Source of the DNA: Pristiophorus japonicus
Lineage: Eukaryota
Length of the DNA: 64,000 nt
Reading direction: 5' to 3'
NCBI RefSeq assembly: GCF_044704955.1
Contig: NC_091988.1
Coordinates: 43,896,001-43,960,000 of the forward strand
The position numbers and the translations under genes were made by a program. Positions 1-64,000 of the stretch are shown here, piece by piece (the stretch's first letter is position 1; each line of letters starts with the position of its first letter). Below the pieces are notes generated by a model. The model was not told the origin of the DNA and made no database searches. It worked only from the letters and a program-made list of their open reading frames with translations.

Positions 1-1703
1 ACCTTGTAGTCTCCGCAAATCCTGACAGTGCCATCTTTCTTCAACACAGGAACAATAGGGCTGGCCCACTCATTGAACTCGACAGGTGATATGACCCTTT
101 CACGTTGGAGACTGTCAAGCTCAATCTCAATCTTCTCCCTCATCATATAAGGGACAGACTGAGCTTTGTGATAGACAGGCCTTGTATCAGAATCCAGGTG
201 AATCTGCACCTTGGCTCCAGTAAAATTATCAATGCCAGGCTCAAATAAAGAATGAAACCTCTTCAACACTTGAGCACAAGAAGTGTCATCCACTGAGGAC
301 AACGCTTTGACATCACTCCAGTTCAGCTTGATGTTCTCGAGCCAATTCCGACAACATTGGACCATTACCTGGGACGATCCATAAAGATAGATCTTGGATC
401 ACGCCATCATACAACACCTTGATTACTGCATTGCCAATCACAGGTATGAGTTCCTTCATATAAGTACGCAATTTGGCTTTGACTGGACTCAGCTTAGGCT
501 TCACAGCCTCAGTGTCCCACAAATTGTCAAATGTCACTTGGCTCATGATCGACTGACTTGTACCCATGTCCAACTTCATTGATACAGGCACGCCATTCAG
601 CTTCACATTAACAGTTATCGGCTGGCTTTTTGATGAGAACGAATACAAACTATACACTTCCTCCTCAGATTGTGTATAAAGTCAGCACTGGACTGGTCAT
701 CATCAACAATATGATGAGCAGCAGCAGCACACTTGCTCAGTTGTGAGCACATTTTCTGGAGGTGTCCCACTTTCGAACAGCCATTACAGGAGTATTGTTT
801 AAACCAACACTGATGAGGCTGATGATTGCCCCCACAACGCCAACAGGGTGAACTCAGCTTCGTACCAGTTGTCAGGCTCTGAGCAGCTACAGGTTTCACG
901 TTAACAGTTGACTTGGCTCTGCCATGAGCAGCTTTGCCAGAAGACGACACAATCTTGTTTACAGTTCCTGACAAGCCTGCCGTGGAGCTCCGACCTTTGG
1001 ATGATATCTGCCTCAAGTTCTCATCAGTCGTCATGCATGCCTGGGCAATCGTGATGGCCTTTTTCAAGTCCAGTTTCTTTTTGGCCAATAACTTCCGAAG
1101 AATCACATCATGGTTGATGGCTATCATGAAAAAGTCTCTCAACATGTCTTCCAGTGTGTTCCCGAACTTACACGGCTCAGCAAGACATCATAGGTTGCTG
1201 ATGAATCCTGACACGTCTTGGCCCTCAGCACGGACATGCATGTAGAAGCGCTAGCATGAGATGATGATCCTTTCCTTCGGCTTTAGATGGTCATGCACCA
1301 AATCACACAATTCCTCGTAAGACTTGGTAGTTGGACATAAAGGCGAGAGAAGGTTCTTCATGATGCCGTAAACCTTCTGACCACAGATGGTGAGAACCGC
1401 CCTGCGACGGACTGCATCAGCCTCCCCCTCCATTTTGTTGGCAACAAAATATTGATCCAGGCAGCCGACAAAATCCGTCCTTTCTTCACCATCCACGAAT
1501 TTGTGCAGAATTCCAATAGTGTCCATTGTAAATAGGAAAGTTCTTAGTTTACCTCATCACCAATGTAATAACACAAGAGTCCTGTTATTATAAACTGCCT
1601 CGGGTGTATACCTAATTTCTTTTATTCCCACTTCGGTTAAGAACAAGATCCGACTTCCTGTATTGCCTGCATGACATTCGACCCCAAGCATAAATATATT
1701 ACA
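1..1703 (-). mobile_element. Degraded Gypsy (Mag-like) LTR retrotransposon: 5' LTR, gag, protease and start of RT; runs off the window edge
   Basis: Minus-strand ORF fragments: gag N-terminus (1251-1526), CCHC knuckles CWRCGGNH..C / CNGCSKVGH..C (615-1145) and protease 'MKLDMGTS' (313-657). RT start is at 1-312. A PBS-like TGGTGATGAGG directly follows the LTR on the minus strand. Confidence 0.9.
1564..1703 (-). repeat. 5' LTR (140 bp) of the Gypsy element
   Basis: Bounded by the inverted termini TGTAATA...TATTACA, abuts the PBS, and has AATAAA on the minus strand. Confidence 0.75.
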
Positions 1704-2529
1704 TAAACATAGAAGAATAAATGGAGCATTATATGAGTTTAATGCGAGTGAGCATTGGCATTAGACCATTTCTAAGCATCTGTGAAGAAATAAATCTGTA
1801 ATTTCAACAGTTCTTTAATAACCATAATATATTAAAAATATTTAATTTGTTTCTACTTCCTATTACAAAGCCTTGCTACCAGTTGACACTTTTTTGGCAT
1901 GTGCATGTGAGAAAATTCCTATGTCCACATTTATAATAAAAACTGCCATGTTAACGTATCAATCTGTAAGTTGCACCCTCCCAACAGTGGCAGTGCTGCA
2001 ACACCCCTGTTTTGTGTCTCCCAGTTCCTCAGCCTACATTACAGACAATCTCCTATGATCCAACCAACTCTACTCTTCTGCTTCCAAATTGTTGTAATTT
2101 TTTGATATTTAACTATAAATCATAACACAAAATCAAAGTATGTAAAAATAAGGGCAGAATGTAGGAGTTTAAAATGGGACTGAATTACACCTGTGTGCAC
2201 TTATCTAATTAGCCTCCACGCTCTAATTTCACTTTATCAAAAGACAGTACTGGGACTTGACTTTCCAGGTACAATGGTAGATCGACTAGTATACAATAAA
2301 ATTCAGCCATTTTCTATCTATTATAAAATTACTATTAAAGTCTAATATTAATTAATCCTCTTCCATCAGACCATTCTGAGAAAAGGTGAAATTGGGACAA
2401 GTTAATCTAATATTTTCCAGGAAATCTGTAATCTTGCTCAGTACTGAATTTGGCACAGAAAGATATAATGTGCATCAATGACAGAGAGCATTCGTTTTCT
2501 ATTTACATACAATTAGTTTTCCATCTGTA

Positions 2530-3140
2530 GCTGATGCACGAGTTCAAAGAAAGTGACAATGATGATTCCAGGACTCGGGGCTCTATATTATGAAGAGAGA
2601 GTCAAAAACTGAACAATGAGATACATGTAAAATGCTGATACACAGAAGAAATGCTGAGACTGTAAGGACAGGCTAGAGCAAATGACTCCAAAATTAACAA
2701 TCCTAAAATGTCTGACTAGCAGTTCAAAGAACATATTTTTTCCCCAATGAGTAGTATAAGTATGGAAAAGATATCATAAAAGCAATTTATGCTACATCTA
2801 TAAACTCCTACAAAAAAGAGATAGATAGTTATCTGATTAATAACCAGATTAAAGATGAACTAAAATAACTCCAGTTACAGATCAAACATTCAGTACACTG
2901 TGGAACAGCAGGGTTCTGTTGGGGCTTGGTCCAAAGAAGAGAAATGGTCAGATTGATATCCAGGAGTTTCACTAAATTACTTTGGAAGTCAGCTAGAAAC
3001 TTCACAGATTTGGTGTAGTTTTATCTCCCTCAAGACATAAAATACATCGGGCTCAGTCCATGAGTGTGTAAATTGTACATTGTTGTGGAAACAGCAGGTT
3101 GAAGGGCCAAATGCTCTTATTGCATACTTTCTTCAAATTT
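2530..3140 (+). mobile_element. Old, degraded CR1-type LINE 3' fragment
   Basis: Weak similarity to the CR1 ORF2 C-terminus (gttcaaagaa...gattccagga...tatgaagagagag) and to the 3' UTR type seen at 35930-36311. Confidence 0.5.
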
Positions 3141-3204
3141 ATGATTATTGTTGGCTGAATTGCTATCTGGAGCACTGTTGATTCTGAAAGTGTGTTGAAC
3201 ATCA

Positions 3205-3620
3205 GAAATCGCAGCAGGAGTAACCCCTCGAGTCAGCTCTGCCATTCATTAAATCCTGGCTGATTTTCTACCTCAACTCCACTTTCCTGCCCAATCCCCA
3301 TATCCCTTGATTCCATTAGTGTCCAACAATCTATCGATCTCTGTCTTGAATATACTCAACGACTGAGTATCCACAGCCCTCTGGGGTCGAGAATTCCAAA
3401 GATTCACAACACTTTAAGTGAAGAAATTTCTCCGCATCTCATTGCTAAATGGCCGACCCCTTATCCTGAGACTATGATCCCTAGTTCTAGACTCTCTAGC
3501 CAGTGTAAACAGCCTCTCAACATTTATCTTATCAAGCTCTCAAAAATTTTTATATAATTCAATTTGATCACCTCTGATTCTTCGAAACTCCAGAGAATAG
3601 AGGCCCATTCTATTCAATGG
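3205..3620 (-). mobile_element. CR1 LINE 3' fragment
   Basis: Reverse complement of the CR1 ORF2 end and 3' UTR (gaattccaaagattcacaac...aagaaatttctccgcatctc). Confidence 0.85.
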
Positions 3621-4257
3621 GTAATATTTTGAGGTAATATTTTTCAGGGGAAAACAAATATGTTATTTTTTTGGGTGAACTGATGTGGATGCACAATCTT
3701 TACCCCCTTATTTCTGCATGAGAAAAGGCCTTGGGGAAGACAAGGGCTTTGAATTTTGCTGATAATACTAATGTTAAGACAATCAGGGCACTGCTTTATC
3801 GGTGAAATTTAAATTATCAATGTGCAGTAGACTGAGAACTGTAGGTTTTATTTAGTCCTGTTCACAATCAAATGTAATTTTCTTGTCTCTTCTGCCACTA
3901 ATTAAAACTGTCACATCACTTCCTTCTGGGTCTGCTGTACAAAGATTTCTTGCTGCATTCAATCCTTTTCTTTCTCAAGGAGAACAAAGGAAGGAAGGCA
4001 AGAATAATATGGAGAACGATGAAATAACTAAAAAGTGAATAACAAAAGGAAAGTAAAACATGGACAGAACAAATTAAAACAAAGACTGCAGTTAAAGAAA
4101 AAAGGAATGAGGAAAAGAGTGAGAACATGTATGGATAGAAGAATTGGGAAGAATGTTGGTTGGAAGGATAGGTTTGATTTTACTCAGCCACCCGGCGAAA
4201 ACCAGGCAGGTGAGCAGTTAAAAACAAGGAGGTTAGTTACCCCCTCAGACCTTGACT

Positions 4258-4612
4258 CCAGTGCAGTGCTGAGGAAGTGCTGCATTTCGGAGTTGCCGTC
4301 TTTCGGATGAGACATTAAACCGAGGCCCCGTCTGCTTTCTCAGGTGGACATAAAAGATTCCTTGATACTATTTCAAAGAAGAGCAGGGGTGTTATCCCCG
4401 GTGTCCTGGCCAATATTTATCCCTCAATCAACATAACAAAAAAATAGATTATCTGGTAATTATCTGTTTGTGGGAGCTTGCTGTGCGCAAATTAGCTGCC
4501 GTGTTTCCTACATTACAACAGTGACTACACTCCAAAAGTACTTCATTGGCTGTAAAGCACTTTGTGACGTCCGGTGGGTGTGAAAGGCGCTATATAAATC
4601 CAAATCTTTCTT
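4258..4612 (+). mobile_element. Deu-domain SINE (SacSINE1/AmnSINE1-like), 5'-truncated
   Basis: Deu core motifs 'ggatgagacattaaaccgaggcccc', 'cctggccaatattt' and 'gcttgctgtgcgcaaattagctgcc', plus an L2-like tail 'aaggcgctatataaat'. Confidence 0.85.
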
Positions 4613-5394
4613 TAACCCTTTCTAGCCATTTCCGATTTTAACCTGCAGGATTTAACAGGCGAATGAGACGCCCGCCTAAAACAGGTGCAAACCTCATGAA
4701 TATACTCAAACTGGGATCACATTATGTCAATAGGGCCCTGATTACATTTAACTGAGACCTGAGCAGGAAACTGCTGTGGCTTTCACGCCAGGCTGAAATA
4801 GGTCAGCAGCTGCTGCGGTAACAGAGGAGGCCCACCAAGGTAAGTGTAAAGCTTTCTTTATGGGGCCATGAGGAATAGAGGCGCTCCTTCAGAGGTGCTC
4901 CTTCCCCAGCCCTACAATCTCCCCCGCCCACCCTCCATCCCTCTTCCCTCCTGCGATACCCTCCTGAAAATCCCCTTGCCACTTTTTGTGGCAAAGATTG
5001 TGAGGCTGGGGAGGCTGCGAATTTCTTACATGGGGCATGAAGGACCACTTTTCTTCCTCCTGGCCCCATCTACAAGCAAAAAGAGCAGGTTAAAAAGCAG
5101 GTAAGTGGGGTTAGAGGCATATAGCGCCAGTTGAGGAGTTAGCATTGGCACAGAAGTGTAGGGCTGAATAGCCTCTTCTGGAGATGCATTTTTAAATTAT
5201 TTTAATCTATGAATATCCAAAAGAGATAATGAGCCCTTAGACACGGAGAAAGGAACCAGAACAAGAATTACTTCTATCCAATTTTCACTTTACTTCAGCC
5301 ATGCTAATCCACTTAGTATACTTCTAATGTTTCCTTGCTTCCAAAATGCTTTCTGTTCAACTCCGCTTTAGTTAACAGACCTGATTCTCAAATT

Positions 5395-6120
5395 TTGCAA
5401 GATCTGGACTCATGGTACATCAGTCATTGAAAGTTGGCATGCAGGTACAGCAGGCGGTGAAGAAGGCAAATGATATGTTGGCCTTCATAGCTAGGGGATT
5501 TGAGTATAGGAGCAGGGAGGTCGTACTGCAGTTGTACAGGGCCTTGGTGAGGCCTCACCTGGAATATTGTGTTCAGTTTTGGTCTCCTAATCTGAGGAAG
5601 GACGTTCTTGCTATTGAGGGAGCGCAGCAAAGGTTCACCAGGCTGATTTCCAGGATGGCTGGACTGACATATGAGGAGAGACTGGATTGACTGGGCCTTT
5701 ATACATTGGAGTTTAGAAGGATGAGAGGGGATCTCATAGAAACATATAACATTCTGACGGGACTGGACAGGTAGATGCAGAAAGAATGTTTCCAATGTTG
5801 GGGAAGTCCAGAACCAGGGGACACAGTCTAAAGATAAGGGGTAAGCCATTTAGGACTGAGATAAGGAGAAACTTCTTCACTCAGAGAGTTGTTAACCTGT
5901 GGAATTCCCTACCGCAGAGAGTTGTTGATGCCAGTTCATTGGATATATTCAAGAGGGAGTTAGATATGACTCTTATGGCTAAAGGGATCAAGGGGTATGG
6001 AGAGAAAGCAGGAAAGGGGTACTGAGGTAAATTATCAGCCATGATCTTATTGAATGGTGGTACAGGCTCGAAGGGCCGAATGGCCTACTCCTGCACCTAT
6101 TTTCTATGTTTCTATGTTTC
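5395..6120 (+). mobile_element. CR1 LINE 3' fragment (ORF2 C-terminus and 3' UTR)
   Basis: ORFs 5412-5690 ([15 protein letters not shown]) and 5786-6025; ends in (TTTCTATG)n. Confidence 0.95.
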
Positions 6121-6374
6121 AAACGATATCACATCAATGTGAAAGTGACTTTAATTATTAAGGGATTCCTGTAACATGTAACATGTTTCTTTAAATATTA
6201 ACCAACCTGTTTAAATTGTAATTGGAAATTGTTTTAATCTCACCAAACAGTTCGTCGAGAGCTGTCTACTGATGGAAGGTTCTACGTCTGTTTAAGGGCT
6301 TTAGTTGCACTCATGCATGAAGTATTGTTTGATTTGTTCAGGAAACAATTTACAAGCAAACTCCTAAGTTAATT

Positions 6375-6446
6375 GAATTCTAACGAAAGATCCTTGACCT
6401 GAAACGTTTACTCTGTTTCTCTCTCCACAGATGCTGCCTGACCTGC
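6375..6446 (+). other. Penelope-type repeat remnant with a degenerate hammerhead-ribozyme core
   Basis: CTAACGA (cf. CUGANGA), a short stem, then GAAACGTT, followed by 'ctctccacagatgctgcctgacctgc', which is shared with the Penelope 3' end at 59166-59260. Confidence 0.6.
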
Positions 6447-7351
6447 ATTATTTGATTTGATCTGGGGAAGACGCTTGTTATTTCACAAAAGTGTTGCTTT
6501 TGACCCCGACAGAGCTAAAAGCAGAGGATCTATTGTAGTCGGGCAGGTAGGCAGTTGAAATTGATTTACCTGCCAATATGCTGCCTGAATACTGCTGTCT
6601 TTGATCTTAAGTACTCTACTGAGCAGGTGGCAAAGGCACTCACCTGAAGCTAGTGGGGGCCTTCTTTAAATATGCAGGTCGGGGTCCAATAACATCAGGA
6701 CCGCCTATTATTTTAACTCTGGCCTGAGCAGAGAAGAATTGGAAGTAGAAGAGTTTTTTTTTAACGTCCTTTGTTGGGCCCAGGGGAGCAGGAACGGTTA
6801 AGCCTCCCCTGCCCCGGACTCCCTCTCCTTCCTGTCCGGAACGTCATTCCTCACACTTACCCGAATGCTGCTCAAATATCCTCAGGCCAGCAGCCACTTC
6901 ATGTCTACTTCTCGCCAGTTCCGACAGCATGTTAATGAGGCCCAGTGTTTAAAATCGCCATGGCCTTATTCTGCCATGGGCTGATGGGAATGTAACTGAA
7001 TCCTTCCACAAACGCCCCCCCACTCCCCCCCCCCAGATCTTGTGACAGAATCTGGGGTTATTTCAAAAGCTGTTTCTCTAAAGGGATTGTGAAATCCTTG
7101 GATATAAAAGGGTAAGCTGGAGTTCGCAACAGAGGCTGAATTTGCAAAGTAGCAACAAGGTCTCTTTTTGTCAATATACTAGAGACATTTGAACTAAATC
7201 AGAAGATATGCTCATTAACTGTAATTACCCATTACAAACATTCTTTCTATATGTTATATTTATATATTACTTCTAGTATTTGCCATCTGTCATCCTTGGT
7301 TCTATGTAAATAAAGTCGATAGTTATTTTAATTTGTAAGTCTTTTGTTTGT

Positions 7352-7868
7352 GACGCACCAATGTCAGTGTTCTTGATCAGGCCAACAGCCCCAGCATCGA
7401 AGCACTGACCACACTTGACCAGCTCCGTTAGGTGGACCACATCATCCACATGCCCAACACGAGACTCCCAAAGCAAGCGCTCTACTCGGAACTCCTACAC
7501 GACAAGCGAGCCACAAGTGGGCAGAGGAAACATTTCAAGGACACCCTCAAAGCCTCCTTGATAAAGTGCAACATCCCCACCGGCACCTGGGAATCCCTGG
7601 CCCAAGACCGCCCTAAGTGAAAGAAGAGCATCCGGGAGGGTGCTGAGCACCTTGAGTCTCGTCACCGAGAGTATGCAGAAACCAAAAGCAATAGCGGAAG
7701 GAGCATGCGGAAAACCAAACTACCCACCCACCCTTTCCTTCAACCACTGTCTGTCCCATCTATGACAGAGACTGTAATTCCCATATTGGACTGTACAGTC
7801 ACCTGAGAACTCGCTTTTAGAGTGGAAGCAAGTCTTTCTCGATTTCAAGGGACTTCCTATGATGATGA
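7352..7868 (+). mobile_element. RTE-clade LINE 3' fragment
   Basis: ORF 7432-7620 'TRLPKQALYSELLHDKR..GQRKHFKDTLKASL'; 3' end gtggaagcaagtc...gggacttcctat(gat)n. Confidence 0.85.
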
Positions 7869-7993
7869 ACATCCACCATTTCAGAGCATTTGGCAGCATC
7901 ATGCAAACTATGTTAAAGAGTAAGGAGATGTTTCTAGTAAGGAGATTGCTACAAATTGCTTAATCCCTTAGGCACCTCTGTAAGGAAAGAGTA

Positions 7994-8326
7994 TAAGAAC
8001 ATAAGAGCATAAAAAATAGGAGCAGGAGTAGGCCATACAGCCCCTCGAGTCTGCTCCGCCATTCAATAAGATCATGACTGATCTGATTTTGGCCTCAACT
8101 CCACTTTCCTGCCTGTTCCCAATAACTCTTGACTCCCCAAAAATCAGTCTATCTCCGCCTTGAATATATTAAATGACCCAGCCTCCACAGCTCTCTGGGG
8201 TAGAGAATTTCAAAGAGTCACGACCCTCTGAGAGAAGAAATTCTTCCTCATCTCTGTCTTAAATGGGTGACCCCTTATTCTGAAACTATGTCCCCTAGTT
8301 CTGGATTCCCCCACGAGGGGAAGCAT
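7994..8326 (-). mobile_element. CR1 LINE 3' fragment
   Basis: (ATAAGAAC)n tail and CR1 3' UTR in reverse orientation. Confidence 0.9.
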
Positions 8327-8854
8327 GGTAGGATGTAGGTTTATACCTGGATATCTTCCCATGGTGATCCCAAACCCAGCCAGTCACTCCATGCTGCTCT
8401 CTTTCTGATACCTTTGAACAAATGGCTAAAGATTAGCATTGTCAGAAGCTGGTTAGCAGATCTCCAGACCATACAATTGGCTAGGGAATGTTCATGGCAT
8501 GGAGAGAGTACAGGAAGGGAAAGTAATTCAATAGTTTGTGATAGAGGTGCCCACAGTGTTATTAGCAATCAATACCTTGGAGGGGTCACATACCTCAAAT
8601 TACAGTTGGGGGTCACAGACCCTCCAGACATTGGTGTAATTTAACCATCTGATGTGAGATAAACTAAAATGTTACTAAATTATATTGTATGGTTAAATTC
8701 CACTGTATTTCTGTCACGGTACATTTTTTGGCAATTTTTTCTGGCGATGGGATCTATTAAGACTCATCTATCGTGACATTCATCAAGTGGAAAGATACAA
8801 ATGGTGAGGAAGCACTCCCAATGTAAGGCACAAAAAGCTCAGATACTTCTGCGA

Positions 8855-9185
8855 TTACTAGTGCTACTACTGCTATTACTATTACTACTACAACAACAAC
8901 AAGTTCCTTCATATTGTGACTTTAATGTCGTAAAACAATACAAAGTGCTTCACCGGGACATAACCAGACAAAAATTGGCATGAGCCACATAAAGAGATAT
9001 TTGGGCAGATGACCAAAAGCTTGGCCAAAGAGGTAGGTTTTAAGGAGCATCTTAAAGGAGGAGAGCGAAGCAGAGAGGGTTAGGGAGAGAATTCTAGAGC
9101 TTAGGGCCTAGGCAGCTCAAGGCACATCCGCCAATGATTGGGGTGCGCAAGATGCTAGAATTGGAGGAGCGCAGAGATTACAAAG
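8855..9185 (-). mobile_element. L2-type LINE 3' fragment with a (CTA/TTA/CAA)n microsatellite tail
   Basis: 'gaccaaaagcttggccaaagaggtaggttttaagg' is shared with the copy at 18995-20125; trinucleotide run at 8855-8901. Confidence 0.75.
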
Positions 9186-9680
9186 GGGCAATCAAAATAA
9201 AGATGCAAGAGTCCCTATTCTCTAAGGCAACATAGTCCTTTATTGCTAGTCACAGCAGAACATCCCTTATTCCACCTGTGTGGATATTTCCACTTCTCAC
9301 ACAGCAGCCATAATTTCTGCTCCTTTGATTGAGATTAAAGATTTACTGCCGATTTTTGTTCTGTGGACTCATATTTAGTAGAACATAGTTGAGGCGGCCC
9401 AAACTAATTTTGAGTAGGGTCCTTCCTGTTGACAGAGAAAGGAAACTTTCATCCCATGAGACTGACCTGAATTTCAGCTCAGACCTCAGATCTTCACTGT
9501 GAAAGGAAATTGTACCAGTTATTTATTTTGTTGGAATATTTTGAAATATTATATGGCTGGCATCATTCTATTTTTGAGTTATTTTCACTGAACAATTTTG
9601 ATTTAGCTATAGCATGCTTAAAGCAGTGACATCCAATGGGAGCTAAGGGGACTGCAGTTTATATTGACTGACGACATATA

Positions 9681-12114
9681 AGCCAAGAAATTGGATAAGG
9701 CCCGAAAATGGGCACAGGTATCATGATGCGCGATTACCCCGCCTCCCGTTGAATCCAATGCAAGCAGCCTGCAAGTTTCATACTGCCTGCTAATTAATAT
9801 GATTGCAGAGGTAAGGAAGTGCTAAATGTGCTGTTCAGTGGCTTAGCACCTCAGCAGGGGGCCTAAGTTTGTGCAAAGCTTACAGCAATTAAAACTAGCC
9901 TGCACTTCTTAAAGGCAGCCTGCACCTCTTAAAGGGGAGCTGCATTCTGGCTTCAGTGGGTGATGGAAGTGACTGGAAAACAGACTGAGGAGCAAGAAAA
10001 CTGCGTGATGTCGCAACATGGCAGAGAGAGAGCACCCAGAGTCTCAGGCACGGGAGGTGGATAGGAGAAGAGAGATCCTCTATCCACAGGGTGCTAGGAG
10101 ACACTCCAGACAAACTGTGAGAAGGCATTGGGACCAGATAGCTGTTGTGGTCAATGCGAGCATTGTAGCTCCGAGGGCCTGGATACAATGCCACAAGAAA
10201 TGTAATTACCTTACACTAGTGGTCAAGATCAGTGAATTCATCTTCAAATGCCATATCCTTACAACTGAACCACTAAGCTCACACATTGCTCAATTCACCA
10301 CCACCCTGCTTCACTCACTTACCAACAATTTCTATCAATCATAACTTATATATCTAACATTCATAACTTCACCTCACCCTCACACCCTCAGACACTTAGC
10401 ACTGCTACAAGCCTCACACCCACCTCTCACAGCTTGCATACACTGCCAGTTATTCAACCAGCACAGCCACATCAGCCAAACACTGTGAACTTCACTCACT
10501 GACACACTTCCCTCTCTCTTGGCAGGACATGATGGTGCATAACAGGGAGCAGCTGCAGCTAACTGGAGGGGGGCAGGCCCGCCTCCATATCCTGACCCCG
10601 CTTGAGGAGACGATGCTTGCCATAATTGGAGTGACTGAAGCCATGGCCAGTGGTGGTGCTGAAAGCAGCGAAGATGACGGTATTCTCTTACCTAATCCTC
10701 CTTCTCACATCCCACTTCCCCCTCATCCCACATTCTCTTCTGATTTACAAGCTGCAGATGGTGTGAGCATGCACCTCTTGCTTTATCCCCACCCTCCCCC
10801 TCATCACAACCCTACCCTTGTGCCTTTCTCATTTCAGGGACCCAAGAAATCCAACCTGGCCAGCCAGTGGTGCAAGAGAAAGAGGAGAGTGACGATGAAG
10901 AAGAAACACTGTCACTCGATCTGACACTTGCAGCCATCAGCTCAGATATTGCCACTGCTCGGACTTTAGAGGGTAGTTAGAGGTGGGATCTGCATGTGTC
11001 ACTGTGCACAAGTAGGCTGCAGCCAGGGCAGGGGGAAAGGGAAGCACAGGGTAAGATGAGGTCGCACATGAGTTCGGCTGCACAGGACTCAGTTGAGGAC
11101 TTCGATAGGGCGACCAGCAAAAGAATGCTAATGGGTATGCACAATGAGATGCTTGGTGCATTGGCAGAACTGCCAGAAAGCCTGAATGCAATGTCAAGGT
11201 GCATGGAGGAGTCCAGCTCCAATCTTGCACAGGGCTTTGCGCAGAGCGTGGAAGGGTTGGGCAGATCCATTCGGTCACTTGTGGACCCAACCCGCATGCA
11301 GTGTCCGATGGCCGATGTCTCAGCTTCCACTGCAGCACAAGCAGCATCCACCCAATGAGTGCAGCTTGCTACCATACAAGCACAAACTGCTGCCGTCGTG
11401 GCTGGGTTTACCAGTGTTGAAAGGGGCTTGCAGCCTCCCACAGATTACTAGGATTGCTGAGGTGCCAGTCCGGAGGAGTGGCGGTGCCTCCGTGTGTGAC
11501 GATCCTGCTATTCTCTCTCAGGGGCAGCATTTGTCCTCCCACCACTGTCACTCCGGCACCGCCCTCACTGTTGCCTGTCAGCCAGTCAGCCCAGACTGCT
11601 GCCGCCCATGCCAAGATGGTGCAGTCTGAAGCCGAGCCTTCTAGGCCCAGAGCAGCTCGGGGTCCTCCTGCAAGGCCATCGGCAGTCTCCCCCAATGAAA
11701 GTCAGCCATGCTGCAACCACTGAGGTAGCACTGCATAGGAGCACTAGGACAGAGCACCAAACATTGTACAAACTCAGCAACAGCCAGTAGAAATCAATCA
11801 ACAGCTAACCTGTAAATAGGTGATGATCTCTTTATATAGCGCTGGTGGTGGGGTCCTTCCTGCTGCTGAACACATATTGTACGAGGTTAAGAGAGGGCGT
11901 TAGCTCCAGCATTGAGGTTGAAAATAGTAGCACTGGTGCCAAATCAGCGTTGACGTCATGATTTTCCTATTCTGCATACTACCGCCGCACACCCCCAGCA
12001 CCGACGCTAACGCCCTCACCAAAATAAAGTCCGGCGTGACTCAAATGCTAATTTGGACACAAAACGGCGTCTCCAGAACCGAAAAACCGATGCTAAGGAG
12101 TTGAATTTCTAGTC
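9681..12114 (+). mobile_element. Non-autonomous Harbinger carrying only the Myb/SANT gene
   Basis: Degenerate TIRs (agccaagaaatt ... gaatttctagtct), an internal three-exon Myb-like gene, and no transposase remnant seen. Confidence 0.7.
10018..11760 (+). pseudogene. Harbinger Myb/SANT-like DNA-binding protein (exons about 10018-10227, 10526-10679, 10838 onward), disrupted
   Basis: Exon 1 'EVDRRREILYP..HWDQIAVVVNA..PRAWIQCHKKCNYL' and exon 2 'QLTGGG..ILTPLEE'. AG acceptors end at 10525 and 10837; the first donor is mutated (ATCAGT). Confidence 0.8.
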
Positions 12115-13331
12115 TGTACAATTTTACCGAACATTAGACTGATATCTATTGGAGAGAACGTCTTTTCTGTGTTGCCTTTTGCAACCTCCCTCAAAATATT
12201 AGAATCATGTAGAAAACTAATACTAATAGTCAATTTTTATTCCATAAGGTGAGAGAGCCGCTATGATATGACTGTTAAACTGAACATATGAAACTGTTCA
12301 CCACATTCCTTGGAAGTATATGATGTAATCGGCCATCTGTTCCTTTTTGGGTAAGGTGCAAGGTTTTTTTATATTAAGTCACACAACAGCAGTGTGCAGC
12401 TAGAGGCAACAGCAACAATGACAGATGCCTCCTGAATCTAACCTGGATGGCTGCTTGTTTGAAATACTTTAACACTATACTGGTTAGCTATATGATCTTT
12501 GAGCCATTACAGATAATTTCAGTAACCCTGGAATTGTATTTGAGATAAAACAAAATGAATGCCTGATGATCATAGTGTGCTTTCAAAAATATTTGACAAT
12601 GTTAAACCACATATGGTTAAATTCTTAACAGTTGAAGGTTTTGTGTTAGACTGCATAAGACAAATTTAAAATGGTTGGTGCTATTTCTCAACTGTCATGC
12701 AACTGAATAAATTTACTTAAACTACAATCAAGTTCAAAGGATATTGTGGCCCGGATAATGTTGTTAGGCAAAGATTTTTTTACTGTTCTCTGTTGATATG
12801 ACAACATTGCATCATTATAATTTTGCATTATCATCTATGTTAGTTGCACAAAATCCTTGTGCCGCTCAAGAAGAATGGCTTTGAGCTCTTCCAGAACTAT
12901 TCACTCCCTAAAAGAGTGATGATTCCACATTTATATGTTATTCAAACAGCTGTTTGACTCCCTCAGGGCTGCAATGAATATGCAGTGAAAGGGAATTACA
13001 GGTTTGTCAAAATTTATTCAAAGAATAAAGAAAACATTATTTGGTTCCATGTTCATCGTAGAAAACTGGCATGTTTATTATAAGGTTTAATTGCTTTTCG
13101 ACCCTTTTGATGGTGTTAATACAGACGCTTCTTTTCTGACTTATTGGCATCTGGGCATTTCATCGCCAGACTCATTGGCAGAAGAGGAAATATATTTAAC
13201 AAAGCTAATAACAGACTATAAAAATGGTTAAAGGATAGGCAAGGTCAAAGGTGGCTCAATCATTAGACAGGTGATATTTTGTAACTTATGACTATACCAA
13301 AAGGTACCACAGGTCATACATTAAGTATCTA

Positions 13332-13506
13332 GGCCCAGAACTGTGTCTTGGGCAGTGGTGCTAAACTGGCAGTATCAGGTCAGCCGCCATTTACACAGCG
13401 CCTGATATTTGATACCATTAGAACTGAATATCCAGCGCTGTGTATAACGGGCGGTTGATCCGATACTGCCCACTTTGCACAACTGCCCGAGACGAACTTC
13501 TAGACC
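13332..13506. mobile_element. Foldback (palindromic) MITE with Harbinger-like ends
   Basis: Two arms of about 80 bp are imperfect reverse complements (ggcccagaac..gggcagt..gcagtatc..tacacagcgc versus gcgctgtgta..gatactgc..actgccc..ttctagacc), flanked by CTA/CTG. Confidence 0.8.
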
Positions 13507-14024
13507 CTGGATTTTTAAGTATTTGGTTCATGTCAGAAATGTTAAGCTGATGTTTGTGAATTATCTTTTTGGAACTGAGATTAACTTTTGTATCTTTGAA
13601 TTTAAGTTCAACTATAAAAAGCTGAAACCGAACAGGAACAATGTGAACGGTAACATTAGTCATTTGACAAGACAGACAGAAATGTGTAAGACACCTCTGC
13701 AGTATTGGTCTAATTCCAAAGTCAGCACAACGTTGCCTTAATCACTGCATTCATTCTGTTCCCTATAATCATGCCTGCTGAAAGGGATCATTTTAATCAG
13801 AATATGCGAGCTGTTTTAGGACTGGGCATTACAAGCGTTAAAATGATAAACTATGTCTTTGTGCATTGAACATCCACTCGCAAATTCTAGAGTTAACAAT
13901 TGTTGTCATCGGTAAGGAGAAATGAACAGTGAATTCTGAGCACAGAGCATTAAAGCTGTACAGTAGGTATGGTAGATGTAATTAAGAGAGCTGCTTCCCA
14001 CACACCTACTTGTAATATTTGTTT

Positions 14025-14160
14025 TAGGTAAATGGATTATGGAGCTAAAGCGGGTAAAAGGAGTTGTGTTGCAGAGCAGCTATGATCTAATTGAATGGTG
14101 GAGCATTCAATGGTGGAGCTCGAGGGCTGAAAGATCTATTCCTGTTCGAATGTTCCTATT
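14025..14160 (+). mobile_element. Short CR1 3' UTR remnant
   Basis: 'atgatctaattgaatggtggagca...ctcgagggctgaa..ctattcctgttc'. Confidence 0.65.
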
Positions 14161-14494
14161 TTTTTTTTAAATGACCATCAGGTTGCACATATGCATTGTT
14201 TATGATTGAAATGTTATCAACTTCTCTCTACTGGCCAACATTTTTTGTTGGTCTGTGCATCAGCACTTTCTCTCCATTAAGTTCAAAGTAAACTAAATTA
14301 TTAACAGGGGGAATATATTTGATAATGACTGCAGTAAGCACAATTCTATAATGAGTTTTGGCTTAGTGATGAGAGGTGGAAAGTCCAATGGGAAATTCAT
14401 CTGACACAATCTGGGCTATTCGGGTGAAGTAATTACCTCAGTAGGTTCAATTTTTAAAGACAAATGATTAGCTTACTGTATTTTTATTATTTAT

Positions 14495-14862
14495 TATTCA
14501 TTCATGGGACGTGGGCATCACAGACAAGGCCAGCATTTATTGTCCATCCCTAATTGCCCTTGAGAAAGTGGTGGTGAGCCGCCTTCTTGAACCGCTGCAT
14601 TCCGTGAGATGTAGGTACCTCCACAGTGCTGTTAGGGAGGGTGTTAGAGGATTATGACCCAGTGTCGATGAAGGAACAGCGATATACTTCCAAGTCAGGA
14701 TGGGGTGTGACTTGGAGGGGAACTTGCAGGAGGTGGTGTTGCCATGCGCCTGTTGCCCTTGTCCTTCTAGGTGGCAGAGGTCGCTGGTTTGGGAGGTGCA
14801 GTCGAAAAAACCTTGGCGAGCTACTGCAGTGCATCTTGTAGATGGTACACACTGCAGCCACG
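14495..14862 (-). mobile_element. CR1-group LINE 3' fragment (a different family from the common CR1)
   Basis: The minus-strand ORF 'VAAVCTIYKMHCSSSPR..' resembles a LINE ORF2 C-terminus; (TTA)n tail at the left end. Confidence 0.7.
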
Positions 14863-14898
14863 TGCTTTTTGTAAGTACTTTTATACATATGTGTCCAT

Positions 14899-17803
14899 GG
14901 GCTAGATTTCACACTTTTGTGCAGATCGCCCCAAAATGGGCGGTATTTACGGTGTGGGCGGTAACAATGGGTTTTCAGATCGCCGGCATGTTGCCCATTC
15001 TCAAAGCCCCTAGTCTCATTTTAAAAATTGGGCGTTACCATGAGCGATCTGAAATGGGCGTTAGCATTAAATCTCTGACCTTCTGTCGTAAAGTGTCGCC
15101 GTCCTTAGCAACGGCATGGCAATGCTCGTTTCCCATGATTCAGGAGGTCAGGGGTCATCATTATATGCGCAGAAGAGGAGACAGAGAGAGAGGGAACAGA
15201 GAGGGACTGAAAGCATGTGTGGGTGTGGTGTGTGCTTGTTTTGTTGCTGTGGGAAGCACGAGGGAAATTCACCAGCAGCAAAAAGCCTACTAAGCACCCA
15301 GGACATAGTTGGCACCAAGCCTTTGTCCAACAAATAATATATAATATGGAAGGGATGGAGGAGGCCCTGGAGCTAGTAGCCAGCAACACTGGTGGCAGAG
15401 GGCTCCCACTGGTCCCGGAGCACGGCACTGCACCCCAAGGTGCCGCACCCCCATTGCCAACCACACGAGAGCCAGGAGCAACATCTTGCTTCTGGCTCGG
15501 AGCACATTCCCATCTCAGGACCGTCCTCTCCCGTATCCGTCCAAGCAGCGGTTCGGCTATCATCCCCGCCCCCCCCCCACACCCCCGGCCCCCCCCAATG
15601 AAGCAGTGCCGGAGGAATTCCTCGGCCGGGCGGCTTGGAGTCAGGAGGGGAAGGGGTAGAGGTGGGGTGGAGAAGCGGGGGGGAAAGATTGGTTTTTACA
15701 GATACACTTATGATTTCAGACAAATGTTCGCTTTAAATGTTTTTTATTTAACAAAACCTTGTTGCGCATTGGCTCAGATAGCTGCACTGGTGATTCCTTA
15801 ACATCAAAGGGTATAATTACACTTACCTTCAATCAACTTAAACTTTAACTGTCACCAAGGTGATGCCCACCATTGATGTATGACCTGTAAACCCAGCAGT
15901 GTGTCAGCCTTGTAAATACCACCAACGTTCTTTCAGGCAAAGTGCTTATTTATGAGCTCTGACGTAAAAGTCTTGCAGCTATCATGCCACCATGGCTCTT
16001 TCATGCGATCTACAGGGGGGCGGGTGGCATGGCTTCAGCATCAGCCTGATTGCCTGAGCCGATGGCAGCATCCACCTCCTCGTCCTCCTCTTCCTCTCTC
16101 TGGTGAGGTGGACTGTCAGACCCTTCTGGTAATTCTTGTTCCCTCCTGACAGCCAAGTTGTGCAGCATGGAGCACACCACCACGAATTGAGCTACGTGTT
16201 CAGGGTGGTATTGGAGCTCGCCTCCTGAGTGGTCCAGGCATCTATAGTGCTGCTTAAGCACTCCAATAGTTTTCTCCATGATATTGCGAGTGGCTCTGTG
16301 GCTCTCGTTGTATCACTTCGCGGCTTCGGTGTGGGTATCACGCAAGGGGGTCATCAGCCAGGTGGCGAGGCCATATCCTTTGTCACCAAGCAGCCAGCAT
16401 TGACCTTGTGGCTGATTGATAAACAAGTCAGATGCAGTGCTCTCACGCAGGATGTGAGCATCAAGGATGCTGCCCGGAAATTTAGCATTCACTGCCATAA
16501 TAATATGCTGGTGGTCGACAATGAGTTGCACATTCAGGGAGTGGGATCCCTTGCGGTTCCTGAAAACCTCTGCATCCTGAAATGGTGCCCGCATCGCGAT
16601 GTGCGTACAGTCTATTGCTCCCTGCACCTTGGGGAAGTTTGCAATTCGGTAAAATCCTAGAGCCCTCTCAGTCTGAGCCTCCCTGGTCATAGGGAAGCTG
16701 ATAAAGTCCATCCTGCATGCGTACAGGGCTTCAGTTATCTGTCTAATGCAGCAATGTGTGGCATGCTGAGACATACCGCAAATGTCACCATCTGAGGCCT
16801 GAAAAGAATCCGACGCGTAGAACGACAGTGCCGCGGTGACTTTAACCTCGACGGACAGTGCGGTCCTGATCGTGCTGGCAGGCTGCAGATCTCCCTTTAT
16901 GAGCTGGCATACCTCAGTGATAACCTCTTTATGGAAGCGCAGTCTCCGAAGGCAGGTGGTGTCGGGCAGGTTGAGGTAAGACCGCTTCTTCCTATATTTG
17001 CAGGGGGTATAACATCTGGTCCTCCTCTTCAGTCTAGCATGTCTTACATTGTGCACATGATGCTGTGGAGCATACCTTCTGCCATCTCGAGTCTGCAGCA
17101 TGTAATTGGTCATCAAGAGAGGGTGAGAAAGGACAGGCCCCATTCCAATAGCTATCTGTTTTCCACCGATTGGTCAAAAAGAATACATGTCCCAATGAAG
17201 ACAACTCTTAAATTCCATTCGTCCACAGTATGATAAAGATGTTTGTTCAGATGTTCACATCACCTCCAAGTATATCCAAACTCCCCAGAGGTTGAAGCAG
17301 AGTTGCCTTTTAAATGATGCAAAATGTGATTTAGAACATGGCATCCATACCGCTGTGATTAGTTCTGCTTAGTTCCACTTTTTCCCGGCGTTTTTTTGGG
17401 CGAGCGATATTGTGGGCGAAATGTATGTGAGGTGGTGAAAGTGACGCTGGGCGATCTCCTGGACGTTAGTTTCGGCAAATGTGATCTTTACGACAAAATA
17501 AAGTGGGTGGGTGGTATTATTGAATCTCGGCGTTAATTCCGTGCGGAAGGTAACACTGGGCGATATTATGGGTGTTAGTTTCACCCATTCTGATGATTCC
17601 ACCCAAAAAAAGTGGGCAGGCGGTATTATTTTTTCCCGGCGTTATGCACATGGGGAAAGTAACGCTCGGTGATAAGTGTCCGAAAAATGGGCGTCAGTTT
17701 CCATTTTGTGACTAAATGGGCGATATCTGGGCGGTATACTTCATTTCAGCGGTAAAATGGATGTTAAATGGACGTTATGCAAAAAAAGTTTAAAATCTAG
17801 CCC
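14899..17803 (-). mobile_element. Harbinger transposon with the transposase retained and the Myb gene mostly deleted
   Basis: TIRs GGGCTAGATTT...AAATCTAGCCC with an exact CAT TSD (14896-14898 and 17804-17806). Confidence 0.93.
15933..17143 (-). pseudogene. HARBI1-type DDE transposase with an in-frame nonsense codon at 16313-16315 and a frameshifted tail
   Basis: Motifs CLRRLRF, GAIDCTHI, NRKGSHSLNVQ, GDKGY, EKTIGVLK and CSMLHNLA. ORFs 16313-17143 and 16010-16279 are in the same frame. Confidence 0.93.
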
Positions 17804-18994
17804 CATATGTTTTCTGGGATTCAAAATAATTGGTTTAATTTCCTCCTTCAAGTTCCACTTTGTAAATTGTATAATAAAATCAATTAAAAATTCAGTTTAT
17901 TTCTTATTTATATCTAGCAATCGTTCTTGAAATACAACTTAATGCTTGGGTGTTTTACAACAGTTTATTTTAAATACTATACATATCTGACAATGGATTT
18001 TGAGTGTTATTATTTAACAGCCTCAAGATAATTTAACGATGTTAATAGAGTTTCAAGCTTTACATAAAATCCAATGTTTTCCCTGTCTTTTCCCTCAGGT
18101 TAGCCACCTGTACCAGTGCTTATGTCCTTGGTCAGGAGTTGCTGATGCCATTCCTTAGTTGACCCATCAGGAGGTGTCCATAAAGGATGTAGCAAGTGAT
18201 CCCACCCTGGCAATCTTTCCTTCCCTCCTTCCCCAATTGATGTGGCGGAGACTATAACCTTACATAGAATCATCGAACAGTACAGCACAGATGGAGACCA
18301 TTCATCCCATTGTGTCTGCAATGTTTTATCTGTGTTTTTTAAACAATTATTTTTCATCAAAGGAAACTGGGATAGATTTTCAACTTATCACCAGGTGTAG
18401 AAGTGGGGTTGCAGATCCCCCCTTTGCCCACCCCCTTATAGAAACTGATGGATTTTTATTTGCATTCAAATCAATGGAAAGAAAATTTGATGATTTCTGT
18501 AACAGGCCGATCTGTAATGCATTTTTATGAGCAGTTGAAAATCTATCACACTGTGACCAGACTAACATTCCTGCAACAGCTGAGAGTGTAGTGCTCTATT
18601 GCTGTAGATACTGGGCCACCTTAATCCTGATCGCCAAACGGGGCATCTTTATCAGCCTGCGTACAGCATACCAACAATTTCAATGTGCTGATGCAACATT
18701 GTTCACCAATTTTCTACAACTCACCTCTTTTTCTAAAGGCATTTGCTGGGTTACAGTTCACCAGGCACAGGCACATTCCAATATCACCCCCAAATGCCCA
18801 GTGGCAATCGGGGGGAAATGTTCTTGCTACATTTATGAAATCACACACAATTGCCAGAAGAAATCTTCCCACACATTACTTATCTATCATTCCCTTTTTA
18901 TGTTTTTCTTTGCTAGCAGGGTTGTCATGGTAGCCACAGATAGATGACTGCGATCAAATCATGTGACCTGAACACACAAGTAGCAGATATTTCA

Positions 18995-20125
18995 ACAACA
19001 AAAGTTTCATTTATATAGCGTCTTTAATGTAGAACAACGTCCCAAGGTGCTTCACAGAAGCGTAACCAGAAATAAATGGACATCAAACCAAAGAAAGAGA
19101 TTTTAGGTGGGGTGTTGAAGGGTGTGACCAAAAGCTTGGTCAAAGAGGTGGGTTTTAAGGAAGGTCGTAAAGAAGGAAAAGAAGGTGGAGAGACAGGGGT
19201 TTAGAGAAAGATAAACCATCAGCGGCAGGTTGGGGCCATAAAAGAAGTGGCCTCGGGAGCAACGGCAGTGAAGAGTGACATCAGCAAGGTCCAGGTCAGT
19301 GATTGGAGCGCGGGTAGATACAGCAGGAGCGGCGATATCGGGGCGAAGGAACTGTGAGAGACTGTGGAGGGATGTGATCGGGGTCCAGAGGAGGCATGAG
19401 TTCATGGCCCAGGGGCAGCACAGGCCAGCCCACACTGCGATATGTGTGCGCACTAGGTCCGTGCAACAGAGCAGGTCTCCAGTTGTCTTGTGTAGTCCTT
19501 GTCACTGGACCAAGACCTAGCTCTGTCAAGCCCGTGAGGTGGCTGGTGTGCAACGGCCACCACACATTAAAAAAAATCCACGCACAGGCATCTTCCACCC
19601 TTGAGGATATAGTTCAGGTTCTTCATTTGAAACACCTGTGAACTCATCCTTTTTTTTGGCGTGGAAGCAAGTCATCCTCGTTTCGAGGGACTGCCTATGA
19701 TGATGATGATGATGAGGGAGGGTATTCTGGAGCATGGCACCTAGATGGCTGAAGGCACCGCCGTCAATGGTGGTACAAAAAGAGGACAAATGCACAAAAG
19801 GCCAGAGACGGAGGAGGCTTTATCAGGGTTGTAGGGCTGGAGGAGGTTAAAAGAAAAGGAGGGGTGAGGTCAAGGATGAGAGTTCTAAATTGGAGGCATT
19901 GGGAACATTGAGCCAATGTAGATCAGCGAGTACAGGGGTGATAGGTGAGCAGGACCTGTTGCGGTTTAAGATTCAGGCAGCAGAGTTTTGGAAGAGATTA
20001 AGTTTATGGTGGGGGTAGACGGCCAGGCGAGCATTAGAATAATTGAGACTGAAGGTGAAGAAGGAACGGATGAGGGTTACAACAGCAGATGGACTGAGGC
20101 AGGCACAGAAGTGGGTGATGTTACA
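18995..20125 (-). mobile_element. L2-type LINE 3' fragment interrupted by an RTE-tailed element
   Basis: Tail 'catttatatagcgtctttaatgtag'; the sequence resumes after 19715 as 'gggagggtattctggagc'. Confidence 0.75.
19217..19715 (+). mobile_element. Non-autonomous retroposon (SINE-like) with an RTE-derived 3' tail
   Basis: The 3' end gtggaagcaagtcatcctcgtttcgagggactgcctat(gat)n matches the RTE ends at about 7820-7868 and about 35250-35295; there is no coding similarity upstream. Confidence 0.75.
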
Positions 20126-20137
20126 AAGGTAAAGAAA

Positions 20138-20510
20138 AAAGAAAGACTTATATGGTGCCTTTCATGATCATCGGCTGTCTCAAAGCGCTTCATAGCCAAT
20201 GAAGTACTTTTGGAGTGTAGTCACTGTTGTAATGTAGGAAACGCAGCAGCCAATTTGCGCACAGCAAGCTCCCACAAACAGCAATGTGGTAATGACCAGA
20301 TAATCTGTTTTTTGTTATGTTGATTGAGAGATAATTATTGCCAGGACACCAGGGATAACTAGCCTGCTCTTCTTCAAAATAATGCCATGAGATCTTTTAC
20401 GTCCACTTGAGAGAGCAGACGAGACCTCGGTTTATAATGGACAGGTTAGAAGCAGGAACATACAACCTTCAGACTCAGAGGTGAGAATGTTACCCACTGA
20501 GCCACAGCTG
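20138..20510 (-). mobile_element. Deu-domain tRNA-SINE
   Basis: Reverse complement of the 4258-4612 body; tRNA-like head remnant at about 20455-20510. Confidence 0.85.
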
Positions 20511-21400
20511 GAAGTAACCACTCTTTATGATGGAGAAGGAGTTTGTGGCGATGGTCAGATTTCCCCGCAACAGCAAGATTGCCGACATACACCATAAAAC
20601 TCGTGGTCCAGTGAGCTGATCTTGCCATTGCTAACTTGCTACAAATATTGCTGATTTTCTAATGAGACTACATTGCAGCAAGCATAGCGACGAATCAGGC
20701 AATCTAAGAGCTGAAGTGTCGGCACATTCACCATCAGGTGGCAAGGCAAGGTATCCGCGAATGGAAGTGTAACTTCTCAAATCAACTTGAATCTACAATT
20801 ATTTTCAGCTGTCATGTCCCTTTTTGAGTTGGGAGATTTTTGTCAGTTTCACTGCTGTATGCGATCTATGACTATAGGCCACTCCAAATCACTGCATTAG
20901 AAATTATTAATAATTTAGAAATAAAATAATTATTGACTTTTATTTTAGTGCATTATGAGGCCATAAAATGAGCTAAGCAAGCTAACCTTGAACTTTCAAC
21001 TTATTGAATATTTCTGGTTTTGAATGAAACTGAAGATCACAAATCTTTGTGGAAAGTGAAAATGTATCGTGACATGCTGGCTTTCCTCTGAGGAGATGGG
21101 CTTGAAATGTTTTTGAGGTATTTGATGTCCATCTACTCATAATTGATGTGATGGTTAATAAAGAAATTAGAAAAGATATGTTTGTTGTATTAGTGGCTTT
21201 CGCGAGGTTGGAGCACTGGGGCCATTTAAATTCAGAAAAGAATCTCACAAATTGAATGTTCTTCAGATATAATGGTATTAAAATAGAAAATGGACCCTCA
21301 GATTCTGGTTGCTTAATCTTTGCCAAGGTAGTACATTTTTAACGACTGGAACTTTAAACCCAATCTTGAAGCAAGAAATCACGCTGCAACGAGCCTTATG

Positions 21401-22375
21401 TGTCAACCTTGGCTGAGTGGTAGCACTCTTACCAAAGAGTCAGTGTGGGTATAAATCCCACTTGAGGAGTTGAGCACATAATCTAGGTTGATTAGTGCAG
21501 TACGAAGGGAGTGCTGCAATGTTGGATATACTGCCTTACGGATGAGACATTAAACCGAGGCCCCCGTCTGCCCTCTCAGGTGTGTGTACAAGATTCTAAG
21601 GGCCCGAATTTGGTGGAAGTTAAGTTTCGCCCAAGTGCCGCCCAAAGGACCGCCGAGATACCTGGCGGTACTTTAGGAGGCAGTTTCGTTGAAAAGTCCT
21701 GCAATGACCGGCCAGCGGCAAAAAAACAACTTATGCCATGATTCTGAGCGGCAGCGTGCGGGAGTCCCAATCTCGGCGGCAAATGCAATCCTCGGCAAAG
21801 TACCACCAAGGATTGAGTCGGGCCCAGGGAGTGGGGGGAGAAACATAAAATTAAAAATTTACATGAAAAAAATACACTGGAAAGCCTTTAGGGGACCCCA
21901 TCCACCTGAATCGCTGTAAAAAAAATAAAAGAAGTTTACTATCCTTTTTTTGCAGGTCTTCATTCTTACCGTTGAGTTTAGACATGGCTCCACGTGGCGG
22001 TCCTTCCCCCTGCTGGCACCGACTCCCGCCCGGAGCAAACTGGCAGCTCGGTTGGCGAGAGGACACTTGCGCGCATTGCGCACTAGGGGACATCAGCGGG
22101 TGGTTCCCAGCGCTCCTCCCTCCCCGCCAGCAGGAGGCCTCCACCAAACTGGCACCGAGGGGAGACTGCCCAGAAAACTCGGCGGCAGTGGGCAGTGAGT
22201 CCACCAAGTTCGGGGCCTGTGGCACCAATAGAAGAAAAGCAGGGGAATTCTTTCAGTGCCCTTGCCAATATTTATCCCTCAGCCAATATCAAACACATCT
22301 CACTGCTGTTTGTGAAGCCATGCTACGTGTCCTGAGCTCATGAAAGGTATTATATAAATGCAAGTTTTTTTCCTT
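21401..22375 (+). mobile_element. Deu-domain tRNA-SINE interrupted by a MITE
   Basis: tRNA-like head (tggctgagtggtagc..), Deu core up to 21599, resuming at 22218 (tggcacc..gaagaaaagcagggg..gccaatattt). Confidence 0.8.
21600..22217. mobile_element. Harbinger MITE, family A
   Basis: TIRs GGGCCCGAATTTGG / CCAAGTTCGGGGCC; colinear similarity to 59382-60024. Confidence 0.85.
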
Positions 22376-23019
22376 CTTTGCCAGGCCACTTAGACCCTTA
22401 TTTTTAAATCTAAGTGGCTTCATTGCAGAAAAATCACGATCGCCAATGATTTTCATGGAACGGGGCTATGATAATTACCGTCAAACCGTTTTTAGCAGAG
22501 CTGCACAAAAATTCCAGAAAAAGATGGAGCTCCATAATTAATGGCGTAAGTCACTCCATAATGTCCTTTTTCTTTTGCGCTATTTATAGCCCCCAGGAAA
22601 ACAATCGTACAAGTCCACAGGAAATTCTGTGCCATTGGCTTCACTCTTCCTCATGTATGACTCTGAAATGTTTGAGAAAGGCTGTACTCAACATTCATTA
22701 TTACTGTAGTAAGCAAGTCAGAAAATGTTAGAAAACCCAGCCATTCCGAATTCACAATGAAAATACTTTATTGGCTGTGAAGCGCTTTGGGATGTCTTGA
22801 GGTTGTGAAAGGTGCTATATAAAGGCAAGCTCTTTCTTTTGTTTGATATGTATGTTAACGAAATGCTCCCAAAATCTGTCTTGCTTCCATCTCATGAAGA
22901 CTTATATATTAAGAAATGTGATTTATATGATTTTCTGCACAAATACAGTTGTAATGTATGCACCTGTGAGTATGCTCACAGGTTTGTAGAGCTGTTGACT
23001 CGGGTGCTGGTGCCTCACA

Positions 23020-23810
23020 ACTTGAGCCTCCTCTGGGAAATCCCCTCCGTGCCTTTCAGTTTTACGCAGAGGGGATTTCTGTACGGGCTGCTCATACACA
23101 CTCTCCACTTTGCCATCCTTCTCTGCCATCCAGACACACCATGGTGCACCATTTTGCCATCCGGAGGAGGCAGGGGTCCCCAATGGAGTGCTCTCTACGT
23201 GGTAGAACTCCCTTTATTTATTGGGGACTTGGCCTGGAGGGTGTTGTACGGGGCAGTCCTGTGCAATAGGTTTTTAAGTAGATTCACGGACTCCCAGGCC
23301 GCCTGGATTTTTTTCTGCAGTCTAGAAGAGTCCGTGTTCCATGTCTATGTTGAATGTGTGAGGTTGAAGCCCCTGTTCCATTATTTAAAGGGGCTGCTCC
23401 TTAAATTTTGGCTGCAATTCAGACCCATGCTCCTGATCTTTGGACATCCTGTGCGGAGAGGAGTGAGCAGGTCGGAAGGCCTCCTCGTAGGAATGCTTCT
23501 GAGCCTGGCCAAGGTGGCCATTAACCAGTCCAGGCAGCGGGCGGTCGAGGGGGTCATTCAGCCTGACTGCCTGCCTCTCTTCCACGGTTATGTTTGCGCC
23601 AGGGTGTCCCTGGAGATGGAGCACACGGTGTCCACCGGTATGCTCGTGGCCTTCCATGAGAGGTGAGCACAGGAGGGACTGGAGTGCATCATCACCTCCG
23701 GCAACCAAATTTTAATTTGACCGATTATTGTTTTAAAAGTTTTATTGGTTAATTTGTCGGTTCTAGTGCCCCTTTTTAAAGGGGACACTTGATTTATTGT
23801 TTTACACCAA
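23020..23810 (+). mobile_element. Tx1/L1-type LINE 3' fragment (C-terminal zinc-binding region)
   Basis: 'DTPW...W.ALY...GDLAWRVLYGAV..N.F....C..EESVFHVY.EC.RL' within ORF 22812-23666. The ORF N-terminus is non-TE read-through. Confidence 0.8.
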
Positions 23811-23816
23811 AATAGT

Positions 23817-24056
23817 TGTAGAGCTTTTGAAATGGGAGTGGCTTAGCCAGTCACGTGATGTTCACAAGACTCAATAAAACCCCAGCCAGTTGGGTTCAGG
23901 GGATCCATGATGAGGCAGGTGGTTGTGAGCCTGGTGGATAAATTGATAATGTGTAGTGTGATTGTTAAACATTTTGCTAATAAACCAATTAGTTCTTAAT
24001 AGCAATGTGTTGCTATGAATTCTTAAGCAAAGAACCCATGAAGCAAATACATTACA
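23817..24056 (+). mobile_element. Solo LTR (240 bp)
   Basis: TGTA...TACA termini, near-perfect 5-bp TSD ATAGT/ACAGT, internal AATAAA. Confidence 0.75.
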
Positions 24057-24560
24057 ACAGTTAATTAATTTGACAAAAGTGTGAGAATGAGATTGCAACA
24101 GAAGAAAGTAATGTATTTCTTTACAGCAGATTAGATGAATCATCAATCCTAATGACCTTTGTAGGACTTGAAAAGAAACATAGAGTACATTACACTGCAG
24201 AACATTCTGGACACACAAAAAAACAAACTAATTTTCCCCAGTTATCTGCGCTGTTTTTTTTGTGTAAATTAACATCTCCCAGTTTTCCCAAAGTTTCTGC
24301 AGCGTAACTCAGTTAAGTATGATTTGTTTTTCACATTTAAGCAAGTTTGGCCAACTTACATTTTTCCGAGGATGGCGTATGTGACCACTCCCAAAATACC
24401 CTCTGGGCACTTCCTGTTCTAAGCAAGCCTATTGTGCATGCACATCGAGGGTGTGGTTCATACTAGGGCGTCGACCTTGGGGAGAGAGAGAGAGAGAGCA
24501 AAGAAGGTTTGAGTGCTTTGTCCTGCTGTTTTGAGCATCTTGCAAAGCTACAATTTAATT

Positions 24561-24963
24561 ATGGGGGCAATATTGACAACACCATATCTCATGCAAGGCT
24601 TCTGCATGATTGGGCTGCAGAGCAGAAGATTGATTGGACATCATCGCGTGAGGAACCTCAGAGCACGTAGCATGATGGGCAGGAGGCCTTACCCACATTG
24701 GGTATATCAAGACATGCATTCATACCTGCACCTGAGTGATGCAGACTGTGTGAGAAGGCTGCGTTTCCGCAAAGAACTTGTAACCGAGATTTATGAGATA
24801 ATAAAAGCAGACCTGCACCCTAAAAGCATCAGGAGGACGGCTTTGTCAATTGAAGTAAAGGTTACAGCTGCACTTTCCTTTTATGCTTCTGGATCTGGGG
24901 ATGTGTGCGCCATTTCTCAACATGCAACACATATCTGCATTCGGCAGATGACTGCTGCACTAT
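24561..24963 (+). pseudogene. Harbinger transposase N-terminal half
   Basis: 'RRPYPH..SYLHLSDADCVRRLRFRKE...KVTAALSFYASGS...IRQMTAALY', then an abrupt switch to CR1 sequence. Confidence 0.9.
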
Positions 24964-26580
24964 ACCAAACAGTAACTATATTGTTGGACGGAGTATAAAT
25001 CAAGAAATAATGGAGGCTTGTAATAAAGGAACGGCAATAATCATGGGTGATTTTAACCTTCATATTGATTGGACAAAGTAAATTGTCCAGGGTAGCCTTG
25101 AGAAAGAGTTCATAGAGTGTATCCGGGATAGTTTCCTTGAACAGTACGTTGCAGAAACAACCTTGGAGCAGGCTATCTTAGATCTGATACTGTGTAATGA
25201 GACAGGATTAATAAATGATCTCATAGTAAAGGATCCTCCAGGAATGAGTGACCATAACATGGTGGAATTTCAAATTCAGTTGGAGGGTGAGAAAGTTGGT
25301 TCTCAAACCAGTGTCCTAAGCTTAAATAAAGGAGACTACACGGGATGAGGGCAAAGTTGGCTGAAGTGGACTGGGAAAATAGACTAAATTATGGGACGGT
25401 TGATGAGCAGTGGCAGACATTTAAGGAGATATTTCATAACTTGCAACAAAAATATATCCCAATGAGAAGGAAAGACTGTAAGAGAAGGGATAACCATCCG
25501 TGGCTAACGAAGGAAATAAGGGAAGGTATCAAATTGAAAACAAGGACATACAATGTGGCCAAGACTAGTGGGAGGCCAGAGGATTGGGAAACTTTTAAAA
25601 GCCAGCAAAGAACGACTAAAAAAATGATAAAGAGAGGGAAGGTAGATTATGAAAGTAAACTAGCATGAAATATAAAACAGATAGAAAGAGTTTCTACAGG
25701 TACATAAAAAGGAAAAGAGTGGTTAAAGTAAATATTTGACCCCTAGAGGATGAAACTGGAGAATTAATAATGGAGAACAGGGAAATGGCAGAGACGTTGA
25801 ACAAATATTTTGAAATGGTCTTCACGGAAGAAGATACTAAAAACATCCCAATAGTGGATAATCAAGAGGCTATAGGGAGGGAGCAACTTAATACCATTAC
25901 TATCACTAAAGAAATAGTACGCGGTAAAATAATGTGACTAAAGGCGGACAAGTACCCTGGACCTGATGGCTTACATCCTAATGTCTTAAAAGAAGTGGCT
26001 GGATTCCGGGGCGGTCCCAGCGAATTGGAAAACCGCAAATGTAACGCCCCTATTTAAAAAAGGAGGCAGACAAAAAGCAGCAAACTATAGACCAGTTAGC
26101 CTAACATCTGTCATTGGGAAAATGCTGGAGTCCAATATTACGGAAGTTGTAGCGGGACATTTGGAAAAGCATAATTCAAAAAAGCAGAGTCAGCATGGTT
26201 TTATGAAAGGGAAATCATGTTTGACAAATTTGCTGGAGTTCTTTGAGGATGTAACGAGCAGGGTGGATAAGGGAAACCAGTGGAGGTGGTGTATTTGGAT
26301 TTCCATAAGGTATTCGATAAGGTGCCACATAGAAGGTTACTGCACAAGATAAAAATTCACGGGGTTGGGGGTAATATATTAGCATGGATAGAGGATTGGC
26401 TAACTAACAGAAAACAGGGAGTCGGGATAAATGGGTCATTTTCCAGTTGACAAACAGTGACTAATGGGGTGCCGCAGGGATTGGTGCAAAATATTTTAAT
26501 GGCTTGGATGAAGAGACAGAGTGCAATGTAACCAAGTTTGCTGATGATACAAAGATGGGTGTGAAAGCAAATTGTGAGGA

Positions 26581-26725
26581 AGGAGTATAGGGTTATGGGG
26601 AGCGGGCAAGGAAGTGGAGCTGAGTCCATGATCAGATCAGCCATGATCTTATTGAATGGTGGAGCAGGTTCAAGGGGCCAAATGGCCTACTCCTGCTCCT
26701 ATTTCTAATGTTCTTATGTTCTTAT
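26581..26725 (+). mobile_element. Short CR1 3' tail inserted into the CR1 RT region
   Basis: 3' UTR plus ttcttatg repeats interrupt 'tgtgagga|gacacaaaaaatc'. Confidence 0.8.
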
Positions 26726-26991
26726 GACACAAAAAATCTTCAAAGGGATATAGACAGGCTAAATGAGTGGGCAAATATTTGGCAGATAGCGTATAATGTG
26801 AGAAAATGTGAGATTATCTACTTTGACAGAAAAAATAGAAAAACAAATTATAATTTAAATGTAGAAAAATTGCAGTACAAAGGAACCTGGGGGTCCTTGT
26901 GCAAGAAACACAAAAAGTTATATGCAGGTACAGCAATTAATCAGGAAGGCAAATGGAATGTTGGCCTTTATTGCAAGGGGGAATAGAGTGT

Positions 26992-28028
26992 AAGAAACAT
27001 AAGAACATAAGAAATAGGAGCAGGAGTAGGCCATATGGCCCCTCGAGCCTGCTCTGCCATTTAATGCGATCTTGGCTGATCCGATCATGTACTCAGGTCC
27101 ATTTTCTTGCCCGCTCTCCATAACCCCTTATTCCCTTATCGGTTAAAAAACTGTCTATCTCTGTCTTAAATTTATTCAATGACCCAGCTTCCTCAGCTCT
27201 CTGAGGCAGAGAATTCCACAGATCCACAGCACTCTGAGAAAAGAAATTCCTCCTCATCTCAGTTTTAAATGGGTGGCCCCTTATTCTAAGATTATACCCC
27301 CTAGTTCTAGTCTTCCCCATCAGTGCAAACATTCTCTCTCCATCCACCTTGTCAAGCCCCCTTATAATCTTAAGATCCCTCTCAATCTTCTGTATTCCAA
27401 TGAGTATAGGCCCAACCTACCCAACCTTTCCTCATAAGTTAACCCCCTCATCTCTGGAATTAACCTAGTGAACCTTCTCGATCTGCCTCCAAAACAAGTA
27501 TATCCTTTCGTAAATATGGAAACCAAATCTGCACGCAGTATTCCAGATGTGGCCTCACCAATACCCTGCATAACTGTAGCAAGACTTCCCTGCTTTTATA
27601 CTCCATTACTTTGCAATAAAGGCCAAGATTCCATTGGCCTGCCTGATCACTTGCTGTACCTGCATACTAACCTTTTGAGTTTCATGCACAAGTACCCCCA
27701 GGTCCCGCTGTACTGCAGCACTTTGCAATCTTTCTCCATTTAAATAATAACTTGCTCTTTGATTTTTTTTTCTCCTAAAGTGCAACATTATACTCCATCT
27801 GCCAAATTTTTACCCACTCACTTAGCCTGTCTATGTCCTTTTGCAGATTTCCTCCTCACACATTGCTTTTCCACCCATCTTTGTATCATCAGCAAACTTG
27901 GCTACATTACACTCAGTCCCTTCTTCCAAGTCGTTAATATAGATTGTAAATAGTTGGGGTCCCAGCACTGATCCCTGCGGCACCCCACTAGTTACCGAGT
28001 GCCAACCCGAGAATGAACCATTTATCCC
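26992..28028 (-). mobile_element. CR1 LINE 3' part in reverse orientation
   Basis: Minus-strand ORFs 27093-27347, 27362-27571 and 27606-27788; (ATAAGAAC)n tail at the left. Confidence 0.9.
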
Positions 28029-28807
28029 AGAGAAATCCTGTTACAACTGTACAGGGTATTGATGAGGCCACACCTAGAGTACTGCGACCAGTTTTGGTCT
28101 CCGTATTTAAGGAAGGATATACTTGCATTGGAGGCTGTTCAGAGAAGGTTATTCTGGAGACGATGGAGTTGACTTATGAAGATAGGTTGAGTAGGTTGGG
28201 CCTATACACAGAAGAATGAGAGGTGATCTTATCGAAACATGTAAGATAATGAGGGGGCTTGACAATTCCCACTCGTAGGGGAAACTAAAACTAGGGGACA
28301 TGGGGCTAGAAACTCCACTTATTTTGCATGCTTAATGCCCACTTAACGCCCGTTTTACCGATAAAATGATGTATAACGAACGCCCATATATGGCCCATTT
28401 TGGCACAAAATGGAAACTGACGTTTTTTTTTAGGAGACTTATCGGCGAGCGTTATTTTCCAAAGGGCTTAATGCCGGGAAAATATATTACCGCCCGCCAA
28501 CTTTTTTGGGGCAGAATCAGCAGAATGGGCGAAATCAACGGCCATAATATCGCCCAGAGTTACTTTCCGCACGGAATTAACGCCAAGATTCAATATGAAC
28601 GCCCGCCCACTGTTTTTTGTTGTAAAGAGCATATTTACCCAAACTAGCGGCCATGGAGATCACCCATCTTCAATTTCACCACCTCGCACACATATCGCCC
28701 ACAATATCACTCGCTCACAAAACCGCCATCAAAAGTGGAACTAACCAGAATGAACGCCAGCGGTGTGGCTGGCATTTGTTAAATCCCACTCTTATATGAG
28801 GAGCTGA

Positions 28808-31113
28808 TATTGTGTAATGAGAGAGGATTAATTAGCAATCTTGTTTGGCGAGGCCCCTTGGGGAAGAGTGACCATATGGTAGAGTTCTTCATTAAGATGG
28901 AGAGTGTCACAGTTAATTCAGAGACTAAAGTCCTGAACTTAAAGAAAGGTAACTTCGATGGTATGAGACATGAATTAGCTAGGATAGACTGGCAACTGAA
29001 AATTAAAGGGTTGACAGTGGATAGGCAATGGCAGACATTTAAAGATCACATGGATGAACTTCAACAATTGTACATCCCTGTCTGGTGTAAAAATTAAACA
29101 GGAAAGGTGGCTCAACCGTGGCTTACAAGGGAAATTAAGGGTAGTGTAAAATCCAAGGAAGAGGCATATAAATTAGCCAAAAAAATCAGCAAACCTGAGG
29201 ACTGGGAGAAATTTAGAATTCAGCAGAAGAGGACCAAGGGTTTAATTAGGAGGGGGAAAATAGAATATGAGAGTAAACTTGCAGGGAACATAAAAACTGA
29301 CTGCAAAGGCTTGTACAGATACGTGAAGAGAAAAAGATTAGTGAAAACAAATGTAAGTCCCTCACAGTCAGAATCAGGTGAATTTATAATAGGGAACAAA
29401 GAAATGGCAGACCAATTGAACAAATACTTTGGTTCTGTCTTCACTAAGGAAGACACAAATAACCTTCTGGAAATACTGGGGGACCGAGGGTCTAGCGAGA
29501 AGGAGGAACAAAAGGAAATCCTTATTAGTCAGCAAATTGTGTTAGGGAAATTGATGGGACTGAAGGCCGATAAGTCCCCAGGGCCTGATAGTCTGCATCC
29601 CAGAGTACTTAAGGAAGCAGCCCTAGAAATAGTGGATGCATTGGAAGTCATTTTCCAATATTCTATAGACTCAGGATCAGTTCCTTTGGACTGGAGGGTA
29701 GCTAATGTAACACCACTTTTTAAAAGGGGAGGGAGAGAGAAAACAGGGAACTATAGACCGGTCAGCCTGACATTGGTGGTGGGGAAAATGTTGGAATCAA
29801 TTATTAAAGATGTAATAGCAGCGCATTTGGAAAGCAGTGACAGGATCGGTCCAAGTCAGCATGGATTTATGAAAGAGAAATCATGCTTGACAAATCTTCT
29901 AAAATTTTTTGAGGGTGTAACTAGTAGAATGGACAAGGAGGAGTCAGAGGATGTGGTGTGTTTAGACTTTCAAAAGGCTTTTGACAAGGTCCCACACAAG
30001 AGATTAATGTGAAAAATTAAAGCACATGGGATTGTGGGTAATGTATTGACATGGATAGAGAACTGGTTAGGAGACAGGGAGCAAAGAGTGGGTATAAACA
30101 GGTCCATTTCAGAGTGGCAGACAGCAACTAGTGGGGTACTGCAAGGTTCAGTGCTGGGACCCCAGTTATTTACAATATACATTAATGATTTAGACAAAGG
30201 AATTGAATGCAGTGTGAGCTGTGAGGAGGATGCTAAGAGGCTGCAGAGGTGACTTGGACAGGTTAGGTGAGTGGGCAAATACATGGCAGATGTGGTATAA
30301 TGTAGTTAAATGTGAGGTTATCCACTTTGGTGTTAAAAACAGGAAGGCAGATTATTATCTGAATGGTGACAGATTATTAAAAGAGGAGGTGCAACGAGAC
30401 CTGGGTGTCATGGTACATCAGTCATTGAAAATTGGCATACAGGTACAGCAGGCGATGAAGAAGGCAAATGGCATGTTGGCCTTCATAGCGAGAGGATTTG
30501 AGTATAGGAGCAGGGAGGTCTTACTACAGTTGTACACGGCCTTGGTGAGGCCACACCTTGAATATTGTGTACAGTTTTGGTCTCCTAATCTGAGGAAGGA
30601 CATTCTTGCTATTGAGGGAGTGCAGCAAAGGTTCACCAGACTGTTTCCCGGGATGACAACACTGACATATGAAGAAAGACTGGATCGACTAGGCTTATAT
30701 TCACTGGAATTTAGAAGAATGAAAGGGGAGCTCATAGAGACATATAAAATTCTGATGGGGTTGGACAGGTTAAATGCAAGAAGAATGTTCCCGATGTTGG
30801 GGAAGTCCAGAACAAGGGGTCACAGTCTAAGGATAAAGGGTAAGCCATTTAGGACCGAGATGAGGAGAAACTTCTTCACTCAGAGAGTTGTGAACATGTG
30901 GAATTCTCTACCACAGAAAGTTGTTGAGGCCAGTTTGTTAGATATATTCAAAAGGGAGTTAGATGTGGCTCTTATGGCTAAAGAGATCAAGGGATATGGA
31001 GAGAAAGCAGGAATGGGGTACTGAAATGCATGATCAGCCATAATCATATTGAATGGTGGTGCAGGCTCGAAGGCCGAATGGCCTATTCCTGCACCTATTT
31101 TCTATGTTTCTAT
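28808..31113 (+). mobile_element. CR1 LINE, 2.3 kb, 5'-truncated, ORF2 fragments
   Basis: ORFs 29107-30012 (KSPGPD, NYRPVSL, QHGF, LDFQKAFD), 30034-30252 (GVLQGSVLGP) and 30221-31024; the FADD region is deleted; TTTCTATG tail. Confidence 0.95.
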
Positions 31114-31579
31114 CTGAAAGATTTGCCTGAAAGAGCGCTGATGTGAGTGACAATGCTGACACACTGCTGTGTGTGTGCAGCTCAAATATCAATGGTGCTC
31201 ATCATCTTGGTGCCAGTTAAAGTTTACGTTGATTGATGTTAAGTTGTATTTAACCCTTTCATGATAAGGATACACCAGTGTGTAAGGGTCCAGCTATCTG
31301 AGACAATGCGCAACAAGGTTATGTTCAATAACAAAAGTATAATACTAACACTGGGCAGAAATCATAAGTATCACAGCCAATAACACCCAACCCCCGCCCA
31401 CACCCCACTTTTTCCACCATTGACATAAATCACATGTTCAACATGTCCAGCAACACAGAATACAAAGGCAAAGCAGGACCATGGTCCCTAGCCCCCATAC
31501 ATTGCAATAAATTGCATACACCCAGATGCAGCTATAACACAGCCATCACCTGCACACATGCACCTCACTTTCCTTCCCC

Positions 31580-33379
31580 CCTCTCCTTCTTCTCCCCAAG
31601 TCTAGCCCATCCCCTTCTCGCTCCACGGTGCCTGGCCGAGGAGCTCCTCAGGCGCTGCCTCATTGGGGGAGGATGAAGGCAGATGCGGTCGCTGTGTGGG
31701 TACGGGAGCGGAGGGGTGCCGAGGGGGCAACATTGTCTGATGCAGAAGCAGGATCTTGGTCCTTGCTCTCATCTGTCGTTCGCAGTGATGGTGCGGAACC
31801 TAGGGGTGGAGTGCCGCGCTCGGGGACCACTGGGAGGCCTGTAGCAGCAGTGTTCCTGGCTATCGCATCCAGGGACTCCACCATGCACGGAATGTACTCG
31901 GTCATGATGGCCAGTTGCCTGGATATGCCCCCCAAAGCTTCGATGAGCTGGTCACCTGGACAACTGTACCATCTCTCCACCGTCATGAGGTGCTCGTGTA
32001 ACAGACCTGTCACGTCCACGAAGCCTCACTGGGGTCAAATCTGTTCTGGGGACAAATGGGGTGCTCTGTGGCGAGGTGCTTGGGGCCGGTACCTCCAGAG
32101 TGGAGGCGGGAATGACCGGAGGACCACTAGATGGCCTTGGGGTGGAATGGCTTCTGGAGCGTGGCAATGCAATTTCTTCGAAGTCCGCGCTCTCATCCGT
32201 CGAGAACAGACCCAGTGGATTGACGGGCAAGAATCAGAGCTCCTCAGCACCAGATGTAGTAGGATCATCCGCCAACTTCTGCCCCGCGCCCCCAGCTTCT
32301 GGCCTCTGTGACCTTGCCCGGGGCTGCGCTGCTGGCTGAGCTGCAAGACACAAATGAGGTTATTAGAGGAGAAGGGGATGCTAGGGTGACAAGGTGAGTC
32401 CAGCGCTACACACAGCATATGCACGACAAAAGCACCACCGCTCTCAAAATCATCGCAGACATCACATTTCATGACCATCAACACATTGTGCATTGCAATG
32501 AGTTTCATTAGGCCAGCATTATTTCTATGACACTTTTAGAAATCATCTATCATATATGATTGTTTGGATATGAGTGGGTGTGGCATCTATAGACTTTACA
32601 TGACGCAATGGTGTAAGCTTTACTCACGTGGCTTTACTCACTTCAGGGTCTGCAGATGTGTCTGTGGCTGCCCGGGGGTGCTTCCCACAAGTGCGAGCAC
32701 TCGCTCCTCCATCTCTGTGATGTCGCTGGGGACTGGTGGGCCCCCCACCCGTTCGCCTCTGTATGGGCCTCATCGTCGATAGCTTCTTCTGTAAACGGTG
32801 ACTGGACGACATGGCATGAGATCTTTGCGTGATATCACTGCTAGGTACTGTCACAGACACTGATACAACTCATAACCCCGACAGATGTAATCATGATTAT
32901 TATGATTATTATCATTCTTTACCTAAAGACGTACACCATGACCGTGGGCTTTGAGTAAAACATTCCTGGTAAAAATGCAAGACCTCAATCTGCTGATAGT
33001 CACTCATGACTGTTACAAATCAAATTATATAAATACATAAGTACATGTAAATCAATGTAATACTTACTCTTGCGGATCCCACAAGGGCATTCCATCGATG
33101 GCAGCATTGGTTACCCTCACGCACCTCGTTGGTCGCCGACGAGACCACCTCTGCTATCTCGGTCCATATCCTCTGGTAGGCCTTTGGGGTGGGCTTCCCA
33201 CGCCCTCCCTGTGTCAAATCACCCCAGCGTAACTCGACATCCTGCAGCAGGGAGGCATTTGCCTTGTCCAAGAACCTCCTGGCTCTTCTGCGGCCTCCAA
33301 TGTGCTCCTCTCCCACCTCACTGCTCTCTCCAGCATCAGTCTCCACAGCGTGCTGTGATGCCTCCTCTTCTCTCTCCAT
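31580..33379 (-). pseudogene. Harbinger Myb/SANT-like gene (exons 33068-33379, 32642-32788, 32340 downward)
   Basis: 'RRRARRF.D..NASLLQ.VE..W.EIAE.VS....REGNQC..RWNAL' and exon 2 'RRTGGG'; canonical GTAAGT/GTGAGT donors and CAG acceptors; frameshifts in exons 2 and 3. Confidence 0.85.
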
Positions 33380-34121
33380 TATAGGGCAAATTCAGACATA
33401 TATATGAGGCTGGTAACAGCTCATTTTTGTTTGCCTACTTGCTGTGAAGCTCTAAAGTCTCCCTCCTTCCTCCCAAAGCAGCCACACCACACCCAGCCAC
33501 GCCTTCAGTCCCTCTGAGCGCCCTCTCTCTCTGTCTCCTCTTTTGCGCATGTCATGGTGACCCTTGACCTCGAGAATCGCGGGAATTGAGCGTTGCCATG
33601 CCGTTGCTAAGGACAGCCACACTTTATGGCAGAAGGCCAATAAAATTTAACTCTACCGCCCATTTTATATCGCTCCCGGTAACACCATTTTCAAAATTGG
33701 AGACTAGTTGGTTTGAGAATGGGCGAGAAGCCGACGATCTGAAAACCCCTTTTTTACCGCCCACGCCGGAAATATCACCCATTTTTGGGCGATAATCACA
33801 AAAGTGGAGATTCTAGCCCATAGTCTCTGAATAAGGGGCCGCCCATTTAAAACTGAGGTGAGGAGGAATTTCTTCTCTTAGATGGTTGTAAATCTATGGA
33901 ATTCTCTGCCTGAGGGAGCTGTGGAGGCTGGGTCATTGAATATATTTAAGGTGGCAATAGACAGATTTTTGACCGATAAGGGAATAAAGGGCCATAAGGA
34001 GCGAGCAAGGAAGTGGAAATAAGTCCATGATCAGATCAGCCATGATCTTATTAAATGAAAGAGCAGGATCAAGGAGTCAGGTGGCCGTCTCCTGCTCTTA
34101 TTTCTTATGTTCTTATGTTCT

Positions 34122-34894
34122 TATGCCCGGAGGAATGACTACATAAAGTTCCCCATGACCGCCCAGGCAATGCATAACAGGGCTGTGGGCTTCTTCAGGA
34201 TTGCTGGCTTCCCAAAGGTACAGGGCTGCATTGATTGTACCCACATCGCCTTGCGAGCACCTTTGGAGGATTCCAAGATGTACTGGAACAGAAAAGGCTT
34301 CCACTCCGTGAATGTACAACTCATGTGTGACGACATGCATCGTATCATGGCAGTTGATGCGAGATACCCTGGAAGCACCCATGATCGTACGCGAGAGGAC
34401 TATATCTGCCATGTTTCAGCAGCAGCCAGAAGGGCAGAGCTGGCTATTGGGATACGGCCTCGCCACCTGATTCATGACGCCCCTACACGTAACCCGGACG
34501 GAAGCTGACCTGGGAATACAACATGTCGCACATTACGATGCGCAGCATAGTAGCGAGGACCATTGGCATCTTGAAGCAGCGTTTCCTATGCCTGGACCAT
34601 TCTGGAAGCTACTTGCAATACTCCCCTGAGTGTGTCGGTCAGTTCACTATTGTGTGCTGCATGATGCATGACTTAGCCATCATAAGGCAGCAGCAGCTGG
34701 TCGTAGAAGACCTACTTGAGGTGAGAGTGGCTGATGATGAGGAGGAAGATGCAGATGACGAGGAGGAGGAGGAGGACGAGGAACCCATGGAACTACCTGA
34801 ACCCGGAGCATGACGGCGGAGGAGGGCGTGCCGTCCCTTTAACGATTGCGTGAGCCTTGCGCCAGCAGCTCATCCTGAACGCTTTGCTGCCTAA
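34122..34894 (+). pseudogene. Harbinger transposase C-terminal half (continuation of 24561-24963)
   Basis: 'YARRNDYIKFP..GFPKVQGCIDCTHI..NRKGFHSVNVQ..YPGSTHD' and 'IGILKQRF.CLD..CCMMHDLA', with an acidic tail. Confidence 0.9.
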
Positions 34895-35095
34895 AGACTC
34901 AGCGACAACTATTCCACATGGACCATGTTTACTGTTTGGACCTGTTCCGTAATGTCGTGTTGTGTTAATGGAACAAATAATGGAAATGATTCAGTTATAA
35001 TTTAAAATATATTTTATTCAATAGTTTAACACTTGTTTGTACTTAACTTAACTTTAATAAAAATATTCTTGTATCAAACTTTAAAGTTTTCAGTT

Positions 35096-35175
35096 AAGAT
35101 CACTTACAAACTTTAAGATCATTTACAAACTTTAAGATCACTTAAAATCTTTAAGCTCACTTACAAACTTTTAAA
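35096..35175. repeat. Tandem repeat, unit of about 19 bp (AAGATCACTTACAAACTTT), about 4 copies
   Basis: Directly visible imperfect repeats. Confidence 0.8.
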
Positions 35176-35248
35176 CTCATAAATTTATATAACCTACAAA
35201 AAACGTTTAATTTGAGAACAGTTGCAACAGTAGCAACAATAATAACAA

Positions 35249-35928
35249 CATCATCATAGGCAGTCCCTCGAAATCGAGGAAGACTTGCTTCCTCTTTAAA
35301 AGTGCGTTCTTAGAAACGGAACAGTCCAATACGGTCTCTGTCACAGGTGGGACAGACAGTCGTTGAAGGAAAGCGTGGGTGGGACTGGTTTGCCGCACGC
35401 TCCTTCCGCTACCCGCGCTTGGTTTCTGCATGCTCTCAGCAATGAGACTCGAGGTGCTCAGCGCCCTCCCAGATGCACTTCCTCCAATTAGGGCGGTCTT
35501 TGGCCAGAGACTCCTCGGTGTCGGTGGGAATGTTGCACTTTATCAAGGAGGCTTTGAGAGTGTCCCTAAAACATTTCCTCTGCCCACTTGGGGCTCGCTT
35601 GCCATGTAGGAGTTCCGAGTAGAGCGCTTGCTTTGGGAGTCTTGTGTCAGGCATGCGAACAATGTGGTCCGCCCAACAGAGCTGGTCAAGTGTGGTCAGT
35701 GCTTCGATGCTGGGGGTGTTGGCCAACGTTGGTGCGTCTGTCCTCCCAGGGGATTTGCAGGATCTTGCGGAGACATCATGGGTGGAATTTCTCCAGCGAT
35801 TTGTGGTGTCTACTGTATATGGTCCACGTCTCTGAGCCATACAGGAGGGGGGGTATCACTACAGCCCTGTAGACCATGAGCTTGGTGGCAGATTTGAGGG
35901 CCTGATCTTCGAACACTCTCTTCCTCAG
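35249..35928 (-). mobile_element. RTE-clade LINE 3' fragment
   Basis: Minus-strand ORF 35436-35840 'RMPDTRLPKQALYSELLHGKR'; (CAT)n tail at the left. Confidence 0.88.
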
Positions 35929-35929
35929 T

Positions 35930-36311
35930 AAGTACTGCAGGGAATCAAATACGGCCGAGGTGATCTCCTGGACTAGTTTTGATCGCCTGGATGGATCAGA
36001 GAGGAATTTTACCAGATTTTTTCCCCCAATTGGCCTGGGTTTTTATTTGGTTTTACCTCTCCCAGGAGATCACATGGCTCCAGTTGGGATGGTGTGTAGA
36101 ATGTTTCAGTGCAAGGGGTGTCGCAGTTGTGTGGGACGGACTGGTTGGGCTGGGTGCTCTTTACCTTTCCGCCATTGTTCATTTTTCATAGGTTTATATG
36201 TAACCTTCAGGGCTGCTGACCAAGGGTCGTGTGGCTCTTTGTCGGTCGGCGTGGACACGATGGGCCAAAATGGCCTTCTTCTGCGCTGTAGATTTCTATG
36301 TTTCTATGTTT
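35930..36311 (+). mobile_element. CR1-group 3' UTR (long-UTR family)
   Basis: Ends 'gatgggccaaaatggcct..ctgcgctgtaga(tttctatg)n'. Confidence 0.65.
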
Positions 36312-36829
36312 CATAGAACATTATGGCAGAGAAGGTGGCCATTTGACCCATTGTGTCAGCGCCTCTTGCTTAATTATATTTAAAATGTTGTCCATGGACT
36401 TCTATGTACAGATTAAACCATGGCAGTTCCTCTTCCAACACACCCATAATCCATTGTCTACAGTCAAAAGCAATACATATTGAACCTGATAGCAACTTAC
36501 TTTTAATGTGAAACCTAAATAAAGGACCAAGGCCAATAGTGCAGCACATCACCAAGGCTGGAAAATTTAAGAGAGAAGATGAGGAAAAGCAGGAATTCAT
36601 GACTAGGTGATGCAAGGCTTCAATTTGAATAATCTGAAGATTGTAAGAGAAAGACTGAGGGAGGTAAAGACTTCCACAGATTTGAGGTTCTGGAAAATAA
36701 TGAGTTAGTGTAGGAAATTATACGATGCATCTTGATTTCAGTATGGGTATAGGGAAGAGATAGAGCATGAGGATGGTATATTTAGACCTTGAAGGAGCAC
36801 TGACCCATACAATATTGCAAAATAGGAAG

Positions 36830-37260
36830 AATGAAAGAACTTATATTGATGTACCTTTCATGACCTCGGGACATTCCAAAGTACTTTACAGCCAAAGAGG
36901 TACATTTGAAGTAGGCAAACACAGCAGGCAATTTGTGCATAATAAGGTCTCCTCAAATAGCAATGAGATAAATGACCAGTTAGTCCATTTTGAAGATGCT
37001 AGTTGAGGGATAGATCTTGGCCAGTACACTCGGAGAACTCTCTGCTCTGTAGGGCAATGAGATCTTTATCATCTACTTGAGCTGGTAGATGAGGCTTCAG
37101 TATAACATCTCAGCTGAGAAACAGCACCTCTGACATTGCAGCACTCCCTCAGTAAAATAATGAGCAGTAAGCCTAGATTATTTGCTCAAGCCCTGTAGTG
37201 TGGCTTGAACATATCACTGTCTGACGCAGAGGCAAGAGTCTATCACTGAATCAAGTTGAC
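36830..37260 (-). mobile_element. Deu-domain tRNA-SINE, diverged
   Basis: Diverged reverse complement of the SINE body, with a tRNA-like head at about 37195-37260. Confidence 0.75.
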
Positions 37261-38305
37261 ACATTTATATCAGAAGGACAAGCAAGGTTGTGACGAAGAA
37301 AGACAAAAGGTTGAGGCAAATGGTAAGTTTGAAAGTATACTTTTTTTTTCTACTTCATGACATTGCTTCCAATTCCAACTGCTTATTAATGATAATAGAG
37401 TTTATTTTATTTGTTTTTTATTAACATTGATTTAGACAGATCAAAGGAACAGCATTGGGAATAAACAATTGCTTCTAATAAATGTATTTGTTTTTAACCA
37501 AGAAGCTCTGGCATAAAGACTACTGTTTGCAAACCTTAATTTCTATGGGAGTGAAATTAACCCTACCCTGCCGACTGGAAGGGGATGGGTGACCAATTAA
37601 AATCATGGGAATCCACTTACTGTCCCATTCCCACTGTGAACTCCCCCATTGGGATCCTGATACCACTTTAACGGCAAACCCTCAGTAACATCTTGTGAAG
37701 CTGACTGACATGTCTGGAAGAACAACTTAAAGGGGGACTCACTTGCAATCATTTGTGCTTTGCTGATTACTGGATTGCCAAGGCATTTCAGAGCTTGGAG
37801 ATTGTCTCATTTTAATGTGTTTGCCTTACTCACCCTGACTAAGCATTTTCAGCTTATTATTTTTGCTTCTATATTCTGAATGAAGAAACAGTTGGAGAAA
37901 GAGCAGCAGCAGCAGCTGGGCCTGTTGCAGCACAGCAGGTGAGAGGGTGTTGAGCGTAGAAGGCCTTACTCAGCCCACAGGGTCATTAGACCTGGGGCTG
38001 GATTTAGGATATTTTTGGATTTTGGGGTGTTAATCGCGGTGGGACGTTAAAGTTAGCGCCTGAAAATAGTTTGTGCTTTTGACTGCAATTTTTTGGCGAA
38101 AAAGTAAGTTGGAGGAGCGTTGGTGTTAAGTCAGGTGTTGCACAACGAGCTTTATGTGCCCGAGCCGAAACTTGCATCGTTAAAGGAGACGGCCATTTTG
38201 CGCATGCACAGCTCTTTTTTCCTGCTCGCAAACGCTAATGCTGGGCGTGGCAGCTTCATGCACGCATCCGCATATAAACCGCCCACTTCAGCCACTTCGG
38301 CAGAT

Positions 38306-40500
38306 ATGGAGGAGCAGGAGGGAAGGCAGTGTACCAGGCGCTTCAGCAATGAGGCGAGTGAGGCCTTAGTGAACTCCATCTTGCTGAGGGAGCCAGACCA
38401 CTTCCACCTGTGCTTAACAGACTGCGGAGAGATATGTTCCCAATGTTGGGGAAGTCCAGAACCAGGGGTCACAGTCTAAGGATAAGGGGTAAGCCATTTA
38501 GGACCGAGATGAGGAGAAACTTCTTCACCCAGAGAGTGGTGAACCTGTGGAATTCTCTACCACAGAAAGTTGTTGAGGCTAATTCACTAAATATATTCAA
38601 AAAGGAGTTAGATGTAGTCCTTACTACTAGGGGGATCAAGGGGTATGGCGAGAAAGCAGGAATGGGGTACTGAAGTTGCATGTTCAGCCATGAACTCATT
38701 GAATGGCGGTGCAGGCTCGAAGGGCCAAATGGCCTACTCCTGCATCTATTTTCTATGTTTCTATTGTTCAGGGCGTGTCTGCTGCAGACACAGAACTGTC
38801 ACACAGCATCAAAAAAATTAAACGACCTTACAAAAATGTCAGGGTGAGTACCATTTGCATTTATGTGTGCCTCCGTGACTTCTAACATGAATCTCACACA
38901 CTATGTGAAGTTTTTCATGCGTATGGTCAACAGTCTGTGAGGTGGCTTTCACAATGCATAAGAAAGATGAAGGCTTATTTCTGCACCCATTGGCTTCTAA
39001 TGATCCATGCACATAAACTCAATCATTTACATCCTTCCTCACAATATACTCCCATTGCTGCTATGCCTTTCAGAAAGAACACATACAGCGCCCAGGTTAC
39101 AAACCTCTAACCACCGAACAATTCCTCACGAAACACATGCAACATCCAAACAGTTTTGATTGGAAGCCACTGGAATATTCACACAGTATCACCCAATGTA
39201 CCATGGTAGGCATATGTGCCGGCAGAGAAACCCTTTCTGAACCCTTCCTATTTTTATCTGCGCAGTCGAAGCACTCCCATAAACGGAGGGAGCAGGTGTG
39301 CATAGGCGGGGGGGCCGCCCCAATTATTGCCACTCACTAGTGTCGAGGAACGGGCATCGGCCCTCATAGGTGCATCAGCTTGGACAGTTGCCGGGGGCGA
39401 TGCTGAGCCCCCTTCAGGTAGTGAGGGTGTGTAAATGGATAGAGCGATGGAAGATACTGCATTGAGACATATAATGAAGTGACGGTGGGCCTTCAAATGA
39501 ACATGTGCAATGCCACCTTCCTCCTGTCACCCTGGCCCCCTCTCCTGCTGCTAACCGCACATCTGTTGTTTCCTGCTTGCAGATGACCAGCCACAAGCGC
39601 AACATCCTTCAAGGGAGCCCTCCACATCTGGCCATGGGAGACGATGAGGGAGGGGAAGAAAGCGTTCTGCCTGAGCCTCAGAGCCCACCAGTTGCCCCAT
39701 CTGGCCTCACTACATCTGGGGCCGAGGCAGATTTCCCGGGGTTTGAGGAGTCGGAGGCTCCTGGCCCCAGTCGCGTACAGCAACGCAGTGCGAGATTGGA
39801 ATCTCGCAGGCCAGCTCTCTGGAGAGTGAGCCAGCAAAATTGGTCTGCTCGACGACTGGCAGACATGGAACGGGACTTGATGGAAATGTCCAGGGAAACC
39901 ACAGAAATGCACCGTGAGCTTATGGATGCACTGGGACAGATCGCAAAGAGCATTGACAAGCATCCTGTTGCGGAGGCAGCGTCACGGATTGTCAGTGTGA
40001 CTCGGGAGTCCAGTGAGGCCATCATTGCCCACTCACAGAGGCTGGCGGCCTTGAGCAGCGACAGTGGTGCTCCAGAGTGTTTGGTACGTGCCCTTGATCA
40101 TGTCGCAAACTCAGGCGCATCGCAGGCACAAGCTATGCTTCAGCTTGGTCACGTGATGAAGTCGATGTCCGTTACCATCCTCTCTGTCTATCCAACGGGG
40201 AAGGGACGGTGCCGAAGCACACCAGCAAGTCGTGCTCCGGATGCTGAAGCCCAGCCCCGTCGGGGAGTCGGTGGCTCCCAGGAAATGGAAGGTGCTGTCC
40301 TTCCTCAGGATGACCGCATTCTGGCTCCCACCACTGACTCGCCAACTATGCACCATACACGGTTGACACCACAGCCACCAGTGACTGCTCCCGCCGATGA
40401 TGAGGCACAGCAGTCTGCAGCCGGGACTTCCAGAACTGGTCCAGGGCATCCTCAGATGCGGTCTGCCTTGTCTGGCCCCCCCAATACAGCAGCCCTATAG
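38306..40500 (+). pseudogene. Harbinger Myb/SANT-like gene (exons 38306-38843, 39266-39417, 39583-40500); exon 1 is broken by CR1
   Basis: 'RRFSNEASEALV' and exon 2 'CIGGG', canonical splice sites, long exon-3 ORF 39505-40500. Confidence 0.82.
38434..38764 (+). mobile_element. CR1 3' fragment inside Myb exon 1
   Basis: 'MFPMLGKSRTRGHSLRIRG..' followed by a TTTCTATG tail. Confidence 0.93.
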
Positions 40501-43500
40501 CAGCCTTGCTGTCGGCTTTATTTAGTGTTTATTTACATCTTGTTGACTGCAGGATGCAGTTTTGTGTTTATTTATTTTTATTTTAACCAGTGTATAGTTT
40601 GGGGTTTTTGGTGGGGTGAACATTGTTAATTATTCATGTTTATAAAAATGTTTGTTTGACCTTTGCCATCGGTGTCTTGTGTCTCATTGCAGAATTCAAC
40701 GTAGATTAGCTGACATGGTGGCACAGAGTAGCGAGTCAGCGCTGCAATCCCACCTTCCCCGTTCAATCAAACCGCTCCATGATGAGCTGTCGAAGTAAGG
40801 CTTTTGCTGCGGCCACATTGCCAAGTTGTCTCCTCTGTGGTTGTGGTGCCACCGCACTGGGTTCCTCGCCAGTCTCCTCTTCCTCGTCCTCCTCCTCGTC
40901 CTGATGTGGTCCTGCAACCCCCCCATTGGCAATGGCTGGCCCCTCATGATGGCTCAGTTGTATAGCATGCAGCACACGACAATGACGCGCTGGCGAACTG
41001 GTATTGCCCCCATTGAAATCTCACACTGACCTCGGAAGCAAAGTGCCAGGGCACGTAAAAATGCTGTTCGCAACTCGGAGCCTCACGCAGCGTTCTGCGC
41101 TCAACCGTGGCCGTCACTGGCAACTGCGATATAAGGTCCTCCAGCCTCCGCTTAAATATGCCGCCAGTAGCGCCTGTTGCACCCTGGGACCGCCTGTTTT
41201 TTTTTTCAGGCATTTCCTGGGGCGGTCGCTAAATGAGGCGTTAAGACTGAAAGTTCCATCTGAAGCGCCAGCGCAGCCTTGCACGATGATTGACGCCATC
41301 ATCACGCTGAAAACTGAGGGAGGGGCAATAAGTTTTTGTGCCGGCGCAAACCAATCGCCAAATCTTCCGACCGGGCGATAAATCCTGGATGTCTGGCATC
41401 ACGCCCAGAAACAGCATTTAAAGCCCGATGGGGCGCTAAATGAGGCACAAATTAGCCGAAAATAGAGCCCCTAGAATTACTTTCCTGGGCAACTCCTGGA
41501 AGCAGTGTATTAGGAGGCGGTGCTTCACCAGGTTGGTACAGGTGTGCGCAGCCACCTGCAGCAAGACATCTGCATTAACAGTCTTCGTTATCCCCTTCAC
41601 CCCCTCCCTTCAGTCAAACCATTAAACTGACGTCTACATCAGTGACGTTCTGACAATGGAGACTAACTACGTGCAATGAAAAGTGGCCGTACACCAATCT
41701 CCCAAATGTGAAAAAGGAGATTTACAAACAGTAGATTGAACTAAAATCTTTAAAAAGCATTGCATGCAAATCTCTGATTCAAATATAGACAGGGGAATTT
41801 TAACTGCCCCCACCCCACAGAATCCAGGCAGTTAAAATGGAGTAGGAGAAATACCCATTCTGTGCCCACTCCATTCTTATTTTCACATGCCTGATTTTTC
41901 AGAAGTATTAGGTGCCCACCTGAGTCAGCCAGGGGCATCATACATTTATACAAATCAGGGTCATGTTATGTCAATAGGACCCGATGCCATAACCTGGAAG
42001 AGAATGGGGTTCTGAAAAGGCCTTTCCAGGTAAGTTTAAACTTTCCTTTGTGGGCCCAGGAGTTAAAATTCTGCCCTTTGAGCAAAATAGCCATACAATT
42101 TATCAGAATTCAATTCTGACAATTTCAATCGGAGAGACAAACCAATTCATGCCCGAAGCAATCTCATAAGGAGGTGCAATAAATCACCCATTTAAATTAA
42201 TTTCAGTACAAACAGTATATTTTTATACTATGAGTCCCAGAACAGTACAACATCAGGAATCTAAATTTATTATGAGGTAAAAATCCCATAAAAAATACTA
42301 TCCAATAAAATACTGGTGGTTCAAAAATAAATCAGACAGCTATGCACTTGCTCTTCACATAAGCAACCAATATTGGCTGTAACCATGACAATCCCTCTCC
42401 ATGACTACCCCTAAGTATTCTGGAGAGTCAGGAGTATAATATCTCAATGGTGCTACACTGATGACGTTCAAACAAAATCATATAAGCACCATATATAAAA
42501 TAGAACCAAATACATTTTGCCACCAATCTTATTTAATTACCAAATGGCAGCATCACAATGGCCCAAGCATTTTGAGGTATTAATAAGTACTACTTATGAA
42601 TTGGATGGAGGGAAAAAGCAAAGCAAACTAGCATGGTGTTGGAATGCATGTGTGTTAATGCTAGGAGTGTTATAAATAAGGTTGATAAGCTGCAGGCATA
42701 AGTTGCCACATGGGATTATGATACAGTGGCTATAATGGAGACCTGGCTCAAACATGAGCTGGAATGGGAACTAAACATTCCTGCCTGCAATGTATTCAGG
42801 AGGGTTCAGGAAGGAATAAAGACGGGAGTGGGGGTGGCTATATTGATCAAGGAAAATATTACAGTTCTACAGAGGGATGATATATTGGAGGGTTCAAAGA
42901 CTGAGGGGCCGAAATTCAGCCTCCCGATAAGGCCTGTTATCGCCGGAAAGTGGAGGCCACGTGGCGGTGTTGTGTGGCCACCGATTTATGGATGAATAGC
43001 CGCCAATTGCAAAATTCTCCTCGGGAGATCCACCCCGCTCCCACCACTTCTGTTTCACTCCTGCAGATGCGTCGTTAAAGACATTGTCAGAGGGCACGCT
43101 GCAGCCTCTCCGCCCCGGAAGCTAAATTCATTATTAAAAGTCAACCGGGCACCGACAGTTTTGTGTCAGTGCACTGTGCCGGCTCAAGACCGCCAGTAGA
43201 CTTCAAAGGCATGTTGCGTGCATCTTCATTATTTTGGCCAAAAATTTTTCACCGTTCTCCAAACTTTCCTGCTCGCCTTTTTCATAGCGGCATTGAATAC
43301 TAGTGGGCCTCAATCTGTACTCCACAGAGGCCTCATTGTGGAGGTTGAGATTGCAGAGGCACTGGGCTCAATGCTGCAGCGGAACACCTCTTGCACATTG
43401 TACACGGCAGGGAGGCAGCAGACATAGATGCCCAACATAGAGAAGGGCCTGGAAATAATGACAGACCTGAATGCAGAGAGGTGGCCCAAGAAAGACCTGG

Positions 43501-43599
43501 ATAGTGGGCGAGATAGAAAGAAGGTAGGATGCACAGGAGGCAGATGCTTGCCAGCAGCAGGCTGCAAAGGCCAAGGAGCATGAAGAGCATGAGGGAGGA

Positions 43600-44724
43600 A
43601 GCAATGAGCCAGCTGCCATAGGAGGAGCCGACCATATTGTTGGGGGAAGAATGCCCTAGCGTGCAAGGGTCTACAGGCAGCAGTTTTCATTCACTGACCA
43701 TACAGATGACCAATGTCTCCGCAGGCTTAGATTCAGGAAGGACATCATCAGGGAGTTGTGCAATCTCCTGTGGCCAGATCTGCAGCCTTAGACAAGGCTG
43801 AAGACAGCTCTGAGCATCACAACCAAAGTGACCATAGCACTAAATTTCTATGCCACTGGCTCTTTCCAATCTGCCACTGCAGACATTTCAAACATTTCTC
43901 AGTTCTCTGGCCATCGCTCCATCCGTCAAGTCACAGATGCTCTCTATAAGATAAGGGGCGAATACATTTCTTTCCCGACAAGCAGGAAGAAGCAGATGGG
44001 GCGGCAGACCGGATTTGTGCGCATTGCAGGCTTCCCCAGGGTACAGGGCGCCATAGACTGCACCCACGTCGCATTGAGGGCATCACAAACCAATGTGGGG
44101 ATGTTCATCAACCGGAAAGGATTCCACTCCCTCAACATGCAGCTGATGTGCGACCATCGCAAGATCATGGCAGTTGATGCCCGGTATCCTGGCAGCAACC
44201 ATGATGTCTTCATCCTGTGCCAGACCGATGTGCCCGGCATGTTTTCTGGGCCAAAGCAAAATTGCAGGTGGCTGCTTGGTGACAAGGGCTACACTCTGTG
44301 CACTTGTCCGCTGACTTCCCTTCGCAACACCAGGACTGCTGCGCAGCATGCATGCAATGACTCTCATTCTGTCACCAGGTGCATAATTGAGCACTGCATC
44401 GGGATCCTTAAGCAGACTGGACTGGACCGCTCTGGTGGAGTGTTGCAGTACTCGCCTGAGCGGGTCTCCCTATTCGTGGTCGTCTGCTGCATGCTTCACA
44501 AGCTGGCAATCATGAGAGGCCAGCCATTGGAGGATGAGCCAGCAGTAGCACCTCAGGATGCGGCATAGGAGGAGGAGGTGCAGGAGGAGGATGAGGAGGA
44601 GGAGGAGGTGGAGGAGTAGGAGGAGGGCCAGGATGTGGGTCGGCGGCCACCCAGGAGGCGTCGTCGCCATCCAAACCCTGCAAGGGAAGTGCAAAACCGT
44701 CTCACTGCTGCTCGTTTTCAATGA
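43600..44724 (+). pseudogene. HARBI1-type transposase, disrupted
   Basis: ORF 43828-44568: GFPRVQGAIDCTHV, NRKGFHSLN, YPGSNHD, GDKGY, IEHCIGILK, CCMLHKLA. Upstream CLRRLRF is followed by an in-frame stop. Confidence 0.92.
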
Positions 44725-44736
44725 GTTCATGCACAC

Positions 44737-45429
44737 TTGAGTAGGTTGGGCCTGTCATGTATGTAACCCCTGTGTAACACCACTGCAATACTGTATATAC
44801 TTAAGCAATGCACACCTTGACCACAGGGGGTGAACTTGTGGGAGACACTCCTTACCTGGTCATCCAGGTATATAAAGGGAGGTCCCACGCAGGGTCATCA
44901 CTTCTTGGTCCTGTGAATAAAGGTTCAGGTCATAGAGTGACCTTGTCCATAGAATGTGCCTCGTGTGGGTTTTGTGCCATTGAGTAAGGACATTACAGGG
45001 CCTCTACTCATTGGAATTCAGAAGAATGAGAGGTGATCTTATCGAAACGTATAAGATTATGAGGAGGCTTGACAGGGTGGATACAGAGAGGATGTTTCCA
45101 CTGATGGGGGAGACGAAAACTAGAGGGCATGATTTTAGAATAAGGGGCCGCCCATTTAAAACAGAGATGAGGAGAAATTTCTTCTCTCAGAGGGTTGTAA
45201 GTCTGTGGAATTCGCTGCCTTAGAGAGCTGTGGAAGCTGGGACATTGAATAAATTTAAGACAGAAATAGACAGTTTCTTAAACGATAAGGGGATAAGGGG
45301 TTATGGGGAGCGGGCAGCGAAGTGGAGCTGAGTCCATGATCAGATCAGCCATGATCTTATTGAATGGCGGAGCAGGCTCGAGGGGCTGTATGGCTTACTC
45401 CTGTTCCTATTTCTTACGCTCTTATGTTC
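44737..45429 (+). mobile_element. CR1 3' fragment interrupted by a solo LTR
   Basis: 'ttgagtaggttgggcc|tctactcattggaattcagaagaatg'; ORF 45011-45223; tail cttatgtt. Confidence 0.9.
44753..44997 (+). mobile_element. Solo LTR (245 bp), Gypsy
   Basis: TG...CA termini, exact 5-bp TSD GGGCC, TATA-like motif and AATAAA; shares motifs with the LTRs at 45751 and 49641. Confidence 0.9.
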
Positions 45430-45750
45430 ACCTTTCATCTTTGCATTTCCATGGCCATCCTAATGAGCCCTTTCACATATCATTGCTCACAGTGAAATGA
45501 TACACCTGCACAGATAGGGGAACACAATGGGAAGATTTATTGCAGAATAAAGAACGGTGTAAATAGCATGCACATAATCAATTCTCACCCTTGTGCATCT
45601 TATAACCCCTCTTACACAAGCCTATTCTGCTACTTCGCTGCAGTGTCTCCCCTGTGGCTGCCTCATGGATCTGGGAAGGTTGTTGTCTTTCATGTCCTTC
45701 TCCTTGGCCAGCTCTGACCCTGAAAGGGCCAGCTGCAGACTGGTCAGCAC

Positions 45751-45984
45751 TGTCATGTATTCAACCAACATTGTAACCCATGTATAAACTGACCTAAGTT
45801 GTGCACCGTGAGAACACTGACCACTAGGTGGGAGACACTCCTAACCTGGACCTTCAGGTATAAAAGGGGAAGCTCCACCCACCTTCATCACTTAAGTGCT
45901 AAGGGATAAAGGACAGGTCACAGACTGACCTTCTCTCAAGCATGGGCCTCGTGTGCATTTATACTGTATAGTAAGGACGTATCA
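45751..45984 (+). repeat. 5' LTR
   Basis: TGTCATGTAT...ACGTATCA; TATAAAA box. Confidence 0.97.
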
Positions 45985-46131
45985 ATGGCGACAAGAAACT
46001 GGGATTTAAACCACGCGAGCATGGCCACTAGCAGAACAGATGAGAGGTACTGTGTTAAGGAATGGTTGGGACAGAGATTCAACATTGTTAAAGCAGCACA
46101 CAGTTCTCCAGGCAGATAAGGGCAGTCAGGC

Positions 46132-49100
46132 ATGCCCCAACATGTAGTCGAACCCAGAGGGGGAGTTCGACAGAGACAATGGCAAGCTGAACAGCGGTTC
46201 ACGCCATTGCAAGGGACAATGCGGCCAGTAATGGGGCCATCAACACCTGTTAATGGTGCACTCAAGGACAATAACAGGGGCAGTCAGGGACGATCGACTG
46301 GCAAGGGACCTTTTGTTTCAAACCGCAACTCATGCTGGAGGCGTGGAGGCATACATTCAGCCGGAGTTTGCAGAGATGAGCAAAATACCTGCAGAAATTG
46401 CAGAAATGGACACTGGGGGAAATCGCTGGAAGCTAAAGTTCAGCGAGTTCATGTGGAGCACGGAAATAGTTCATACACCAGGACGCCACCGATAATGATG
46501 AAAGTGCTCCTCAAAGGCATCCCAGTATCAATGGAGTTAGACACGGGTGCCAGCCAGTCCCTGATGGGTATCAAACAGTTCGAAAAGTTGTGGGCATCCA
46601 AGGCCAGGAGGCCAAAATTATCGCCAATTGACGCACAGCTACGGACTTACACAAAGCAGATCATTCCAGTGCTAGGCAGCGCCACGGTAGTCGTGACCCA
46701 CAAAGATTCAGAGAACAGGTTGCCACTCTGGATTGTCACAGGGGACGGTCCCGCACTACTGGGGAGGAGTTGGCTTGCTGTCATGAACTGGAAATGTGGC
46801 GATGTCAATGCAATTTCCTCTGTGGAGCGAGTATCATGCTCACAGGTCCTGGACAAATTTGACTCATTATTTCAACCTGGCATTGGCACTTTCATGGGGA
46901 CCAAGGGAGTGATTCACATAAACCCGGATGCCAGACCAGTACACCACAAGGCCAGAGCGGTGCCGTACGTGATGCGGGAAAAGATAGAAGGCGAATTGGA
47001 CCGCCTGTTGAGGGAAAGCATCATCTCGCCAGTCGAATTCAATGACTGGGCGAGCCCGATTGTGCCGGTGCTCAAGGCGGATGGGTCGGTCAGGATATGT
47101 GGTGATTACAAGGCCACCATCAATCGGGTGTCACTCCAAGACCAGTACCCGCTACCGAGAGCGGAGGACCTCTTTGCGACGCTATCCGGTGGCAAACTTT
47201 TTTCAAAATTGAACCTGACCTCAGCTTACATGACCCAGGAGCTGGCGAGTGAGTCGAAGAAGCTGACCACCATCACGACACACAAGGGGTTGTTTGAGTA
47301 CAACAGATGTTCATTCGGGATTCGCTCGGCCGCCGCGATCTTCCAACGAAATATGGAAAGCCTCTTCAAGTCGATTCCAGGGACGGTGGTTTTTCAGGAC
47401 GACATCCTCATTACGGGTTACGATACTGAAGAACCCCTCCACAACCTGGAGGAGGTGCTACGCAGACTGGACCGGGTAGGTCTGCGACTGAAAAAGACGA
47501 AGTGCGTCTTCCTAGCTCCAGAGGTAGAATTTCTGGGGATGAGGGTAGCAGCAGACGGGATCGGCCCTACTGCATCCAAGACGGAAGCGATCCAGAGAGC
47601 ACCCAGACCCCGTAACACGACGGAGCTACGTTCGTTCCTGGGGCTCCTGAACTATTTTGGTAACTTTCTTCCCAAATTGAGCACGTTGCTAGAGCCGCTA
47701 CATGTGCTCCTACGCAAAGGTCGCGAACGGGTCTGTGGGGACAGCCAGGAAAGGGCTTTTAATAGAGCACGCAATTTGTTATGTTCCAACAATCTGTTAA
47801 CGCTATATGACCCATGTAAGAAACTTGTGTTAATGTGCGATGCGTCGTCCTATGGTGTCGGGTGTGTGTTGCAGCATGTCAATGCCAAGGGTCAGTTACA
47901 GCCGGTAGCTTATGCCTCCAGGAGTCTGTCCCAGGCAGAAAGGGGTTACGGGATGGTAGAAAAGGAGGCGCTCGCATGTGTATATGCGGTAAAGAAAATG
48001 CACCAGTACCTGTTTGGCAGGACATTTGAGCTGGAGACAGATCACAAACCCCTAACGTCCCTTTTGGCCGACAACAAGGCCATAAATGCAAACGCATCGG
48101 CCCGCATACAGAGGTGGGCACTCACGTTAGCTGCCTATGACTACACAATTCGGCACAGACCGGGCACCGAAAACTGCGCCGATGCACTCAGCAGGCTCCC
48201 ACTAGCCACCACTGAGGGGGCTACCGAGCATGGTGCTGAGATGGTTATGGCTGTTGAAGCTTTCGGAAGCGAAGGCTCACCCGTGACAGCCCGTCAGATT
48301 AAAGTCTGGACAAATAGAGACCCGCTATTGTCTCTAGTCAAGAAATGTGTCCTGAATGGGGACTGGGCAGCCACGTACAGGGCATGCTCTGAGAAATTTA
48401 AACCATTTCACAGGCGCAAGGATGAACTCTCGATTCAGGCCGATTTCCTACTGTGGGGAAACTGCGTAGTCATGCCCCAGATGGGCAGAGAGGTGTTCAT
48501 CAGAGAACTCCACAATGGGCACCCGGGCATTGTCACGAGGAAGGCAATTGCCAGGTCACACGTTTGGTGGCCAGGGATAGACGCAGATCTGGAACTTTGT
48601 GTTCGCAGGTGCAACACGTGTGCCCAGCTGGGCCATGCGCCCAGGGAAGCCCCCTTAGCCCCTGGCCATGGCCCGCCAAGCCTTGGTCAAGCATCCATGT
48701 GGTCTATGCAGGTCCTTTCATGGGGAAAATGTTTTTGGTTGTAGTAGACGCCTACTCCAAATGGATCAAGTGTGACATTTTAAATTCAAGCACATCCTCT
48801 GCCACGGTAGAAAGTCTACGGGCAATGTTCGCCACCCACGGTCTACCGGACATCTTGGTCAGCGACAATGGCCCGTGCTTCACAAGCACTGAATTCCAGG
48901 ACTTCATGGCAGGCAATGGAATTAACTATGTTAGAACGGCACCGTTCAAGCCGGCCTCAAACGGCCAGGCAGAACGAGCAGTGCAGATAATCAAACAGGG
49001 GATGCTCAGATTCCAAGGGGGTTCCCTACAAACCCGCTTATCACGCCTCCTGTTGGCCTATAGATCCCGACCACACTTGCTCACAGGGGTTCCACCCACA

Positions 49101-49611
49101 GAGCTGCTAATGAAAAGGACGCTCAAAATCCCGATTATCCCTTATACACCCCACCATGAAAGAAATTGTCGAGAGCAGGCGCCAGTCACAATATCACTAC
49201 CATGACAGGAATGCGAGGGCGCGATGTATTGATGTAAATGATCCTGTTTTTGTCCTCAACTACGCTGCAGGGCCCAAATGGCTCGCAGGCACTGTGGTTG
49301 CCAAAGAGGGAAATAGGATTCTGGTAGTTAAACTTACCAATGGACAAATCTGCCGCAAACATGTGGATCAAACAAAAAGGAGGTTCAGCAACCCCATAGA
49401 AGAAGCAGAGGAAGAACACGATATAGCGTTCACTCCACCACAGGTGACCGAACACCGGAACCAAAGGGAGGAGAGCCCAGTCACTGTGGGCAGTCCAGAC
49501 AGGCCTGAGGCACTGCAAACAACAGACACTCAGGCCAGCGCCCAACAGCCGGAGCCCCAACTCAGGCGCTCTACAAGGGAGCGTAAACCACCAGAGAGAC
49601 TCAACCTGTGA
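46132..49611 (+). pseudogene. Gypsy Pol polyprotein (protease, RT, RNase H, integrase) with two frameshifts (about 48657 and 49130)
   Basis: LDTGA, RICGDY, FQDD, CDAS, EKEALA, TDHKPL, ADALSR, H..H/C..C zinc finger, SDNG, AERAV across ORFs 46132-48744, 48453-49205 and 49156-49611. Confidence 0.95.
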
Positions 49612-49640
49612 TCCCAATAAGACTTTGGGGGGGGAGGTGA

Positions 49641-49874
49641 TGTCATGTATTCAACCAGCATTGTAACCCATGTATAAACTGACCTAAGTTGTGCACCGTG
49701 AGAACATTGACCACTAGGTGGGAGACACTCCTAACCTGGACCTTCAGGTATAAAAGGGGAAGCTCCACCCACCTTCATCACTTGAGTGCTAAGGAATAAA
49801 GGACAGGTCACAGACTGACCTTCTCTCAAGCATGGGCCTCGTGTGCATTTATACTGTGTAGTAAGGACGTATCA
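49641..49874 (+). repeat. 3' LTR
   Basis: Direct repeat of 45751-45984. Confidence 0.97.
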
Positions 49875-49879
49875 AGCAC

Positions 49880-51923
49880 CCTCCTCGGTGCATTCAGTCG
49901 GCCTTGCCTCGGGTAAGTCCATGCTTCTGGACAATGGCGGAGTGACAGCTCTGGTGTCAGAAATGGTGTAATCCTGAGAGGCAATGGGCTCAATGCTGGC
50001 ACATCCTGGTCCGAGGAACCTGTGCCACTCCCCAGGGGCAGCACACCACCATCGCCACCAATCTGAGTGAGCGCAGGTCGGTGGTGTGGCGCAACACCGT
50101 AAGGTCCCCCGTGGACCGTGGTGGACCCAGTGCGATGGCAACACTCAGGTTTAACATGACATCCAGCTGAGACTGCATGACAGGTGACACAGTCTCGAAG
50201 CCACCAGAGAAGACAGCAGTAAGACACTCTGTGGCCTGTTGCTCAGAGTGTACAAGAGCATTCTGAGCTTCCAGGGCTGAGGCCATCCTATCCAAAGCAG
50301 CAACGATACGCTCATTCCCTTGCGCCTGTGCTGTAATTGCAGCTGCCACATCCCCAATGAGTCACGGCATCACAGCTGGATCCACACAGTTACTCTGGGA
50401 GTCCGCCATTGTCCGCACACTGGCAATGAAGGGCTCCATTGTGTGTGCAGAGCTGTTGACAATCCAGGAGGTGTTTACTCCTCCCGCTCCTGACCAGTTC
50501 CGACAGTCTCCTCGGGCACCCTTGCCGCTGGCCCCAACATCTGGGAATGCATGGCCTCCACCCTTCTTTCATAAGTCCCAACATCGATGGGCTCGTCTGA
50601 GTCCTCTTCAGCAGAACTCCTGTGCGCATTCGCCCCCCGGAAAGATGGCACCCGAGGTTCCCTTTGCCCCTCACCATGATGCAGCCCACTAGGCCCGGTG
50701 CAACACCCAGTGCAGACCCCTCTGCTATCTTCAACTGATGTGACTGCGTACTCCCAGTATCTGAGCTGGAGCGTGTGAGTGTAGGAAGCAATGACGCGGT
50801 GCTGCCAGCAGTGTCCCCCTCTTCCTCCGCCTCATCGGACATCGCGCCAACTGGCCTCCAGGGTGTCATCCAGGTCCGCACTCCCAATGGCCTCTAGGGT
50901 GTCGGCATGGCTCTGGCACCAGTGCCCTCAAGGCTGTTGTCCAGGCTTTGGCTCCCAATATCATCATGGCCACAGCTGCCACTGCCCTCAAGGGTGTCTT
51001 CCCGGCTTGGCCTCCTAATATCATCATCAGGCCTCTCCCTGGCTTTGGCTGTCAGTGCCCTCAAGGCTGTCATCCTGGCTTGCAGTCTCACTTGCATCAG
51101 CGTTCTGTCCCTGGCCTTGGCTCACACTCGGGCTCTCATCTACAAGCATAAATGGCACAAGGGCTGCCGTGAGGGGGAGGTAGGGCATTGACGCATGCAG
51201 GCTACAACTTGCACACTATCATAAGCAAACACACAGTAGGCGCTGGTGCTTTTAGGGAGAGATGACATTAACGGAAGGCCTTCACTTACCCATGCTGTCC
51301 CCAGCAGGATCGGCATGACTGGCAGCCACAGGGAAGGCAAGATGTGGGCCCACTAGCGTCTGGACCCTTTCTTCCAGGGGAGTGAGCTGCTGTATATCAG
51401 CCTCGCCACCGCCAGTCCTCTGTTGCTCCACTCGGTTGTGAGCAACCTTCACCTGCAAAACAAAGGCGGCTTGCTGAGTAGCAGTTTCATGAGGCCTCAG
51501 CAATGAGTGCACGTGTGTGCCCATTACATACAGCTGTAACTCTGACATAAAAGGGAGCCTCCATTGCGAGAACGCACATATATATACAAGCCTCAACAAT
51601 CAAATGCTGCTTCAGTGACTATATAGTGAAGGTGGGAAACAAGAGAAGAATGAAGGAGAGGCTCGCAGATGGAAGGTGAGGAGTTGGGGGAACATGTACT
51701 CACTTTCATCAGGTGCATTATGTTGTTCAGCCTTTTGTGGCATTGGGTCACAGTCTGGTCATGAATGGAGCAATCTCTCTCCAGGCATTTGTGAAAACTT
51801 TGCGAGTCGGTCTGCCTGTATTGGGGTACAAGGCGCACCTCCTTCCCTCCACAGCCTCCACGAGCGTCTCCAGTTCGGGGTCGGAAAATCTGCTGCCCTA
51901 CTTGCTACTGCTGCATTAGCCAT
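49880..51923 (-). pseudogene. Harbinger Myb/SANT-like gene (exons 51704-51923, 51290-51452, 51139 downward); last exon interrupted by the Gypsy
   Basis: 'FSDPELETLVEAV', exon 2 'VKVAHNRVEQQRTGGGEADIQQLTPLEERV', canonical splice sites; the exon appears to continue at about 45640-45750. Confidence 0.82.
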
Positions 51924-52167
51924 GGCCTCCACTCAAACGGTTTCCCTGCTCAGGGCCTAGCTGTAAACCCTGTCCTTTAAGAAGGCCAGGGAGCAGCTGA
52001 TTCGTTAACAGCAAATCAGCAGTAGGTGAATTTCGCGGACTAAATGCTACTTCGCACCCACACTGCTGCAAACTGCCGATTCCCGCCAGACAATACCGCT
52101 CCACTCCATTTTTTCAGCAAAAATGCTGAATTTTGATCCAATGGCTGCCGCAATCATTGCGGCATTA

Positions 52168-52902
52168 ATAGAAACATAGAAACATACAAACATAGAAAAT
52201 AGTTGCAGGAGTAGGCCATTCGGCCCTTCGAGCCTGCACCGCCATTCAACAAGATCATGGCTGATCATTCCCTCACTACCCATTTCCTGCTTTCTCTCCA
52301 TGGCCCTTGATCCGCCTTTTTGAATATATTTAGTGAATTGGCCTCAACAACTTTGTGTGCTAGAGAATTCCACAGGTTCACCACTCTCTGGGTGAAGAAG
52401 TTTCTCCTCATCTCGGTCCTAAATGGCTTACCCCTTATCCTTAGACTGTGACCCCTGGTTCTGGACTTCCCCAATATTGGCAACATTCTTCCTGCATCTA
52501 ACCTGTCTAAACATGTCAGAATTTTAAACGTTTCTATGAGATCCCCTCTCATTCTTCTGAACTCCAATGAATATAAGCCCAGTTGATCCAGTCTTTCTTG
52601 ATATGTCAGTCCCGCCATCCCGGGAATCAGTCTGGTGAACCTTCGCTGCACTCCCTCAATAGCAAGAATGTCCTTCCTCAAGTTAAGAGACCAAAACTGT
52701 ACACAATACTCCAGGTGTGGCCTCACCAAAGCCCTGTACAACTGTAGCAACACCTCCCTGCCCCTGTACTCAAATCCCCTCGCTATGAAGGCCAACATGC
52801 CATTTGCTTTCTTAACTGCCTGCTGTACCTGCATGCCAACCTTCAATGACTGATGTACCATGACACCCAGGTCTCGTTGCACCTTCCCTTTTCCTAATCT
52901 GA
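52168..52902 (-). mobile_element. CR1 LINE 3' fragment
   Basis: ORF 52265-52882; (ATAGAAAC)n tail. Confidence 0.95.
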
Positions 52903-53447
52903 CAAATGACCGGCAAAAAGCGATAGGTGCGCCCCGATTCAGGTGGTGGCGAATTTCTACCCCTTAATCTATTTGGTTAAAGTTAAGGAACTTAAATGGA
53001 GCTATTACTTTGCTGGTGTTTATTATAGGCCCCCAAATAGTGAGAAGGAGATAGAGGAGAAAACCTGTAGGAAAATTTTAGAGAAATGTAAAAATAATAG
53101 AGCAGTAATAGCAGGGGCCTTCAATTACCCTAACATAGACTATTGGATTTCAATACCCAACATGGCTGCAGCCAATGCGGAACAGTTTGGCTCTCTAACC
53201 AACCTGTTCGCCCAGATGCAAAACCAGAGGGCTCCTCCACATATCTTGAGATGTACCTATTCACAGACATTTTGGGCCTGGAAAGCGAGTCGTTCATTGT
53301 AATTCCTTCCAAAATGAGGGCTATCATTCTCTTGCATATTCTGAGCCATGCAGTGTTATTTTATGTTATTGATCCTCTGGGTCCTACTTTCACAATACGT
53401 TTATTCAAGATATATTTTGAAGCTCATTCAGAAATGTTGCAAATATT

Positions 53448-54126
53448 GGGCCTATAATTCCAGTCGGCGGCTACCTTTGGACGAACACCTGCGACCCGAA
53501 ACTTCTCTTTGAAAGTACCTGGTGGTCCCAGAGGCGCCTTGGATTACGGTCGGAGATCTTCTCTTCCCGCGCTTCGCAGCGCGTCTACGTCTTGGAGATA
53601 CGTACGCAGAAGCTGGAGTCACGTGGGACTGGACAACCAATCACGGTACAGTATTCTCATTGGTAATAATGGGAACTCCGTATCTCCGAGTTCCTATTAC
53701 TATCAATGAGAATAACCCCCTAAAACACCCAAACACAACATAAAAAATAAATACACACCTCACATATTTAACATTAATTGAAATTAAAGTTAATTCATGT
53801 TTTAGAGAAAAAAAGTATTTTGGGAATTTTTTTTTAAAGAGTTTTAATAGGGTTTAAAATTAACTTACCCGAGTGGACAGGGTTTTTAACATAAAAATGT
53901 GTTTTTAAAATTTTATTTTTATATGCTTTAAAATTCTTACGCTGGTAAAAGTAGGCTTTGCGCCTGCTTTTACCAGGCAAAAGAGTTTGAAGGACATTCG
54001 CTGGACAAGAAATGGGCAAATAGCCCAATTTCGCCCGCGTGAATGTCCTGGCTGAGGGGATACGGAGGATCTGTCAAGAGAAATCATATTCCATACGGAC
54101 CCAGTGAGGCCGGGATTTCAGGGCCA
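53448..54126. mobile_element. Harbinger MITE, family B
   Basis: TIRs GGGCCTATAATTCC / GGGATTTCAGGGCCC, exact ATT TSD, second copy at 59285-60496. Confidence 0.87.
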
Positions 54127-54254
54127 TTATCAATCTTTTATTGTTTATTGAGAACACTATAGAATTATATAATTCAAATAGTTTAATTAGGAACATGAGA
54201 TGGATAGATATTTTTTTCTGTACAATATGATAGGCTTATTGTTTTAGAATCATA

Positions 54255-56890
54255 GGGAGCGAAATTGCCCCTTACTCCGATTGGGGGCAGTAACCTTTTG
54301 GGGCCAGGACCTTTATTGCCCGGCCTGGAAGTCCCGCCCCGACGCAGAATGGTCCGCGTAGCACTGACATGCTACAACGCCCAATCCCTTAATTTTAAAC
54401 ACTTCTATCACTTTGCCTCGCCTCGTCAAACAGAATATTGTGACCTGCATGATGCAACAGCACACTGCCTGTTGGGAGATTTATCCGGTATCTCCTACTG
54501 TTGCTTGAAAGAATCTCCCCTGGTACAAAAGTTCAAAACAGCTGTTAACTTCCCATCATTGACCGAATTCCCTGCTATGGAAGTGATTTCTCAGTCTCAC
54601 TGCTGAAGTAATCGAGCATCCTCCTCCGAAACATGCAAATCCAAAATGGTACCCATATCGGCTGCACACAACAAAACATCTCCAGGGAATCACGCAGAGC
54701 TAAGGTATGGAGTGCAGCTTTAAAAAGTTGAAAGTAAGTTCAATTCAGGTACAAAAGTTAAATAACAAAGCAATTAAGTAGCATAAAACATTGAAAAAGG
54801 TAGAAACATCTATGCCATAAGTCCAAATAAATATAAGAACAAATAAATATAAGACACTTCATGAGGAAAGGGGTCTTCTTTGCAGTGCCTGTTTCATACG
54901 GGCACTGAGCATCTGAAGCATTGTTTAGGTACTCTGCTAAAATTGCATTAATTGACATGTTTCAAACTTTTAATGAACCTAGTGCACAACATGGCCGTGA
55001 TTCCGCCGCCCACAGCGAATTGGGTCCGGCCAGCATTGGTGGCGTGTGGGAAAGCCGCTCCCGACTCCATCCCACCCTCTCAAGCAATCTGTCGTTGATG
55101 GGGCTTGTTAAGTTCACCCTGCGGGGTTCCCAGCTAATTAACAGGAAGCCGGTCTGATGACGTCATCTGATGACATGTCATCAGCCGGTTTCATTAAAGG
55201 GACCATGCGCACATTGATTTTGACAGTTCTTCAGTTCTGCAGCATTGAGCTGCTGCAAACATTGACAAGCACGGCTGCACCTCGGCTCTCCCATCACTCA
55301 TGCCAGGTTCTCCTGTAGGGAGTCACAGCACGCAGGAAGGTCCTCTTCCCTTCCAATGAGTGGAAGAGACATCCCCAGGACACCAACGCAGCCTGGTTGC
55401 ACATTGCACAGGAGGGCACAAGCAGGGATGTCGTCAGGAGGACTTAGGTGCAGTGGTGCAAACCTTTCAATGATCTCAGTCGATCATGAAAAGTTACTGC
55501 AAAACCACCCTCAACCTCATCCTGCTGTGCCACTCATCACATCTCCATCACTCTGCCTTCCCTACCCTACACATCCTTACTCACACCAACTTACCTTGTG
55601 CCTCCGCCCATCCATCTCTCTCTCTGTCTACATTATCACATCCCCATCTCACTAGCCACCCCTCACACTCACCCTCATCCTTGTCCAATCATACCAACTA
55701 ACAACACACAAGGGTAGGCACTTGGGTCCTTCAGCCAATTTTCAAGGAAAGTTAATGTTGATGTGTTGTTAGACATTGAAATCTTTATTTTCAGCACTTT
55801 GCATTCTTGGGCAGATCGTGGGCATCTTTGGCTTAGTGAGTTGTAGTGAATGGTGAGACATAAGGGTACCCCACGCAATAGTGATGAGTGTGAAAGGAAT
55901 GGCTTAGGCATTGCAGGGATGCTTTATGGAGCTGGTGTGGGGTGGTACCAACTTGGCGCATCATTTGGCAGCCAGGGTGTACAGAGTCAGTGAAGTAAAT
56001 GTGGCCATGGTGAGGCCATCCCTGGCCTCCCGGGCATCAATGTGATCGGGTGCTGATGCCCTGTATCCTGTGTAGCAGCAGCTGATTGCGGAGAAGGTGG
56101 ATGTTGTTGTTGGTGATGCTGGTGCGTTTAGTGATGTTGGTGTTGGGGCTGATTGTGGTGGGATTCTGAGGACCAAGGTGAGATTTTTTCAAGGGCACTG
56201 ATGCTGCTGGAATAGATGGCAGGTGAGGTTGAGGTGACAGAAGTGATCTGTCAATGGTGAGAGAGGTTGCTCCAAGGGGGTGACAGTGAATAGAGAGTTC
56301 TCTGCAAACACTTCCAAACTTTATACAGGTCAAAAGTTTCTTCCAAATCATGAAGGCTTCAGCTTCTGACATTGGAAAGTGAACAGCTGTGAAATGGTAG
56401 CTTTTATACCACTTCTGCAGCTGTCAACTAGCCAAAGTAATGGAGAGTCCTGAGAACCCGACTCCACTTACCTGGCATGTTCCCTGAGGGACGACAAACC
56501 CGTCAAAAGTTTGGTAAAATTGTAAGTGCCTAATTTTAATCCTCTTAAATAGCAGTCAACTACCTGTCAACTATCTTAATTAGCTGGCCCATTGCTTGCT
56601 GTCAGGTCTGCGATCCTCACGCAGTCCTGACGGGTCAGAAACTGACATGGAGGCGAGTTTAGAGCGGGATCCTGACCCACTGTCAATCCTGGCCATTTTG
56701 ACAGCATATCAGCCTCCAAACCCGCACTCGCAGGAATGAGAAGATTCCGGCCCATGTGTGCAGGCTCCCATTTGAAGGTGCACTGTGGAGGCCTCAAGCT
56801 TCAAGCCTCTGCACCACATAATGTGGGGTGTCAATGCCCAATGCATCGTAGTGCTAACAATGCTGAAGATCACATTACAGAATTTCACCC
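54255..56890. mobile_element. Probable old Harbinger-derived element(s), with an inner degraded copy at about 54993-56753
   Basis: TIR-like GGGAGCGAAATT at 54255 and GAATTTCACCC ending at 56890. Inner GGCCGTGATTC / GATTCCGGCCC with a decayed Myb trace (aggacttaggtgcagt..ttcaatgatctc). Boundaries are uncertain. Confidence 0.5.
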
Positions 56891-58399
56891 TCGTATATTG
56901 AGTAGCTGTATGAGGGGTAGCAAGAGGTTAAGTAGTTGTCAGTTCTGGATTTTGACTGAATTTGAAACACAAGTTGTGTGGATCCCAAACTGTTTGTTCA
57001 ACTCGGGCATATCCACCACAAGTCCGTCAGGAGTGTGGCAGAAGGACCTTGAATTAGGCGGGGTTCCCAGCTTCCCAGTAGGGTTGTCAATCCTCCAGGA
57101 ATTAAAGGCCAACCTGCAGGATACTGCTACAAGCAGCCCAGGAGAAAAATCAGAGGAGCAATAAAAACATTGTGCTGTTACAAAGAAAATCTTGTTTGAA
57201 CACTTTTGTTTATTAGTTTAAAAAAAAGGGCTGTTTGACTGACAGTCAAGAATCATCCAGTCAGGAATTGCTTTTCAATTGGCGTGGGAATGCGGTGCAC
57301 CGCGACTATGGACATGTTGAGTGACGAATGGCAGGAGTGCGGAGAGTGGGGCAGTTGGAGGCGGTAGGCCCATAAGAATATGCCCAATCAAAATTGGCTA
57401 CCTTGCTTCCTAGCTCGTTTCCTCGGAGCCTTGTTTGAGATGTGGCCAGGAGAGTGAAAGCAGGCATACCAGATTGGCATGTTTGATGGCTGTCCAGAGG
57501 TCCAGGCCTGGGTCATGATCTGGATGCTGAAAGAGGTTATACATTTTTTTTAAAGTATTTTTTGACCCTCATAATGGGCCAATGGGACACAATGGGCATG
57601 TTTCCAGGGGTTGAGGGCTGGGGCAGATACACAACATGTGCCTCTTGATGCACCGGTACTGCCGGCGATATTTTACTGAGAAAACCTGCTCTCCACTGGA
57701 TACTCCGACAGGGACAGTGTCAAAAGTTCTGGCAGCCTCATCCTGGCACATATGCTAGAATATCACCCCCATGAATTTTCAAGGCAGCTTCGTTGGCAAC
57801 CAGCGTTCGCAGATTGCAAATTTATATTATGATTATTTGTGACCATCTCTTCCTGGCATTGTAGCTTCTTGTAGTCGTGACATATTACCTGTCCGAGAAA
57901 TCATTTTTGTAATGGAATAGGTGCCGCTTCCATCCCTGGCTGTGATCCCTTACAGCAGGACTGTGGTACAGATGGTGGTGAAGGTATTTTAAATAAGGCT
58001 GGCAACCTTCCAGTGACAAGATTTAGAATCAAGTGTTTCCATGTCCATTGTACGGGAAATCCTTTTGCCAAGAAATTTGTAATACACCATCTGCTGATGA
58101 TTATATTTTTATCTTTTTGTCATATACCATTGACAAAATGTGATCATCTATCCTTTGGAGCATCATTTAACAGCTTCAACTGCCACTGTGAGAATTGGCT
58201 AGAAAGCAAAAATAAAACAAACCACGGCCATGTTGCAGTCTCATTTATCGTTGCTGGTAATTGCACCTAATGAACTCATTCTCCAACCACAGGTAATGGT
58301 GATTTACATCTAGCAGTGACTGGCTCACCTCAGAGCACTCAAAAAAAAAACACCAGGTAGAACTGATCTACGTCTAAGCAAATTGTTCATCAGTATCTG

Positions 58400-58695
58400 A
58401 TGACATCGCTGAGAGGGCGCAGAACATGTTGAAGGGGAGGGCGGTGGGTAACAGCCAGAAGTCGTGGTCCATGTGGGAACCAATAGGTTGGGAAGGAAAG
58501 GGGTTGAAGTCCTGCAGTCACAGTTTCAGGAGCTTGGGAGGAAATTAAAGAGCAGAAGCTCAAAGGTAGTAATCTCTGGATTACTCTCACTGCCATGTGC
58601 AAGTGAGCATAGGAATAGTCAGATAAGACAGGTTAGCACTGAGGAAATGGTATATGAGGAAGGACTTCCGATTCCTGGGGCATTAGGGCCAGTTC
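58400..58695 (+). mobile_element. CR1 ORF1 fragment (SGNH/esterase-like)
   Basis: 'VVVHVGTN..G....VL...F.ELG.KLKSR.SKVVISGLL'. Confidence 0.8.
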
Positions 58696-59270
58696 CGGGT
58701 AATCTCTTTGCTGAACACCTCTATTCGGTCCGCAAGCGTGACCTTGAGCTTCGGGTCACTTGCCATTTTAATTCTCCTTCCCACTCCCACTCTGACCTCT
58801 CTGTCCTCGGCCTCCTACACTGTTCCACTGAAGCTCAACAGAAGCTCAATGAACAGCATTTCATCTTTCGATTAGTCGCTTTACAACATTCGGGACGCAA
58901 CATTGATTTCAATAACTTCAGATCATAACCACTGCTCCCATTTTTTTGGACATCGGGTAACAGTTCTGCTGTTGCCATTCCTGCATACCCATCTTTTGCT
59001 TCTTTGTTACCCATTACTACTCCCTTTTGCCTTGCATTTTGTCATGTAATCACCTGCCTTCCACCCTCCCTTTTGTTCGTTCCTCCCTTCCTCCTCCCCC
59101 CCTCCCCCCACTTCTTCCCTCAAATGAACTTGCTTAAAAACTTTTAAATCTCCAACTTCTTCCCGTTCTGATGAAAGGTCATCAACTTGGAGCATTAACT
59201 CTGCTTCTCTCTCCACAGTCGCTGCCTGCTCTGCTGAGTATTTCCAGCATTTTCTGTTTTTATTTCTGTT
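58696..59270 (+). mobile_element. Penelope-like element 3' fragment (GIY-YIG C-terminus and terminal repeat)
   Basis: 'FAEHL.SVR......V.CHFNSPSHS.SDL.V.GL........EQH.IFRL..L...G.N', followed downstream by a CTGATGA hammerhead-like motif. Confidence 0.8.
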
Positions 59271-59284
59271 TGTATTAACCCAGT

Positions 59285-60496
59285 GGACGTGAAATACCAG
59301 CCTTGCCAGGTCCATATGGAGTGTACGGACCCAACGAGGCCTCGTAAAAGCCAATTTTCCAATCTGTCAAGTTTTAGCAAAGGGCCCGAACTCGCTCAAA
59401 GCCAAGGCCCACCCAAGTGTCGTCCAAAGGATCGCCGATGGCCGCCGAGAGACCGGGCGGTACTTTGCCTGGAAGATTCCTCTAAAAGAGGTGGCAGTAC
59501 CGTCTGGTGGCCAAACAACAGCTTATGCTGTCAACCTGGGCGGCAGCGGGCGGGCGCTCTCAATCTCAGCGGCAAAGGCTCTTGCCGGCCAAGTGCCGCC
59601 AAAGATGGAGTTGAGCCCAGGGAGGGTGGAAGACCTGCAAATAAAAATCATATAAAATAAAAAAAAATACCGGACCACCTTTAGGAGACTCCATCCAGGT
59701 ATGTCGCAGTAAAAACATGTTTTAAACAGGTTCACTAACCTATTGTTATCCGCTCTTCGTACCTACCGTTGGGGTTAGAACAGCCTCCATGCAGCGGTCC
59801 TTCCCCCTGCTGGCGCCAACTCCCGCCGATTCCCACCCGCACCAATCTGATAGCTCGGTGGGCAGGAGGCCACTTACACTACTTGGCTGCAAGAGGACCT
59901 CAGCAGGAGGTTCCTGGTGGTACTCCCCTCCCGCCCACTCCAGCCCAAGTGGAAAATGGCAAAGAGGGGAGATCGGCAGCAAAACTCGGCGGCAGTGGGC
60001 GGTAAGGCCACCAATATCGGGTCCATAAAAATTCAATTTAAATACATATTTTTAGAGTAAAAACCTTGCCCATTAAGGTAAGTTTATTTTAAACCCTAAA
60101 AAATACGTTAAAAAAAATCCAAAAAGTATTGTTTTTTCTAAAACATTAAATAACTTTAATTTCAATTAATTTTAAATATGTGAAGTGTTTTTTTAATTTA
60201 TTATGTTGTGTTTGGGTGTTTTAGGGGGTTATTCTCATTGATAATAATAGGAACTCGGGGATATGGAGTTCCCATTACTATCAATGAGAATACTGTACCG
60301 TGATTGGTTGTCCAGGCCCATGTGCCTCCACCTTAGATGTACGTACCTCGAAGATGAGGACGCACTGCGAAGCGCGGGAACCTTCCAGAGAAAAACAGAA
60401 TCGCAGGAGGGTGCAGGAGCAGAAGGTAGGTGCGGATCGAATATCTTGCTTTCAGGCGAACGCCTGCAGGAAGCTTCCAACCGGGATTTCAGGGCC
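59285..60496. mobile_element. Harbinger MITE, family B (inverted relative to 53448-54126), interrupted by a family A MITE
   Basis: Ends GGACGTGAAAT / ATTTCAGGGCC with an AGT TSD; 60025-60496 is the reverse complement of about 53448-53920. Confidence 0.8.
59382..60024. mobile_element. Harbinger MITE, family A
   Basis: TIRs GGGCCCGAAC / ATATCGGGTCC; shares 'ggtccttccccctgctggc' and 'aaaactcggcggcagtgggc' with 21600-22217. Confidence 0.85.
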
Positions 60497-61324
60497 AGTA
60501 TTGTAAGAGTTTCAAGAAGTACTTCAACTTAAGTTAGTTTGACAACAAGGATTCTTTGTTATTGAACTTAATGTGGAAAAATTAAGCCTCCATAATGGCA
60601 ACAAAGGGATATTTTTAGAGCTTAAAAGTTTTTTAAATAATGCTGTCCTTCAAGATGTTTCTGACCAAAGTAAATATGGCATATGAGGAATCTCTTGTAT
60701 GCCTTTCAATTAAATCTGTAGTAACTTTTGATTTTGCTAGCCTTTAATCCTGCCATCAACCTCAACAATTTTAACACATCATTTTTATTTAATACATAAA
60801 ATATAGATTTGTATCTCAGGACAAAAGGATTGTTTAATTACTGCCATATAAAGTTAAAAAAAATTAAAAGGATGGGAGAAGGCACATTTTAAATTTAAAG
60901 TGATTTTTAATTTTTAAATAAATATTGATAACAAGCATAGAACAAGGTCCAAGCAGCTCACCAAATAGTATCAGAAAAAATATACCCCGGGACACCTAAA
61001 AAAAGGTCCCACGAATTTAGCACTTGGACCAATGCTTGCACAGGTTGGTTGCAGGTTGTCTCACTGCTAAATCAGTATACTTTTCACCTGTTGTATGCCT
61101 GAAAAATTGGTGCAATGCATACCATTTCAATCCCACAATCTCGAAGTCCAGTACCATCACTAGTTCATTCCTGCACGGTACTTGGGTTAGGTACTGGGGT
61201 ACTGGGGTACTAGTTCAGTACCATAAACGTAAGGCTGCGACACCTTATTTCACTACTGTACCCAAATAAGGGGAAACAATGGCACAGACTTTGCAGTGGG
61301 TAATAACAGTGAACGAACTGTTAA

Positions 61325-63227
61325 AAAAAAATGGAGTACGAGAAGAAGCTTGCAGGGAACATTAAGGTGGATTGCAAAAGTTTCTATAGGTATGTAAAGA
61401 GAAAAAGGTTAGTAAAGACAAACGTAGGTCCCCTGCAGTCAAAATCAGGGGAAGTCATAACGGAGAACAAAGAAATGGCAGACCAATTGAACAAGTACTT
61501 TGGTTCAGTACTCACTAAGGAGGACACAAACAACCTTCCGGATATAAATGTGGTCAGAGGGTCTAGTAAGGAGGAGGAACTGAGGGAAATCTTTATTAGT
61601 CGGGAAATTGTGTTGGGGAAATTGATGGGATTGAAGGCCGATAAATCCCCAGGGCCTGATGGACTGCATCCCAGAGTACTTAAGGAGGTGGCCTTGGAAA
61701 TAGCGGATGCATTGACAGTCATTTTCCAACATTCCATTGACTCTGGATCAGTTCCTATCGAGTGGAGGGTAGCCAATGTAACCCCACTTTTTAAAAAAGG
61801 AGGGAGAGAGAAAGCAGGGAATTACAGACCGGTCAGCCTGACCTCAGTAGTGGGTAAAATGATGGAATCAATTATTAAGGATGTCATAGCAGCGCATTTG
61901 GAAAATGGTGACATGATAGGTCCAAGTCAGCATGGATTTGTGAAAGGGAGATCATGCTTGACAAATCTTCTGGAATTTTTTAAGGATGTTTCCAATAAAG
62001 TGGACAAAGGAGTACCAGTTGATGTGGTATATTTGGACTTTCAGAAGGCTTTCGACAAGGTCCCACACAGGAGATTAATGTGCAAAGTTAAAGCACATGG
62101 GATTGGGGGTAGTGTGCTGACGTGGATTGAGAAACTGGTTGTCAGACAGGAAGCAAAGAGTAGGAGTAAATGGGTACTTTTCGGAATGGCAGGCAGTGAC
62201 TAGTGGGGTACCGCAGGGTTCTGTGCTGGAGCCCCAGTTGTTTACATTGTACATTAATGATTTAGACGAGGGGATTAAATGTAGTATCTCCAAATTTGCG
62301 GATGACACTAAGTTGGGTGGCAGTGTGAGCTGCGAGGAGGATGCTATGAGGCTGCAGAGTGACTTGGATAGGTTAGGTGAGTGGGCAAATGCGTGGCAGA
62401 TGAAGTATGATGTGGATAAATGTGAGGTTATCCACTTTGGTGGTAAAAACAGAGAGACAGACTATTATCTGAATGGTGACAGATTAGGAAAAGGGAAGGT
62501 GCAACGAGACCTGGGTGTCATGGTACATCAGTCATTGAAGGTTGGCATGCAGGTACAGCAGGCGGTTAAGAAAGCAAATGGCATGTTGGCCTTCATAGCG
62601 AGGGGATTTGAGTACAGGGGCAGGGAGGTGTTGCTACAGTTGTACAGGGCCTTGGTGAGGCCACACCTGGAGTATTGTGTACAGTTTTGGTCTCCTAACT
62701 TGAGGAAGGACATTCTTGCTATTGAGGGAGTGCAGCGAAGATTCACCAGACTGATTCCCGGGATGGTGGGACTGACCTATCAAGAAAGACTGGATCAACT
62801 GGGCTTGTATTCACTGGAGTTCAGAAGAGTGAGAGGGGACCTCATAGAAACGTTTAAAATTCTGACGGGGTTTGGACAGGTTGGATGCAGGAAGAATGTT
62901 CCCAATGTTGGGGAAGTCCAGAACCAGAGGTCACAGTCTAAGGATAAGGGGTAAGCCATTTAGGACCGAGATAAGGAGAAACTTCTTCACCCAGAGAGTG
63001 GTGAACCTGTGGAATTCTCTACCACAGAAAGTAGTTGAGGCCAATTCACTAAATATATTCAAAAGAGAGTTAGATGAAGTCCTTACTACTCGGGGGATCA
63101 AGGGCTATGGCGTGAAAGCAGGAAGGGGGTACTGAAGTTTCATGTTCAGCCATGAACTCATTGAATGGCGGTGCAGGCTAGAAGGGCTGAATGGCCTGCT
63201 CCTGCACCTATTTTCTATGTTTCTATG
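61325..63227 (+). mobile_element. CR1 LINE, 1.9 kb, with a nearly intact RT domain (two frameshifts)
   Basis: ORFs 61331-62203, 62127-62954 ([13 protein letters not shown]) and 62872-63135; TTTCTATG tail. Confidence 0.96.
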
Positions 63228-63799
63228 AACAGTTATTACCCCTTTGAAATTGATCGCAACTTCAGGATTTAGCGCATGCGCATCCTAACGGGGAAATCCT
63301 GAAGTTGTGGTCAGTCATTCATTGCTCCGACATTGGCTGCACTGTGGCCCTCTCCCATTCCCATAGCCGGTAATCAGAAACTGATGAAAACTTGGGCTCT
63401 TTGATGATAATATCGCTGTTAAATTCCCCATTCAATGTTCGACCTTGTTGGATTAGGTGTAACTGGGGTCTTAACAATGTATTGACTGCTAAACAATCGT
63501 TATGGGCCTGAAAAACTAATTTTAATTTTGTCGACTGTCAACTTCCACCATAATGATGAAAATTACAATTTTTAAGAAACTTAAAAAAATATGTTTTTTA
63601 AAGTTTGTTCATATTTATTTCAGGTTTACCTTGTCCCCGTGTGAAAGCCCCAATCTTTGTTTTGTTCTCTGCCACATTTTTAAAAAGTCAGAATAAAAGA
63701 AGCTTCTTCACTTCCTGGTTCCCTGTCTGGGAGAATTCTGCATTGTGATTGGCTGCTTAGACAGCTTGTTGTCGTCACATACTCGCGCTATGATTACAG

Positions 63800-64000
63800 A
63801 GGATTACATAGGATATACAGCACAGAAGCAGGCCAGCATTTATGCTCCACTCGAGCCTCCTCCCATCTTTCCTCATTTAACCCTTTCAGCTTAACCCTCT
63901 ATTTCCTTCTCCCTCATGTGCTTGTCTAGCCTCCCCTTAAATGCATCTACACTATTTGCCTCAACCATACCCTGTGGTAGAGATTTCCACATTCTCACCA
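63800..64000 (-). mobile_element. CR1-type 3' fragment running off the window edge
   Basis: 'cccttaaatgcatctacactatttgcctcaacc..ttccacattctcacca' is the reverse complement of a CR1 ORF2 end. Confidence 0.7.

Follow-up and report, generated by a model that had tools for sequence, protein, structure and literature searches.

The window analyzed here, a stretch of 64 kb from the genome of Pristiophorus japonicus, holds two related Harbinger elements, of which element A carries a transposase gene and element B a Myb gene (Table 1). Element A has the terminal inverted repeat (TIR) GGGCTAGA... and is flanked by an exact CAT/CAT duplication (14896-14898 and 17804-17806). Its transposase matches Pfam DDE_Tnp_4 (HARBI1-like; PF13359, E 2e-19), a domain carried by 60 homologues of the protein as well; the top-ranking public homologues come from sharks, and no match to a solved structure was found. 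The window copy keeps the D, D and E residues, but its frame is interrupted by stops in codons 277 and 378. Myb exons 1 and 2 and the greater part of exon 3 have been deleted together with the DNA-binding domain, and the fusion point is a 6-bp microhomology at about 15360-15365. The idea that this fused Myb mini-frame encodes a functional peptide found no support, its N:S being 7:2 and a variable poly-C tract breaking the frame.

Table 1. Features of the two Harbinger elements in the window
Feature	Position	Strand	Remarks
Element A, transposase-only Harbinger, subfamily A1	14899..17803	+	94.4% to A1 consensus
A, Myb-side TIR and subterminal region	14899..15270	+	
A, Myb start codon, in-frame fusion to end of Myb exon 3	15346..15687	+	
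A, DDE transposase gene (403 aa in family consensus)	15932..17143	-	Pfam DDE_Tnp_4
A, transposase-side subterminal repeats and TIR	17325..17803	+	
Element B, Myb-only Harbinger, 3.2 kb without LINE	28303..33819	-	94.7% to B consensus
B, transposase-side end	28303..28788	-	
B, family-wide deletion junction	28789..28810	-	Last transposase codons directly abut end
LINE inside B, later insertion, about 20 bp from junction	28811..31113 (2.3 kb)	+	
B, Myb exon 3 (approximate ends)	31600..32345	-	Stop and 17-bp deletion in window copy
B, Myb exon 2	32635..32790	-	1-bp deletion in window copy
B, Myb exon 1 with Myb/SANT domain	33068..33379	-	
B, Myb-side subterminal region and TIR	33476..33819	-	

In element B, the three Myb exons retain intact GT/AG splice sites, and the Myb domain is recognizable as PF13873 with an E value of 0.004 and a score of 17.6 bits, below the Pfam cut-off of 21.7. 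The target duplication is ATG/ATA, with two of three letters matching, and CAT can be obtained only with an asymmetric boundary shifted by 1 bp. The LINE within B, which we take to be CR1-like, had gone unmentioned in the sequence-only reading of this stretch. Both window copies are broken, and neither is able to work today.

A and B match each other at both ends, over 345 bp and 488 bp, with 79-81% identity and opposite orientations (E 3e-87 and 1e-116). They also have in common 249 bp in the 3' region and a scrap of Myb exon 3 that measures 338 bp (69%). This agrees with the sequence-only reading, which had described shared TIRs and subterminal sequence in opposite orientation; the CAT duplication that it assigned to both elements is exact at A and is not the one found at B. 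Its coordinates for A stand, and those for B (28302-33818) are better placed 1 bp downstream. It had further seen in A a nearly complete transposase with only a scrap of the last Myb exon and in B all three Myb exons without a transposase, which is what we find, with the two stops in the A gene and damage to exons 2 and 3 of B.

Both elements belong to multicopy families, as judged from searches that scored the best 40 to 150 candidates each and were mostly targeted. The A family measures 2.9 kb, and the consensus of 30 copies encodes an intact 403-aa DDE transposase. Among the best 40 candidates for a whole-A query, most were near full length with about 87% identity, and a transposase-only DNA query recovered the A junction in 26/26 assessable cases among 30 loci. 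The Myb-deletion junction is common to subfamilies A1 and A1b and to A2, an earlier Myb-less form. The B family consensus contains an open three-exon Myb gene of about 406 aa, and its deletion took about 1350 bp of a parent form, C. Loci retrieved with B showed an identical 21-nt gap between the Myb half and the end in 19 of 30 cases, the others having small local deletions (four), a longer insertion (three), or no end within the flank (four). A Myb-only DNA query, which favors B over its 3%-different parent C, returned the B junction in 24/30 loci and an adjoining transposase in none. Exact 3-bp duplications flank 16/29 A1, 9/25 B, 7/17 C, and 15/19 A2/D/E copies. The expectation that both forms would be multicopy with fixed breakpoints is thus borne out: the same junctions recur family-wide in dozens of unlinked copies, and the deletions are not peculiar to this locus.

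Family C came to light through one B-query locus that continued into a transposase; the idea that two-gene copies are altogether missing was overturned by loci L059/L121 and L099. The C consensus (4570 bp, from 19 of 40 fetched regions) has a Myb half 97% identical to B and an open 402-aa transposase frame with the replacements D176Q, N202K, H225D, D226E, K253N, G254R, and E288Q/H. D176, D226, and E288, presumably the catalytic metal-binding acidic residues, are kept by 47/54, 47/54, and 37/54 homologues, respectively. Among 272 distinct transposase copies, 80 belong to the C lineage; none of these 80 shows E288, a few of them being unreadable or having stops at the site, and D176 persists in only 3 of the 80, all early. 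Nested intermediates suggest an order of decay in which E288Q and N202K came first (L416 and L418), H225D, D226E, and G254R followed (L346), and D176Q was last. The C transposase would accordingly be catalytically inactive, and C was rejected as the autonomous parent on account of the replaced residues. A public protein (P0004) that had seemed to provide cross-species support for a dead enzyme was discarded, since G000 encodes the identical sequence (L324). The domesticated, non-cutting proteins HARBI1, ALP1, and HDP1 have likewise kept the transposase frame, and the ALP1 type is described as having lost catalysis. In contrast to these host genes, C is mobile, bounded by TIRs, and present in many copies.

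Two-gene forms with an intact DDE triad exist as D1, D2, and D3, which branch earlier than C and account for 22 intact copies among the 272. From D1 there also arose E, a Myb-only family whose deletion is fixed. Trees show a ladder from D1 to D2 to A and C, with a support of only 74% for A plus C. Taken together, these forms fit PIF/Harbinger in the DDE_Tnp_4 transposase, the Myb/SANT second gene, and the TIRs with a 3-bp duplication. A and B qualify as solo-ORF variants of the Harbinger-Snek type, and the canonical autonomous arrangement, with both genes intact on one element, is found in D and not in A, B, or C.

The sequence-only reading had also proposed to test whether the half-elements outnumber two-gene copies; the latter are common rather than rare. 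We sampled the first 30 matches to an end motif, which excludes D1, D2, and E, on contig C1. Nine were Myb-less A, six were junction-confirmed B, six were C with transposase (plus one tandem duplicate), and two were C-type with other deletions, so that C-type copies make up about one-third; the remainder comprised four unresolved Myb-bearing copies, one D3-type (transposase not seen), and one truncated copy. That two-gene copies are common does not refute a system of two dependent half-elements only because the C transposase has lost its predicted catalytic residues. As for that proposal itself, the fixed families and their intact consensus genes speak for it, and the supposed rarity of two-gene copies has to be given up.

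Plain dN/dS counting gives about 0.6 even in neutrally decaying copies, and copy-versus-consensus changes were therefore used as the neutral control. After Myb loss, the A transposase shows a whole-frame N:S of 59:36 against a neutral value of 2.0, which is not significantly low (p = 0.33, and 0.28-0.44 overall), while its core, a region picked post hoc, has a relative omega of 0.36-0.39 (p about 0.005; p = 0.004 for 0.39). None of 55 amino-acid changes fell on 62 conserved sites, as defined from homologues (neutral 11.8%, p = 0.001), nor did any of 52 in a larger A sample. Between D3 and C, the Myb gene has a neutral-like N:S (relative omega 1.10), as it does in the autonomous D lineage; its DNA-binding core changed at 4/70 sites versus 93/304 elsewhere (p = 4e-6; copies 11.3% versus 12.1%). 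The C-branch Myb exons accumulated 177 substitutions with no stop and one frameshifting indel, against 7.4 expected. The C transposase, alongside 180 C-specific substitutions (part of which predate E288Q), acquired no frameshifts where 7.5 were expected from the lineage's own non-coding rate (P about 5e-4). After E288Q, its frame was kept over 84 covered changes (P about 0.012), with an N:S of 50:34 that is not significantly below neutral (p = 0.16), and conserved sites were not spared (7/78 changes, neutral-like). N:S lent no support to positive selection at the transposase termini or in Myb. Purifying selection on each half's protein is apparent at conserved sites and in frame retention, not in whole-gene N:S. 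The earlier expectation of selection on the retained genes accordingly holds for conserved protein parts; whole-gene dN/dS is not significantly below neutral.

The ends of the elements tell a different story from their interiors. A differs from C/B by about 15% in the interior, versus 3.8% and 6.5% between the ends of A1 and C and 5.0% and 5.2% between those of A1b and B. A1b and B have derived sites in common, 8 on the left and 16 on the right, including a TIR variant at both ends, whereas in the Myb scrap the sites follow lineage, with 39 for C+B and 0 for A1b+B. A1, C, and B further have one palindromic target consensus in common, and none of the D consensus sequences showed the late end variants. 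Exchange of ends between the halves is the likely explanation of this sharing.

Whether a late autonomous source accompanied these families bears on their interpretation. A Myb gene joined to an A1/A1b transposase was found in 0 of 111 assessable cases among 145 A1/A1b copies, part of which came from the biased whole-A query; the unbiased parts gave 0/26 and 0/47. Two flagged A1/A1b loci turned out to be neighboring B elements. The protein-query sample of 90 loci contained 57 Myb-less, 8 Myb-bearing, and 25 unclear cases, and the 8 comprised an early intermediate of C (L416) and 7 D-type copies. All transposase-bearing families fall at 2.9-3.5% in private non-CpG divergence, a measure that orders them only loosely; the A1, A1b, and D3 copies were chosen by similarity and are biased young. 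Master sequences are up to 15% apart while copy ages differ by less than 1 point. Because the family ages overlap, D was not demonstrably gone when A, B, and C spread.

Movement of Harbinger requires both proteins, the Myb protein binding the ends and bringing the transposase into the nucleus, and a DDE mutant lowers excision about 150-fold (PMC2836001). We consider it probable that here an autonomous Harbinger turned into a mutually dependent two-part system, the A and B families having spread by mutual supply of proteins. As the junctions and replacements show, A lost its Myb gene through one microhomology deletion, and the sister lineage C kept Myb while the replacements in its transposase struck first E288 and later D226 and D176; B is C without that transposase gene. 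All would descend from the two-gene form D. The A enzyme and the C/B Myb protein would have acted together in trans, binding the ends common to both and mobilizing A, B, and C alike. Ends would have been swapped between the halves, giving the pairings A1/C and A1b/B, and these late ends may have been served by the A and C/B proteins rather than by those of D. Against this explanation stand the intact D elements, the overlapping ages, the whole-gene N:S values, and the cross-complementation between related Harbinger families; selection on a trans-acting half would also require some link between source and progeny.

A more far-reaching version, which we regard as possible and put forward tentatively, is a three-component selfish system in which the dead transposase of C is a selected pseudo-enzyme, the Myb-less lineage supplies catalysis, and the partners co-evolve through the swapping of ends. 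The pseudo-enzyme might be a non-cutting subunit, a decoy, or a brake of the complex. E288Q is already present in the earliest intermediates (L416 and L418) and the frame has nonetheless stayed open, as such a role would have it; the good spread of B without any transposase gene argues against it, as do the later N:S and the changes at conserved sites given above.

The main rival to a mutually dependent A and C/B is passive carriage, with A, B, and C as ordinary non-autonomous passengers of D-type elements or of another Harbinger family and their genes dispensable. D, with intact DDE and Myb and an age overlapping the others, does exist, D1 gave its own Myb-only family through a fixed deletion, whole-gene N:S is near neutral, and the Ping and Pong proteins can substitute for each other at 62-77% identity (PMC2836001). 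Genes of mere passengers, however, should not have had conserved sites spared in A and the Myb core spared in C/B, nor so few frameshifting indels in the C-branch Myb, and the D consensus sequences lack the late end variants; we therefore think passive carriage unlikely. Lower still is the chance that a rare, unsampled autonomous master combining an A1-type transposase with a C-type Myb drove the burst. The 272 transposase copies inspected are a fraction of an estimated many thousands, and end sharing shows that sequence was exchanged between lineages, but Myb was absent from all 47 (protein query) and all 26 (DNA query) assessable A1/A1b loci and from the assessable A2-to-A1 intermediates. 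Locus-specific decay, with the LINE having removed the transposase of B, fits the proximity of the LINE to the B junction and the broken state of both window genes but is refuted by the recurrence of the junctions in unlinked, LINE-free copies and deserves virtually no credence.

Split Harbingers have been reported twice before, and mutual dependence remained a hypothesis there. In the sea krait L. colubrina, Harbinger-Snek comprises 2263 intact transposase-only, 452 Myb-only, and 269 full copies; as here, both solo-ORF kinds are multicopy, and there they outnumber the full ones (PMC8437027). Unlike A and B, it has intact full elements, and its variants were termed possibly non-autonomous; no catalytically dead full-length version, test for selection, or sharing of ends was found described for it (PMC8437027). 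In Caenorhabditis inopinata, Harbinger-1M_cIno has DDE and MADF on separate elements, for which trans action was proposed, but only the MADF half expanded, with one locus bearing an intact DDE gene (PMC13668399). In P. japonicus, both halves expanded, and there are in addition a two-gene form with a dead transposase and ordered intermediates. Canonical elements such as Harbinger3_DR and Ping/Pong with mPing resemble ours in TIRs, 3-bp duplication, and DDE_Tnp_4 plus Myb/SANT genes, and family D fits them; unlike A and B, they have both genes on one element (PMC2836001, PMC9179366). One survey detected no single-ORF Harbingers among teleosts and no Harbinger of any kind in elephant shark (PMC9179366), and split forms were not found in a report on a Harbinger expansion in newt (PMC5741667).

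The layout of solo genes is hence already known. In the literature searched (mostly open-access main texts), no counterpart was found to the time series, to the dead transposase that is nonetheless conserved, or to the sharing of ends, and no mobile Harbinger family was listed that has two genes and a dead transposase as a fixed trait. The genome examined here retains an ordered series of D1, D2, and D3, then A2, A1, and A1b on one side and C and B on the other, with nested intermediates. This permits testing whether a selfish element can become cooperating halves, how selection acts on a trans-acting protein, and whether a dead transposase can benefit the element that carries it. For annotators, the lesson is that a full-length two-gene Harbinger consensus with open frames is not necessarily autonomous.

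The window pair itself, which the sequence-only reading took to be complementary partners, is nothing special: A is an A1 copy, whereas the ends of B match A1b. An end motif of 26 letters is matched exactly 5139 times in the 5.9-Gb genome, versus 0 for a control, and is retained in 28/133 sampled A/B/C copies; arithmetic from these counts suggests a total of roughly 20,000-25,000 elements. At that density, A and B are expected together in one 64-kb window hundreds of times, and their closeness here is likely due to chance. Further Harbinger families are present in the same window.

The autonomous two-gene form D1 gave rise to family E (~3.3 kb; L230-L256, L295-L312), which is the second multi-copy family to keep only Myb and carries a fixed deletion of its own. 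In five copies derived from C, the two-gene relative with a presumably dead transposase (L133, L157, L161, L208, and L225), the transposase match ends at a common point, A-consensus position ~1378 (A being the transposase-only family); the common endpoint marks an additional recurring deletion form.

An early branch off the C lineage, L324 (G000:C7:4643273-4644496), shares only ~79% identity with the C consensus over the element. Despite this divergence, its dead-transposase frame is uninterrupted over 408 aa (the public protein P0004). Its N:S relative to C, 134:64, is neutral-like. The open frame may have survived by chance, or it is a candidate for use by the host. Long transposase frames without stops persist in a few copies: one of C (L332) and several of A (L361, L365, and L376).

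The window copy of B, the Myb-only family derived from C, is embedded in the 3' segment of a LINE that fits the target consensus. The same flank is found at L023, L030, L032, L033, L040, and L044, which suggests that this LINE contains a hotspot for insertion. Direct adjacency of family members, with A beside B or C, is frequent (L038/L122, L124, L126, L128, L180, L227, and L323), and this arrangement suggests insertion beside older copies. Among genome-wide copies, two or three of the three target-duplication bases are mismatched in 7/29 of A1, 9/25 of B, and 6/17 of C, compared with 3/19 for A2/D/E; several of the mismatched duplications look like 1-bp shifts.

The window also holds pieces of other Harbinger families and retrotransposon sequences. 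The Myb-like pieces at ~50-52 kb may pair with the transposase at 43666.

Further mobile-element features in the window
Feature	Positions	Strand	Remarks
Transposase pieces, other Harbinger families	24561-24965, 34122-34708, 43666-44556	+	52-64% identity to A transposase
Additional Myb-like exons	10009-11630	+	Myb domain at 10009
Additional Myb-like exons	39478-40980, 49990-51960	-	At 39478, exon-3-like frame, then C-terminal transposase scrap (40875-40980)
LINE flanks of B copy	28280-28302, 33820-33900		
LTR retrotransposon	45751-49875		235-bp repeats, 98% identical; pol-like frame
Second pol-like remnant	313-1553	-
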